Source: Gonapodya sp. JEL0774 (lineage: Eukaryota). From it: a stretch of DNA of 64,000 bases. Where the stretch lies: assembly GCA_027604505.1 (NCBI GenBank), contig JADIIX010000004.1, forward strand, positions 186,001 to 250,000, given 5' to 3'. This document shows positions 1 through 64,000 of this stretch, piece by piece. The first letter of the stretch is position 1; every line of letters begins with the position of its first letter. The translations under genes were made by a program, and so were the position numbers. The notes under the pieces are model-generated. The model ran no database searches. It saw only the letters and a program-made list of their open reading frames with translations, and was not told where the DNA came from.

Positions 1-79
1 ATTTGTTCGCTCAACGAGACGGTTGAACGTGCCACCTCGATCAATCTTCAATGTTTGTGCAGATGATAACGCCACGAAG

Positions 80-595
80 CTACGGTCCCTCGATGTTTGA
101 TTTTGATCCATAGAGGACATAGCTAATAGATGAGAGCCACCAAGAGCAGTCGTTGATGAGTTGAGAAATAGGTGGTTGGTGGGTGCGGGGACATAACTGT
201 TTCGGTGTGGTGTCCCACTCTTCCTTGGAACGACGATTGGGTGCAGAGCACGTAGCTAGAATGAAAAGCAATACAAAGTTGAAAAGAAGATGGAGGGAAT
301 CCCACAGCATCCTCAGTAAACTCGCCTTCTCTTGACGGCACTTCCTTTGCCACTCCTCCCTCTCCACATTTGCCTTCATTATCCTTCTCTGCCTCTCCGC
401 AATCACTTCTCTTGTTCGATCCACTTTCGCCACGAGTCTGATCCGTCTCTCCTCCCGTTGAAGTGCAATCTGACGACGGACTCCATTCTCAATGAGATCG
501 AATAAGTGGGCACCAGCTTGATCGTCAGAATGATGATGCCGAACGGGGGAAGGAAATACAGTCACTGTCCGTCTATTGTCGTCTAATGAACCCAT
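80..595 (-). CDS. Hypothetical protein with a charged helical segment and a hydrophobic stretch
   Basis: 171-aa ATG ORF with an R/E-rich segment followed by LLFNFVLLFILA; no family recognised. Confidence 0.3.
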   Translation of the reverse strand: MGSLDDNRRTVTVFPSPVRHHHSDDQAGAHLFDLIENGVRRQIALQREERRIRLVAKVDRTREVIAERQRRIMKANVEREEWQRKCRQEKASLLRMLWDSLHLLFNFVLLFILATCSAPNRRSKEEWDTTPKQLCPRTHQPPISQLINDCSWWLSSISYVLYGSKSNIEGP

Positions 596-707
596 CAGGT
601 TTTGAGTGCACTAACTGATATGTGAAGATGTCACAATTGCGAGTGTGTGGGCGGACTGTACCAGAAGCAGTCCAGCCAGCAAACACGGTTGAGAAGACCT
701 GTGCCTC

Positions 708-921
708 TTGGCTGTCACCATAATGACCACTCATTACATATTACGGGGAGACTCCCCAGGTAAGTTCCAGTTGTCGTGATGAAACGCAGCGAGTGAGAGA
801 GGTTCCCCGGCCCTCTTTCTCTTCCTTTCGTTCTTTGTGGACAAAACCACGGGTCCATTTTATGGACTCTCTATGTTTTGAACACCTTGCTGCTCAACAG
901 ACGACCGGGACCTGCTGTGTT
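708..921 (+). repeat. Dispersed repeat, copy 1 (probable transposon fragment)
   Basis: Matches the reverse complement of ~42349-42585; shared blocks gagagaggttcccc and ccttgctgctcaacaga..accgggacctgctgt. Confidence 0.75.
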
Positions 922-1008
922 GTCTCCACACATTCATGTGTGTATTTCTGTCGCAGATAACCCTCAATGGCACACATTTCTACTTCTCATTTTCTTTGTC
1001 TTTGTCAT

Positions 1009-3293
1009 TCACATCTTAGAATTCCTTCCTGTAGGACTGACCTCCTTGTTGTATGCAAACATGTACTAGAAGAAGGGGCAACCTTCAAATGAGAATACAA
1101 CATATCGGTAGATGGGAATTGGGCATACCTGCGCAACCCGCCTCATCTGAATCTCTTCTGATCCCTCCGTGATCCTGTAACGGCGATGGTGCCTGTAGAT
1201 ATGCTCAAACGGTTTATGCCTGCTGTACCCCATCCCGCCATGTATCTGAAAATTGGAATATAAATGGGTATTGGAAAACGTGAGTTTGGTGGTGGTGCGA
1301 AAACACGGAGGGTTGACCCACTTGCATTGCACGGTCCGCTTTGTACGCATCAAACGTGGTTAGACAATCCTGTCACCCTAAACCAACCCAACACTGCTAT
1401 CAACGCACCTGCTTCACAAACGAGACGGTTGGCGCGGTAGTTGCCTGCAAGAGCATGTCGATGCATTTGATTAACACCTTCCTTTGAAAAATGGGCATCC
1501 ACTCACACATCGCCACTTTGTCACTCAAGTATTTAGCGACATCTGGTTTCGACATTGTGTCCATCTGGGCTGCCGTCTGGCGAATCAGCAATCTGAGCAT
1601 CGCTGCCTCGGTGTGGTGTTCTACCAGAGGCTGGAAGGAATACATGACCAAAAAGACCCTTAGTCGCTGACTCTGCCCGAGATGTTTTCTATCGAGTGTT
1701 ACACACCCATTGAATAGCTTGGTTCGCAGATAACGGCTTCCCAAAACTTGTGATTTGCAAAACCGTTCAACGAACGAGATCAGAAGACGTTGCGCTTGTC
1801 ATTACTCACGGTTTTCGAACTTTCGCATATTTAACGCTCTCATCCTGAGCAACGGTATTCGAGATGTAATGCAGGATGACGAAAGACTTCATTATCCACA
1901 TCAACATCTGACAGCAAGCGAAAACCCACAATGCAATACTGCGCAGCGCCAAGAGAGCTAGCTGCCTGACGAATTCTGTTCTCGTGGACAAAGTGTTGTG
2001 CAAGAGCTAACTGTTGAAGTGGGAGGCTCTGCGTCAAACGACAATTCACCCGGTATGACTGCGCGTACTCACGCCGTCTTCGAATTCTCCGACAAAGGCA
2101 TTTGCAGGGACCCAGACATCCTTCAAACGGATTCTGGGATGATCAGTGGGCATGTTAAACCTTGAGGTGTCAAGATAAACGCCCAATTAGAAAGGAGACA
2201 CAGACTTGCTCCAATGAGTGAAGCTCACGTCCAGAGGTATTCCTCAATAATGAATCCCGGCGCGTTTGTGGGAACAATGAAACACGTTATTCCCCTGGGG
2301 TCTCCGGGCTTCCCGCTGGTCCTCGCAAATACAAAATCGTGCGTCGCGACATGCAGGCCGGTATTCCACATTTTCATACCATTGATTTTCCATCCATCTC
2401 CATCGCGAACCGCCTGAGTTTCCATCCATGTCGCATCGGACCCATGATGAGGCTCCGTGAGACCAAAAGCGATGCGCATGGAGCCATCGAGAAGTTTGGG
2501 GATAAAGTGAGCTTTTTGCTCTGGAGTCCCAAAGTCACGGAACATAAGAACTGTCTGAGGAGGTTACATGATTGAGCATAAATCTGAGAGAATGAACGGG
2601 ATAAACTTGTTCGATTCAAGCAGTCCCCACCGGCATGTTTCCAACAATTGAGCTTTCATTTTGAAGGTCGTTATGGAGTCCGAGCCCTTTGTGAGCAAGG
2701 TGTTCCCGAATAACTGCCACTATGACCAGGTTCCGACTGAGCCGATCCGAATACAATAACTTCGGACATTACGACTCACTGGCGAGATTCGATCCGTTGC
2801 GTCCACCGTACTCTTTGGGCAGGGGGAACCGGTAGTGACCAGCTTTGTCGGCACGTCGCCTCATCTGATTTGGGAAATTCCGACTTCCGAAACTCGAAAC
2901 ATTGAACAACAGGAGGAGCCTCTCACCTCCTTCAGAAGATCTTCCCATTCTTTTCTTGGCAATCCATCATTTTCGTAGTCGGTTCGCGCCCATTCACGTC
3001 GGTGATCGAAGCTGGTTTCAATAAATCGAGGAATTCCATATCATTATATCATTGTAGGAACAAAGTCTCACTGAAATCAAGCGTCGAGACCTACAATCGG
3101 ATGTTATCGTCCTGTTCCTGGAGAGGCTTGATCTCCCGCTCGATGAATTCGTCCAACTCTTTCAGGTCTGAATCGGCATGTCATCGAGAATTTTAGCAAT
3201 TGGCCCATCGAAAAAGCGCTTACATGCTTTGATGTCCTCTGGAATATCGTATAAAACTGCTTGCGATGCCTTGGCGTCAAGAGTCAGCGCCAT
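1009..3293 (-). CDS. Acyl-CoA dehydrogenase (multi-exon)
   Basis: Spliced model MALTLDAK...FDHRREWARTD...GLGLHNDLQNE...IAFGLTEPHHGSDA...QIHGGMGYSRHKPFEHIYRHHRRYRITEGSEEIQ; standard ACAD motifs. Confidence 0.93.
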
Positions 3294-3390
3294 TGTTGTG
3301 AAGAATAATTTCCGATTTCGATTTCGGTTGACTCAACCCGACCAACTACGTGCTGGGTACAGATTAACCTGCCACACCCAAACTCCCGCG

Positions 3391-4784
3391 ATGGGATCAT
3401 CAAACTCATCGGATCCGGCCACGAGTTTATCCACTCTCTGGCGACTCTCCTCTGCGTTCTCTCCTTCGAAATCCTGCCCTGTTTTGACGTGGAAAGGCAG
3501 AACTCTTGAACGAACACATTTTTGGCTGCTTTCACGCTCAACTTTGGAATCGCTTCCGACAAAGGCTCATGAATTAGATGAGGAAATAAGCTGTGGGAAG
3601 TCATATGATGAAGTGGCCGTTTTCGGATTCGTCGCTTTAGAATTCCTTCTCCTTGAGTCGCTTGAGGCTTGCAGAGATGAACAGCAAAACTTGAATTCAG
3701 ACTTGTATTACCGCTCGGGGGATGTCCTGATCTTCATCGATAAAATCGACAAGTCAGGGTTTGGCTTGTCTCGTGACAGCGGACTTGAACCCGAATCGCG
3801 AGGGGTTCTTCGGACCTTCGCTGAAGAGATCATCGGGTCGAATGTCCGAGGGTCCAGAGTCAGCCTCCACCTGACTGCTCGCCCTGCGCCATGGTATCTC
3901 TTCCCACGGAAGGAATGCACGTTCCGCGAGGACACTGCACCCGTAGAGTGCTCCAAACGTGAGCTCAACTCGCTCGAGCTCCTCCGATGGTGGGTCTCGA
4001 CGGTAGATATCATGGCCTCCACTATACGCACCTATCGGCCATCTGCAACGATCTCAAAATGTTGGTATGCCCCGGGATTCGATTCACCCCATGACTCAGC
4101 GCTGAGAGCGGTCAACGCAAGGGCGAGTAGGACGCAATGGGAATGGGGAATGCCCTATCCGATCACTTCAAGCGCACGTCATGTCATACCCGTGTTTCCA
4201 GATGACCCCATGGGTCGAATTCTAACCGGGACGGATGCAGACCTACGGGACGAGTCGGTGGCAGAATTTTGTGAACGCTTGGGGGTGAGCGGGGACAGTG
4301 GTATTGCGGCTGGGAAAGTCACAGGATCTTTGATTTTGAGGGTAGACTCTGGGCAGAATGAACAACTTGGCCCGGGGCAGGTCCCGCAGGGAGATTCTGA
4401 AGAGGGTGAGTACTGGGAGCATTCAACACTGACTGCTGATTGTTAACGTCGAAGCCTCATTGATTTCATTTCGTGTAATGGCCCTACTCACGAACGTTGG
4501 AAAACGCTGCCGCAGGCGATTCCACTCCCAGTATCACCTCGATTCTTACGACCCTCACAACCAAACTCGACTTCACGAATTCAATTTTGGCAGTCTCCTC
4601 ATCCCGGACGCTGCTTGCCCTTATGGTCAAATACCCTTTCCACCGTCGGACTGAATTTGTACAACGGCAGAATTCGATGCTGGTGGGCGTAAAAAGGAAT
4701 GTCGATGAGTGCGGTGCGGGAGCAGCCGACGGGGTGAAGGTGAACACCATTCTGAATGTGCGTAAGAAACCAAAGGTTAAATGA
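3391..4784 (+). CDS. RTT109: Histone H3K56 acetyltransferase Rtt109-like
   Basis: FIDKIDKSG, ARPAPWYLFP, LLRWW, IPVFPDDP, LDFTN and a basic C-terminus VNTILNVRKKPK match the fungal Rtt109 motif order; one probable intron near 4407-4490. Confidence 0.8.
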
Positions 4785-4941
4785 AACGATATTTGTGGTT
4801 TCTCATATTGTGGGTGATTTGTTTTATTCCTCATGATATCGGCGATCGAGCTAAAGTCTTTCTCGTACTTAGCAAATATCCTCTAAACAACTCCACCACC
4901 ACCGCCCACCGCTGAGTTTCTGCACAGTATTCATCACTTCA

Positions 4942-6938
4942 TCACTTGCTCTCTGTTGCCCATCTTACCATTGGCATCCTGTATATCCCACCTAACCTCC
5001 AATATGCATACCTGGTCCCCTCCCACACCCCCTTCAGAGCCTCGCCATCGCCAATCGCTTCCCTCCCACCCTTAACCTCCCCCGTGACCTCATCTGGTCC
5101 ATCAAATGGTACCTGAACCCACTCGGTATCGAAACCTGCGTCGGCTAAATCAACCTCCGCGACACGGCAGGCAACATCGTGGAAAAAAGTGTTTCCAGAT
5201 GCGAGGCCGTTAAAGAAGGAGTATACGCCCCCGCGGTCAGATGGGTCCGTAGGGTTAGGCCGCCGGAGCAAGTGTGGCAAGTAATCTCGATGCAGCGGCA
5301 GGAGTGACGTTTCGTAAACCTCCGAGAATGTATCAAAAAATACCGCATCGAACGAATTTTCCGGTATGCCTGCTTTTGCTAGTCCCTCCTTGCTTAAAGT
5401 TTCCTGCCATTTGCCTTGCAGGCAGTGTGCGCTTGGTCGTGTGGTGCTGGTCGTGGAAGGTAGGGAGAGAGAGGCTTGGTCAATCCAACCTGTTGACACC
5501 ATCCGCGAGAGCACCGTTGGGTGGGCTTCGCAAATGTAGTGCTGGAGGGGAAGGCGCCGTTGGATTGCTGTATCTACCATCCCCATTCCAAAGCCTGAGC
5601 AATTGACAATTAGGTTTCGTAGTAAACCGGGCCGCTACCAGGATAATTCAACGAGCCAGTCGAAGGGCCACATCTTCTACGCACCAATGTTCACTGCAGT
5701 AAGTTTTGGCATCTCGCCTGGTGCTGGCAGAGGGAGGATGGCCTGATTTAAGTGTCAGGAAGGTATCGGGTTGGCATTCTTGAACAGGTTCACGAACCAT
5801 ACAGACGTACCTCTGCCGTGGCATCCATGATGGGTCGCTCCCATTCCTGTCATGTTCGGGGGATGGGAAGGCGTTGGAAAGAAGCAAGCCGGTGAGGAGG
5901 AATCAGATATAATGCTCAAAGCAGGGAGGTTGTCTCATAAGTTGTAAGCATCTCAACACTGCCTAGCGGCTCCGGTTACGACCACCGCGTACAACCGAAA
6001 ATATCGTGAGCGGTCTAAGCCTCCGCCAATTCACCTTCCAGTCTAGCCCGCAAACGCCAATAATACAGCGCAACAGGTACAACTCTCCATCGCCAAAGCG
6101 CACTAGAACTGAAACACACCATTTCAATGGGGTTCCCTTCAACGTCCAGAAGTCTCTCGTTACCGTGTTCGTCATGTGAGTACGAAACTGGGTTGGCAAG
6201 GTATTCATCCAAACTTGTGCCAGTGCTTGCCTCCACATGGACGCCCTGTGGTGCATCAAGGTGGGCGATTGTAACCTCATTATCGTCAGTCGGGGGAACG
6301 GTTGTTTCGGTGGAAGACATGCCGGAAGTAAGCATGATGCGGCGGCCATTGACGTAAACCGATTTGGAGTGAACCGCCATATCTATGGCGGGGAGGGGAA
6401 AAGCGGTCGTTGTGGCAGTGGTTGTGGCGGCTACTTCTTCTAAGTCTTGTTCGGGGTTTTTTGCGAGTTGCTGTGCTTGGTCATCGCCTCCTTCCACAAC
6501 TTCGTCTTGTTCTTCATTCTCATCCACATCCAAATCCATAATAGCTCTGAGCAAGAGTTCACATCGTGCGCCCTCCTGCACAAGCTTGTCATAGAGTTCA
6601 TCGTGACCGAACTTTTTTGCGATTTCACCAGCGGTGAGGTAGTTATCATCTGTGCTGTTCCAGGGACAACCTAAAATGTAGGATTGTTGTAGGGAGAATT
6701 TGCGAGATAATATGTAAGGCAATGCACACGCACCACTATCAATGAGTAGCTCAACCAGTGGGATATTTCCAGTAGCAGCCGCAAGATGGAGTGCCGATTG
6801 GTGCGGAGGTTCAGGTGAGCACTCGTTGATCAGAGAGGGTTGGTCATTCAGATATTTTGTGATTTGCGCGAGGTCACCACTTGAGACGGCAGAAAGAAAG
6901 GATATGATCAAAGCAGAATCGTCCTCAGAGGTTGTCAT
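4942..6938 (-). CDS. RMT2: Protein arginine N-methyltransferase 2 (ankyrin + RMT2 domain)
   Basis: Ankyrin SALHLAAATGN, GCPWN, spliced MEWERPIM, GFGMGMVDTAIQ, HYICEAHPTVL, FDAVFFDTFSE, YSFFNGL. Confidence 0.9.
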
Positions 6939-7509
6939 TGCGATTCAGATTTGATTGCCTTGGGGTACTGATATGAAGGAGAAAATTGAGTGCTGGGAGT
7001 GGCAACGGCCGCTTCTGCAACACAGAAGCAGACAGAAGCTCCCACAAGAAGCGCCTTCAATTACCACAGCACATTCATTCCTCTTGATATTCGGCACTGC
7101 TGCTATACACGGGCTCGCAATTTTAGAGGATGGTCGGTAATGCAATGGAGGATGATTGGTCATGTCTGGTCAGCACATGAAATCAAAAGTAAAGAATGAA
7201 ACAACTGCGAGGGGTGGTCGAAAACTAAGAATATGAGAGAGGGTGGCAACGGGAAGCATTAGAGCGAAAACAACAGTCGAAAGACGTGGTTGTCAGTTTC
7301 TTGTAAGTAAAAGAATATCTTGAACGACATCTTCAATTTATTTCACTGCTCGAGAATTGATGCGAACGTAAAAACCACTGGACGAGGTGGTTTGAGAAAC
7401 ACCGTGAGAAAGCCTTGCTCTCTCGTTGGCGGCCACCAGGCCCATTTCCACACTCGCCTCAAAACAAGGAACATGGAGTGCCCCTTTCTCCCAACCCATT
7501 TCTAACCCA

Positions 7510-10500
7510 ATGTCCGACCCTCGGTGGCAGCCACGCATCCCTCCTTCCACGCAATCGCGCTTTCCTCAAGCTTCTCCCTCTCGTCCTTGGGGAATAGTCC
7601 CAATGCCAAATGTCCCAGTTAGGCAATTCAACGTCTCTCACCCCACTAGCGGCGAAAGCTACCTGCCTGCACCGCGAAAACCTGTCGCGCCACATAAGCA
7701 GCCGACAGCAAATGTGTCTCAGCCTGCTGTGTCGGCTAAACCGAACCCATTTTTGAAACAACACCCACCTGCGGGATTCAGGGGAATCGGTCTGCCATCC
7801 AGACCCAGTCCAAACAGAATGTTTCACGTTGGTACGCCGTCTGTAACGTCAGCACATCGAATTGGATCGCAGTCTGGAATAAAGCAGAGTGGAAATGTCG
7901 ACCTGTGAGTAGGAGAGGAATGAAACGGAATTCCTTCCTCGCCCAAGTCATTAAAGTCAGCCTGATCAGATTCGCTTTTACAAATGACATTCCTGTTTGA
8001 TTTACATTTTTTCTTCCTCCATGAACAAGTCCTTGCGAGGTTCCCCGGCACTTCGCCAACGCACGATCCTTTCCACTGTCAAGCGAACAGCCCACCAGAA
8101 CCATTTCAGAGATAGACACGGACAACCCTCTACCAGCATGTACTCTACCTGCCGGTGCCATGAAACACCCAACAAGTACGACTGTACGAGTTCACAGCTG
8201 GGAGAGAAGTGTATCCTCAGGATCGAATAGGCCGGGAAACTACAGGATCGACTCTACCAATTATCATCTTTCACAGCATTTTGGGCCAGTTTCAGTCCCC
8301 GAATTCGAATCTGACACGAGCGAGAGAACCGGAGGACAACAAAGCGGGGCAAATCCGTTCGGTGGCGCCATGGACCAATTCTCAGAATTCGATGACTATC
8401 AGCCTGACTTTGGAGTGGATATGGATGGTACTAGAGAAGATCCAGATGCCAGATCATATTCTCGTGAACAAACGTGGTTCTCACGCGGAACCGGTCTGCC
8501 ACGGGCCGATCCCGTACGCAATGGGCAGGAAACCCTTGATAATAGAGATGATTGGATTTACGGTGAAATGGAACCATTTTCTGACCACAATTCTGGTGGC
8601 GATCAATCTCCAAAGAGCCGTGGGCTTTCAGCCCATGAACGCCGTTTCGATGGGTCGATCAAACAAGGAGCACAACATTCGCAGTCGCCATCCACAAGAT
8701 ATAATGGTTTATATTATGGGCTGGATGTTGGGCCACAGGCTGTGGGTTTTGAGTACGGTGGGGCCAATCGGAATCCCTTACGAGGAGGACAGCGACAGGT
8801 GACGCAGGTGGGCACCTACAGCTGATTGATACCCACTTATTGCTATCTACATACTGATCACGTCTCCTGCCGTGTTCTCTATTTTTACCTCTGACTTCCG
8901 CAAATGGTCCCCCCCCCCCGCCCCCCCCCCCCCCATAGTGTGTTTCAAACGTCCCGCACGTCGACTACGTCCAGTCAGACACTTCCGAGCATATTTTCGC
9001 CCGGAGCGGCTATGAGAACGTACACGCTCAGGGAAACGGAGGTAGGGTCGCAAATGCTATTTTTCTCTAACTCACCGCCATCACGTTGTTTCTATAACGA
9101 CCTACAGGATTCAAAGAGAACCAGAGTCTTCAGGTAGCAGGAGGGCAGCTACGAATGATCGCAGATGTTATACGTGAGTGTACATCTGTGGACTGGAAAC
9201 TCGTCTATGGCGTTCATTCCTCATAAACTTCACTCCAATGCTATAAACCCTTCTCGTTATTGAAGCACCTTCGTTTCGTTCCCTCTTCCAGTTTCCCCAC
9301 TTTAACGCGATGCAGTCCGCTTGTGTGGATGTGGTGAGCGGCAAACACACTAATGCTGATGATACTATCCATGCATACTCACCTCTTTCTCTTCCTAGGC
9401 ACTCTTCACCGATCGAAATCTTGTTGTTTCGGCGCCCACGGGATCCGGCAAGACTTGCGTTATGGAGGTGAGGCATTTCCAAGTTTCATGCTCCAATGTC
9501 GGATTCTCACCGATCCATTCCAGCTCGCCATCCTTCACACCCTCCTGCCGTCACTCCGCTCAGATCCGAGATCGACATCTTCTGATGCTGTAGTGCTGGA
9601 CCCCAAGATTGTCTACCTTGCACCGACAAAGGCGCTGGTTTCGGAGCGTGCACGGGATTGGTCGGCTAGATTCGGGGGCGTGGCTGCAGCGGCGGGACTG
9701 GGTGGGAGCGGTGGTTGCAGAATTGTGGCTGAGCTGACGGGGGACTCGTTGGTTTTCAGTATCGCTGCTGAGCATGTATCTCAATTGACATCCCACGGTT
9801 TGTCAATTTCAGGGATTACCGTCAAGTGCAAGATATACAGAAAGCTACCATTATTGTTTCGACTCCCGAGAAAGTTGGTTGTTATTTCTTGGTGTTGTTC
9901 GTCACCTTACTGATTTGGATGAAGTGGGACTCCCTTACTCGCCGCTTTCGAGACCATCGTGCTCTTTTCCGACTGGTCCGACTTGTTCTGCTCGATGAAG
10001 TTCACGTGCTCGGCGAGCCTGGTCGCGGTGCAGCCCTCGAGACAGTCGTGGCACGAATGAGAACAATTGATAGGGATTTGAACGGTGGAGCAAGAAGTGG
10101 GACTTTGAGAGTAGTCGCGATGAGTGCGACAGTCCCTAACGTAGGGGATGTGGCAGAGTGGTTGGGCGGGGCGGAAGTCAGAGTGTTCGGTGAAGAATTT
10201 AGGCCCGTGAGTGCACCCATGGGCGCTACCGGGACCTTGCTCTTCATTGATCCTGATTGGGTAATAATATCAGGTTCAGCTTGAGCGGTTTGTTTATGGT
10301 TTTGCAGATGCCAGTAACCCATTTCTGTTTGAGAAGGTGTGTCACCTTCTCACACACCATGCATTCATTTACTCAGAAGTGATCCTCTTATTAAGTTGCT
10401 CAACTACAAACTTCTGGATATAATTAACAAACATTCGCATGGTCAAGCTACTCTCGTGGTTCGATTTTGTCTATCAATCATTTTCTTGGTTCTGTCTAAC

Positions 10501-13500
10501 AATTATGCAATACCAGTTCTGTTCAACCCGGAAATCAACTGTATCGGCTACAGATGATGTGATTAAATCTGCTCGCGACGCTAATGTATCATTTGTTTGC
10601 ACCGAATCCCAGCGATCTAGACTAAAATTCGCTACGACAAGCGTGGGCGACAAAAAGCTCAAGGAAGTGCTTGTGAATGGAGTAGCTTTTCACCATGCAG
10701 GTGTGTTTTGAAAATATCGCCGTTTGCACAAGATTGCTCAACATAGAGATCGCCCTGTTCTCTCAGGCCTCGAGTCTGGAGATCGCCGCATTGTCGAACG
10801 GTTGTTCTTGGATGGACTTTTGAGATTGATTTGCACAACGACAACACTCGCAGTTGGAGTAAACCTTCCAGCACATCTCGGTCGGTTATTGCCTGATCGT
10901 TCACATGTGGACCACAGTAACGAATGAAGGTATTTTGTACACACAGTTATCCTGAAAGGTACTCAGCAATACGCGAACGGCAAGTACTCTCCATATTCTG
11001 AGCTTGATATAATGCAGATTCTGGGTCGTGGTGAGCACTGTTGTATGTACGATTATTGTCCCGAAGTTCGTTGACCAGTGTGATTCATTTGTCAACTGTA
11101 GCTGGTCGTCCACAGTTTGATGACACAGGTGTGGCCGTTATCCTTACAACTACCGATCGAAGAGATTTCTATGAAAACCTTGTGACGGGGAGGTCTGTTG
11201 TGGAGTCGCAGGTGATTGACATGTAAATTGTGCTGCTGAGTTCACAAATTAAACAGGTTTTGATCTATAGTTGCACGAGGATCTTGTAGAACAGTAAGAA
11301 TTGCGTTATTGTTGTTTATCGTGTGACATTTACAACAACCAAGCCATCAGTTTGAATGCAGAGATTTGTCTTGGCACAGTCAATTCCATCCCTCGTGTTA
11401 TTTCATATCTTCGCCAATCATTCTTCTATATTCGGCTAAGGAAAAACCCCCTTCGTTACGGAGTCGATTTGAACAACACATCAAATGGAGGAGGGCTGGT
11501 TGATCGCAAGCTTGCGGAGCTTGCACGCACAAACGTAGATAAACTGAAAGCCAACGGGCTTGCGGTTGTCGACCCAGTCTCCAAGCTTATTGTGGCAACC
11601 GAGATAGCCCACGTCATGGCCAAATATTACATTCAGCTTGGTCAGTGATTCACCACAATCGTTGCACGTGAAAGGTTTGAGTGCCAATCGCATTACCCCC
11701 CGTCTGAATACTTAGAAACAATGATCCAGGTACAGTTTCAGTGAGCTGTTTTTCGTAATATCTGCCACCGAATCTCAACGGTAACACCGCTATATATGAG
11801 ATTAACTCGCTCCCAAGAGGCACCGAGTGCACTGTTCGGTCTGTTTTGGAGGCTCTGTCAAAGGCTGCTGAGTTCGCAGATGGACACCGCCTGCTTCCAG
11901 GCGAAAAAACAGCAATAAACAGTGAGTTAACTAGGAACGCAAGAGTCACGAACTTCTCCGTTGATGACCTCTTATCAATCCCCCCGAGAATTTAACAAAG
12001 AAAAGAGATCCGTGCTGAAATTTCCACCTAAAGCCTCTGGAAGAGTGAAAGACATATCGGATAAAGTTTTCTTTGTGATTCAAGTGCGTCTGAGAGATCG
12101 TTGATCACAAATAATCGAAACTGAGATGTGGAACTGTGTCTCCAACAGTGCGTCTTACAGGGCCTAGATCGCTCTGCTACCGACACGCGCCTGTCGCTTA
12201 TGCTTGGCCAAGAGAGCAGTAGTATTCTACATTGCGCGTCACGCATTGCCAAAGGTGTGGTTGGCGTCACATTGAAGGTTCGATTTTCAATCATCATGCT
12301 CCTCACCGATTTTCAGCTTTCGTCGAGGTTGCAGCCATTAAGAAAGATGCTCACGCTGTACGCTCAGCACTAAAACTGCAAGTTCTCTCCTGGGTCGTGA
12401 CGGCTTTGCAAGAAGCTGTTAGCTGACGCCTAACTTCTTCACATTATCACGTGTTCGATTGTAGGCTACAAGCGATTCAGGCGCGAACATTTGAAGATGC
12501 AGGAATGGTTCTAAGACAGGTTGAGGGCATTGGTGAGAAGTGTTCGCTCAGCCAATGACTGAGTGCAGGTAATTGTGTCTAACGATACGTGGGAAATGAC
12601 CTTGACGACTCCACTAGGACCAGAATTCGCCAGAAAGCTCAGTCTTGCAGGAATCAAGACTATTGATCAGCTTCAAAAAGAGGATATCGTTCGATTGGAA
12701 AGGATCCTTGGTCGAGGTCCATCGTTCGCACGGAACGCAATCGAAGCAGCCTCAAAATTTCCTTCGTTCACGATGACCATGAAGCGACTGAAAGATTACA
12801 CTGACCCGCACGTAATGGAGCTTTTTGTCGAAGTTAAGGTGAGCTTTCATCAGAATCACAACAGTACAAGCCAGCACTTGATAGTTGTTTTCACAGCAAA
12901 CGAATGCAAATTGGAAGCCGTTTTCAAAGGTCCGAGGACGGGCATCGCTTCGGGTCGCCTTTGTTGTAACAACTAACGACGACGCACAGCTATTTGAGTT
13001 CTCAGAAGTCCCGTGAGTTTGTTGCACATACATTGTTCACGGTCATTTTACGACTTTCAAAATGGTGCATAGTGCCAATCGAATTTCCGAGGGTTGCAAC
13101 TTCAGGGTGAAGACTAGTTTATCCAAGATTGGCCAAAAGATCATGGTTTCGCTCATTCCCGAGGATATGGTGGGTTTCGACACGGTGAGTCGTTAAACCG
13201 CTTGCAAATGAAGAGGTGGCAGTTCACTGAGGACGTGGGACGCGGAAGCACGAGGAAGTAGAAGTAAATGTTGCACCCCGCCAAGTCATTGTCACTGGAA
13301 ATCTGAGTGCAATGAGCTCAGTCCCAAATGTGAGTTATTTTTGTTTCCTTGGTGGACACGTTGTCAAAACAATTAGTGCGAATGAGTTCCCTGCTACATC
13401 CCATCTTGGCAAAAAGGTTATTCAGTCACCCTATTTTGTTAATCAAAACTCAGTTGAGAACAGGGATGTTGACTATGATTTCGGTTCTCTACCAGAAGGC

Positions 13501-14674
13501 TTTCTAGATGAGTTGGACAGTGAGGATGTTTCTTTGACACACAAACGTCACTGGAATTAAACGAAATCAACTCTGTAGAATGCGCAGGCTTCAAAATTGT
13601 GGACCATCAATCCATGGTAGAACAATCCCACGTTCAGAACGAGGAGCAAGGAACAGTCCATGGTCAAAAGAAGAACACTTCGGAGGAAGAAACCCGCACC
13701 TGCCGTCATAAATGCAAAGACAGGAAGGCATGCCTACACCTCTGTTGCAAGGAGGAGGTTTTCACCAAAAGCAAGAGGAAGCGGCCCTCTGAACACCCCC
13801 AGCCGCTTGACATGAAGGCTGCAAAGAAAGTTGCGGCGGATCCAGCGAAGTCTTCAGACGACGAAGATCCTTTACCCCAAATTGGTCCACATATTTTCAT
13901 TAGCGAAATGATGCCGGAACACGCACGAACTGGTGGTTTGTCTGGATCTCCCGTACTCTTTGGGAAGGACGATATTTCTTTTGCACCAAAACCTCCCCTG
14001 CCGAAACCACCTCCTCTCAAGTGGCTGGAGATTTCCAGCGACTCCGATTTCGAAGAATCCCCGAATCGCGCTTCACAACTAGCGAAGATTCCAAAAAAAG
14101 AGGAGGAGGGCGGTATGCCAAAGATCAAGCAGACGCAACTAGAGCTTGAAGGGCGGGCAGTGGTGGCGACGAAACTGCAACCCACTGCAAGTGCTCCTAA
14201 GAAATCAAAGCGTCGGCGCGTTATCATTGAAGACAGTGACAGTGATATTTGCGTCACTGAGCCCAAGCATATACTCGGCCCATGCGACTCCGTTGACCAG
14301 AGGGCTTCTGTGTTTGGACTTGATGACATTGACGAGATGTGTCGACGCCGTTAGTTTTTTTTTTTTGCCGGTTTCGCTTTTATTCTCCCATGATTGAAAG
14401 TGTTCTCTTCACAGGTAATGGAAGCGATGCGAGTATCCCCACATCATCCGCAGCTTCTCGAACCGGATTCCTGGACGACAGGTTTCAGCCAGTTCCTCCA
14501 GCTGTGGAGCCCTCTCCTGATTTTCGTGCACATGCAGTGAATTCGATGTTGACGGATCCATCGCCTGCGCTGACTACCATTTCTCGCAAGTCGCTGCCAA
14601 GTACCCTTCAGCCAAACGTTGCAACTGCTCTCCTCCATTTTCAAAAATTTCTTGAGAATGTTAAATTTGACTGA
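7510..14674 (+). CDS. MER3: Meiotic Ski2-like DNA helicase Mer3/HFM1 (multi-exon; start approximate)
   Basis: FPHFNAMQS, APTGSGKT, IVYLAPTKAL, KWDSLTRR, LLDEVH, SATVPN, GVAFHHAG, LAVGVNLPAH, AGRPQFD, Sec63-like region, C-terminal CRHKCKDRKACLHLCCK zinc finger. Confidence 0.92.
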
Positions 14675-15271
14675 GGCCCTTTTCTGAGTGCAGTATATAA
14701 GATTCATAAATTGTTGTTTACATAAAACAATGCAAACATTTCTGCTTTCTTGTTCGAACTGGGCATGTGCATGAGCGAGCGTAACGCAGAGAAGAACGAG
14801 GAGTGTTCCCTCTCATCATCTGTAGATGTTTTCAGATAAGTGTGCGCCCAACTTATCCTTATCAGGGTAGAATTGATCAGTAGTAGATAGGGGTCTGGTT
14901 GCTCTGCGTCTCATAATTCATTCCTTGACAAGCAAGGTTTGTTCCGTTGTCGTCCCAGCACTTATGACGACGTTTCCAATCACATGCCAGGAAGCACTCT
15001 TTCATCCTCAATCTGACAGGTTCCCCTTCCCACCGCGTCTGGACGCGCAAAGCGGTAAATACCCTCAAGGACTCTTCCGGAATACAGGAGCGCGAGGCTC
15101 GTTGTGGTGAGCGTTCGGTTGTGAGTGGACAAAGCGACAAGCAACAATCGAAGTGGCGCTTTCGACGCTTTGCAACAGATAAAGCTCATTCCCATTCATC
15201 AATCTTCAAGTATTAAGACATCTCCATCAATTGTGATTTACATCAATCGTCGGCACTCTCGTTGTCGCTGA

Positions 15272-17460
15272 ATGTCAAACATCTCACACCCTCCAGTCTT
15301 GCCTGGAATTGCAACCCACACCAAACTCTTTTCCACAAATCCTCTAAGTGATGATGAGGACGATGACCTCTACGACTCCGACTCTGAGTCCACACTGACT
15401 GACGGCCGCTGTGTGATCAACAATTTGGGCGCTAAATACGGGGTAGCCAGTTCTCCCAAGGATCTACCCTCGAGGCGCTCAAATTGGTCGAGGTTGAATG
15501 TATTTTCGCGACGATCACCACCGGAGACGCCCAAGATGCCGAAGAATCTCGACAGCAAGCGCTGCGATGCAGGCATGCGTTCTTCCATTGCAACATCCGG
15601 GTCTGTTCAACAGGCATCCTGTCCGGACCCCCTCGACCTGTCCCACCTTGGCCTCGGACGTGTTATAACTGACGATGCGGACTATTATATGTGGTTGGTC
15701 TCTTGCAAACTGCAGCTGATGGAACACTCGCATAACAGGTTGTGTAACCACAAATAGGTACCTATTCGACCTTGAACATTTTCTTTCACAAACGACTGAA
15801 CTCGGTAGTAAAAAAGACCCGAAAAATGAACTCGAAGGTGGATCGAGGGTGCCCATCCCTCCGTCGCCTGCGAAGCGAGGAATGAGCAGAAGTTGGTCGG
15901 TTGTGGTTACAAGCTCCACAGTAATGCCAAGTGACACTGTAAGCTTGATTTTGCCTGAACAGAATTTTAATGGTATTAACTCGCATCTAATCGTGCATCT
16001 TGTAATAATCAGAAGCACATCTCACCTGATCAAGTCTTACCCACACCGCCATCGTCCGCCGTGGATCTGACATCTTTGCGATCTGCGACAAAAGGCCTAC
16101 CCGATTTCACCGTGACTGAAAATCGTTCTGCCAACAACCACCCACCATTTTCGACACAGAGAAAGGTGCCTGCTACACCTCCCGGGTCGCCCAAGCCTCC
16201 AGCCTGGTCCGTGCTTCCGAAACCAGAGTATGAATCACGTTTTCCGTCGGGATCTCCACTGGGATATGCGGCGACCTCTGTGGTCAAAAAGTCGTCCCCA
16301 CGCCCTTCACACGTACCGACTTTCTCCCCAAAATCGCATCACCAAGACTCGTCGTTCTTCGACGAAGCTTGGCTTGCTAGCTATTACGCATCAAGGGGTG
16401 AACTTTTAGAATCGGCGTCGGACCCTCCGTCACGAGGTGAACCGAATGCAGATTTGTCACCGACTGAGGAACCCGAACCGCAAACCGACCCGCCACCGCA
16501 ATCTATCGCTGATTGTAACCTTTCATCGAGCAGCTTGATTGAGTGCGGCCAGATTGAATCTGCGGGGTTAATTCGCTCCCACAGCTTCACTTTATCCCGC
16601 CGGAATCCTATTGCTCGTTCACTATCTCACGGACGGTTATCCTCTCTCAATATAAACACGGAGCTTGTTGAAGAAGCAACTCGAGCCTTTCAATCAGAGG
16701 GACCTAGTGGAGTTGGGTCAGCATTAAGCCAACTAACAGCGGGACGGTTTGTTGGAACTATCCGATCTTGGGATGGGACAGCAAAGCGTCTGGTCGCGCA
16801 TTTGCGTACTTTTACTGAAGAGCTTGGCGTCAGTACAATGGATTCGACAATGTCACATGTGGAAGTGGGAACCAGCGGACTTGGGGTCGCAATGGTGCCG
16901 CGACGTGTGTTGGCAAATTCTGTCACTGATGGACATCCACGTGCAGGAGCAGCCGTCACTGTGACTTTCATCAAAGGCGCACATTATGGAGAGAGCTTAT
17001 CGCCTGTTCAGGAACCGGCCCTTCCGTTGAAGTACATGAGTTGCGCGTTGGAACTCGCATTTCCAGAATTGAGTCCTCGTGATACCCGTCAAATCGCTGG
17101 ACATTTTTTACACCTCCCTAGGGACTCGCGCGCTATATTGCGTGAACGAATAGGCTGGGCGCCTGCATCAAATGTGGAGGCCGCCGGGGTGGAGCTTGTC
17201 CGTGAAAACGAATGGAAAGAGTGGAGAGTGAAAGAAGCGACTAAGTTTCGTAGCGATTCTATGCCGCGAGAAAAGGTTGTTGTGTGTGGCAGTGTGGATA
17301 GTTGGGCTGGAATGGTGCAGGTAAGACCGCCGTCGTTTCGAGCAAGAAGAGAAGGTCAAAAAATCTTATTTTCCTGCAGGCGTATCGGACGAAAGTGTCC
17401 TGGCTACGTAAAGAGGAACCACTGCACCATCGAAGATCAAGCGGAGCGCGCATGGTCTGA
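15272..17460 (+). CDS. Hypothetical protein: low-complexity N-terminus and a C-terminal globular domain
   Basis: Consecutive long ORFs 15272-15757 and 16061-17464 linked by GT-AG introns; last exon ends GARMV-stop. Confidence 0.65.
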
Positions 17461-19089
17461 TTAGACAAAATGATCTCTTTCCCGAGGACTCATTTTCGCA
17501 GACTCTCGATCGACTAATAACTTCCTACATGACCTCTTTTACTTCCTGCTCTCAATCGATTTTCACCCATCATCTAAGTTCTTTTTAGTAGTGCCTGTTA
17601 CAACTGTAGTCTGTCTCCCTGTGTCTTTAGAACATCCTGCTTTCTATCATCCAGTGTAGTCGTTCGTTTGTACGTTCAATGTTTAGAACATCTTGTACAA
17701 GTACAAATCATTATTTTGGTCATACATATCGACGGGAATATAGATTGAACATCGGGCGTCGAAGTTGACTTTCACATGCTCGTATAACGTCTCCAAACAA
17801 TCATTCGAGTCTTGTCCACGAATTCCTCACTACACAAGTGATAAAATCCTCCTTAAATAATTGCTTCAGCCCTTTGAATCCGGAAACTATACGAGGCATG
17901 TGTGATATTTCTGTTATAACTTTGAAATCCGCCCCTTCAATACGTAGCACTTTCGAGCATACATGAGCTTAGCAAAGAAAAGGCGGACCACCACAGCTTG
18001 TCAATTATTTATACCACCACATATCACTCTTCTATATTTAGCCGTGTGATATTTAGCCACCTTCTCCTGATGCAGCTGGTAACGCGTGAACCCTCTCCCC
18101 TTCTACCTGCGTGTACATCACGGGCCAGATGTTGAACCCGTCAGACAGCCATGACTGCGCAAAACGCTGTCACTGAAGAAGTCGCTCCAATTTGGAGAGT
18201 AGCATCTCTCGATTCACCAACAATCCGGAACAGAAAAGCAACGGACACTGATAGCGAGCATCCCAGGCCAGGAGCACGGTTTTCATGCATTCTGTCTCTC
18301 ATTTCTCCCGTAATGCAAACGGAGAAGCTTCTACTGGATCCACAATTTTATGCCATTACCTATATATGAACTTCAAGGGATTCATGTGCGAAGAGACACC
18401 ACTTGAGCAGCGTAAATGAGAAAGGAGAGATATCAAAAAGATGTATCTGACGTTACAGTGAGTATTTCTTGTACTTTCTTTACATTCGCCCGCACTTTTG
18501 ACTGCTCGCGGTTGCGAATCCGGAGCAAGACCTGAAACAGCCTGGCTGACACGTTACCAACGTCTTCACACAGGACTGCGGGCTTGGCCGACAGTAGGCC
18601 CTGCACAGATTCACAAATGTATGTTACGAAGTCTTCAGGAACGAGAGGATAGGGCCAGGCGTCCAGCTACTCACGTAGTCGAGAAACCCCGCCATCACAT
18701 AGTAGTTGACCCCATGAGTCCCGTATTGTTGAAATGAATTAAGTTCGTTCTCGGATTGTGCTTGACTAGATAATGCTTTGAGTTTTCCCAATATCAAATA
18801 AATAATTAGTTCCTAGCCAAACCTGCATCTCAACTTCATATCCGTGATTTCTCAATAATCTCTCCCGCCAGGTCGTGTAGAGCATAGCCGTGAAGCAATT
18901 TTCAAAGATATAGTTAAGACTCAATCAGTTCAGTTCGGAGTTTTGGGTTTTTACTGGTCAACAGTGTTGTGTGCAAACTCGCCCTCATACAAAACCGTAC
19001 AACTGGTCTTCAGGAAGAATTCCTCTGCGCGTCGCGGTTCCTCAACTCGAATCCCCATTTTCGCGCAATCTTTTGCAACTTTTTCACGA

Positions 19090-22000
19090 ATGGCGGACGA
19101 CGAGTCTTCTCGCTTGCCGGACATCACAGATCTTGGGTACTTCGCAACGTCAGACTCATTCACTCCTGAGGAAACACTGTGGGGTAACGGAAACACTGAT
19201 GACTTTGTGCCATCGCACCTCGTACCGAAAAAACAATCAGAAAAGGATGGATTTAGTGTCGTCCTGGGAGTACCAGCATTCGGGCGTCAGGTCGGAGTAG
19301 ACGAAGTTATGGATGAGAATGAGGATGAGGATAATGACCTTGGGCCACCGCGCAAAAAGTTCGCCATGGAATCTCATACGCCTGGCTTGGAATCTCGTCA
19401 GCAACCCTCAGGATTCGGCTCTAAATCACGACAGCCTGCGCGGTTATCTGAGGATCTGACCAAGCTTGCACAAGCCAGGTGGAAGAATGTAAGCGCTCAG
19501 GACGTTGACAATGTGGTCGAGCAAATTTGGGAGGTGATCGTGGAAGCCCGATTCGAAAATTCTATTGTAGGCATGGTAGAAATATCTGGGGGCCTGGAGG
19601 TGAGAGAAAAGTCTGTTCCAACACACGAAAATCGAAGGAGGATGTTGCTTGCTGAATTGCAACACTTCTCATGCACAGTTCGTCTGGCAGCACCTCAGTT
19701 CCTCATCTCCTACTCCAAACATCCTTCTAGCCGCTTTGCTGTTGCTCGAAAAGAGCCGTCACGACTCTTCATCAGCATGGACTTCAGTGCTAGGCCATCA
19801 ACATGATGCCTCAGAAGCAGATGTCAAGAGAGTTGAACATTTCTGCACTCGTGCCTTCTCAATATCACTCAGTTCCATTCAAAATGCTGCCAGCGCTGGT
19901 GGAAACCCTCTCCTGCCAGCGCTCCTACTCCTTCCTTTCATCGCATCGCTTTTGGCTCATCTTGAGATCCCTGCTGTGCGTGCTCAGGTGGCTCGCGTGA
20001 CGGGAGTTGGGATGTGGTCTCACATCACTGAGGATACACGGAAAGAAGCCCTCGACGAAGCAGATCACGTTAAGAAATCGTGGGATCGATGGAATAAGAG
20101 AGTCAAGGAGGCTGGTATGTGCGCGGTGTGAAAGATGTCATGCCGAAGCACTCTTTCATTCATGTTTTGTGGCGATTCCTTCGTCACATACCATGAACCA
20201 GACCACGCTTCACGAGCTCTCCTACTACAAGATGCTGCCTTCATCCCCTCTCTGATATCTCACTCGCTTCGACTTCTCCATGTGATTCCTCAACCGCCAC
20301 ATGCCGAGCATGTTATGGCGTATGTTATTGACTTCGTGATTGACATTTTATCTACGGTTCCCACCCGCCGTTATGCCGACATTGTCATTCGTGATAGTCT
20401 TTTTGTAGAAGAGTTGCAGTCTTCGCCGCTGCTCGCCGAGGGGAAGCAAAACAAGCACAAGCAGTCCGCGGATCAGCATGCTCTTCTGCCGCTCCTGTTG
20501 AAACGTCTCGAGGACATACTCACTCACCCAATTGACCCGCTCACGGGAGCCTTCCTTGACCACATGCAAGTGCGCTCTCGCCACGCCAAATTGATCGCAC
20601 GAGTTCAACGGGAAGCCTTCTCAAACCCTACCTGGAAGCGAGCATACGAGTCACTGGCAATGCCCGGTGCCGGTAAAGTGGGTGACGGTGCCTACGTCGC
20701 GTCTGTTGTACGTAGTTTTCCAAATGACCTGGTGACAGAAGTTTGCAAAGCCGTTGGGGTTCGAACTCGGAGGTTCGACGTCCAGCAGGAAGGGAGAGAA
20801 TACGGAAAGGAGTTCTTAGTCAGAACAGTGGCTCGGAGAATGGCAACACCCAAGGGATTGGAAGAAACGGTGGCGGAGGTGGGAGCTTGGCCAGACGAGG
20901 TGAGTCCACCCATCTTGAAGGTTCCCTACTTTACTCCATGACAGCGTCGGATTCTTTTTCCGTTAACATAGGCTTCAATATTTACACCTCTGACAGCGTC
21001 AATACCACCCACCCCTCCACCTGGGCTTCCATTGGGATTACCTCTTCCGCTCCCTAAACTCTCTCTACAATACCTGTCACATCCAGATGCTCTTTTGAGA
21101 CATCTGTACCTGGCTCGGATCGAAGCATTTTCTGCTATTCGCACTGATCTGGAAGATGCAGTGAGTCGAGTGGCTCCTACATACAACGCCGACAAGGGAA
21201 TGACAACATTTGCGGGATGGGCTCGTATGGCCATACCTCTTGAGAATTGCAAAGTCTCAGAGGTAGGCCCACCTCGTGTTCTTGGCGCAGACCGTGTCGG
21301 CGGGACTGAGGTTCCGAGTTTTGTGAAAGCGGATTTGACATTTAGCCTTCATCGTGCATCTGACGTGGTCCGGCGCGAATGGGACGCTCTCACTCCACGT
21401 GACGTTGTGTTCCTCATCACCTGCGGACCTCGTGTTCCGGAATCCACCGATCCGTTGTCGCATCTCGGAATCCTGCATATCCGTACTGCAGAGATTCTTG
21501 ACCTTCTGGACACACAAGGAAGGCCTTTAGAAGGGTGGTCGCGTGCAGGAGGTACTCGTGCATATGAGCTTGAGACAGAGGCTGGAGTTCCAGACGTCAT
21601 GCCTTCTGACGCGCCGACTGCACCGAAGTGGAGGCGTGACGACGAACCTGACGGCAAATCCCGAAAGCTAACAGGCATGCAACGCACTTATCGTGTACTG
21701 TTGGATCCCATCAAGTTCTCCAATGATTTGATTCGACATCCAACCCCGTCCAACGATCCTACCCAAACGTTTCACTCGGGATTCAATCTTCTGGTGCGGC
21801 GTAAGCCCGCGGAGAATAATTTCAAGCCACTGCTTGAGACAATTCGTGACTTGGTGATCCAGGGAGGGGCTGGAGTACCGTCCTGGCTGCAAGATGTGTA
21901 TCTCGGTTACGGTGATGTGAAGGAAGTCGGGGGTTTCGGAGTGAAAGACCCCGTTAGAGTCATAGATGTGGGAGACGGATTAGGTGGATGGAATGCTCTT

Positions 22001-24543
22001 CAGTCTTGGGCCAAAACGAAGGGCTGGGTGAGTCTCAATGTCCAGTATGCGATTGGTGTATCAGTTGTCTAATGACAATATTCGTAGGTACTGAAACCAA
22101 AGGCTGACAATCTCATAATGCAATCGACGCAAAGATCGACAGACCTTGAGCTTACTCCCCCATATGTGCTCTCGTTTGCTCCGCCTCTCTTCACTGGTAG
22201 TTTGACCGGCTCACATAACCCCAATCTTCAACAAGTAACACCGGGTTCCCTCAAAGCCATCAGAAATATTGTCGACTTAGACGAACGAGACTGGAAAGAA
22301 ATTTCAGTCACTAACGGGAAGTCGAAAGTTAAGGAGAAGCCGAAGGATAGCAGTGGGAAAGGGGAAGGAGGCGTACGCGAAGTCGTTGTTCGAACATACA
22401 AAGAGGTGAACATGGGACCTTTCCCGGAGGATCTAAAGAGGCGAAACACATTGCAGTTCACTCCCACTCAGAGTGCGTAGAATGCGACTTATCTCACCCT
22501 TACCCGCACACATTTTGATTCTCTTGGCACTATTCACCATCATTTTTCTTTGAACAGTCGATGCAATTCTCTCCGGAGTACGGCCAGGTCTCACTCTTGT
22601 CGTGGGACCTCCTGGCACCGGGAAGACCGACGTTGCAGTGCAGATTATATCTTCCCTTTACCACAACTTTCCAACTGAGCATATCCTGCTCGTGACGCAC
22701 TCAAATCAAGCATTGAACCATATTTTTGAGAAAATCGCTCAAATAGACATCGATCCGCGCCATCTTCTCAGATTGGGACATGGCGAGGAAGAGCTTGAAG
22801 TGGAGGGTGACTGGGGAAAGTTTGGTCGTGTAAACGCATTTTTGGACAAGCGTTTGCGTCTTCTGGGAGAAGTTCAGAGACTCAAAGATACTCTTGGAAT
22901 CCCCGGCGAGCATCACGGCACCTGTGAGACCGCAGGATACTTCTTCCTGTTCCACATTCTGACGCGTTGGGATCCCTATTGGAGCAAGGTCAAACAGTCG
23001 GTAAGGGAAGCTAGAGCGGCTAAGGACAAACAGCAAGTAGACGCACAAGAGGCTGCGAAGAAGTATGTCGTCGGGAGTTTTCCCTTTGATGCTTACTTTT
23101 CCTCGGTCCTCGAAAGATCAGTATTCCCGGAGACCTCTGAACTCGATGACCTTGTAGAGATTGCGGCCGGGTGTTTCAGGCACATTCGGCGTGTGTTTGA
23201 TGAGCTGGAGGAAGTTCGGGCGTTTGAGCTGCTGCGCACGAATCATGACCGATCAAATTATCTGCTCGTGAAGGAAGCTCGAGTTGTCGCAATGACTTGT
23301 ACCCACGCGGGTCTGAAGCGCAGAGAACTAGTGCGTCTCGGGTTTAAGTACGACACCGTGATTATGGAAGAAGCAGCTCAAGTGACGGAGGTTGAATCGT
23401 TCATACCCATGGCATTGCAGATTCCAGAAGAGGACGGTGGAAGCCGCTTGCGGCGTCTGATTATGATTGGTGACCACAATCAGCTCCCACCCGTCGTCAA
23501 GGACATATCGCTTCAACGTCATTCTAACATGGAACAGTCACTCTTCACACGGTTTATTCGGTTGGGAGTTCCTTGCATCGAACTGGACCAACAAGGACGA
23601 TCCAGACCGTCCATTACTGACTTGTATAGATGGCGCTACAGAACCTTGCATGACATGCAGGCTGTCGTTGCCACAGACGCATATAGGTTTGCAAATCCAG
23701 GTTTTGGGTATGAATATCAGCTTGTGGATGTTGGTGACTTCCAGGGTAAGGGGGAAACTGAACCTTTGCCTTGGTTTTACCAGAATCTTGGTGAAGCTGA
23801 GTACGTCGTGGCTGTTTATCAGTACATGCGACTCTTGGGGTAATTTTGAAATGAGCTACCGGTTACAATTCTTGATGCAACTGACTAGTTGTTTCTTGCA
23901 GATATCCTGCGGATAAGATTGCTATCCTCACAACTTACAACGGGCAGAAAGAGCTCATCAAGGATGTCCTCCAACAGCGCTGCGCTTGGAATCCTTTATT
24001 TGGTCGACCGAGCAAAGTCACTACTGTTGATAAGTATCAAGGACAACAAAATGACTGTAAGTTCACGCGCTCAGTAAGATCCACTCGTGAGTCATTACCA
24101 CAAAAAATGGATTATGTCTATTAGACATCCTCCTCTCCCTTGTGCGAACACGATCTGTTGGTCACCTTCGGGATATCCGCCGTCTTATTGTAGCTATGTC
24201 TCGTGCGCGACTTGGCTTGTACATATTCTGTCGGAAGCGTTTGTTCCAAAACTCTGTGGAGCTCGAACCGACCTTCGCCAAACTCCTGGAACATCGAGAC
24301 AAGCTTGTCGTTCGATCGGGTGAACGGTACGGTGAAATGAAGCGCGCTTTGTCAGGAGATAACGGCAGCGAAGATGGGGATGGATCGTTTGAGATCGATG
24401 ACGTACAACACATGGGGCGTTATGTGTTTCAAATGACTCAGGAGGTAATAGCGTGGGCGAAAAAGCAGAAAGCTGAAAGAGAAGCGTCTGAGGCTATGGG
24501 AGAGCAGATTATGGACACAGAAATGGACACAAAAGAAGATTGA
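19090..24543 (+). CDS. AQR: Aquarius / intron-binding spliceosomal SF1 RNA helicase
   Basis: [92 protein letters not shown]. Confidence 0.96.
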
Positions 24544-25649
24544 GTATGTACTGGATACCAACACCTGTTAGCAGACTAAGACTACTATTAGATCACCAGG
24601 TTGAGCGAAGAAAAAAATTCGCCGAAATCTCAGGGTTCGGCCTAGGAACAAGAGATCAGCGTACTGTCGGCGTGGTGTCTTCACCCGGGATATGCTTCTT
24701 TGACGACATTTATTTCGTTGATGTGAACATGGATTCCGATTAGAGAGAATCAGAGGAATGATCACATACACATAGGAAAAGGCTAATGTTTTAGTGAATA
24801 GTAGTCAAAGATACGGAATTGAACAGGAACTTCTTCAACAAGGAAGGTACAGATTCATGAATATTATACCAGAGTGACAGTGTGTTTGAGCGATGACACA
24901 GCAAGACCCAAAAATATGTGGATTAATACATACTGCCTCAAGATGTAGCCGGCTGGTTGGTGGCCGAACATGCAGTTCATTGCATCCCGCCCCGTTCTCT
25001 TCATGGCCAAGGTGTGGACGGTTCCGTGAGCCCAGACGACACCCAATGAATATTGTACGTAACTTGTAAAACGTGCCATAAACTAGCTATATGTATCAGC
25101 TCATACGGCTGTGGTCAACCCCGAATGTCACGGTAACACAACAAAGGCTGGGAAGCCTAGGATGGGTGTGCCTGCCTCTCGCCAAGGGGGGGATTGGGGG
25201 GGGCACGTGGTACTGGTCCGCTCGACCCGCCCCAATGGTCGACTTCATGGACTTTGTGTTTCAAATTTTGCAATCGGGCACCGTGGGGAGAGGCGAGCAT
25301 TCCAGCCTTCGCGTGGGGGCTATTTGTGCGCAAAGTCCAACCTCACATTATTACAAAGAAAGTTGCACATTGTTGGGAGTTCGCGAATCACCTCGCGGCC
25401 GGCTTACCGGAGCAACCGCGCAACCACGCCCACGCAATCAAATGTCTGCTCGCGATTCTTATCTCTTTCGTATCTTTATTTCCTAAACGTCAAACACGCA
25501 ATCCCTTAATTTAATCTTTATCGCAGTTCCCTTTCTTTCAAATTCATGACTCGCAATAATACGCAAAACTCAATACTTCGAATGTCGCTTTCAATTGCGC
25601 ACTTGTGTAAAGTATGCAGTGCATATGTTAGAAAATTGATCCAGCTCCA

Positions 25650-28600
25650 ATGAACGGTGAACTGTTTCACTAAACACTCAGCAAACTTAATTATATTTCG
25701 ATCCACTGGCTGTTCACGCGAACAATACTGGAGCTGACGGGATTCAACATTTTTCTTGGATACATCGTGGAAAGTTGGAGCTCCCCGGAACAGATCCACG
25801 GGGGAAGATGGGAGAGCTCCCGATGCGCCTGTTTGTGCGGACTAGTGGGGACGGGATTCCGCGAGATGAACGCCTGATTCCATTTCGTGTGGACATTGTC
25901 GGTCAAGTGGCGGATGCGTTCGTGGGACTGTCTTTCGCTTGGACTTTTCTCCTCCCCCAACTGTCTGGGGAACCAGGGACAGTGGGATCCGGTAGTCGAG
26001 GATCAAGACGCGAGGCCTTGTTGACTGTTCCTTTGCGCGAAGGTTGGACGGTCACAGGGTTTCAGGTTGAAGCACCTGGAGTGAGACCTTTTCAAGGACG
26101 TTGGAGAGCCGCTACTCAGAGGACTTCCGACATCGTAGGCGTTCCCATCGGAGTGCTACGGCGTGGGAATGATGAAAGTCGAGGTAAGGATCCTTCTCTT
26201 GCGGTTGCCAAAACAGCGGTGGAATGTTCAGTGGACTGTCACAATTGGAGGCTTCTCTCACGGAGATGGCTTTACAGAAGCTTCGGAACTCGATGAATTC
26301 ATCTGGGGAGCTTTGAATATGCATGGTGGACTGCGGTTTTCTGGTTGTCATGCAGAGCCGTCAATTTGTCATCGTCAATGCTGTTCATTCGCATTAACAT
26401 TCAATGATTCTGTGAATGGAAGATTAGTCTGGGTGATGCAAAGTTTAGCATTTACATTCAAGTGAAGTTCACCGTGCAATTTCGCCACCAAACCTTCGAC
26501 TTTAATGCCCTCAGCTTTTGAACTCTCTCTCACTCCGATTCCGTCTGTGTACACAATCACCTTCCGCGTCACTTTGGCACTGTACCTTCAATCGTCGGTC
26601 CCTGATTCACGTACGTTGGTCATCCCACGCAGTTTCGTTCCCCCTTCATCGAAACGACCCCCGAATCACTTGGATGGAACGTCTTCACCTGCGATCACCG
26701 TGGCGATTAATATCCTTTCATCTACTGGCCCACTCTCTCATTTGTCGTCACCGTCCCACCAATTCTCCATTTCACAATCCCCGGACGATCCTAAACGGTG
26801 CAGCTTGGTGCACACTTCTCAACAAGCATTCTTCGATCGAGATTTTGTAGTTGAATTACGGAGCCCAGGATTGATGAGAACGAGAGCTCTTGTGGAGCAG
26901 GCACCATCGACATATGGGGGAAAGTGCCTCGCAGTGGAAGTTGTGCCACCAACAGAAGTATTCGTACCTGGAAACGGGATTGAGGTGGTTTTGGTGGCTG
27001 ATAGGTTGGTTTTCGTTCATGATCATTATTGGTGAAACGGGCTGATTTGCAATTCCGTGGTCCCGACTCGTCTCCTATGGTTGTTCAGGACTCCCTCTGC
27101 CAGTAGATCCACAGCATCTCTCCTCCTCACTCTCCTCAATTACCTTCCTCCTTCGGTTGCTGTTCGATTAATTGGATTTGGTTCTTCACACGACTCCATC
27201 CTTCCTTGCCCCGTAGTCGTAGGTGAACCCGGCTTCCAAAGAGTGAGGAAAGAGATTTCACAATGGTCGGAGGAAGAATGGGGGATGGGAGGTAGCGGTG
27301 GAGTCGTCGGTGCCTTGGAGGAAGCTGTGTGTGGAACGTTGGGACCACAAGTTATGCGGTCGGTTGTGGTGAGTCTGCCCTTGGTTTCGGGTCATTGTTT
27401 TCCTTAAGTTTCCCTAATGCTCGCACTCAATAGCTTCTTTCGGATGCGCGACACCCCCTGAAATCTTTGGAACCGATCATCCAACGTGCCAGCACTAGTT
27501 CTCCGACACGCTTTTTTTTCATTCCTTCATCCGCAGTCGCGTCGAACTTTGTTGACTCTCTAGTGCGGCTTGGTGGGGGCAGCGTTTTCTCGTTCCAAGA
27601 CGCAAATAATCCAGCATCGTGGGGAGCTTTCGTTCGGGACATCTGCACACCTCTGATATGGTCTCCCTTTTTGGATATTCCTGGCCTTGGCCGCGTTACT
27701 GCACCTGTTCTACCTGGGAAGCTCCCTTCGGCTGCGCGTGGAGATTCGTTCTCGTCGCCTCAATCGCCATCTTCTGGGTGGGGGGCTCAAAGTTCCATTT
27801 CTGGCACACCAGATACCTCCGTTTACTTTTTCCCGAGCCCACCACCGTCCAAGGAATCCCTATATTTGATGAAACCTGGTGCCCTCGTTCTAGGTGGCAG
27901 ATGGTCCATGTTCGTGTACCTGCCTCTGGAAGTTCCTGTCCCTGCAAGAGTTGCGGTGGGTTATTCAACATTGGGGGGACCAAGACGAGAGGAGATTTCG
28001 GTGCTTAAGGTCGAAGCTTCCGGTATTCCTGGAGTGGGTTTTGAAGGAACGGACCGAAATAATCTGGAATGTGAGTAGTTTTCTTCCGATCAAGTCAATA
28101 TGTGTGGCCAGTGCTGCCAGATCTGGGAACTGAGGATTCTCATCTTTTCAAACCTGTCAGTCGGTTTGGCACCACCTTCGGCCCGGCGACAATTGCGAGC
28201 GGCTCCGGTGGTGTCCACAGCTCAGTCTCAATCTCCAGGTCTTGCTGGCGATCGCAGCACTCAGAAGCTTAGTAACGGTCATCATCAGTATGCACCATTG
28301 CTCAATCCGCAATCTCGGTCAACGTTACAGGAGAGAGGTGCCATGGGTGCAATGGCGCCCCACGGTGTCCTCAATGGTGTCCATGGACAACATAGTTCGG
28401 TGGAGCAGCCACATCTCGTTCCCCTAAGCTCCTCTGATCCGCGCTACGTTGATGTTCGGGGGCCGCCACCAGATCTTGCCGCTTCAGCAACCCCATCTTC
28501 ATCCGCATTAGCACCTAGCACGCCTTCACATGGTTCAACCCTTCGCTCCCGCCCTTCTTTCTCTGGCATGTCTGCATCCGCCGGTATCAAAGCTGCAAGG

Positions 28601-31600
28601 CAAGCCACTGCGGCTGCTGTGTCGTCGGCAGCGAGGTCGACCCCTCCACGAACCGCATCTTCAACCGTTTCGGTGGACCCTCGAACAGGAGACGTCGTCA
28701 GGCCTCAGAGGAAACCTGCGTCACTCAACGGCAGCGTTACTGGGATGTCATTTACAGGAGCGCCAGGGACCGGGTCCATGCTTTCCGTACAATCACTTCC
28801 TTACGGAATGTCCGGCACTGTTAACCTCCCCGGTGTCAGTCAGACGCACGTAGCATCGTTTGCTTCCAATCCGGGGTCTTCAAAGACAACTATCGTCGCA
28901 GGACCACCGCAGCAATCCGTGACGAACGTTGCGTCGGGATCAACCTCGCGAATAGGAACTACACCCACCACTACTTCTGTGATGAAGGATCCTCCAAAAC
29001 GAATTGTGTCATCTTACGGCAACTTCACCATCGACGAGCTGTTGGATGAAGGCTGCAAGTATTTGAGCCCCACTCAACTAAACGCCCAAGATGCTCTCTT
29101 ACGATTTCGGACGGCTATCGAAAGGGCCAAAATTGATAGTGATCGATTTCGTGCTGCCAGAGCAACGTCCAATCAAGCCGTCGCGCTCCGAGTTTCTCAA
29201 GCTGGCAAAGGGACACCTTCAACCAGAGAGAATGTCCTGGATATGTTGAGAGACGCTTGGAAACGGTGCAAAGTCATGCTGAAGCGTGTTAAGACATCAA
29301 ATCGTAATTCTTGGACAGATGTGGCTATTGAGTTCATCGACGAAGTGGAGCGACGAATCGACCTGGAGAATGGAGGTCCATCGCGAGACCCATCTGGCCA
29401 AGCTCCCTCCGCATGGGGAAAGGCTCACAGAGTTGGAAACTGGGGGTTTCGAATGGTGGAGGGAAAAACCGGCCTGAAGGCGTTCGATCCCGCCGGTGGT
29501 CCTCCAATGATCGCGCTTCTGTTGGATCTGACGAACAATTTTGGAAACACGTGCTTTTCAGTGGGCAACTTTTGGGAAGCTATAGCCTGGTGGGAAGCTC
29601 AATTGGATTTGACAGAACGGATGCTCCGTCAATTCCCCCTTCCTTCGATCCCGGGAGCAACTTCGCTCAGAAAAGAGAACAGTTTCAAGCTAGGTAGCTC
29701 ATTGAGCACGAGGGGAATGTTCGGAGGAGCACCATCTGATAAAACTTTCAAGTTGTTGTTCATTCACCGAGTTACTATGCGTGCGCGGGTGCGCGCTTGG
29801 ACCCATCTGGGCTTCGGGCTATCAACATTGGGCAAGCACCGTGAAGCCATTTTATGTCATTACCGTGGACTGGAGGCCCTTGAAGCTTGGCAACCGCTGG
29901 CGGAGCTGCACGAACGGGGTTTAAATGGAGCGTCAAGTGGGGCTCATGGAAGAGAGTCACGAACCATGGGGAGAGCCGGGTACGATAGCATGATGGGTCC
30001 TTCACGCCCGTCGACGGCGTCCAACTTTCTCGTCGCCGGTGTGGATCAAGCTACTCCGAATGCGGACGCCAATCTCTCTACGATCGCCAGCCTTCGAGGT
30101 ATTTGCTGCTCACACCTAGCGACTGCGTACGAGGGTCTTGGCATGTACCGTGACGTGCTTAGAGCCCGCCGAACAGCAATTGAAATGTTCAAAGCGTGTG
30201 GGGATAGACTCGCGGAAACTCGAGAGAAGGGCAATTTAGGTGGAGCACTGGTACAGTGGAGCAAGACTGTAGGCGACTTCGTCCTTTCTCCCGAGAAGCG
30301 AGTGCCCATTTCCATAGGAGAGGACGTTCGAGGAGTGCGACAGCCTTTGCCTGGACCTATTTTAGTTTCAACTATTGAGTCTGGAAACGTGCCAGGTTTC
30401 CCTCGGCTCCAGGAGAACGAAATCGCCGCGTCAGATGACGACGGAGAGCCAATTGTAAACCTGCAGAGCTCAATTTCCCGAAAACCGCAGTTTCCGATAG
30501 CACGACTGTCTTTGAAATCGGCCATGAGTGGTGTCTCGTACCTCATGGATCAATGGTATGTCGGATCCCGGATTGGAGATTGGCTGGGTATCGCTGCTGC
30601 AGCAACAAACCTTGGTACGTTCTTCCTGTTGCGTTTCCAAGAGGATTTTGGCTGATGGAGACCTTTTTTTTCAGGTAACGCATTTAGTGTACTCGGCAAT
30701 CCAGCGCCATCGTTGATGTTTTATCTCTGTCTATACGTGCCATCGTATCGAGGACCGTTGCAGATTCAGCCAAGTCCACCGACGACTTCTACTTTGGGTA
30801 AAAACGATGACAGTGTAGTTTCAAGGAAAAACACCCAGCAACTGGACCTTACTGTGATCACAGAAGGAAAACCGTTTTTATGGCGTGACGTTGCGGGCAT
30901 GAATATTGCCATTGCAACATCCTACCTGATCGAAATGCCTACCACTGAAAATTCAGCAGCCTTGCACCCCGAAAATTCATCAACCAACTCTTGGGGGGGT
31001 CTCAAAAGTGTTTTGCACAAAGCCGGTGAAAATTTACGACCCCGAAACCCGGTATCGGTGGAAGCACGAGCAATGTTGGACAGCATTGGAGTGCCTTCAG
31101 ACTCCGTCGCACGGGTTTTAGAGTCCCGTATGTTTCACAACCCTGCGAACGTGATGAACGGACCCCAGAGAAATGAGTCTTCAAATCATGTCTATAGCGC
31201 GATTCGGGAGAAGTCCCTGATCAACGATGAGGTCGTGAAGTTCTTGAAGAAAAGTATGTCAGAGAGCGACACCTCGCTTCGGCGCAAGGATGTCGCTGAG
31301 CTTGCAGAGCGATTGCGCAATCGCTCGCGAGACAATCAAACGGAAACTGGAATTGTGCCCGCTGGTAGTGACGGGTTAATTCCGATCACATTGTTTGAGG
31401 AGTCTTTGAAACGAGACATACGTCTGGAGGAGGACGTCCTTGCCCGGAAACTCCAGCTCACTCGATTACTTCTGACGAGCACAATGTCACTGCTCGATTT
31501 TTCGAATTCAAACGATACCCCCTTATTGGAGGTCGAAACTACGTTCGAGGAATTTCTGACGGAGTTTGTTCCTATCATGGAAGATTTTCTGGCATCCTCA

Positions 31601-32251
31601 CGACCTGGAGAATCACCAGTCCCTTCTACGAGCCTAATCGGACGTTTAGCCGTAGTCGCCAAGAAACTTGTGGAGACACTGGGAAATAATGCACTAACGG
31701 TAGAAGAGGGATTGTTCTCACCTGCGATGCTGATATCGGAAGTGAAAGTGCAGAACCTGGAATCCCTGATGCCATTCTCACCGGTTCTGGTCGCGGCAGT
31801 TTTCGTTACCGCTGGAGCCTTGAGGACGCTTCAATTGTCGAGCTCTCTCGTTTCACCAGACTCCGCGCCGTCGGTGAGTCCGTCGCGGACCACGATTTTC
31901 GATGATGGAAGTCTGCTTTACCGTGCAGCGAGGCTGGTTGCGTTGCGATTCGCTCTGGGATCTTGTCGGAGGTGCTTGGAAGTGTTGTCGAGGAACCGTA
32001 ACCTGATGAAATCGGATGCAGACGCGCGTCCACGGATGGATAGTAGACCTTCAGTATTTGGTGGCGGCGGAACCAAAACTGGAACTCCTTCCGAACAGAC
32101 ACAGAGTAGCGCCGCCACAGCAGGACCCAAAGGCAAACCTAAATCACGACGATCGTATATGCCACTCAACTGGAAGATTGTCGAATACCAGATGTCATCC
32201 TGTCCGCATGTGGAGACTCTGACATCTGAAGCGAAGTTGAGGTTCGCTTGA
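25650..32251 (+). CDS. Large VIT + vWA-like domain protein with C-terminal TPR-like repeats (start approximate)
   Basis: VIT/vWA-like segments (VDIVGQVADAF, LSSPSHQ, FFDRDFVVE, EVVLVADR, LIGFGS, LVRLGGG) followed by TPR-like helices (RAWTHLGFGLSTLGKHREAI, SHLATAYEGLG, KGNLGGAL). Confidence 0.7.
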
Positions 32252-33023
32252 CAGAAACACTATGTGAATAGTACCTTCTACACGCATAATTGCAGTATTT
32301 TACAATTTTTGATGATCTTGTTATATGGAAGTGTATCCCCACAGTATTTGTCAAAAGTGAGAACGTTGTGCGAGAATCAGAGGACATTTCCAGGGACGGT
32401 GAGAGGGTGTGGCACAGCAGAGCTCAAGCTCACAAGCTATAAACGTTGGTTGAGATCGCGCTCTCAACGTGTCAACGAAGCTGGTCCAGTCTGCAGTACA
32501 CAGAAGGTGCGCTGAGCGTCGCTCTCCGTGGATTCCATGTTGAAAACAGGAGTTCGTGATCGGCTGGGAGCGGTCTAAACCGACACATAGAATTCTAAGA
32601 GCCCTGAAGGTTTTTTACTTGAGGTGCCCTTGAACAGGAAGAATGGCATATACTTTCCAATAACCAGGCATTGCGCGTGTATTATGGGCGCTTCTGGGGA
32701 ACTACGCACTTGTTGCTGTTATCCACCAGCGTCATCGAATTCACTGCATTTTCGGGAAGGCTCAAAGTGATTTTGTGTCTCCCGTTCCCCTTGGTTATTG
32801 GGAAACCTTGCGAGGTCCATCCCTTTGCAGTTCTATTATGTTTACGTAGGGTTGTGAGACCTTTCTACTCGCAGTGCGCTCTGCAGCTGCCGCATTTACT
32901 CCGCCATCAACAAATTTGCTTGGTTTAGGCCTTCTCGTGCTGGGCGTCTTGCAAAACTCAATCTGCGAGCGTTTCTCGAATTAGTTCAGTCACGTGTTCT
33001 GGATACAGTAACTCGCCAAAACA

Positions 33024-34406
33024 ATGTCCCAAAAGTGAGGATTATATGAGAGCAGTTATATTTCATCCACTTGCTAAAGCTTTGAATACTACAGATACGA
33101 CCAATTGCTTAACTATGTTCGGCTATCCAGCATGTATCCTCCAGCGGCCGACGCACCTCTCGACCAATATACCTCTGATGGTGCTGCACTGTTGCGTTCG
33201 GCAAAGCGGAATTCTCATATCAATGAAAACTGGGAGCCAACAGGACCCGATCCATTGAGAAGCCAACCTGCGGAACTGGTGAGTGCAACCGTCTTGCTCT
33301 GATGAGGTGTTGATCTCATCAAAACGTGTAAATCCTGATGCAGACATACAGAATTTTAGCCCATCTGCCAGCCACAGATCTCGTGCGACTGGGTATGTGC
33401 GCGAAGTACTTGAATGTAATGGCAAATGACGAAGGTGGGTTTCGATCGGTCCCCAAGTGCTTCATTTTCTAGGCTCACATGTTCAAGCGGAAAGGTTTCT
33501 GGAAAAATCATTGTCGAATCAAGTATCAGAGCCTCAAGCACCACCCATTTTCACTACACCCCGCAGGTGTTTACTCTTCTCCAAATCTTCTGTCCCGACT
33601 CACCCCGGCAGATTGCAAAGACATACTCTCTCGGCGTGGCATCCCAGAGCATCGCTGGGTGCATCTATGCTACCAGCACCGGTCTGCATATGATGAGAAT
33701 GTCGACAGAGGGCACGAGGAGGAACTTGCCGCGCTCAGAAAGCTGGTCAAAGAAACCGAAGGTGATCCATGGCCTACTCCACATATGATGGAGGGAATCG
33801 AATTTGGCTCAAAGTGGTAAGTACTGCCTTTTAAAAGGGTCGCCGAAATGGAAACCGTAACACCCCGAAACAGGAAATCTTCGTACGTTGCAACAGTACT
33901 CGATCTCCGTCGGACAAGAATTACAGAGATTGAATTGACTTCTCATCTCTGGTGGTACACTGCCCATGGTTATGTATGTTTGATGTGATACAAGTGTTCC
34001 CGATATCGTGTGATGATCAGCTACAACATTGTACAGAACCAGTCTATCACCAATCGAGATACAGCGCGAATTCGCTTTGACCCAAAAGGATACCGAGTGG
34101 GGACCGAAGGTTGGCCAAATAGGCAACAATGGAGAATCGATCGAAATGGATGCTTGCAGGTATGTGACGGTGTGCTCAAATATTCAGCGTCGAAATCTCT
34201 TGAGTGGTGTTCTGATAGGGGTATCTGCTCTTCAGGTTGGTAGATTTCCTACTCACTCCGTTGAGCGTGATGAAGAGACCGGTGGTTGGAATTTCCAAAA
34301 CGGATGGGTGTCGTGCCGTAGCATCTGTTCAATATGGGAGGCGGAAGGTAAAAAAGATGATGTCACGCCACGGATAAGATCACAAAGCTTCTGGGATATG
34401 GAGTGA
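33024..34406 (+). CDS. Hypothetical protein, possibly of an F-box-associated family
   Basis: Coherent spliced model ...FWKNHC...KWKSSY..LDLRRTRITEIEL..LW...LQVGRFPTHSVERD..GGWNFQNGW; family assignment is tentative. Confidence 0.6.
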
Positions 34407-34496
34407 GAAGCGTTTGGCGAGCGCACATAGGAGGAACAAATCTTTACCCTTGCATGTAACTTTTCAGTGGTATTTGGGAAATTACAGTGCGTTAAC

Positions 34497-36535
34497 TCAA
34501 ACTTCTTGGGGCTCTGCATCTTCGGTTGTGTCAGACCCAACCTCTCGGTAGTCACGTTCAAGTGCAGCCAAGTCCTCGCGAGCTTCCGTAAATTCGCCTT
34601 CCTCCATACCCTCGCCGACAAACCAATGAACAAATGCGCGCTGATGGGTTGGCGTTACGGAACGGAATTAATTCCAGCGAGATTCTGAAGCAAACACTGT
34701 CCTCGAACATACTTTTGAGTACATGAGATCAAACTTATGATCCAGTCGAGCCCAAGCTTCTCCGATCTGCAAATATATTTCATCGAATGAATCAGTTGTT
34801 GATCGCCAACTTTATGATTTTTCAACTCACCGCCGTGGTGTTACTCAACATGCAGCAAGCCCTTGATACTTTTGCAAGATCACCGTCTGGCACAACCGTG
34901 GGAGCATGTGAATTGATGCCCACTTTGAAACCCGTGGGGCACCAATCGACGAAGCGAACTGAAGGGCGAGATTTTAAACCCGCAATGGCAGTGTTGACAT
35001 CCTTGGGAACGACATCTCCACGGTACAGAAGGCAAGTAGCCATGTACTTTCCATTGCTAGCGAGACGGTCAGGTTAAAATCCAAAGGTATCCGATCACCT
35101 CAAACAGATTTTGACACAAACCGAGGCTCGCACTTTACAAGTTGAGCTTGGGGTTCAAAGCACGCGTTCGTGATCTCCGAGACGGTAAATTGCTCGTGGC
35201 CTGCCTTTTCAACTCCGATAATTGGTGCGTAGCTGGCCAGTGGGAAGTGGATACGTGGGTACGGGACCAGGTTCGTCTGGAATTCGCTACCATTTTGGAA
35301 ATCAGTTGTCAATCCCTACATTTATCACTTGTCTTCATTGGATCATATCGAACTTACTTCAGATCGACGTTCTTGGTGGGTGATTTGAAGGGTTTCAAAG
35401 CGATGATTAAATGTTGGCAGGTTTCACCAGTGCAACCATAACGTACCAAGCTGCCCTCGAAGCGAAGACTCGCTGTGATGCTGCTTACAACTTGGGCAAT
35501 GATGCGATTGAGGTTTGAGTATGTTGGCCGCTCCACATCGAGGTTGCGCTTGCAGATTGAGTAGATAGCTTCATTGTCGACGATGAACGAGCAGTCCGAG
35601 TGTTCAAGTGTGGTATGTGTGGTAAGAATAGAATTGTATGGCTCCACCACGGCTGGCGCAACGACGTATTTTAATTGCATAGGCTACAACAAGCGGATTG
35701 AGTTGCGAACTCACCAGTGGAGACCATAGGAGCTGGGTATACAGAGAACTCAAGCTTACTTTTCCTGCCGTAATCTTGTGACAGCCTTTCCATGAGCAAG
35801 GCTGTGAAGCCGGATCCAGTGCCTCCACCGAAGGAATGGAACAGGAGAAAACCTGGTCGACGGACTACTGAGTCAGACCAATTTATCAGTCGACCACCAG
35901 ACCCACTACAGACCTTGGAGACCTTTTGTATTTTCAGCCATCTTGCGAATCCGGTCCATGGTGGTATCAATAAGTTCTTTCCCTACTGTGTAGTGTCCAC
36001 GGGCATAGTTGTTCGCGGCATCCTCTTTACCAGAGACCAACTATCGCGAGAAATGGATGGAGCATTAACGACTTACAATCAATTAAAAGCTCTTCTGTTG
36101 CTCACTTGTTCGGGGTGGTACAAGTTTCTGTATTTTCCGGTTCGCACTTCGTCCACAACTGTTGGCTCCAGATCAACAAAGAGGGTTCGAGGCACAAACT
36201 GGGACGAGGCAGTCTCGGCAAAAAACGACACATGCGATCCGGTGGTGCTCTTTGAAGCAGCGGGATTAAGCTCGGGATTGCGGGTGCCGTCAGGTCTAAT
36301 GTTGTGCTCTGGCCGTGAGAGAGGTTGGGAGAATACTCCTAAAGATGCATGGACTGTTGAATAATCGTATGCTATATTCACTTACCAAGACAATAAAGCT
36401 CCCAGCATGCGTTGCCGATCTGGACTCCAGCCTGTTTTATTGGAATGCCAAATGTCAGAAGCCTCATCTTTCCCCGATTGACAGCGTTCGATCGGCGCTC
36501 ACCTGTCCAACGTGAACGCTGATAACTTCTCTCAT
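34497..36535 (-). CDS. TUBA: Alpha-tubulin, divergent paralog
   Basis: [79 protein letters not shown]. Confidence 0.97.
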
Positions 36536-36724
36536 TGTAAGTTAATAGATATGTTTTGAAGTGATGATTGCGGACGGTAATTAATGACAGAGGTAGGAGT
36601 TTGATCTATAAAAGGTGGCTGATGGGTCGCCTTCGCAGCTCAGCCACATTACATTCGCGCTTCGCACATCAATAAAATGAAGATACCCTTTGGATTTCAG
36701 AAAACTGAGCCACTTTCAAGAAGC

Positions 36725-38355
36725 TTATTGATCTTCGAAAGTTGCAGGTCCCATCTGTTCGGTTCCAATTAACTACAAATATTAAGTCCAACATCGTACA
36801 CACTTCCTTTTCCTTCTTCTAGAACTACCATGCCCTGACTAGCGAGATACCCACCGTCGACATTAAGGCACTGCCCAGTCTAGATTCGCGAAGAAACAAT
36901 CAAAGAGTCAAAAAGTTTATGCGCACTACGGGGATGTGTTACAGAGAATACAAACCACAAAGGTGCCCCCTGGTCCGCAAAGAAACAGAACTGCAGCAGC
37001 GATATCCTCTGGCTTCGCTTGCACGACTCGAATTTATTAAACTTGGAGCGATGAAGTAACACGGCAAGTGCTTACCTTGCCGAACCTAATTTGCACAAAG
37101 GACATCAACAAAACGATCTACCTGCATATACTGCGCCTAACTTCACCTCTTCAGTGGCTGTGTTTCGGTTGCTGTGGATGAAGCAGGGACAACGAACTCT
37201 GCCGTCCTGGTTCACCGACGAGTACGAATGAAACATTCAATACATTTATGGTGATGCCCGTCTTCATCAGTTTCATTTGAAGATTATTCACTCACATCTG
37301 ACTTAGAAAAACACCAGGGCCAATTGCATTAACCAAGATACCTCTTCGCGCTAAGCGAGCAGCCAAGTTTTTGGTGAGTTGAATAAGTCCAGACTTGGCT
37401 GCCACGTAGGCATACTAGAAGTTATTCCGAAATCCGGTTGAAACAAAGTAAGAACACTGATTGCGACCACGGATGTTGCTAGAACTTACATTCTCGTATC
37501 TCAAAACATCAAACATTCGAGAATCAGAAGAATGAGAATCAAAGAGTCATAAGCGGAGGTGCCACACAAACTCTGTCGGTGTCCTTTGACCATCCATGCT
37601 CGAAATCATTATAACTCTCGAAGGATCTGTGGGAGCTGACTGATGCATAAGCAGAGGGAGAAACTTCTGAGTAACCGTGAAGCATCTGGATACGCGATAC
37701 ACAGAAACGAGACTTGTGTTTTAAGATGAGGCAAGAGATCTGTGACATCACACACCTTCACGCACCTGGTCAGATTGAGGTGAACGATTTCCTGAAACGC
37801 TCTGTCAGGGAAGTTATCGATAGTTCCCTTATCATAGTCGACACCAGCGTTGTTACTTTGTAAAAGACAATGCATTCATGTGGTGAGCTCGCCTTCAGTT
37901 TCGCCGGAAAATGCTTGACACTGCAACCAAAACTCACACAAGAATGTCGACTTTTGCCGTCAGTTTCATAGCTGCAGATACTAAATTATCTACCCCCTCG
38001 AGTGGATTCAGATCCGAGACTACTGCAAATGCCTTCCCTGGTCCTCTAGCATTTAGACTGTCCACAGCTTTCTGAAGCTCCGTCGGATCCCGAGCGGACA
38101 TTATGACATTCGCTCCGTTTGATACAAGGACTGCGGAAACGACAAATCCGAGACCAACTCGCGCCCCTGTATGCAAGGCAGCTTGCAGAAACTAATGAAT
38201 GGATTAATCGTATAGCACTGACCTGTCACCACAGCCCACTTGTTCTTTACAGCGAAGAGAGATTCTGATGTCAGCTTTGCTGCATCAAGAGCCTTCAGTG
38301 TGGGAGCGTTTAGATATTCCGCGGAGAAGGAGCCGGACACGTATTGCATTGACAT
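36725..38355 (-). CDS. Short-chain dehydrogenase/reductase
   Basis: AVVTGGARVGLG, VDILV/NNAG, catalytic YVAAK, VNAIGPG, TGQCLNVDGG across exons. Confidence 0.9.
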
Positions 38356-38617
38356 GTATCTTCGTCGTGGAAGTTATGTGATGACATGCACCCATCACCG
38401 CATAATTTGTGTACATACCACAACAAAACGTTTTTGGCTTTACGTAAACATTTAGGTACAACTTTAAAGAGTTCACGTATTGTAGTAACTTATCTGCCGT
38501 CGACGAAACAAGTTCCTTTCCAAGACTTCCGCACCTCTTTAGACTAGAATTAGAACATGACTTCTGAGCAAAAAAGAAAACACCACTTACCACAAGAAAT
38601 TCGAGAATCAAATACCA

Positions 38618-40650
38618 TCAAAAGGAAGTGTCCATTTTTTGCTCTTTCTCATCAACAGTTGCCGCCGACACGAGCCTGCCCTCCGCAATCGCCTGCTGGA
38701 ACATACCCTTTTTTGCGGCAGTGGTCTCTTTCGCGGCGCGAATGCTGGCGTCGTCGTCCAGGTCACGGGTTACTGCAGCCACCTCCGAATTGCCTGCGGC
38801 GATATTGCTGAAATGTTCCAACTTGGCGCCAGTTGTCTCTCTGGCAGCGAGAATGCTTTCATCCTCGTTAAGGTCGCGAGCAACCATACTGACATCCCCC
38901 TCGCCAATGGCAATCTTGTTGAAATGCTCCTTTTTCGCTCCTGTCGTCTCTCTCGCTGCCAGAATGCTCTCATCCTCGTTGAGGTCACGTATTATAACGG
39001 TAGGCTCAGTTTTGCCAGTGGCCAGATCGCTGAACAGGGCTTTCTTGGAGCCCGTAGTTTCCCGGGCTGCGCGAATGCTTTCGTCGTCGTTCAGGTCGCG
39101 AGCAACAACAACGGTCTCCCCCTTGCCGATGGCGATGTTACTGAAGTGCTCTTTGCGCGCACCAGTAGTTTCACGTGCGGCGATGATGCTCTCATCTTCG
39201 TTGAGGTCTCTTGTTGCCTGCAGAGTCTCTACCTTACCCGTCGCAAGGTCACTGAATAAAGCCTTCTTGGATCCAGTAGTCTCCCTTGCGGCGCGAATAC
39301 TCTCATCTTCGTCCAGGTCACGGGTCACAACCACAGAATCACCCTTGCCAGTGGAGATGTTGCTAAAAAGTTCTTTTTTTGCTCCAGTTGTCTCCCTGGC
39401 GGCGATGATGCTATCGTCATTGCTTAAATCGCGTGTGACAGCGGCAGACTCTCCTTTCCCTGTTGCAATGTTGGTAAAGTGTTCTTTCTTTGCTCCTGTG
39501 GTCTCCTTGGCCGCACGAATACTCTCATCCTCGTTGAGATTGCGCGACACCGTAACTGCCTCCACTTTCCCGGTCGCGATGTCAGTGAAAATCGCTTTCT
39601 TAGAGCCTGTCGTCTCCCTTGCTGCGCGGATTGAAGCGTCATCATCAAGAACTCGCGCAACTGGGGCAGTCTCAACTTTGCCTGTGGTGATGTCACTGAA
39701 AAGCTGCTTTTTTGCGCCTGTAGTTTCCTTTGCGGCTCGGATAGATGGATCTTCATCGCGAGCTCGGGAGACGGAAGTGGCCTCAACTTTACCGGAGCTG
39801 AACATTTCACGTTTAGACCCCGTTGTTTCGCGTGCTGCCAGTATGCTGGCATCTTGATCAAGGCGGCTAGACGGTTTTGAGTACGACGGAGATGAACGGC
39901 CAGATGCAAGACCGGCAAACATCTCCTTTTTGGAACCCGTGGACTGTTTCGCGGCAATGATGGAGGCGTCCTGGGCGAGTTTGCCATCGGTGCGAGGTTT
40001 TAGATGTGCAGAAGTAGTCGACGCCGCGGCAAGATTCTGGAAAAAAGCCTTCTTAGAAGCAGTGGTATTGAGGGCTTGAGTGGATTGAACGGCAGTGAAT
40101 GAGAAAATTGAGAATTCTTCCCTCATAAGGAAACAAACAGAAGGAACTCAAGAAGTGGTCACCAACCAGCTAGGATAGAATCATCCATTGGAAATCCGTC
40201 TACCAGTGGTCCAGAAGTGTCCTCGCTCCTCGAATCTGACCTCTCCATCGCACGAAACTTGTCCCGTTTCCCTGCTGTCGTCTGCACGGCGGCAATAATC
40301 GAACTATCCGCTGCGAGTTTCCCTGCCGGGGTGCTAGATCCGCTCGGAGTGGTGCGGCCAGTTCTGTTGCTCGATGCTGTTTTGCCGGTTGGAACGGTGG
40401 CCGTTGTGGCGACCGTGGGAGTCATCGGCTCCAGGATAGGCGCCGACTCAACAGAGACAGGATTGGGTTCAGCAGCTGGAGCAGGGGCATCGATGACGGC
40501 AGCGTTGATGGTCGGTTCTGTTGGCTCACCATCCGCAGAGGTAGTGCCCAGTGGTTCCTCGAGTTTCGTGTGAGGTTGGCCAGTCGCCACTGATTCCATT
40601 ACGACGGGATCATCCACTGGTCGAAGGATGTATTCGCTTCCGGTCGCCAT
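38618..40650 (-). CDS. Tandem-repeat protein with ~14 copies of a ~37-aa motif
   Basis: Two exons; repeated RDLxEDESIxAARETTG(S/A)KKxxFSxIATGK. Confidence 0.85.
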
Positions 40651-40757
40651 GACTTCACCAGAAAGAAGTGTGGTGTTGTTTGGGAACATGGAGCACCGCC
40701 GAAGTTTTTATTGAACAACACATCGAAAAATGCACAGCTTCTTCATTGGCCCAACGC

Positions 40758-41898
40758 TCATCTGCGCCCACCTCGTCTCCCTCCACCATTTTGTTGTGCT
40801 CGCCCTCCGGTGGGACCTCTCGAGAAAGCAAAATCACACTGCACCACCTGACCGAGGAACTCCTTGCCATTCTCACTGTCGATTGCAGTCTTCGCCTCTT
40901 TATAAGTATCGTACTCAACAAGAGCGTATCCCTAAAAGAGAGGTTCCAGAGACAAATAGGCAACACACCCAAAGTTGAAGAATACATAATGCGGCGCATA
41001 ATGACCAGAAAGACAATGAGAATTAGTGAATTTTGTATGGTTGCAATGACGCGTTTTAACATTGGGAGGCACGTTTGCAATGAAGTAAATTGAGTGAGTG
41101 CAACATGGGTGACGCAACTGACCGTCGCGAACGACAATCACCTTCACGAACCCGGTCCGCCTATCAAGATTCAAATGCATGCCTTTGACATGACCGTACT
41201 CATTGAATCGCTCCATTACATCTTCTTCGGTTGCCTCTTCGTGAACGCCAGTGATTATGACAATCCAACCCTCCACGGCTACAAGGCAGACGGTGTTGAC
41301 GTGAGGAGGAAGTCGATCGTTGATCAGTCCAGATATGGAGTGTGGTCCAACGCGAGGGTGCAGTTTGATCAGGAATAACATCCCAATAAGAACATGAAAT
41401 AGGCGAGCACCGACAGAGTTACAGATAAGAGTAGGAGGAGGACATTATAAGTACACATTGATAGGCGATGGGGATGAGGAATCAAAGGGATTTGATGAAA
41501 GAGCACCCATCCCATTTTTGATTTGCAGACCAACCGTGGCAGTACTACAATGAGAATTAATCAAGAAAGGGACATTCTGATTAAAAACTTACATCGCTGG
41601 GCGCTTCCAGAGCCTTCTTCGTCCACAGAATCGAAGCCTTCTTTCTTCAGCTCTTGCTCCCGCCCACCATCCTGTTGGAAACCTCTTCCCTTGCGCCTCG
41701 CAGCTCCCGCCCCCGGACCGGGTTGCGCTGTTGAGTTTTTCAATGTTGAGATAAGGAAGGTTGGTGCCAGCAAGATTGGGGAACAATTCCCAGAAGGAAG
41801 TGATGGACAAGAACAAGCCAACAGTGAGGCACGAACAAGAATCGTAATGCAGATAAGCATGTGTAAGAACCGTCGATATCCATTGCAGCGTCTCCCAT
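40758..41898 (-). CDS. RBM8A: RNA-binding protein 8A / Y14 (exon junction complex)
   Basis: [50 protein letters not shown] and an RGG tail. Confidence 0.95.
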
Positions 41899-42348
41899 AA
41901 GCGCGGCGGTGAAATGGCTACAGAATTTGGTCAAGTTCTCGGCCACTACACACCTGGAGAAAACTACATACATACCTCCGCCTTGAAGAACAGCCTAACC
42001 GGTGAGTTCTTCACGCAAAGTTACTTCTGGTGAGATTATGGGGAGAGACGAATCAGCATCTTAATTCTGCTTGAGGCGGCATCACCATGAACATCTGCGA
42101 AGGCTGCAGAACCACTCTAACGAAAGTTGCCAGACATGTATGATACAGATAGGTCTTCAATTGCGGATGAACGCAAGGAGGACCTTCGCTTTGAATTACA
42201 TAATGAGGAAAGTGTCATGCTTCATAGCTTAGACTGTGTGCTGCTGAGTCAATCGCCAATATTGAAGACAGGAATACTAGGAGAAAAAAAAACTTGTCGC
42301 TAGTAACCTATAAGCAACTTTGAGACGGGTATGCTGTCCCGTTAACTG

Positions 42349-42585
42349 AACAACAGCAGGTCCCGGTCCTCTGTTGAGCAGCAAGGGCTTCCAGAAATGA
42401 AGTGTCCATGATATAGTGTCCATGAAAGTGTCCATGTTTTTGTCCATGAGAAACGAAAAACAGCGAAAGAGGGGGAACCTCTCTCGGCGCAATTCAGTGA
42501 CAGCTGGCACGTACCTGTGGAGTGTCCCGGATCCATGCGGCAGGGCATATCCGAGTGGGTTGTTGTAGCCGTGGTCAGCCAAATT
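42349..42585 (-). repeat. Dispersed repeat, copy 2
   Basis: Reverse-complement homology to 708-921; contains tandem tgtccatg units. Confidence 0.75.
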
Positions 42586-44559
42586 GGGGACCAGGAATAG
42601 ACGGTTAGCTTCGGGGGAGACAGAGAGAGGTCCCTGAAAGCTGTGTGTGCCGGCGTTGGAAACGAGATCATGTGCCGAAGCAGATCGTTAAAGGTCTTAC
42701 GAGTCATAATCTCATATTATAGATGTGAAGAGTAAGGGTCAATGAGTGAATTTGTGAATTGGTTTAGACTGACATGATTTGATTGATATCATTTATTTGT
42801 GTCACAAGGTTCATGATGGATCTCAAAACTCGAAAGAAACCCTAACTGCACTTGACCACATGTAACTGCTGGAGGCATGTACCGTCACTTAATTGAGCAC
42901 TTACACAAGCATTTATTGACCATTACTCGTAGAGCTTGGTCATTTATTGACATTCGCCACTGCCCCGGAGCAGTCACAGACAGTCGCGGTTTGTAAATGC
43001 AGCTACGTAGCATTTAGCACCAAGTTTCAGCATTTAAATACACCCATATGTGTAATCTGGTGGTTCTGATATTGACATTGTCATATGTGATATGCACTCT
43101 TGCCAGCTTTCTGTTTGGCCTGTGGGGCCGACAAACTCATTCTCACCTTCCCCCACCAGCGCGTAACGACAGATGGGCCTGTGACAATACTTCAGAGGTT
43201 CTCATACAACAGTGGATTTAAGATTTGTGTAGGACAATGGTGCACTGCTGGAAGGACAATGACACCCATTGCTCAGGAGCGCAGCTGGTGTCACAGGAGG
43301 GGTACAGGAGCAAGGTAACGATGATGAGTGGTACAGCACCATTTAAGGAATATTTATTTGTCAAATTTCTGCACTTTATTGGAACGAGTAAGCGGTTCTA
43401 TTGAGGTTTGAGTGTGGCACTGCAGCAGCTCCACCAAGACACTGCTCGGAAACATTCCCCCAAACACAAAAGCATCTCCACCTTGTTTTATCAGACGTTG
43501 CTGGCTTGTGCTCTTGCAATACTGGAAGTTAATGGCTGCCTATGAGGTGGGTAAGATGCCAACAACTCTTGCCACGTCCCAGCTTCCATCTCAAACTCCA
43601 CGACCTCTACACCTGGCGTCCACACAAGAGGATCACTGAAGGTGAGTGGTGGCGCGTATTTTTGATGACGGTGGACAGAACTTAGAACTGGAAGCGAATG
43701 CCTAGCGTGTTGGGGACTGGCTCTGCTGATTCAGTCTACTGGCAGTCGTGTGTCCTCAAACAGGATCAGCACCTGAATCAATACATGATAATCCTCATGA
43801 GCACTACAATATGCAGTTCTCCTAAGTAGCAACAGCAGTACCTCAATTTCCAGCATTGAGGCTTCTTTCCAGATCCAGCTCGTAAGTGAGCACTCTCCAA
43901 GCTTGTACTACACTGCTGTTGAATTGGGTGTGTCACGTTTCAAGCTCTATTTAATGGAATAATTACAATGATTTCTAGTGAGTGATGAAGATATCCTGCT
44001 GCCTTTCTTGTCTGCACTAACAAGTGGATGAAACATTCATTGCTGCAACATTTGTAGTGAGCTGTCAAGGACCTTATATGTGCTGCGATGGGAAAGTACT
44101 TGAAGGTACTTCAGACAAAGTGAGTAATGGTTGTGTGAGCACTGGTCGTTTTGCTCAATCTGAAATTTGCTCCACCCTGAGGTTACTCCCAATCATCAAT
44201 CTTTCTGTGATCCTGGGATCCAGTACGCTTTCTAACAGGTGAGTTGGTGGACAGAGCATTGCTCGTGGAGTTGTGTTGTCAAGTTCTCAATGGATGAACG
44301 TTCAGGATTACAGAATCAAGGAGCAAGGATTTAAGGGCAACTCTACCTTGGAAACAGAGATGTTACTTTGAGAGAGTGTGAGGTGCTGGCAGGTGAGTGT
44401 GGCCAGTGGAAGTACATGCTAGTGATGTTGATGGGTTAGATGTATGTATGGCAGAACTGCCAGTAACCAGTTTATCACAGAATAAACAAAATTTAGAATT
44501 ATTTTATGGTGATATGTCAAATGAAGAAAGTGCAAAAACATGAGAAGGATCCAGTGGAC

Positions 44560-44900
44560 CAGGAAACAGAAATTTAAAAACTATGGAGGATGGAATTCAT
44601 TTGCTGATCACATGTCTTGCACAAATGTTGCTCAAGGAGTTTATAGAGCACCCTGGCCAGCAACAAGTTGTTTGGGTACCATCAGAGGAAAAGATTGTTC
44701 AGAATGCCATCTGGGCAATCACAGGTGAGAGCATAGAGGTAGAATTGGATTCTGAAGACAATGATGGTGGCAAGGTGGAGGAGGTGTTCAGTGTGTCAGA
44801 GAAGCTTCAGATTCTTGCTTTGGCAAAGTACAACACTGCTGTTCAAGCAATTCTCTATTTTACTTTCCAAAAAATCCAATAATGCTAGACAAGCTACTTT
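44560..44900 (+). pseudogene. Possible pogo/CENP-B-type transposase C-terminal remnant
   Basis: EFIEHPGQQQVVWVPSEEKIV...DSEDND...KLQILALAK resembles the acidic tail of pogo/Tigger transposases; no catalytic domain or TIR found. Confidence 0.3.
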
Positions 44901-46149
44901 ATATAATTTGTCTGTGAAAAATAGAGACCATTTGCAGTCAGCAGCTGCTTGCTAACTCCAGGTCAAGGCCCTCCACCAAGTGCCTGCAAATAGTCAGCTT
45001 GCACTGTACTGGTCTAGTGGTCACTCTATTGAGCTTGTCAATATAGTCAAGTGGGTGCATCATCTTAAAGATTTCTACTTCTGGTGACCAAAACAACAGG
45101 CAAAGATAGGGCCATGAAGGAGGTGAAACAACATGGACACCATTCCAAGATGGTGAACAGCAGGTTCTGTTCATGCTACCATTCGATCTTGGTGCAGTCT
45201 GATTCTGCAAGTGCCTGATGGTTGGTTGTGTCAAAAGTTGATGTAGTCCAGGCACTGGCACAATAGACGGTGATGGTGCAAGCTCCCCAGGTTCAAAGAG
45301 TACCCGAGGATGTGAAAATTGCATCCCCCTAGGTTGCAGACCCATACAATGCTGAACAGGACTGAAATCTTCTGTGGCACCTTGAGGTGCAGAAATTCCA
45401 CCAGCATGGATACTACCAAAATAGCTTGGCATCGTCATTTGTGGAGAAGGACAGAGTCCCAAGTAGAGAATACTGGGGGAGACTGCAAGAGGATTTGTCG
45501 GAACTTGCCATGCTGACAGCTCAACTGCTGATGTAGAGGTTGAACTATTGAACCACTCCCAAGAGCAGTCCACTCACAAAAAAATGCTGTTCCATTGGTA
45601 GTTTTACTCTTTTCACTGACCGCTCCCACAGAGATCCATACATTAAGTTGTCAATAGCATTGTTTATACTTCTGCTTCCATCAGTAGACCCATCCAAGCC
45701 CAGAGTTTGCTTCATCAATTGCGATTACAGCAGTCACTATTGCTATTGACTGACTCGAGAGTTTGTGTAAGGTCAAATAACCAGGACAGTAGTTGTGAGG
45801 GAGGTGAAGGCAGTTGACTGAAAGGAGACATTTGTTCACTAGAAAAGCCACCATGAAGATACAGAAACAGTCTCTATCAAATTTTCATACATTTTTTATT
45901 TCAGTTCTTCTGCTGCAAGTCAAGAAGAAGTCTTATGTAATAAAACTGCCATATTTGGCAATAGACTCCTCACCATGCCACACTTCTTAGTGCAGTGCGC
46001 AGAAACTGGGGGTTTAACTGCAAGACAATGCAAGATAGATAACTAACCAGATCTATTTTCATATGGGAGGGGGTAATAGTTGGTAGTCCTCCCCTTGTAA
46101 CCTAAATAACCACAATGACAATCCTGTAATGATAACAACTGAATATGGT

Positions 46150-48995
46150 ACTATCAAATGTAATCTGTATGTACTCTATATATAGTGTATTCCACTGTGT
46201 ACTGTCTAACCATAATGCTCATACAAACAAGTTTCAGTTGTTGAGCAGCTTGTGGAACTTGTCACTGGGGTTGACAAAGCACATCCACACTCCTCCTGCT
46301 CTGCCGCATCCAAGTCCCAAGCGTTGTCCGTTACGCTAACAAATTTCTTGTCCGTTCTTGTCCTGGGGTGAGGGTTTTGTCTGGTCAGGGTTCTGTGGCA
46401 CTGAGCCTTGTGGCCCCATCTTTTTACTGCAGACACTCCACCTCATAAAGACGTTCTTCTCAAGACCAGTGGCACATGCCAGAATTTTAATTTGGAGGTT
46501 ATCGCAAAGGATTGCTTTTACTTGAGGGAATGTTAATGAGCTGGTGTGTGGGACATCTTCCAGCGTGAATGGATTGGACTCACTTTGCAGTATGAAAACT
46601 GGCAATCCTCGTTCACAGTACAGGAACAGGAGACAATGGATCATCACATCCTGTGCATTCTTCTGCTATTCATCAGTCTTGGCCGGAGCATCAACAAGTT
46701 TGTTCACCTCTGTAATGATGTTAGCAAAGGGATACATCTTGAGGAGTCTCCTGAACTCGGAGGATAGAGTGGGAAATTGGGGGTCTTTTGGGAAGGATCC
46801 CCAAAATCTGGTATCGCGGGTCCCCTTGTTCCTTCATCTTCTCCACCACTGCAAACAACATGGGAGCGTAATGAGTGAACCTGATATACTGAAAATTTGA
46901 ATTGTTCCCTGACTGATTCTTGTTGGGAGTGCAGTGGTGAGTTCCTGTTCTGTCACCAGGGAAACACACATAGATTACCACTAAGTAAGTAGATGAGTAG
47001 GGTTGTGGTGTTAGGGATCAGTAGGGACGCAGAGGCGTAGTGGCGTAGGCGCCACAGGGTTAGAGATTCTTTAGGTTTCATAACAAGCACTCTGTCTCAG
47101 GTAGGATGGAGCCTTGGTGGTGTATTTGACATTACATCTACATTTCTGTCTCAGCTATCCTATAGTTTGAGTTGTGACTCCAAGGCCGGGGCACATGTTC
47201 TCCCTGTGTGCAGTGCAGTAGAAGTGGAGACGTAGGCCCATGTCACTCATCCTGGCACTCCACAGATGTATAGCTTACTCAAATGATTCAAACTCATCAG
47301 TTGAAAGTGTGCCAGATTGACGATGTTTCGGACTGTTGTCATCACAAAGGCAGCATACCAGGCTGAGGCAGGGTCAGAGGACACGTTGTTGGTGGTGGGG
47401 CTGGGTTTGTGGCATGTCCCTGTGAGTTTGCTGCCTGACAAACAGTGTGGGTTGGGTTTAAGGTATGTCCCTGCATGTTTGCTGCCTGACAAGTCTTTAC
47501 CATGTTCGAGCAAGCTCTGCCATTGCGTCCACTCCTCACTACTGGCGGCAATTCCTTTTGGGCATGGGAAGTGGAGTGGAACAACGGGTTTCCCACCTTG
47601 GAATGCAAAGGTCCATACAGCAGCATTCAGCTGTATTTGCTGTAGCCGCTCTGCCAGATGGGGGAGGCCCTTCGCTTCTGTGGGCACGAGAGATTTTGAA
47701 GTCGCTGAAAAAGTGGTGCGAAAGGAACACGAGGTGTGTGGTGTGTTTTTGCGATGGACGTCTGAATGTTATTCGCTGATTTTACTCACCGTTGACTGTT
47801 TGCTTGTGCAAACCGCCGCTCTGGGCCCCAACAAAAACTTTGTACCAGTCCAAAGGGCATTGGAGCATCGGGACAGGAGTCGGCAAATGAAACAGGTCTC
47901 CCGCGAGATCACCAGAGAAGTATGGACACAGTGAGAGACCTTGGGTGGACAGTACAAATGTGGGTTGGAGCTGCAAGACGGTCAGTGGGATTTCACTCAA
48001 GGTGAGTGTGTTGTCTGTGGTGTACTCAGTGACCAAGCACGCAAATGGTACGGTACGCTGCAGCTGGCCCAAACACATCCTGAATGATGGACATGGGGAT
48101 CAGGGTTAACATGCCAGAGCAAAGGTTCTTTACGCAGTGGTCGACAACCATCTGGAGGTATTCAACGGCGTTTTCCAAATCAAGTAAGTTGTGGCCCCTG
48201 ATCTCCGCCCTGATTTGTCTGACCATCTCCATGGCCTTTTGTACTCTCCCCATTTACTTGTCACTATATTGGCCCATTTTTCTGACGTTCCTGGCCATGG
48301 CTTCTCACTGTCCTCTGAGTTGAGGACACTCTCTTCTCGGTACGAGCGTCGCCCTCCTTGAGGCTTTTGGTGAGCCAGGGCAAGAGAGTAGACTGTGTTG
48401 ATGACATGGATGTAAGGTAAGTGCAATTCTGGTTGGGTGAGCAGAGGGATTGAAGAGAGAACTACGTGCGAAGGAATTGGGTGTCTTGAGACTGGTGGCT
48501 GAAATGGAGTAAAGTTAGAATGTATGAAGAAATCGAAGTGTAATACATTTGAGAATGAAAGAGGTCGTTGATTGGACGAGAGATCTGTCTGCGTGGGGTG
48601 TGGTCACCCTGCCATCCTCCCCACATACCAGTGTGAACGAGAAACGGTTGAAGCCGTTCACATCCACATTTTATAAATGTGAGGACACAACGGAAACAAG
48701 AGTTGAGATCAGAAGCACTGACACTATGGATCTCCGAAATTTGCTGGCGAAAAACAGCCTCTGTCGTTCAAATCTTCGGGTTTTGGTCAGACGTGGGGAG
48801 TGGGCAAGTATTCAGGAGAAGATGGCAATGCAAGGGTGGCGAAAGAGAAGAGTCCGATGAAATCAAGTTTTATCGTTGTTTGCGCGGGGTTTTGAGTGGT
48901 TTCCCTGTGGTCAATGAGATAAATGCAAATCTGGAGTGAGCAGGTTGGAGATGTGGTGGAGGCTCCAACCCAAACGAACAGCCGTGGTTGCGTCA
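46150..48995 (-). mobile_element. Degenerate copy A of the unclassified element (internal deletion and a solo LTR insertion)
   Basis: Colinear homology with 49848-51157 and 53211-54510; frameshifts, stops and CpG decay. Confidence 0.85.
46951..47195. mobile_element. Solo LTR (245 bp)
   Basis: TG...CA termini; perfect 5-bp TSD TGTTC (46946-50 and 47196-200); absent from copy B; related to the LTR at 56048. Confidence 0.88.
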
Positions 48996-49280
48996 ACAAC
49001 CAACCATATTTGGGCAGCCATTCATTTGTACTTGTGCCAATGGGTATGTCAATTGCACAAGAGCACATGGGAAAACTGTTGCTATGCGCTTTGTAATTGA
49101 AGTTCCACACAAATGCGCACTACCTATCACACAAGCATTTGATCCCTTCTGACACCAACAATCACGTTGTGGACACACAGCACGTACTCTCAATAAATAA
49201 ATAAATAAAATCCAGTGGTTATTGGGTCCAATTATGATTTAACGCTCTGAATCTATGCTCTATCTAATAGGAACCGCTTC

Positions 49281-49517
49281 GGTGGTGTCCATACACCGCA
49301 GTACCACGCACTTTCCTCTTGAGAATAACCCGGCCCCAAGGATCAATAACTCAAGCAACACCTCTCATAGCTGGTGGCTCTTTTCCGAGGGTAAGCGTGC
49401 ATGGACAGCGAGGGTTCCGTAGCCCAGAAAGACCTGGGCATGGGGTCGGCAAGTGCATTTACACACCTTCACGGAGGCCTGTTGACTCCACAGTAACCCC
49501 CCGCTACACAGACCACC
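49281..49517 (-). ncRNA. Candidate structured RNA of unknown class (upstream of copy A)
   Basis: Nested helices GGTGG/CCACC, AGCGGGGG/CCCTCGCT, GCCCAG/CTGGGC, CCATGCAC/GTGCGTGG, CTTGAG/CTCAAG; G-U pairs favour the minus strand. Confidence 0.5.
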
Positions 49518-49828
49518 AATTCATTATATTTGACGTTTTCAATTCGAGTCGGAGATCGGAGAACCTCGCAGGGGGCAGGAAAGTTGGTGCGAGAGGGAGG
49601 ACGATGGGCATTTGCAGCGGCACCCACACAAGGCTGAGCCTAACCATCGTTGATCCTCTTTTCAGTCCTCCAGATTTCTCATGATTCATTACTTTCGCCG
49701 TCATGTATTATAATGAGGATATTTGGTGCGCAACTTGTGATCGGCCTGACAAATCAAGAGAGCTGTGCGCCAGGCTTTCAACCACTAAGCCAATATATAA
49801 CATAAACAACTTTTCCAGAGTACTTCGG

Positions 49829-49844
49829 CCCTCATTGGAACAGT
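49829..49844 (+). pseudogene. 5' fragment (16 nt) of tRNA-Arg(TCT)
   Basis: CCCTCATTGGAACAGT is identical to 55467-55482 and has a similar leader (ccagagta). Confidence 0.8.
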
Positions 49845-49916
49845 CAGCTATTCAAATGTAATCTGTACGTACTCTATATGTGATCTGATCCACTCTGTAC
49901 TGTCAACCCACAATGC

Positions 49917-52900
49917 TCATACAAACGGGTTTCGGTTGTTGAGCAGCTTGTGGAACTTGTCACAGGGGTTGACAAAGCACATCCACAACTCCTCCCGCTC
50001 TGCCGCATCCAAGTGCCAAGCGTTGTCTGTCACAGTAATGAATTTCATGTCTGTTCTTGTGCCGGGGTGTGGGTTTGGTCCGGTGAGCGGTCCCCGGCAC
50101 TGGGGCTTTGCCGCCCCACCTTTCCACTTGACACACCCACGCCGCGGACACTCCACCTTCGCAAAAACCTTCTTCTCAAGACCAGCGGCACTTGCCAGAG
50201 TCTCGATTTGGAGGTCGTCTCGCAGGATGGCGTTCGCCCGATGGAATGTCAACGAGTGGGCGTGTGGGACCTCGTCCAGTGTGAACGGATTGGACCGACG
50301 ACCTTGCAGAGTCACAAGTGGGGACCCTCGTTCCCGGTACAAGAACAGGAAACGATGGATCATCGCATGTTGGGCGTACTTTCGCCATTCATCCGTCTCC
50401 GCCGGAGCGTCCGCGATTTCGTTCACTTCCGTCACAATGTCAGCGACCGGATACAGCTCGACCAGCCTTTTGAACTCGGCAAACAGGGCGGCAAGTTGAG
50501 GACTTCCATCGGGGAAAACTTGAGGGCATCGCAGGACACCCAAGTTCCTGTATCGCGGGTCCCGTTGTTCCTTCATCTACTCCACCACCGCAAATGCCAT
50601 TGGAGCATCATGAGCGAATCGGATGAAATTGAAGCCGGAGACGTTTGCTGATTGGCCAATGTCAGAAGTGCATTGGTGAGTGCCTGTTTCCCCTTTGTGC
50701 TGTGCTGGGGAGTTGGAGACATAGCCCTGCGTCACACATCCTGGGACACCACAAATGTATACCCGTCTCAAGTGATTTAAACTCGTCACTTGAAAATACG
50801 CTGGGTCAACGATGTCTCGCACCGTTGTCATCAGGAACGCCTCATACCGGGCTGAGGTGGGGTCGGAGGACATGCCGTTGGTGGTTGTGTTGCGAGCTTG
50901 AGTTGGGTTCACGGCATGTCCCCGCGAGTTTGCCGCCTGACGGAAGTCTTTACCTTCTCCTAGCGAGCTCGCCCATTGCGTCCACTCCTCACTACCGGCT
51001 ACAATCCCTTTCGGGCATGGGAAGTGGAGTGGAACAACGGGTTTGCCAACTCGGAATGCGAAGGTACGTACAGCAGCAATGAATTGTTGGATTTGTTGTA
51101 ACCGCTCTGCCGATTGGGGGAGGCCCTCGGCTTTCTTGGGCAGGAGGGACGTTGAAGAGCGCCTGTCGTCGTCGGACGAGGGGGAAGAGTCTACAATTTC
51201 GATTGCAGTACTTGTATCTAAAAGTAGAAAAGAAAAAATTGAATAAAAATATATTGGTCAGTTAGAATATCATAGCGAGATTTGAGACGAGGAAGTGGTG
51301 GGTGGGGGATTCGGCTTCGAGAGGGCGGACCACTCTGACACAAAATCCTTACCTTCACCTCCTTTCAAACCACCACTCGCCCGCAACGAACGAACAAGCC
51401 GCACCCTCCCCGTTTCGTACTCCCTACGAAGCTCCCTTAGCTTCGATTCGATTTGCTTGGCGATCGCCGATTCCCGGAACCGGTCCAACAGAGCCTCGAG
51501 CTCCACCCTGACAGCGTCGCCTCCGTCGTCGAGGCGCCACGGGTAGTTCTATTATGGACATGATGCAGAAGAGGGATGGATGTATCTGTGAGTTGTCACG
51601 GTTCGGGAGCAGGACGAGGTTCAGGGCCACCTCACCAGAACACTCACCTCATCCCGTTGCGAGAGCTGCTGGCGCACGAACAGGTCCAAGCACTTGCTGT
51701 GCAGTAGGCCGATTGCGAAGAGCTGATAGTACAGGGGTGAGGGCGATGGATCGTGCTTGAAGTGGCCTGGATGGATGTTGGGACTGACCAACGCCCAGTC
51801 CCTGCTGCGAGGCCCGACCTTGCAGACCGCTGTCGTCCCAACGAGTTGGTACAGCTGTCTGACGGCTCGTAGCTTCTCGATTTTCAGGTTGCTTCCGTTT
51901 GACGTCTCACCAGCCGCCTTGTCCTCCAGTTCCCCATCCGCCAGCAGACCCTTCTCAAACACCGCAACGACGCCTTCCGAATCAGCAGCGACGTGAATCG
52001 GCATCAATATACCCAACTGACGGCGGAGGAAAAGGAGGGCGCGGAAGAACCAGCGGCGGTTGGTTGTCGGCAAGACATCCATAACGGTCCCAAGACGCGG
52101 CACAGCAGGAAATTAGGCGGTACACTGCTTGTTGCAGTGCAAGGATTGTGGAAAATGGTGAGTGAGAGCTCTCTTGCTATCGCTGGCCCACTTCCTGAGA
52201 GTTTGTGGAAGAACGGTATTCCATTTCTAACTGCCTCAAGTGTCACATCCTTGTGGATGTTCACTGTTGACACGGCACCACACTGTGTCCGAATCGGTTG
52301 AGACAGTTGGGCCAACGGTATGGCAATCTCCTCGTTGTAGTGAGGTAAGTGTGCCAAGTCCGCCGGTTCTCGCAACCCAAAGGAGGCAGTGAATCCTTGC
52401 ACCCGGTCGTAATACAGGTCGCCGAGAGCGTCACTCAGCCGTGTGTCGTATGCAGTGGCTGCCGCACCTTGGGTTCGTTGAGAATGAACGTGGAGGTGAG
52501 TTTGCTTGTCATGTGATCGAATGTGAGTTTGCGCGCACTGTGGAATTCTCACCATCCATTGCTGTCTCTCCCAATTCCTCCAATGCAGGCTTTATGGCCA
52601 TCTCCCTAGCATTGCCGATCAAGTCTGCGACGGAGTTGTCGAGACGGAGTCGCCGAGAGTACCCGCCAAACGCCGAGTTGAGCGCCAAGGGTCCGATCAG
52701 CAGGACAAGTGCGTCCTCGATGTCACCGACGAACTGCATCGCGAACTCACACCGGTCATCCAAGAATTCGGGGATCTCCACTTGGATCAGGGCGTGCGAG
52801 GTGAGTTGCTGGAGGAGATGGTCATCGGATCCAGACACGAGTGAGTCACTGTCGCTGTCGCTGTCGCTGTCCACATCCACATCGATTGGATCAGATGATC

Positions 52901-53938
52901 CATTTCGAGTGGATGTATCGGCAATACGCAGAAAGTTGAGGATGCGGACTCGCGATTTTGTTCGAGTGAAATCGTTCATCATCCGCTCCTGTCCATCGCA
53001 GACTCGCGAAACTCCGGCGTATCTGAACGAGAACGCGCGATCTGAATCGCTCTCTGCGAATTCTCGGACCTGGCGGTGGCAGTGGTCGAGGACGGCGGTG
53101 GCCCATGGAGCGTCGGCGGGATAGCTTTCGAGGTATGTTTCGAGTATTGTTGTCGCCCTTTGCAGATCAACTCTGTATTCTCGAACGTAGAATTCAAAAA
53201 AGCTGAGTTTTTGAAGTCGCGGAAATAGTGACGAGAAAGGAAGACGAGGTGAGTGGTGTGTTTTGGCGAGGACGTCTGAATGTTGTTCACTGATTCTACC
53301 CACCGTTGACCGTTTGCTCGAACGAACCGCTGCTCTGGGGCCCCAGCAAACACTTTGTACCAGTCCGAAGGGCGGTGGAGCATCGGCACAGGAGTCGGCA
53401 AATGAAACAGGTCCTCCGCGAGATCGCCGGAGAAGTACGGACGCAGTGAAAGACCGTGGGTGGACAGTACAAATGTGGGTTGGAGCTGCAAGACGGTCAG
53501 TGGGATCTCACCCAAGGTGAGTGCTTTGTCCGTGGTGTACTCGGTGACCAAGCACGCCAGAAGGTGTGGAGCTGCTGGCCCCAACACATCCTGAATGATG
53601 GACGCCGGGATCGGGGTTGACATGCCAGAGCGAAGGTTCTGCACACGGTGGTCGACAACCGTCTGGAGGTACTCTGCGGCGTTTTCCAAATCGAGTGAGT
53701 TGTACCCGGCGATATCCGTCCTGATTTGTCTGACCATCTCCGTGTCCTTTTGTATTTTCCCCATGTACTCGTCACTAAATTGGCCCTTTTTTTTGACATT
53801 CGCGGCGATCGCTTCTCTGGTCTTTGCCTTGTATGTCGCTGTCCTCTGAGTTGACGACACTCTCTTCTCGGCACGAGCGTCACGCTCCTCGAGGTTTTTG
53901 GTGAGCCAGGGCAAGAGTGTGGACTGAGTTGATGCCAT
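49917..53938 (-). CDS. Element copy B gene: ~1,100-1,200 aa protein with GIY-YIG-like and UDG-like motifs and Cys clusters; one frameshift and one premature stop
   Basis: Four GT-AG introns join ORFs 52979-54067, 52509-53303, 52004-52555/51621-52103, 51270-51506 and 49917-51220 in frame; frameshift near 52110; TAG at 50577-79 is AAG in copy A. Confidence 0.7.
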
Positions 53939-54800
53939 GGATAAAAGGTGAGTGAAATTCTGGTTGGGGGTGAGCAGGAGGGATCGAAGAGAGCACAATG
54001 TACGAAGAAATTTGGGTGTCTTGAGACCGGCGGTTGAAATGGAGTAAAGTTGGAATTTTTGTACCAAACAAATTTGAATACATTTTTTTATGAAAACCGG
54101 TCGGCGTTCGGCCCAGAGAACCGGCCGGGGGGGGGTGGGCCCCCCCCCCCCCCCCCCCCGCCCCCCACGAGAAACGGTTGAAGCCGTTCACACGTACATT
54201 TTGTGAACGTGAGGACGGAACGGAGACAAGATTTGAGATCAGAAGCTCTGGCTCTTTGGATCTGTGGAATTTGCTGGCGAAAAACGACGTCTGTCGTTCG
54301 AATCTTTGGGTTTTGGTCAGATGTCGGGAGTGGACGAGGATTCGGGAGAAGATGGCAATGCAAAGACGGCGGAAGACAAGAGTCTGATGAAATCGTGTAT
54401 GTCAAGTCGTTTGCGCCGGGTTTCGAGTGGTTTCGCGGTGTCGATGAGATGAATGGAAATCTGAGAGTGAGCAGGGTGGAGATGTGGTGGAGGCACGAAC
54501 GGCTGTGGTCGGTATACCTCCAAACAATTCGAATTCCAATCAACAAAAGTATTCTGTCTTGCCCTTGCAGTAGTCACCAAAGTGCTTTGTGTCCGTGCCA
54601 GGTCCACAAAATACTCCTATTTGATTGCCGAGTGTGCGCTCGTGGGGGGGGGGGGTCGTACCAGGCAGTACCCGGAGCCTTTTGTGGGCAATTTAATAGT
54701 AATGCTGATAATTCAAGGTTTATTGGCGTGGATGCTACAAAGTCTACGGCAAAGAAATAAGAAATGCATACCACCGCACCACCCACCACCCGTTAGATGA

Positions 54801-55042
54801 CACGGGACATGAATCCATTCCAAGGCTTGCTATCCAACCATTGCAAACCAGCCAATAGCCTTCGGACGACGAGAAAATCCGCCTCCTACCGCTGCTGGTG
54901 GCCAGCAATAGAAGGCAGACTGAGATGCAGCGAGCTTCCCAAACTCCGCCTCACTGGGAAATTGACGTCGGAACACGCAGCAAGGGTGCTGGGGATTGAC
55001 ACGTTGAACAGGCGTGGTGTTGGAGAGCCTCGCGTCCCGGGA
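54801..55042 (-). ncRNA. Candidate structured RNA of unknown class (upstream of copy B)
   Basis: CGGGAC/GTCCCG closing helix, GCGAG/CTCGC, CAGCA/TGCTG, TGCTGG/CCAGCA, AAGGCT/AGCCTT; topology resembles 49281-49517. Confidence 0.45.
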
Positions 55043-55466
55043 GCTGTGGGTTCTGGGCGGTACTGGACAACATCAGCGTAAAGGAGTCCCAAGAAGGCTT
55101 CACACCGGCGTCCAAAGCACCAAAGATACCAGGGGATGTGGCAGTGAGCTTTGGGGTTCAGGGCAAAAGAGGGGGGAGACAAAATGGCAACGGACGGGGG
55201 GCAGCATACAAACCGACCTGGGGAGAGTTGGTTTGCTCTGCCTACTGGCGGAGACCGCGCTAACCCACCGCCAATGAGCGGGGATGGAACCGCGATGCCC
55301 GATGCGCGGCGCCTATCCGACCGTCGGACTTTGGAGCGATGGGTTCTCCAATGTACCTTGAGTGCAAGGTGGCACAGCCACAGGACAGCCACAGCCGGCA
55401 GACACTTGAATCGCCCAACAAAATAACCTTTATATTCTGAAAACTGATTTACCAGAGTAGTTCTTA

Positions 55467-55539
55467 CCCTCATTGGAACAGTGGACAGTTCATCTGCCTT
55501 CTAAGCAGAGAGTCGTGGGTTCGACCCCCACATGAGGTA
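55467..55539 (+). tRNA. tRNA-Arg(TCT)
   Basis: Cloverleaf: CCTCAT/ATGAGG acceptor (C1-T72 mismatch), GAAC/GTTC D-stem, TCTGC/GCAGA stem with loop CT-TCT-AA, GTGGG-TTCGACC-CCCAC; T-rich tract downstream. Confidence 0.88.
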
Positions 55540-55688
55540 TAATAATGTTTTGTTTTCTCTTTGAGTTTTTGAGAACTGACTGTTACAATCACAGAATGTT
55601 TTGTTTTTCTTTTTGAGTTGTTGAGCTGTCTGGAGGTCATTGTCTTGTGGTACGCACTGTGGCCTTGTCCATTGCCCGTTTGTTTCTG

Positions 55689-55765
55689 CCCCCCATTTGG
55701 AAACAAGTGGACAGTTCATCTGCCTTCTAAGCAGAGAGTCGTGGGTTCGACCCCCACATGAGATA
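55689..55765 (+). pseudogene. tRNA-Arg(TCT)-derived copy 2 with an altered 5' end
   Basis: Anticodon and T arms identical to copy 1; acceptor and D 5' strand disrupted. Confidence 0.8.
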
Positions 55766-55870
55766 CAACAAGTTTTGCTTTCTTTTTGAGTTTTCAAGCT
55801 GTCTGGAGGTCATTGGGGTTGTGGAACGCATTTTGGCCTTGTCCATTGCCTGTTTGTTTCCTGTCCCCCA

Positions 55871-55946
55871 CCCTCAATTTGGAAAAAGTGGACAGTTCAT
55901 CTGCCTTCTAAGCAGAGAGTCGTGGGTTCGACCCCCACATGAGGTA
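55871..55946 (+). pseudogene. tRNA-Arg(TCT)-derived copy 3
   Basis: 3' two-thirds identical to copy 1; 5' end reads ccctcaatttggaaaaagtgg. Confidence 0.8.
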
Positions 55947-56476
55947 CAAAAAGTTTTGTTTTGTTGTTGAGTTTTTGAGAAGGGACTGTTACAATCACAG
56001 AATGTTTTGTTTTTCTTTTTGAGTTGTTGAGCTGTTTGGAGGTCATCTGTCACCCCTAGTGACATTTGAGTACCTGCTGCTAGGATAGTGGTTGGGTAGG
56101 GGGATTAGTCACGTGAAAGGGGTCGTGTGGCACAGCGCACACAGGGTCATTCAGACACAGAGGGTTTAGTTTCTCTTAGGTTTTATAGAGTCCACTCTGT
56201 CACAGGTGGGATGGAGGCATGTCAGTATTTGCTTTGCTCTTGTTCATTACATTTCCGTCACAGTCTTCTGCTCTACGCTCGACTCTGGTAGTGACCCTTA
56301 GGGCGTGTACGGCCAGCACATTATTGTGCACGGATTTGGATTATGTGGGCGTGTTCGACACTTTCAAGTAACAAATTACTAGTTGTTGCTCACTGAAAAA
56401 AATAACTACCTTCAGGGCTTGTTTTTCAACCATCACAAACTCATACTTTCGGCATACACACCAATTCCTCAACGCA

Positions 56477-57617
56477 ATGGGACCGAAACAACGCGAAACT
56501 GGCAAGGCTAAGACAGAGGATACAGAGGACATGGACGAGAGGGAAGGGAAGGTCCAGTGGAAGACCAAGGACAGAGAGAGGGTGCTGCTAGAGACCCTCC
56601 TCTCGTTTAAAGCACACAGGAACGGCGGCAAGTTCTCCAAGCAGTGGACACCGATTGTTGCTGCCTTCAACCAACGGGCGAATGTCAAGTACAGCAAGAC
56701 AGCAATTCAGAACAAGCACGGGGAGCTGAAACGAATGCACACAGCATTCCTCAAGCTCAGGGACCGTTCTGGAGCCGGCGTGGACCCAACAAACCCGTGC
56801 AAGGTGACGATGAGCGATGATTCATGGAAGGATTGGGAGAAGGTGAGTGCTAGGTTAGGATGGAGGTCCCGAGGAACTCTATCACCCCTTCGTTTTTAAT
56901 GAACAGCACAATGAAGCCCTCGTCAAGTACAAATGGCGTGACAATGGTTTCCCATTGTTTGTGCTGGCTGACCAGATCTGGGGCACCACTGCTGCCACTG
57001 GACAATACGCGACGAACGCAACAACACACCAGGCGCGAGATACCAGCAGAGATCCGGCGGACATGACAGACAGCGGCGACTCATCAGAGGATGAGAAGAG
57101 TGGAGCGGAGCAGGATGAAAGTGATGGACGTAGCCTCAGGGACAGTCGGGAGGGAGGTGAGTGCTACTTTCATATTGCTCCAATCGCATACCAGACTTCA
57201 CTACTGCTTTTTACAGGTCAGGGCAGTGCTCCTAGCACACCTGTGCTTTCTGTCTCTCTTGACGGGTCGCGGAGGGGCTCCGAGGGTTCTGTCATACGCT
57301 CGAAAGCCCCAACCACACGCCAGAAGCGCAAGCGGGAAAGCTCTATCACCCCTAACCCAGCGGACACAATTGCGGCCGGCATCAACAACTTTGCAGACGT
57401 ATTCAAGACGGCTATGCAGAGTGGCGTGGCGGAGGGGAATGGCAGCTGGGTGGTAAAGGCGCTCAGCGTTGCTCTCACGGACGGGTTCAATGCTGAGGAG
57501 CGTCGCCACCTCGCAAGGCTGTTCAGAGAAGACAAGGTGAATGCAGAGGTCTTCTATGGTTTGGGGGATGTGGGGACACGACGGGGTTGGCTTGAGGACC
57601 AGGATCTGCCCATGTAG
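56477..57617 (+). CDS. Harbinger Myb/SANT-like DNA-binding protein
   Basis: VQWKTKDRERVLLETL...FSKQWTPIVAAFN...IQNKHGELKR...GAGVDP; spliced. Confidence 0.85.
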
Positions 57618-57705
57618 CTATGTCCAACGCGAGATGCAATAATAAATTTCATGTATTACAACAGATGTAGTGTAAATAAGAAAAAAACTGTTACGCTATA
57701 CGCCA

Positions 57706-59032
57706 TTAAGTGTCTATAACAGGTGGTGGGCGATAATCCCGTTCCGCCCGGATTCGCACATAGTCGTCCCACATCCTCTGAGCCGTCTGCTCCCTCCACA
57801 CCACTGCTGGCTCCATACGGCGACGTTGTGACTGCACCTCCCCGTTGACTGTTGGGCCCACTGGGTATGGGTTAGCAGCAACAAAGTCCGTGGCAATTGC
57901 GTCCCCAGCACCATGGGTCCGCCGATGCACAAAATTGTGGATGACACAACATGCCACCACCATCTCCACTTGCAGAGTGAAATCCATATACCGCCCACCT
58001 TTCTCTAGTGCCTGTGTCCTGTTCTTAGCAATGCCGATCACCCGCTCAACAATATTGCGGAGGGAGGAGTGCTGCAGGTTGTACAGCTCTAGCAGTGTCT
58101 GAGGTCTATTAATAAAGAGGACAATGTAGATGTAGGAGTGCATGAGTCAGTGAAATTTTCAGCACTCACCTCTTTCCCCACTCTGCCCACTCTTTGAGGT
58201 GATACCGAACCCGGAACTTGTATGGGGTCCTCCATTGCATATTGTGCTCGTATCCTGCATCCACAAGGTACCAGCGTCCATCGGGCACATGGAGTCCACC
58301 ACGCTGAAGAGCGTCGGCAAGAACTGTACCGTCATGTGCTGAGCCCTCGTACCCCGCATAAACATAAACAAATTGTCCATCCAGATCCACAATCACGAGT
58401 ACATTCTGTGAGAGAAAGCCCTTACGATTCCGAAAGGGAACCTGAGCATCCCCTACAGGAATGCGTGCCTTGATGTGTACCATCAGCAGCACCAAGGCAC
58501 CCATCAAAATAGGGGGAGAAACAAGGGTTCCCTGTGATCCCTTCTGACTGCACAGTGCTTGCCGTGGGTAGTACAATATAGTCCGGGGCAAGAGAAGCGA
58601 CAGCTGCTTGAGCAGCTGGGACATAAGCGGTTACAGTGGACAGGGAGTGCCTGAACGCGAGTCCGTATAGCCCGCATAGACACTCCTTGTCCCAGATACA
58701 TCATCAGCATCGCCATCTGCTGTTCTGCGCTGACCTCTGCTGTGTCAATCAGTTCCCGTCGCAAGCGAATCCTGGCATAGGTCGAGGAAGACCGTTCGCG
58801 GCATCCTCAGATTGTCCAGGACCATCTCATCATGGGCACACAGAGTTTCCTGAGTCCAGGCCTTGCCCTGAAGCGCACTATTGGTCATTGGGCGCGGGAC
58901 TTGGTGAGGATGGGGAATCAGAAAAGAGGCAGCAGCGGCAATGACCATGACGAAGGCCGCACCAGTCGCCGCGACCATCCGAGTCCTGCTTTCCACCAGA
59001 TCGTTTGATTCCACGTCTGTATTTTCCGCCAT
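57706..59032 (-). pseudogene. Harbinger DDE transposase (HARBI1-like), frameshifted
   Basis: LRMPRTVF, FRNRKGFLSQNVL, AGYEGSAHDG, YLVDAGY, HSSLRNIVERVIG, CCVIHNF. Confidence 0.9.
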
Positions 59033-59275
59033 GATGCAAATCTGCCATGTGGGAGATGCGGGGTTTCTTGAAGGATTATGGGCGTGTTCGGCACTTGCTG
59101 GACCAAAAACTAGTAATTTACGGGGAACTCATACATGCACCCCCAATAACGAATACTTCACAAATAATTACTTTTTAAAATTACAGGTGCCGTACACGCC
59201 CTCAGACAGGTCACATCATTGGGGTAGTGGAACGCACTTTGGACTTGTCCATTGCCTGTTTGTTTCTGCCCGCCA

Positions 59276-59352
59276 CCCTCAATTTGGGAACAAGTGGACA
59301 GTTCATCTGCCTTCTAAGCAGAGAGTCGTGGGTTCGAACTCCACATGAGGTA
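59276..59352 (+). pseudogene. tRNA-Arg(TCT)-derived copy 4
   Basis: Same unit as copies 2-3; T-arm reads ttcgaactccac. Confidence 0.8.
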
Positions 59353-59454
59353 CAACAAGTTTTGTTTTGTTTTGAGTTTTTGAGCTGTCTGGAGGTCGTT
59401 GTCGTGTGAAACTCACTTTGGACTTGTCCATTACCTGTTTGTTTCTGCCCCCCA

Positions 59455-59526
59455 CCCTCAATTTGGGAACAAGTGGACAGTTCATCTGCCTTCTAAGCAG
59501 AGAGTCGTGGGTTCGACCCCCACATG
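59455..59526 (+). pseudogene. tRNA-Arg(TCT)-derived copy 5, 3' truncated
   Basis: Ends at cccccacatg and abuts a second Harbinger remnant. Confidence 0.8.
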
Positions 59527-59599
59527 GACCTCTCTGAGTCAATCTTGGATGCAACTCAATCAGGATTTGCACGAAGTTGATGCGGGAGGCGGACTGCGA

Positions 59600-60711
59600 T
59601 TGCAGCCTTGGCTCTGGTCACACAAACATTGTCGTCTTGGCAGGGGAGGGCTGAAGTGGGACCGTCATTTGACTTCAGGCAATATTTGGATGCAGATTCC
59701 TGGTTCTACTTCAGGTAAGACATTGTTGTGCAGCGCTTTTACAGTTGTTCTTGTGTCGGGCATGCGGTTGCTTTTTCAGATTTCATAAGAACGATATACC
59801 GTGACTTCAACGCGCTTTGTGCATTCTGACTCCTTTTCAATGGCCAATCAAGTTTGAGTGGATGGTACATTTGCACTTTGCCTCCTGTTGCGCCGGTTTG
59901 CGTACCCAAATCGCCCGGAAGAGCTCTCAGCAATGTTTGGTCGCACACATGACTAACTTTCGAGGGTTCTGGACTTCACAATCAATCTGATTGTTGAGGA
60001 GTTCAGGGATACCTTGAAGTGAGATCATGTGCGACTGACTGCTGAGCTGCTGACGCAGTTTGGGAGAGCAATCCAAGGCAGGAGGGGCTCCAACTGACAG
60101 CATTTTCAGATTTGTGGACTGTACAGTACGGCGAATTTCCTGTCCAGAGGACCACCAGAAGCTGTACTACAATGGGAATAAGAGGATGCATGGCGACAAG
60201 TACCAGTCCATCATCACACCTGATGGCATCGTTCACCTGACAGGTCCATGGGTGGGAAGGTATCATGACATCACCATTTGGAGATGGAGTGGAATGGAGG
60301 AGCTGCTGCAAGAGCATGGTGAGTGAATAAAGAGCATAATTAGCACTTTGAGAGATTACAGCTTTTGATATGGGCTATGATTTCAGGACGAGACGTCAAT
60401 GGAAATAGCATGTTTGTTTACGGAGATCCTGCGTATCTTGCTGTGGAAGGGGTTATGACATCACAGAAAGGACATCTTACAGAGGTTGAGCAGGAGTTGA
60501 AGACAATTATGAGTGGAGTGGGGTTTTGCAAAAATTCAACAGATTGGGCATTCATGGATTTTGCGAGGAATTTGAAAACAGGGTTGCAGCCGGTTGGTGC
60601 ATACTACATTGTGTACTTCTTACAAATTGCCATACCTGCATATACGGTCATCCAGTTGCCAGCAAATTCATGTTGACACTGCCCAGCTCAGAAGAATACT
60701 TGCACAATTAG
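59600..60711 (+). pseudogene. Second Harbinger-type DDE transposase, degenerate
   Basis: FVDCTVRRISCP, YYNGNKRMHGDKYQSIITPDG, GPWVGRYHD, VYGDPAY, LTNCHTC; stops and frameshifts. Confidence 0.88.
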
Positions 60712-60774
60712 AATCAAAACATATGTTTGTAGTTGCAATTGGAAGATCCATCACATTAAAATTACAACCTACTA

Positions 60775-61910
60775 CTATCCCAGCTTATCTAAAAGAGCCT
60801 TCATCAGCTGCACGGACCTCTCCTCTTGGCATTGAATAGTGCGCCTTGTCTCCTCCTCACGCACCATCCGCTCTCTCCTGTCCTTCTCTTGTTTCCGCTC
60901 TCTTGCACCCTCTCCTTCCCGGCAGCTTTGCCTTTCCTGCTTCCACTTTTCCTTGTCCCATTCGTAACATTCCCTGCTGAAATCCAAAAGCTCCCGTTGA
61001 AGCTGAAGGTTCGTTTGATCACTTGTGGGCCCTTCAGCAAGAGCGGCCCCAATGGCGTCAAATGTTGTGTTGGAGCGAGCCAATTGGGATTTGCGGTGCT
61101 GTTTTCCAGTCCCGATGCAGAATTCATCATCTTCTGCAACAGAACTGGCTGACGCCTCATCCTCCACCAACCCGCCTCCAAGTTCCAAAGGCACCTTCTT
61201 GTTCTTTGACTTTTTGTGGAGGCTTCTCATTGCGTCCTCCATGGCAACTTGTTGCAGGTGCGGTCAAATGGTTGTCACATCAGTTGCCCCTCCAGCCCCC
61301 AAAACCAAAGCAACTGCAACTCACTATTGGACAACTGATCAGCACATCAATATCCTTCTTCTGTTACCTCCCAACTCTCGCAGCTTCCTCCTGAAGACGA
61401 AGGACGGTAGGCGTTCATGAACAGTGAGACTGAATGGAACAGCGATCACTCACCAATTGACAAAGCTCCTCCAATGCATTGTCCAGTTCACTTGGCTCCT
61501 CCTCCTCCTTGCCCGACTCCTTTTTCTTCTTGTTATCCTCTGCCTTGTACTCCTTCATTAACTTCTTCACCTGCTTTTTGCGCCAATGCGTATGTCAACC
61601 CGCTCCTGCTGTGCACTTTCCATTTTGAACCCTTCCTCATGCGATAGAGCGGATACTTTGATGCTTCCACGGCTACAGCTGACCACGCACTTGATACAGT
61701 TTTGTGGGTGGTGAGATCGAACGGATCGACCTGAACCGCTGCTTGCGCCAGAGCCAAATCGTAGACCTTGTTCTTCCAAAACCAAAACTGCGTCTTGGGA
61801 GCCTTCTTGGCCGACTTCTGCGTTGAACCGTCGTCTTTTGGGACTGCTAGGTCTGTTTCATCCTCGTCTGACCCGCTATCACAGTTGGAACCACTTCATA
61901 TGGCCCCATC
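60775..61910 (-). pseudogene. Harbinger accessory (Myb-like / coiled-coil) protein, degenerate
   Basis: DLALAQAAVQVDPF...AWSAVA and a charged coiled-coil C-terminus; convergent with the transposase. Confidence 0.65.
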
Positions 61911-63319
61911 AAAGATAAAAATGCACCTGCATTTCAGACATACATCATTGAGACATGAAATTGCTTCATTGCGGTGCAGTTCAGGGTGAATACTCACTCG
62001 GAATTCTATTGGTCATCCCCCGATTCTTCCCTTCCGTGCATCCCATGGACCTGGGCAGCTTCCACACAGCTCATCACAACTCTCCAATGCACAATCAGGG
62101 CGTGAATAGGAATCGCTGTCAAAAAAACAGACACTGGGGAAATGAACGAGGTGACATGACAGCACCAACGACGATGAAGACACATACCAGCCACGTAGGG
62201 GACAGAAGCATGTTTGCTGTGTAATTAATGATGAGACAAAAGGTGAAGGAGAGTGAGAAAGAGAGGACACAAGACATGAAACATGGCAAGTGGAGATGGG
62301 GGGCAGACCATATTGGTATTGTCCGCATTTGCATTTTGCAACTGTTTGGGCTGCTAGTTTAGGGCGGTTGAACGTAGCTCAGCCAAATTAATGGCTTCTA
62401 CATGCTCAAATGCCAGGATTGGTGATTGTGGGAAATGGTAAAGGGCTGTGGAGTGTTTAGAATATGTCATTCCATTGTGTCAGTACTCAGTTAAGGTGGC
62501 TGGCTGGGCAAAGCATTGTAATCCAATCACTAGCTTCTAAGTGTAAACGTGAAGCTGAAATTCAGCAATTCGTAAAAAGGTTTGTAGCTGTCAATTCGGG
62601 GCTTCTCCTGCATATTGACATTTAATTGTCACATGCCTGTGGGGAAAGAGAACATTGTCCCTGGTCCCAGACCATTCAAAACTTGGAACCACACTGACAC
62701 TCCCTGAAACGTTTGTCCCACCGCTGTATTGCTACAACAGTCCATCTTCCAAAAATGGCGCAAATTGCACCAAGAAATCCAAGAAAGATGTAATGGTGGA
62801 AGCAGGTGCGTAGCAGTGACTATATTCGATTCAACCACTGTCTAACCTATTGTGACCCTTCTCCTGATTGTAGCCATAAGAGACCCAGTAGCCTTTGAGG
62901 CCATCATTGCGATGGCTAGACAGACAAATGTTGATGGAAGTCAGATACACTCCTTTGTCTCTCAGTTGTTGCTGTGTTCTGCTGGACTCAAAGACAGGGA
63001 ACAAGAGGTGCTAAATGTTTTATCAGCTGGTGAGAATGTGACCCACCAGGTTGATTCTGTTCTCTTTGGACGCCAAGCTTTGTGACACAGGATGTGAAGC
63101 CTTACAAACTTCGGGTCACACTGAAACCGCAACAACCTTACGGGAGCAATTCACCTCAATTATTGCAGTTCAAACAAGTCTGCAGCAGTCTGAATCAAGG
63201 GTCTCCAAACTGGTCGGTATGATCTGTGCACTTGAACAACAAGTCGCCAAATGTAACCAACAACTCCAAACAGCCCAATGTGAGCACCAAGAGAGAATTA
63301 GGACCATGCAATCCCAACA

Positions 63320-63650
63320 CATAACTGAAAGAGATGATCTTGCTGAGCGAGTTGGGCGAATGGAACAGGAGATGACAGATTCAGCACAGCTGATGAAGGT
63401 GAAGGATGCCTGTTCTCACAAGTGACAACTGAAAGGGATGATATGGCTAAACAAATAGAGTGCATTAAACAGGATATGGCACATTAGGCACAGCTCTTGA
63501 CTGCAAAGGATGCCACATTCTCACAACTGATGACTGAAAGGCACAATATGGCTAAACAAATCAAGGGCATGGAGCAGAAGATGACAGATTCAGCACAGCT
63601 GATGAAGGTGAAGGAGGCAGCGTTGTCACATGTGACAACTGAAAGGTAAA
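63320..63650 (+). repeat. Degenerate tandem repeats within a coiled-coil ORF remnant
   Basis: gatgacagattcagcacagctgatgaaggtgaagga occurs twice; actgaaag..atatggctaaacaaat recurs. Confidence 0.6.
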
Positions 63651-64000
63651 TACAAAGGAACACGAACTACGTGCAACTTCCGGACATCCCTCTGAAGTTA
63701 TAATGAGTGCAATGAATTGCGCAGCTTCGCATACTATGCACCAGCAATGTGCCCACATTGTTCCTGGCTGCGTGAACTGGCATTTCAGACTGTTCCAGCC
63801 CTATCCAGTCCTCTCCAGAGAATCTGCTCATGTCAGCACAGTTATGATCTGTCAGTAGATAGTGGTTTGGGACAAGTAGGATGGTGTGGTTGAGCTGGAG
63901 CCAAGCTGAGGGTACTAGCATATAGCAGTCAAAGAATCACATCCCATCTGTCACAGTTTAATGTGGAAAACCTAACTGTTTTCTGTCTGGCAAACAGCAC

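Follow-up and report, generated by a model that had tools for sequence, protein, structure and literature searches.

The 16-nt fragment of tRNA-Arg(TCT) that abuts a repeated unit encoding an orphan protein may best be explained as what is left of a sister to the intact tRNA-Arg(TCT) gene 5.6 kb downstream, one that was cut after nucleotide 16 by the landing of one copy of the unit. We give this reading a probability of about 0.38. The apparent 16-bp direct repeat would then simply mark where two paralogous tRNA genes share a conserved 5' end. The features on which this reading depends are listed in the table; "the window" denotes the whole stretch of DNA analysed (64,000 nucleotides), and the stump, the intact gene and the degenerate tRNA-like copies are numbered t0 to t5.

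Features of the locus, given in window positions
Feature	Position	Strand	Basis or description
L', possible third distal leader of a tRNA	46107..46140	+	ends 8 nt before the copy A core; no tRNA head after it
Copy A core, orphan unit in decayed pseudogene form with an internal deletion	46149..48990	-	self-BLAST against copy B
Tail A, unique sequence from the A core to the stump leader	48991..49778	.	788 bp
Leader of the stump t0	49779..49828	+	shares homology with the leader of t1
tRNA-Arg(TCT) stump t0, nt 1-16 only	49829..49844	+	exact copy of 55467-55482
Copy B core	49848..54512	-	72-bp 3' region, CDS 53938->49920 and 574-bp conserved upstream region
Tail B, unique sequence from the B core to the leader of the intact tRNA	54513..55415	.	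903 bp
Leader and intact tRNA-Arg(TCT) t1 (gene 55467-55539)	55416..55539	+	ARAGORN; Rfam, 56.7 bits
t2 and t3, degenerate tRNA-like copies in an about 181-bp tandem unit	55697..55945	+	Rfam, 27.7 and 35.7 bits
t4 and t5, tRNA-like, beyond the Harbinger element	59279..59523	+	Rfam, 31.5 and 34 bits

A tRNA-Arg stump and its leader

The 16-mer CCCTCATTGGAACAGT occurs exactly twice, at 49829-49844 and 55467-55482, with a spacing of 5,638 bp. When both strands of the whole window were searched, these were the two matches obtained at up to 2 mismatches (0.09 expected), and the same two sites alone were found at up to 3 mismatches. The right copy constitutes nucleotides 1-16 of the intact gene t1, which is recognized by both ARAGORN and the Rfam tRNA model, and the break point after T16 lies in the D-loop/A-box between the arms of the D-stem, as numbered on the sequence. 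The left copy is followed by CAG and then by the core of copy B, which starts at most 3 nt away. The tRNA model had no match at 49600-49900 at E ≤ 10, and a relaxed ARAGORN run returned noise alone. A tRNA body was not found at the right flank of copy A or B (p = 0.75 and 0.98), and a search for the 3' portion of t0 beyond the right edge of the B core was likewise negative (p = 0.98). A tRNA segment is directly repeated on either side (16/16), one gene being truncated and the other intact, as in tRNA-integrating elements of the integrase/att type, which regenerate their target.

The similarity is not confined to the 16 bp. The leader sequence TTTNCCAGAGTANTTC is exact at 49811 and 55448 only, the remaining six of its eight matches carrying 3 mismatches, and the 67-bp block of leader and head is recovered by BLAST with E = 2.9e-6, the leader block being 70% identical. 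Identity between 49779-49828 and 55416-55466 drops with distance from the tRNA: after the head (16/16) it is 13/16 at positions -4 to -19, 9/16 at -20 to -35, 8/15 at -36 to -50 and 3/16 at -51 to -66. Because the homology extends about 50 bp into the leader, the repeat is more than a target-site duplication (TSD) and is the exact end of an about 66-bp module of leader and head. The preliminary description had proposed an exact repeat ending in the D-loop/A-box of tRNA-Arg(TCT), a left copy that stops where the right one runs on as a full tRNA, leaders that are related but different, and the inadequacy of a simple TSD; the data above bear it out on each of these points. Its placement of the heads some 1.4-1.5 kb from the start codons also holds, with distances of 1,422 bp for copy A and 1,529 bp for copy B.

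The preliminary description also stated that the left end of copy A shows no clear tRNA fragment. There is indeed no head, but a possible leader remnant, L', lies there, so that the statement stands in part. L' shares 25 identities over 34 columns with 49779-49811; its score was reached by 0.4% of 3,074 random 70-nt windows and by 11 of 1,841 composition-matched windows, and shuffling gave p = 0.012, all of these values (p about 0.004-0.012) being prior to correction for the four comparisons tried. All leader homologies begin near -50.

Further tRNA-like sequences follow on the right. The tandem unit that carries t2 and t3 has a period of 181 by TRF, and the heads of these copies have 3-4 extra bases; t4 and t5 are 89-93% identical to the t2/t3 units. 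A 28-nt probe from the tRNA body is exact in 5/5 local copies, the flanks of which are 74-93% identical. The acceptor stem of t1 itself, read from the sequence, contains a C1/T72 mismatch. A PIF/Harbinger DDE element lies 0.8 kb to the right of 49815-55539, and the unit sits in a CpG-depleted, transposon-bearing block; tandem repeats at the locus include the 181-bp tRNA array and a 105-bp repeat. The neighbouring genes (Aquarius, KAT11 and ankyrin) mark a eukaryotic nuclear locus.

Two broken copies of a 4.7-kb unit

Self-BLAST aligned copies A and B in three blocks of 73-82% identity. The segment 51158-53204 of copy B is absent from copy A, and the gap lies between short GAG(A/T)TTTTGAAG-like repeats (families D18/D19). 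The annotated protein P0002 (1,057 aa) maps to copy B at 100%. Copy B contains an in-frame TAG at 50577-79, where copy A has AAG, and near 52040-52110 segments conserved in the paralogues occur in two different frames and are skipped by P0002. Judged from its reading frame, copy B is likely a pseudogene.

The cores of A and B have a common left edge (CTAT...) and a common right edge (...GTGGT[T/C]G) within unrelated flanks (n = 2 linked copies). Homology ends abruptly at both ends of both copies, with core ends that are 64-90% identical; therefore the core is a discrete unit. This agrees with the earlier proposal that the stump directly joins one end of a repeated unit with defined limits, since A and B share their termini and differ in their flanks. 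Sharing both termini within different flanks, as these two linked copies do, is a general mark of a transposable element. The hallmarks of the known superfamilies, terminal inverted repeats and a TSD, are lacking in the core: no inverted repeats were found in the 40-64 kb region at the 40-nt setting, copy B has no terminal inverted pair (the sole match to its left end is internal and 75% complementary), the sequence has no short TSD at the core ends, and no Helitron-like, Crypton-like or TIR ends were seen in A or B.

Beyond the cores, the tails have nothing in common. Tail A and tail B share no similarity at the nucleotide level or in six-frame translation, and neither matched the tRNA array, the rest of the window or the DNA to the left of copy A, whereas the non-coding 574 bp beside the tails are still 64-90% identical between A and B. 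The CpG observed/expected ratio of copy B is 0.98-1.09, being 0.98 in the CDS and 1.09 in the non-coding upstream part, compared with ratios of 0.74 for tail B and 0.71 for tail A; therefore the B core is set apart from both of its flanks (p = 0.025 and 0.009). Tail B, which lies below the rate of the B core (Poisson p = 0.025), is closer in CpG to tail A than to the B core, although the step could reflect expression state rather than age. The preliminary description had treated the whole 5.6 kb, with tail B and the right-hand leader and head, as one element. With unrelated tails and a CpG ratio that steps down at the border between core and tail B, this was not supported. Copy A has a CpG ratio of 0.48 and carries A/T where copy B has G/C. 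RIP-like decay was considered as the main process in copy A and rejected: the excess of A/T for G/C together with the loss of CpG fits deamination of methylated CpG.

An orphan protein family and a weak GIY-YIG lead

The predicted protein of the unit is an orphan of about 1,100-1,400 aa. A HMMER search against 1.84 billion representatives gave 7 hits, 5 of which are large proteins labelled with one organism: one is copy B's own model and four are paralogues with 27-39% identity, and these four, under the same organism label, are the only relatives at E ≤ 1e-9. Searched back by tblastn, the family proteins matched A and B only in the window. P0003 and P0005 are 87% identical, are assigned to a contig of equal length and bear consecutive accession numbers, which suggests that they are probably a second adjacent pair of the family. 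Given paralogues in one organism, a transposon-bearing block and two local copies that are both broken, the family looks like selfish or duplicative DNA.

Pfam at E ≤ 10 gave nothing for the five family proteins besides the eIF2D part of P0005 and chance-level hits, and no sequence match was found in the PDB. Pfam scans of the A/B ORFs and the paralogues found no transposase, reverse transcriptase (RT) or recombinase family, either inside 49815-55539 or in the paralogues, in accordance with the earlier remark that no DDE transposase, RT or tyrosine recombinase is recognizable there. The word index yielded no homologue of the ORF 52979-54187, the Atlas search with 243 aa of copy B no usable hit, and the full-length AF2 model of P0003 (pLDDT 37.9) is too poor to judge a recombinase fold.

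A GIY-YIG domain in the family protein was proposed from sequence motifs. Atlas ranks 1 and 3 are GIY-YIG clusters (0.81 and 0.79), and in the VIA-wide structure search the I-TevI catalytic domain ranked first among 48,161 chains, though its Z was low (4.8) and no chain reached Z ≥ 5; its fit has an rmsd of 3.2 over 81 aligned residues on a model of pLDDT 55.6. Neither PF01541 nor any other Pfam match was found for this domain in the family proteins, hhalign against I-TevI, SegG and a five-member T4 alignment gave probabilities of 0.3, 1.2 and 0.1%, and Foldseek against PDB and BFVD had no hit at E ≤ 0.001. We treat a GIY-YIG-like nuclease domain as a weak lead only.

Origin of the junction

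If t0 was once a whole gene, its identity to t1 would have been kept by selection or gene conversion, and the five identical local tRNA bodies suggest that similar selection or conversion acts here. Copy B would have arrived later than the decay of the surrounding DNA, either transposed as an unclassified element or captured at a break, and the break would have removed nucleotides 17-73 of t0. Copy A, 0.8 kb upstream, would be an older, decayed insertion of the same orphan unit, possibly beside a third leader. The alignments appear to favour such a history in two respects: the identity gradient is as in paralogous tRNA genes under constraint or conversion and not as in uniformly decaying duplicates, and unrelated tails would be expected if they are the different upstream DNA of t0 and t1. 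The sharp limits of the core, its CpG contrast with both flanks and the selfish or duplicative look of the family also speak for it. Several observations count against a cut sister gene. The 3' remainder of t0 does not appear beyond the right end of copy B, and therefore a deletion must be assumed. If L' is real, a third paralogue and a second similar insertion would be needed, which would itself amount to tRNA targeting. The probable P0003/P0005 pair favours processes that make tandem pairs, and the core is without terminal inverted repeats, a TSD or a recognized transposase family.

A unit made up of the core, a tail, its own leader and tRNA nucleotides 1-16 could instead integrate in the D-loop of tRNA-Arg(TCT) and rebuild the gene, by a single crossover of the Campbell type or by homing-like break repair, with the old head left as the stump; copy A would have come first, and copy B would have entered the tRNA rebuilt by A. 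We consider this unlikely, in spite of the range of observations that agree with it. The layout, leader(?)-A-tail-leader-head16-B-tail-leader-head-body, has three 5' modules for one tRNA body, and a real third leader to the left of A would fit serial insertion. Leader homologies that start near -50 suggest a discrete module, its head is 16/16 despite a diverged adjacent leader, and the break falls within the D-loop between the D-stem arms. The unit also belongs to a multicopy orphan family with a probable second adjacent pair, and the GIY-YIG-like leads (Atlas 0.81/0.79; I-TevI Z of 4.8), weak as they are, point the same way. Against it, the left end of copy A has no tRNA head, and the leader remnant there has p about 0.004-0.012 before correction. 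The tails, which would be internal to two related elements, have nothing in common, and the CpG level of tail B matches that of tail A but not that of the B core. Searches for recombinase, transposase and RT families were negative, the GIY-YIG domain gains no support from profile comparison (probabilities of 0.1-1.2%), both copies appear to be dead, and we know of no tRNA-rebuilding element of such a kind in eukaryotes.

Duplication offers two other routes. If core, tail, leader and nucleotides 1-16 were doubled in an ordinary tandem segmental duplication with one breakpoint in the tRNA, and one tail was later replaced, this would account for two same-strand copies side by side, for a junction in which 3 nt of filler separate tRNA nucleotide 16 from the start of the core and for the missing head to the left of A, at a locus that is prone to such events (the 181-bp tRNA array and the 105-bp repeat) and in a family with a probable second adjacent pair. 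It is nevertheless improbable and, from the sequence comparison, appears to fit poorly, as neither continuous homology nor uniform divergence is found: the 0.8-0.9-kb tails should match and do not, although the adjoining non-coding 574 bp are 64-90% identical; a dead 16-nt fragment would stay 16/16 at about 17-24% divergence with a calculated chance of about 0.03-0.06; the leader gradient is unlike uniform decay; and a possible third leader is not predicted. Still less probable is that a segment already flanked by two repeats of leader and head was doubled locally, by unequal exchange or as an insertional copy (leader, head16 and core) placed 0.8 kb upstream. Three leaders, a single tRNA body and the shared left edge of the cores would all be accounted for, but after unequal exchange the tails should be homologous, and they are not, the ends of an insertional copy must coincide with the -50 limit of homology and with the right end of the core, and the initial flanked state still requires another model. 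The landing of copy B in a sister tRNA gene stays our preferred account of the stump.

Relation to known tRNA-associated elements

Bacterial and archaeal islands and prophages in tRNA genes carry parts of the tRNA as repeats at both ends, attL and attR regenerate the gene, and tandem arrays can form by repeated use of the rebuilt site. The present locus is like them in having a direct repeat of part of a tRNA at both ends, one truncated and one intact. Unlike in the islands, it is the 5' and not the 3' part of the tRNA, together with the leader, that is repeated here; the locus is eukaryotic and nuclear, no integrase was recognized, tail B and the core differ in CpG, and a single locus is involved.

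Dada transposons insert in tRNA genes, some families within the A box, and have a DDE transposase, TSDs of 6-7 bp, no terminal inverted repeats and internally deleted derivatives at the same site (PMC3706591). A junction inside a tRNA gene at the A box, a deleted derivative and the lack of terminal inverted repeats are shared with the Dada elements. In contrast to them, the exact repeat here is 16 bp long within an about 66-bp module, the 3' part of the tRNA is missing at the other end of the core, and no DDE domain was found by Pfam scans of the A/B ORFs and paralogues. The earlier comparison with Dada fails on both TSD length (16 bp versus 6-7 bp) and transposase.

Pol III-directed retrotransposons such as Ty3 and Dictyostelium TRE5-A encode RT and integrate on the upstream or downstream side of tRNA genes (PMC5391098). 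An association of repeated DNA with tRNA genes is common to them and to the present unit, whereas the junction here lies inside the gene and no RT was found.

Free-standing GIY-YIG homing genes (T4 Seg, I-TevI) resemble the unit in that a gene lies inside a conserved multicopy target gene, and the weak fold leads point to the same group; they differ in that the family protein is 5-6 times longer and in that Pfam and hhalign give no sequence-level support. Segmental or tandem duplications likewise place same-strand copies next to each other and here would join a tRNA fragment to the start of the unit, but the unrelated tails, the identity gradient and perhaps the third leader set this locus apart from them.

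We consider it unlikely that a chytrid-like fungus here harbours a eukaryotic mobile element of a new class. Such an element would be a 4.7-5.6-kb unit with an orphan protein of about 1,200 aa, perhaps GIY-YIG-like, that homes to the D-loop/A-box of tRNA-Arg(TCT), carries the leader and nucleotides 1-16, rebuilds its target at each insertion and forms tandem arrays. To our knowledge, insertion into a tRNA gene with rebuilding of the target, common in bacterial islands, is undescribed for eukaryotic nuclear elements, and none of the papers listed by our literature searches deals with a eukaryotic element that restores a tRNA or with the orphan family. If the unit were a self-restoring or tRNA-seeking unclassified transposon, it would be a new type of target-specific eukaryotic mobile DNA and a possible tool for safe-site integration. 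Should the locus be no more than a disrupted sister tRNA gene next to a duplicated orphan gene, it is an ordinary scar, but the annotated "hypothetical proteins" of the family would still be partly pseudogene models.

A tRNA 5' region present in two diverged copies

The 16-mer CCCTCATTGGAACAGT occurs twice, as the preliminary description had it, and the pair is unique: neither strand of the window holds a further site at ≤2 mismatches (0.09 expected) or at ≤3. On the right, the 16-mer forms nt 1-16 of a tRNA-Arg(TCT) recognized whole by ARAGORN and by Rfam (56.7 bits). The left copy, a stump, is followed by CAG and then by unrelated sequence, and no tRNA model found a match there even at E ≤ 10. 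The repeat was rightly read as a tRNA 5' end truncated on the left and complete on the right. As numbered from the sequence, T16 is the last base before the break, which lies in the D-loop, between the arms of the D-stem.

The homology extends from this head (nt 1-16) into the 5' flank, or leader: 49779-49844 aligned with 55416-55482 over 67 columns at 70% identity (BLAST, E = 2.9e-6). Identity falls away from the tRNA start: the head matches at 16/16, the leader at 13/16 from -4 to -19, 9/16 from -20 to -35 and 8/15 from -36 to -50, and the sequence further out at 3/16 from -51 to -66. The proximal leader pattern has exact matches only at the leaders of the stump and of the intact tRNA. Because the repeat is the terminus of a longer leader and head module, it is not a target-site duplication (TSD), which had already been judged an insufficient explanation. 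The locus contains a tRNA 5' region twice, with the two copies diverged but their coding part perfectly preserved; the repeat is real, and the structure around it is richer than first described. Just upstream of the stump's leader, 49766-49795 on the minus strand resembles the D-arm of a class II tRNA, possibly by chance; the tRNA model gave no match to this stretch at E ≤ 10.

Features of the tRNA-Arg(TCT) locus and its right flank
Feature	Position (nt)	Strand	Remarks
Core A	46149-48990		same strand as core B
Tail A	48991-49778		between core A and stump leader
Left 16-mer (stump)	49829-49844		
Core B	49848-54512		
Tail B	54513-55415		between core B and leader of intact tRNA
Right 16-mer	55467-55482		
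tRNA-Arg(TCT)	55467-55539	+	intact, t1
tRNA-Arg-like copies, t2-t5	55697-55945, 59279-59523		degenerate, ~181-bp units
PIF/Harbinger-type element	about 56301-59201		splits tRNA-like array, between t3 and t4
Harbinger Myb_DNA-bind_3 ORF	56372-56899	+	
Harbinger DDE_Tnp_4 transposase, two ORFs	58630-58166, 58146-57706	minus	

Organization and decay of the repeated unit

Self-comparison revealed one unit present twice, giving the order core A, tail A, leader with head, core B, tail B, leader with whole tRNA. Three blocks of the cores align, with identities of 76-84% once realigned; 51158-53204 of B is missing from A, with short similar words at both ends of the gap. Their homology starts in B 3 nt past the stump and stops abruptly at the right ends of the cores, where the adjoining 574 bp of non-coding sequence are still 64-90% identical. 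At the DNA and six-frame levels, the tails showed no similarity to each other or to anything else in the window, including the tRNA array and the sequence to the left of A.

The window, which carries Aquarius, KAT11-type acetyltransferase, ankyrin and RRM genes, is eukaryotic nuclear DNA. CpG o/e is about 0.9 (normal) across the gene-rich 1-42 kb, and CpG depletion with TG/CA excess covers 42000-50000 and 55600-64000, with the lowest values (0.0-0.3) at 44-46 kb. This looks like methylation-linked decay restricted to repeats. Core B is an island of normal CpG (CDS 0.98, non-coding upstream part 1.09); tail B (0.74), tail A (0.71) and the Harbinger element (0.71) are alike, and the contrast with the B core gave Poisson p = 0.025 and 0.009. 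Copy A, at 0.48 against 0.98 for B and with A/T at sites where B has G/C (A>G 94 and T>C 111 versus G>A 40 and C>T 43), is much more decayed than copy B.

Within 70 nt left of core A, 46107-46140 matches the distal stump leader at 25 of 34 columns. This score was reached by 0.4% of 3,074 random genomic 70-mers, by the same fraction of 10,746, and by 11 of 1,841 composition-matched windows (shuffling p = 0.012); similarity to the leader of the intact tRNA was not significant (p = 0.14), and no tRNA head follows the stretch. Since this was one of four comparisons tried, the match is only suggestive of a third leader copy.

An orphan gene family in the cores

The gene of the cores lies on the minus strand, and tblastn found the family in the window only at A and B. 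A HMMER search with the read-through C-terminus (TAG as X) against 1.84 billion representatives returned seven proteins, including P0002 (1,057 aa), which is copy B's own annotated model at 100%, four paralogues of 1,075-1,398 aa at 27-39% identity, and a weak 337-aa match from G. prolifera. P0002 and the paralogues, all assigned by their sources to Gonapodya sp. JEL0774, are labelled "hypothetical protein" or are fusion models. When a profile was searched against 5.8 billion proteins, the matches were P0002, P0003 and P0005 of the same organism and nothing new, and neither a Pfam family nor a PDB sequence match was found for the family.

The reading frame of copy B is interrupted by a TAG at 50577-79, a position at which A reads AAG, and near 52040-52110 segments conserved among the paralogues occupy two frames of overlapping DNA. 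The P0002 model (49920-53938) places introns over the in-frame stop and the frame change; since these introns cut out paralogue-conserved segments, the protein annotated for copy B probably represents a pseudogene. P0003 and P0005 lie on another contig, of the same length for both; their accession numbers are consecutive and the two are 87% identical. The middle part of the protein is missing from P0005, whose gene model also runs into an eIF2D gene (Pre-PUA, WH_eIF2D, SUI1). They are a probable second neighbouring pair with one copy internally deleted.

From its motifs, we suspected the region around residues 270-460 of P0002 to be a GIY-YIG nuclease domain. Atlas ranks 1 and 3 were phage GIY-YIG clusters (0.81 and 0.79), and the I-TevI catalytic domain ranked first among 48,161 chains searched across VIA (Z 4.8, rmsd 3.2, 81 residues), in which the query was a mediocre domain model (pLDDT 55.6) and no chain reached Z ≥ 5. 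Pfam gave no hit, hhalign probabilities against I-TevI, SegG and a five-member T4 alignment were 0.3, 1.2 and 0.1%, and Foldseek against PDB and BFVD returned nothing at E ≤ 0.001. A GIY-YIG domain may be regarded as a lead.

Possible origins of the arrangement

We favor, at a probability of about 0.38, a model in which the stump and the intact tRNA derive from paralogous genes. Core B would have landed in the first of these sister genes, the 3' part of which would have been deleted. This model explains why the identity is graded, the tails are unrelated, the cores end abruptly and CpG changes in a step, but accounts poorly for the third leader and the second family pair, and the deleted 3' part was not found in the right flank of core B. 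The preliminary description had proposed a self-restoring, tRNA-targeting element inserted serially, B entering the tRNA rebuilt by A. That interpretation is partly supported. It explains three 5' modules with one tRNA body, their common limit at -50, the tandem pairs and why the head is conserved. It demands two related elements with entirely different tails and a head lost at A, and fits poorly with tails A and B being alike in CpG; no recombinase was recognized. We consider it rather unlikely. Simple tandem duplication, which accounts for the junction and the missing head left of A, is less probable still, as the unrelated tails, the identity gradient and the third leader are left unexplained and a 16/16 head would have a chance of ~0.03-0.06 at the divergence of the cores (our own calculation). 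Least weight falls on a local doubling of a segment already flanked.

Across these models, the core is probably a discrete mobile or duplicative unit within a tRNA gene. The defining feature of any mobile-element reading would be empty sites and further, independent insertions at this position of the tRNA. Bacterial tRNA-integrating islands have attL/attR repeats of similar layout; unlike them, the Gonapodya locus involves the 5' part of a tRNA gene in a eukaryote, with no integrase recognized. Dada transposons insert into tRNA A-boxes and are characterized by a DDE transposase and TSDs of 6-7 bp (PMC3706591). We found neither of the latter two in the Gonapodya unit, the transposase having been sought by Pfam scans.

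The neighboring tRNA-like array

In the array right of the intact tRNA, a 28-nt tRNA body probe is identical in 5/5 copies (the intact gene and the four tRNA-like ones), and flanks are 74-93% identical. Within the first ~20 nt of the tRNA-like copies, short runs are lengthened by 3-4 single-base insertions; the body is apparently preserved in these copies although they lack a proper 5' part. The arms of the interrupting Harbinger element, 17 nt and 94% complementary (GGGCGTGTACGGC...), have TTA/TCA flanks. A second DDE_Tnp_4 fragment (60054-60676, plus strand, E = 6.8e-10) lies within the CpG-depleted stretch, and a 105-bp tandem repeat of 2.7 copies with 72% matches occupies 63360-63646.

Follow-up and report, generated by a model that had tools for sequence, protein, structure and literature searches.

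A disrupted member of a multi-copy Gonapodya gene family, probably encoding a GIY-YIG nuclease with predicted UDG-fold and zinc-binding modules, abuts a truncated tRNA-Arg gene

In phage T4, the free-standing homing endonuclease SegB, a GIY-YIG enzyme, directs its cut to a conserved tRNA motif (PMC2330249). As described there, its gene is small and intronless, the motif lies in the T arm, and the enzyme homes between alleles of related phages, spreading itself and flanking DNA via repair. In the Methanococcales, COG1833 proteins carry a GIY-YIG domain fused to the DNA glycosylase Endonuclease III, and cleavage on either side of a lesion has been suggested for them (PMC1564403). Dada transposons combine an A-box junction with introns, a gene opposite to the RNA gene, internally deleted derivatives and no terminal inverted repeats (PMC3706591; PMC8869645). 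A 2026 review treats a homing-type endonuclease in Dada as theoretically possible but unreported, and also describes KolobokP, a beta-beta-alpha-metal nuclease in a Kolobok transposon, whose suggested role is to promote unequal crossover at terminal direct repeats and to generate multimers (PMC13565253).

Here we describe a gene of Gonapodya sp. JEL0774, located in a window of 64,000 nucleotides, that can be set beside each of these systems. Like segB, it lies among clustered tRNA genes, has a presumed GIY-YIG product and no transposase, and spread through repair is what we infer for it; unlike segB, it is nuclear and spliced, has about 1200 codons, encodes a predicted UDG-like domain, abuts nucleotide 16 of a tRNA (D arm/A box) and has a putative activity. 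The presumed fusion of GIY-YIG to a DNA glycosylase recalls COG1833, although that protein is archaeal, uses Endonuclease III rather than a UDG fold, and is described, in the relevant passage of PMC1564403, with no multi-copy or tRNA link. Direct repeats at the ends recall KolobokP, but here they consist of a tRNA start, and no transposase was seen. Taken together, the locus is one copy, now broken, of a gene present several times in Gonapodya; its protein likely combines a GIY-YIG DNA-cutting domain with a predicted UDG-fold base-binding domain and zinc-binding modules. Our preferred reading, rated at somewhat short of an even chance, is that of a selfish nuclease gene which spreads when a DNA break is repaired by copying.

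The gene runs from 53938 to 49917 on the minus strand, with five exons and four GT-AG introns. Exon 1 (53304..53938, ATG at 53938) encodes the N-terminal part and is colinear with the paralogues P0002, P0003 and P0005; exon 2 (52553..53202) contains the GIY-YIG-like domain, exon 3 (51648..52467) the UDG-like region, and exon 5 (49917..51217), which follows exon 4 (51353..51548), an AEGLP/FPCP module, two Cys clusters and the stop at 49919-49917. The introns, all on the same strand, are intron 1 (53203..53303, 101 nt, GTGGGT...CAG, the donor reading GTGAGT in the upstream paralogue), intron 2 (52468..52552, 85 nt, GTGAGA...AAG), intron 3 (51549..51647, 99 nt, GTGAGT...TAG) and intron 4 (51218..51352, 135 nt, GTAAGG...CTAAC...TAG); a branch-like word, CTCAC or CTAAC, lies inside all four. 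An earlier note, made from the letters of this DNA, had joined the open reading frame pieces in frame across four such introns, and the NCBI gene model of the locus, P0001, bears this out by carrying the same four, intron 1 included. The motifs quoted there also all appear in the reconstructed protein in the stated order: FYVRE 216, FRYAG 271, QERMM 283, DIEDA 372, LNSAFGG 386 and HKDVT 500, followed by MDVLP 558, HPGH 661, AEGLP 797, CGVPGC 923 and CPRRGC 1124. The P0001 model has two further introns, which bypass two lesions; we rejected both, because conserved motifs would be deleted by them. Since the reconstructed protein is colinear with three paralogues (36.4, 36.8 and 27.2% identical; 121 alignment columns are invariant), sequence comparison marks the gene as real, beyond chance.

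Of the two lesions, the premature TAG had been placed correctly at 50577 (50579-50577, exon 5), whereas the frameshift, put near 52110, was located via alignment to the paralogues at 52084-52083 (exon 3), about 26 nt away and within a short T run. At the position of the TAG the upstream paralogue encodes lysine, so the TAG is a lesion; stop-codon recoding was rejected. Comparison of this copy with the dead upstream paralogue gave a dN/dS of 0.31-0.46 at a dS of 0.26-0.61, and this gene copy is under purifying selection.

Within exon 2, the GIY-YIG catalytic-type residues Y217 (53189), Y273-A-G275 (53021-53013), R285, E374 (52718) and N387 (52679) are invariant in 4/4 aligned members. The signature was reached in 2/20000 label shuffles, with the pattern fixed after the data had been seen, and an ESM Atlas search gave a lead, at 0.85, to a cluster that is 54% PF01541. 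The E..N spacer of 12 falls in the reference range of 9-16, which was measured in 23 of the 32 references; the G..R spacer is 9 here vs 5-7 in 32/32 references, and the first tyrosine stands 56 residues ahead of YAG. Restriction enzymes of the GIY-YIG type with insertions in the core have been described (PMC1564403). Pfam returned no GIY-YIG or UDG match in 27 fragments or 6 proteins. In hhalign comparisons with 32 bacterial GIY-YIG domains, the E-values were 0.12-0.23, which 3/30 and 12/30 shuffles also reached, the query profile being built from 4 sequences only. The GIY-YIG assignment of the earlier note thus holds at the level of its five residues but not in the profile tests. Structure prediction confirmed neither the GIY-YIG nor the UDG fold, with models at pLDDT 35-36 (36 for the single-sequence AlphaFold model of P0001). 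The protein likely has a GIY-YIG DNA-cutting domain, which we treat as putative.

The UDG-like region of exon 3 contains K501-D502-x-T504, P513-F514, G520/G522, L580-x2-L583-x-P585 and HPG 661, which correspond in order and register to motif A, the LxxQLxxLxP helix-strand and the HP motif of family-4 uracil-DNA glycosylases (PF03167). This post hoc pattern was reached in 1/20000 label shuffles. In order and spacing, the FLxxQLxxLxP helix-strand and an HP motif near the end recall family 4. The first motif differs, reading strand + KD[VI]T-x8-PF-x5-G here and GEAPG-x8-PF-x2-G in family 4; there are insertions of ~30-60 residues, and the HP histidine is not invariant, being present in 2/3 members covering the position and replaced by D in P0002. 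The cysteines of family-4 enzymes, which have an Fe-S role, are absent. Alignment by hhalign with 19 family-4 UDGs covered 69 columns at a probability of 2.3% and an E-value of 0.021; 2/30 shuffles did as well, and unrelated windows gave similar scores. A model of the region from a 5-row alignment reached a pLDDT of 34.8, and fold searches run on it carry no weight. What survives of the proposed UDG resemblance is therefore the motif register, which makes a UDG-type domain a plausible prediction; the profile score was also met by shuffles, and the fold model failed.

Two cysteine clusters follow in exon 5, C923-x4-C928...H948-x-C950 (50753-50670) and C1124-x4-C1129...C1141 (50150-50097). H948, C950 and C1124 are invariant in 4/4 members, C950 and C1124 being the only invariant cysteines. 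Set against the HxC zinc finger of the WRKY-GCM1 type, as described in PMC1702500, with its short-spaced cysteine pair, the members have HxC in 4/4 cases and Cx4C in 2/4, and Pfam gave no match.

A family search of 1.84 billion representatives retrieved 7 proteins at E<=0.001: five from JEL0774, a 337-aa piece from G. prolifera, the sole family match found there, and an unnamed 191-aa protein. The gene thus belongs to a multi-copy family, with five annotated JEL0774 proteins and, immediately upstream of it, a dead copy that has lost internal sequence. The accessions of P0002 and P0004 follow one another and their longest contig is the same (55,892 nt), so they are probably a second tandem pair. 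Further ESM Atlas leads (leads only) point to three unnamed clusters from Ascomycota (0.90, 0.89, 0.86), and whole P0001 gave no usable match there. Homologue searches by word index retrieved P0001, P0002 and P0004 and no other protein. No match came from tblastn of P0002 against plasmids and phages, and no relative from scans of metagenome and viral contigs; profile A5 matched 0/301 bacterial genomes, in a search that had no positive control. The top hits in PDB sequence searches (E 0.17 and 1.3) were both unrelated proteins, and NCBIfam, PHROGs and PADLOC searches of 5 proteins gave nothing relevant. No fungal protein joining GIY-YIG to a UDG fold appeared in the full-text literature searched, which comprised main texts; supplements may list such proteins. 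Being absent from that literature and invisible to Pfam, the protein is an uncharacterised, testable nuclease candidate, either a base-directed DNA cutter or the product of a selfish gene.

The paralogues, at 27-37% identity, point to no recent burst, which counts against selfish spread. The main rival, a substantial contender that we nonetheless rate as more doubtful than probable, is a family of host nucleases whose UDG fold would detect damaged or modified bases, with cleavage beside them, in repair or in defence against viral or foreign DNA. Such a family would expand and decay through ordinary duplication, and the tRNA junction would be accidental, arising in a fragile tRNA cluster. Paralogue divergence combined with purifying selection fits birth-and-death evolution, the ESM leads suggest a wider fungal family, and the GIY-YIG–Endonuclease III fusion of Methanococcales offers a precedent (PMC1564403). 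Unrelated insertions, Harbinger among them, fill the region, and any duplication trivially has ends in common with its source. Less easily accommodated are the 337-aa piece as the only find in G. prolifera and the junction itself, where the break falls inside the tRNA A-box region.

At this junction, between 49844 and 49845, the gene's 3' flank joins nucleotide 16 of a truncated tRNA-Arg(TCT) start, breaking it between nt 16 and 17. The stub (49829-49844) is 16/16 identical to the start of an intact tRNA-Arg(TCT) 5.6 kb away (55467..55539, plus strand; found by ARAGORN, Rfam 56.7 bits, with a C1:U72 mismatch). Together with ~18 nt of upstream flank it forms the left direct repeat (49811..49844, plus strand); the right one (55448..55482, plus strand) consists of upstream flank and nt 1-16 of the intact tRNA. 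The two share an exact 16-mer and are identical at 30/35 aligned positions. The 16-mer occurs only at 49829 and 55467, and no other 16-mer is repeated outside repeat blocks and simple repeats; the upstream-flank similarity is weak on its own (22/2000 shuffles). Between the repeats lie 5.6 kb (49845..55447), taken up by the gene, by 5' non-coding sequence as far as ~54500 and by a spacer (54501-55447). A scan of two long spacer ORFs revealed no other Pfam-recognisable ORF, and the ends of the segment carry no terminal inverted repeat.

The dead paralogue (46154..48969, minus strand) is 73-82% identical to the gene and has 6 stops and 10 frameshifting gaps. It lacks the equivalent of ~51158-53204, joined at a CTTCAA microhomology, and so misses exactly the two putative catalytic domains, GIY-YIG-like and UDG-like. 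Homology between the two copies stops within ~7 nt of the tRNA stub, and at the corresponding end of the dead copy no part of a tRNA is present. The 5' non-coding regions of the two copies match at 421/523 positions, but the spacers (48970-49780 vs 54501-55417) are unrelated (score -230; shuffles -241+/-23), and one simple whole-unit tandem duplication was rejected on this ground. Selfish spread is weakened by the same result, since two full units should have related spacers. An accidental junction in a host nuclease family, for its part, has to explain a stub that is 16/16 identical despite a dS of 0.26-0.61 between the copies, beside unrelated spacers; this identity suggests that the tRNA junction postdates the split of the two copies. 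tRNA targeting rests on a single junction. The homing-like mobility proposed in the earlier note accordingly gains from the multi-copy family and the break at nt 16/17 of tRNA-Arg, and loses from there being one junction only, with none at the dead copy. That note had set mobility against homologues that are single-copy, syntenic host genes; since the family is multi-copy, this pattern was not found.

The arrangement of the segment also calls Dada to mind. A cut-and-paste DDE transposon, of the Dada type or another, that targets tRNA genes with a transposase diverged beyond recognition would account for the A-box-region junction, the introns, the lack of a terminal inverted repeat, the gene orientation opposite to the tRNA and a length of 5.6 kb, within the 4.7-11 kb range given in PMC3706591, and an internally deleted derivative adjoins. 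We regard it as highly improbable: the four members have no DDE or C/DxxH motif in common (P0005 has none), only two cysteines are invariant and there is no N-terminal cysteine cluster, so that the N-terminal CCCC and C-terminal CCHC fingers of Dada are not matched, no transposase was matched in Pfam, and the repeat, 16 nt exact and ~34 nt loose, covers tRNA start and flank instead of being a 6-7 bp duplication inside a small RNA gene. A Penelope-like retroelement or remnant of the Naiad/Chlamys type, with introns kept, is scarcely credible. Such elements can have a GIY-YIG domain at the N-terminus, retain introns, insert in tandem and target rDNA (PMC8557442), but they differ in having a reverse transcriptase: none was matched by Pfam in any member, and [YF]xDD is missing from 3/4 members, the one case lying inside the GIY-YIG-like region. 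On the features tested the locus is neither Dada nor Penelope. For a tyrosine recombinase, assessed by eye, Pfam gave no match.

For a selfish nuclease gene, the following course can be envisaged. The GIY-YIG domain would nick or cut DNA, and the UDG-like domain, with KD[VI]T in place of GE/GQD, may not be an ordinary uracil glycosylase and would instead bind or flip a base, aiming or licensing the cut. A break near the tRNA A box would be repaired from a donor arranged as tRNA nt 1-16, gene, spacer and tRNA, with the tRNA body and the 16-nt stub serving as homology. Gene and spacer would be copied, a stub left on the left and a whole tRNA rebuilt on the right. Spread would thus proceed without transposase, inverted ends or a short target duplication, and copies would decay afterwards, as the upstream neighbour has. 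T4 SegB provides a precedent for such a mechanism (PMC2330249). Should the tRNA junction recur, SegB-like homing would extend to eukaryotic nuclear tRNA genes, with a possible use as a tRNA-directed insertion tool.

Four tRNA-Arg-like copies lie beyond the intact tRNA on the plus strand. Two (55690..55945) have 3 extra bases each, within approximately tRNA nt 6-13, and two more (59279..59526), past a Harbinger insertion, have 4 in the same stretch; all the extra bases extend existing runs, in one pattern common to the four. That the stub, repeat and lesions at this real gene are assembly or sequencing errors is very unlikely. The frameshift in a T run and the lengthened runs in the tRNA-like copies would fit such errors, but the common pattern would not, and the two 16-mers are not a collapsed copy, because the flanks upstream of them differ (27/46 identical). 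A more specific form of selfish spread, which we think unlikely, would be a nuclear, spliced, free-standing homing endonuclease of fungi, a GIY-YIG/UDG-fold protein whose cut falls in tRNA genes close to the A box; break repair would copy it from one tRNA paralogue to another and rebuild the tRNA each time, the extra-base copies being cleavage-resistant scars. If true, it would represent a type of mobile DNA in eukaryotes that has no transposase, integrase or reverse transcriptase. The surrounding region is full of unrelated insertions, as the Harbinger element illustrates.

The gene, which runs on the minus strand from an ATG at 53938 to a stop at 49917, is real and belongs to a real, undescribed-looking family. 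The four GT-AG introns seen in the sequence beforehand (intron 1, 53303-53203; intron 2, 52552-52468; intron 3, 51647-51549; intron 4, 51352-51218; all on the minus strand) were borne out, each with a branch-like word and in-frame splicing. The same four are used by the NCBI model HDU93_006679 of Gonapodya sp. JEL0774, the best protein match of exon 2, which maps onto this locus residue for residue. This match marks the window as fungal nuclear DNA. Two extra introns of the NCBI model were rejected, as they merely bypass lesions and delete conserved motifs. Of the two lesions reported in the earlier note, the frameshift put at 52110 was relocated to 52084-52083, and the TAG is present at 50579-50577, where the neighbouring paralogue has a lysine codon; both may be recent or errors. 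In our 1200-residue product, X was placed at both breaks. The motifs quoted in that note were all found in the gene, in the order described.

With the last exon as query, a full HMMER search of 1.84 billion proteins returned seven at E ≤ 0.001: P0001-P0005 from JEL0774 (P0001 being the NCBI model of this locus), a G. prolifera fragment of 337 aa and a 191-aa protein without a name. The window model was aligned with P0002, P0003 and P0005 (36.4, 36.8 and 27.2% identity to it), giving 121 invariant columns; P0004, which is 87% like P0002 and has a model fused to eIF2D, was left out, as were two fragments, P0006 and P0007. P0002 and P0004, with consecutive accession numbers and the same longest contig, are probably a further tandem pair. 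P0004 (KAJ3337006.1), an NCBI model named eIF2D, is chimeric, combining a family copy with the eIF2D gene. An AEGLP/FPCP...W module of the gene (window 51131-50919) occurs twice in P0007, a small, unrelated-looking protein of 191 aa, and may be a mobile repeat domain.

Searches of Pfam, NCBIfam, PHROGs, PADLOC and PDB sequences returned nothing relevant for the family proteins. Against the GIY-YIG motifs set out in PMC1564403, residues Y217, Y273-A-G275, R285, E374 and N387 are invariant across the alignment. The signature arose in 2 of 20,000 label shuffles, with the pattern set post hoc and the G..R spacer widened; this spacer is 9 here versus 5-7 in 32 of 32 bacterial references. As leads only, ESM Atlas matched P0002 190-760 to unnamed Ascomycota clusters at 0.90, 0.89 and 0.86, and to a cluster that is 54% PF01541 at 0.85. 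A GIY-YIG domain is probably present.

For the UDG-like call, KD[VI]T-x8-PF-x5-G parallels GEAPG-x8-PF-x2-G of family 4 UDG references, and hhalign aligned 69 columns with FLRRQLxxLxP and HP in register. Its E-value, 0.021, is also attained by shuffles and unrelated windows. The HP histidine is replaced by D in P0002. A UDG fold appears reasonably probable. Two AlphaFold models had pLDDT of 36.0 and 34.8, so fold searches on them were uninformative; both domain calls are likely but unconfirmed. The C-terminal Cx4C...HxC cluster (HxC in four of four members, Cx4C in two) resembles HxC-type WRKY-GCM1 fingers (PMC1702500), and the C-terminus holds a second cysteine cluster. A GIY-YIG fusion with Endonuclease III is described in PMC1564403; literature listings and abstract openings, covering few subscription papers, yielded no description of a fungal GIY-YIG/UDG fusion.

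A sixth family copy, at 46154-48969, is dead, with 6 stops and 10 frameshifting gaps. Precisely the two putative catalytic regions are missing from it, with CTTCAA microhomology at the join. Between the two copies dN/dS was 0.46 (201 codons) and 0.31 (382 codons), and where their residues differ a paralogue is matched 65 times by the gene and 21 times by the dead copy. Together these values argue that the gene was under selection until recently. Their dS is 0.26 in exon 1 and 0.61 in the last exon (window 47780-48420 and 46215-47700), which may reflect gene conversion or a mosaic. Related copies of a small non-coding repeat, some 210-250 bp long, interrupt the dead copy (46949-47154) and lie just before a Harbinger element (56046-56263).

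The first 16 nt of an intact tRNA-Arg(TCT) gene at 55467-55539 are repeated exactly at 49829-49844, 72 nt beyond the gene's stop, and then cut off; the match extends loosely upstream (30/35 aligned positions, then 27/46). Homology with the dead copy stops within about 7 nt of this stub. The stub is perfect despite dS of 0.26-0.61 between the copies, which points to a junction formed recently at a shared end that is older. As a rough estimate, a neutral stub of equal age would have about a 1-12% chance of staying perfect. No terminal inverted repeats were found at the gene segment.

The best reading, held tentatively, is a selfish nuclease gene. In this pathway, a break made close to the tRNA A box would be repaired from a donor laid out stub-gene-spacer-tRNA, yielding the observed layout without a transposase. 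SegB is the closest working analogue (PMC2330249). Against the selfish reading stand the single junction, the unconfirmed fold, the dead copy, whose own end bears no tRNA piece, and the two spacers, each reaching from the 5' region of a copy to the tRNA start that follows, which are unrelated. A host family of base-directed nucleases that turns over by birth and death, its junction having arisen by chance, is also conceivable, if somewhat less so. A Dada-type transposon resembles the locus in site and layout and differs in enzyme and short duplication (parts of PMC3706591 and PMC8869645); failing on the features tested, it is very improbable. An assembly error, also very improbable, and a Penelope-like element, the most improbable, fail likewise. 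The consulted part of PMC12730594 mentions neither GIY nor Dada. tRNA homing is an attractive single-case lead; its full form, a nuclear, spliced, free-standing fungal homing endonuclease that cuts tRNA genes near the A box and spreads by break repair, we consider rather unlikely.

The intact tRNA-Arg has a C1:U72 acceptor-stem mismatch. Four tRNA-like copies downstream have 3-4 additional bases, all of them within about nt 6-13 and each prolonging an existing run; they sit in a tandem unit of about 180 bp (55600-56050 and 59216-59550). This array is split by a PIF/Harbinger transposon at 56301-59202, with terminal inverted repeat AGGGCGTGTACGGC, a plus-strand Myb/SANT ORF (PF12776, E 2.6e-8) and minus-strand DDE_Tnp_4 pieces (PF13359). 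Decayed plus-strand ORF pieces at 59900-60710 resemble by eye a second Harbinger-type transposase, with no Pfam support in the one frame scanned. Several plus-strand open frames of 46-94 aa in the gene-tRNA spacer (54797-55426) are possibly a decayed second gene. Elsewhere, the window contains a minus-strand 509-aa ORF of 37-residue (111-bp) repeats with IRAARETTG (38618-40147), an inverted dispersed repeat (746-918 versus 42353-42528, 69% identity over about 180 bp) and a 105-bp coiled-coil-like coding repeat present three times (63309-63646).
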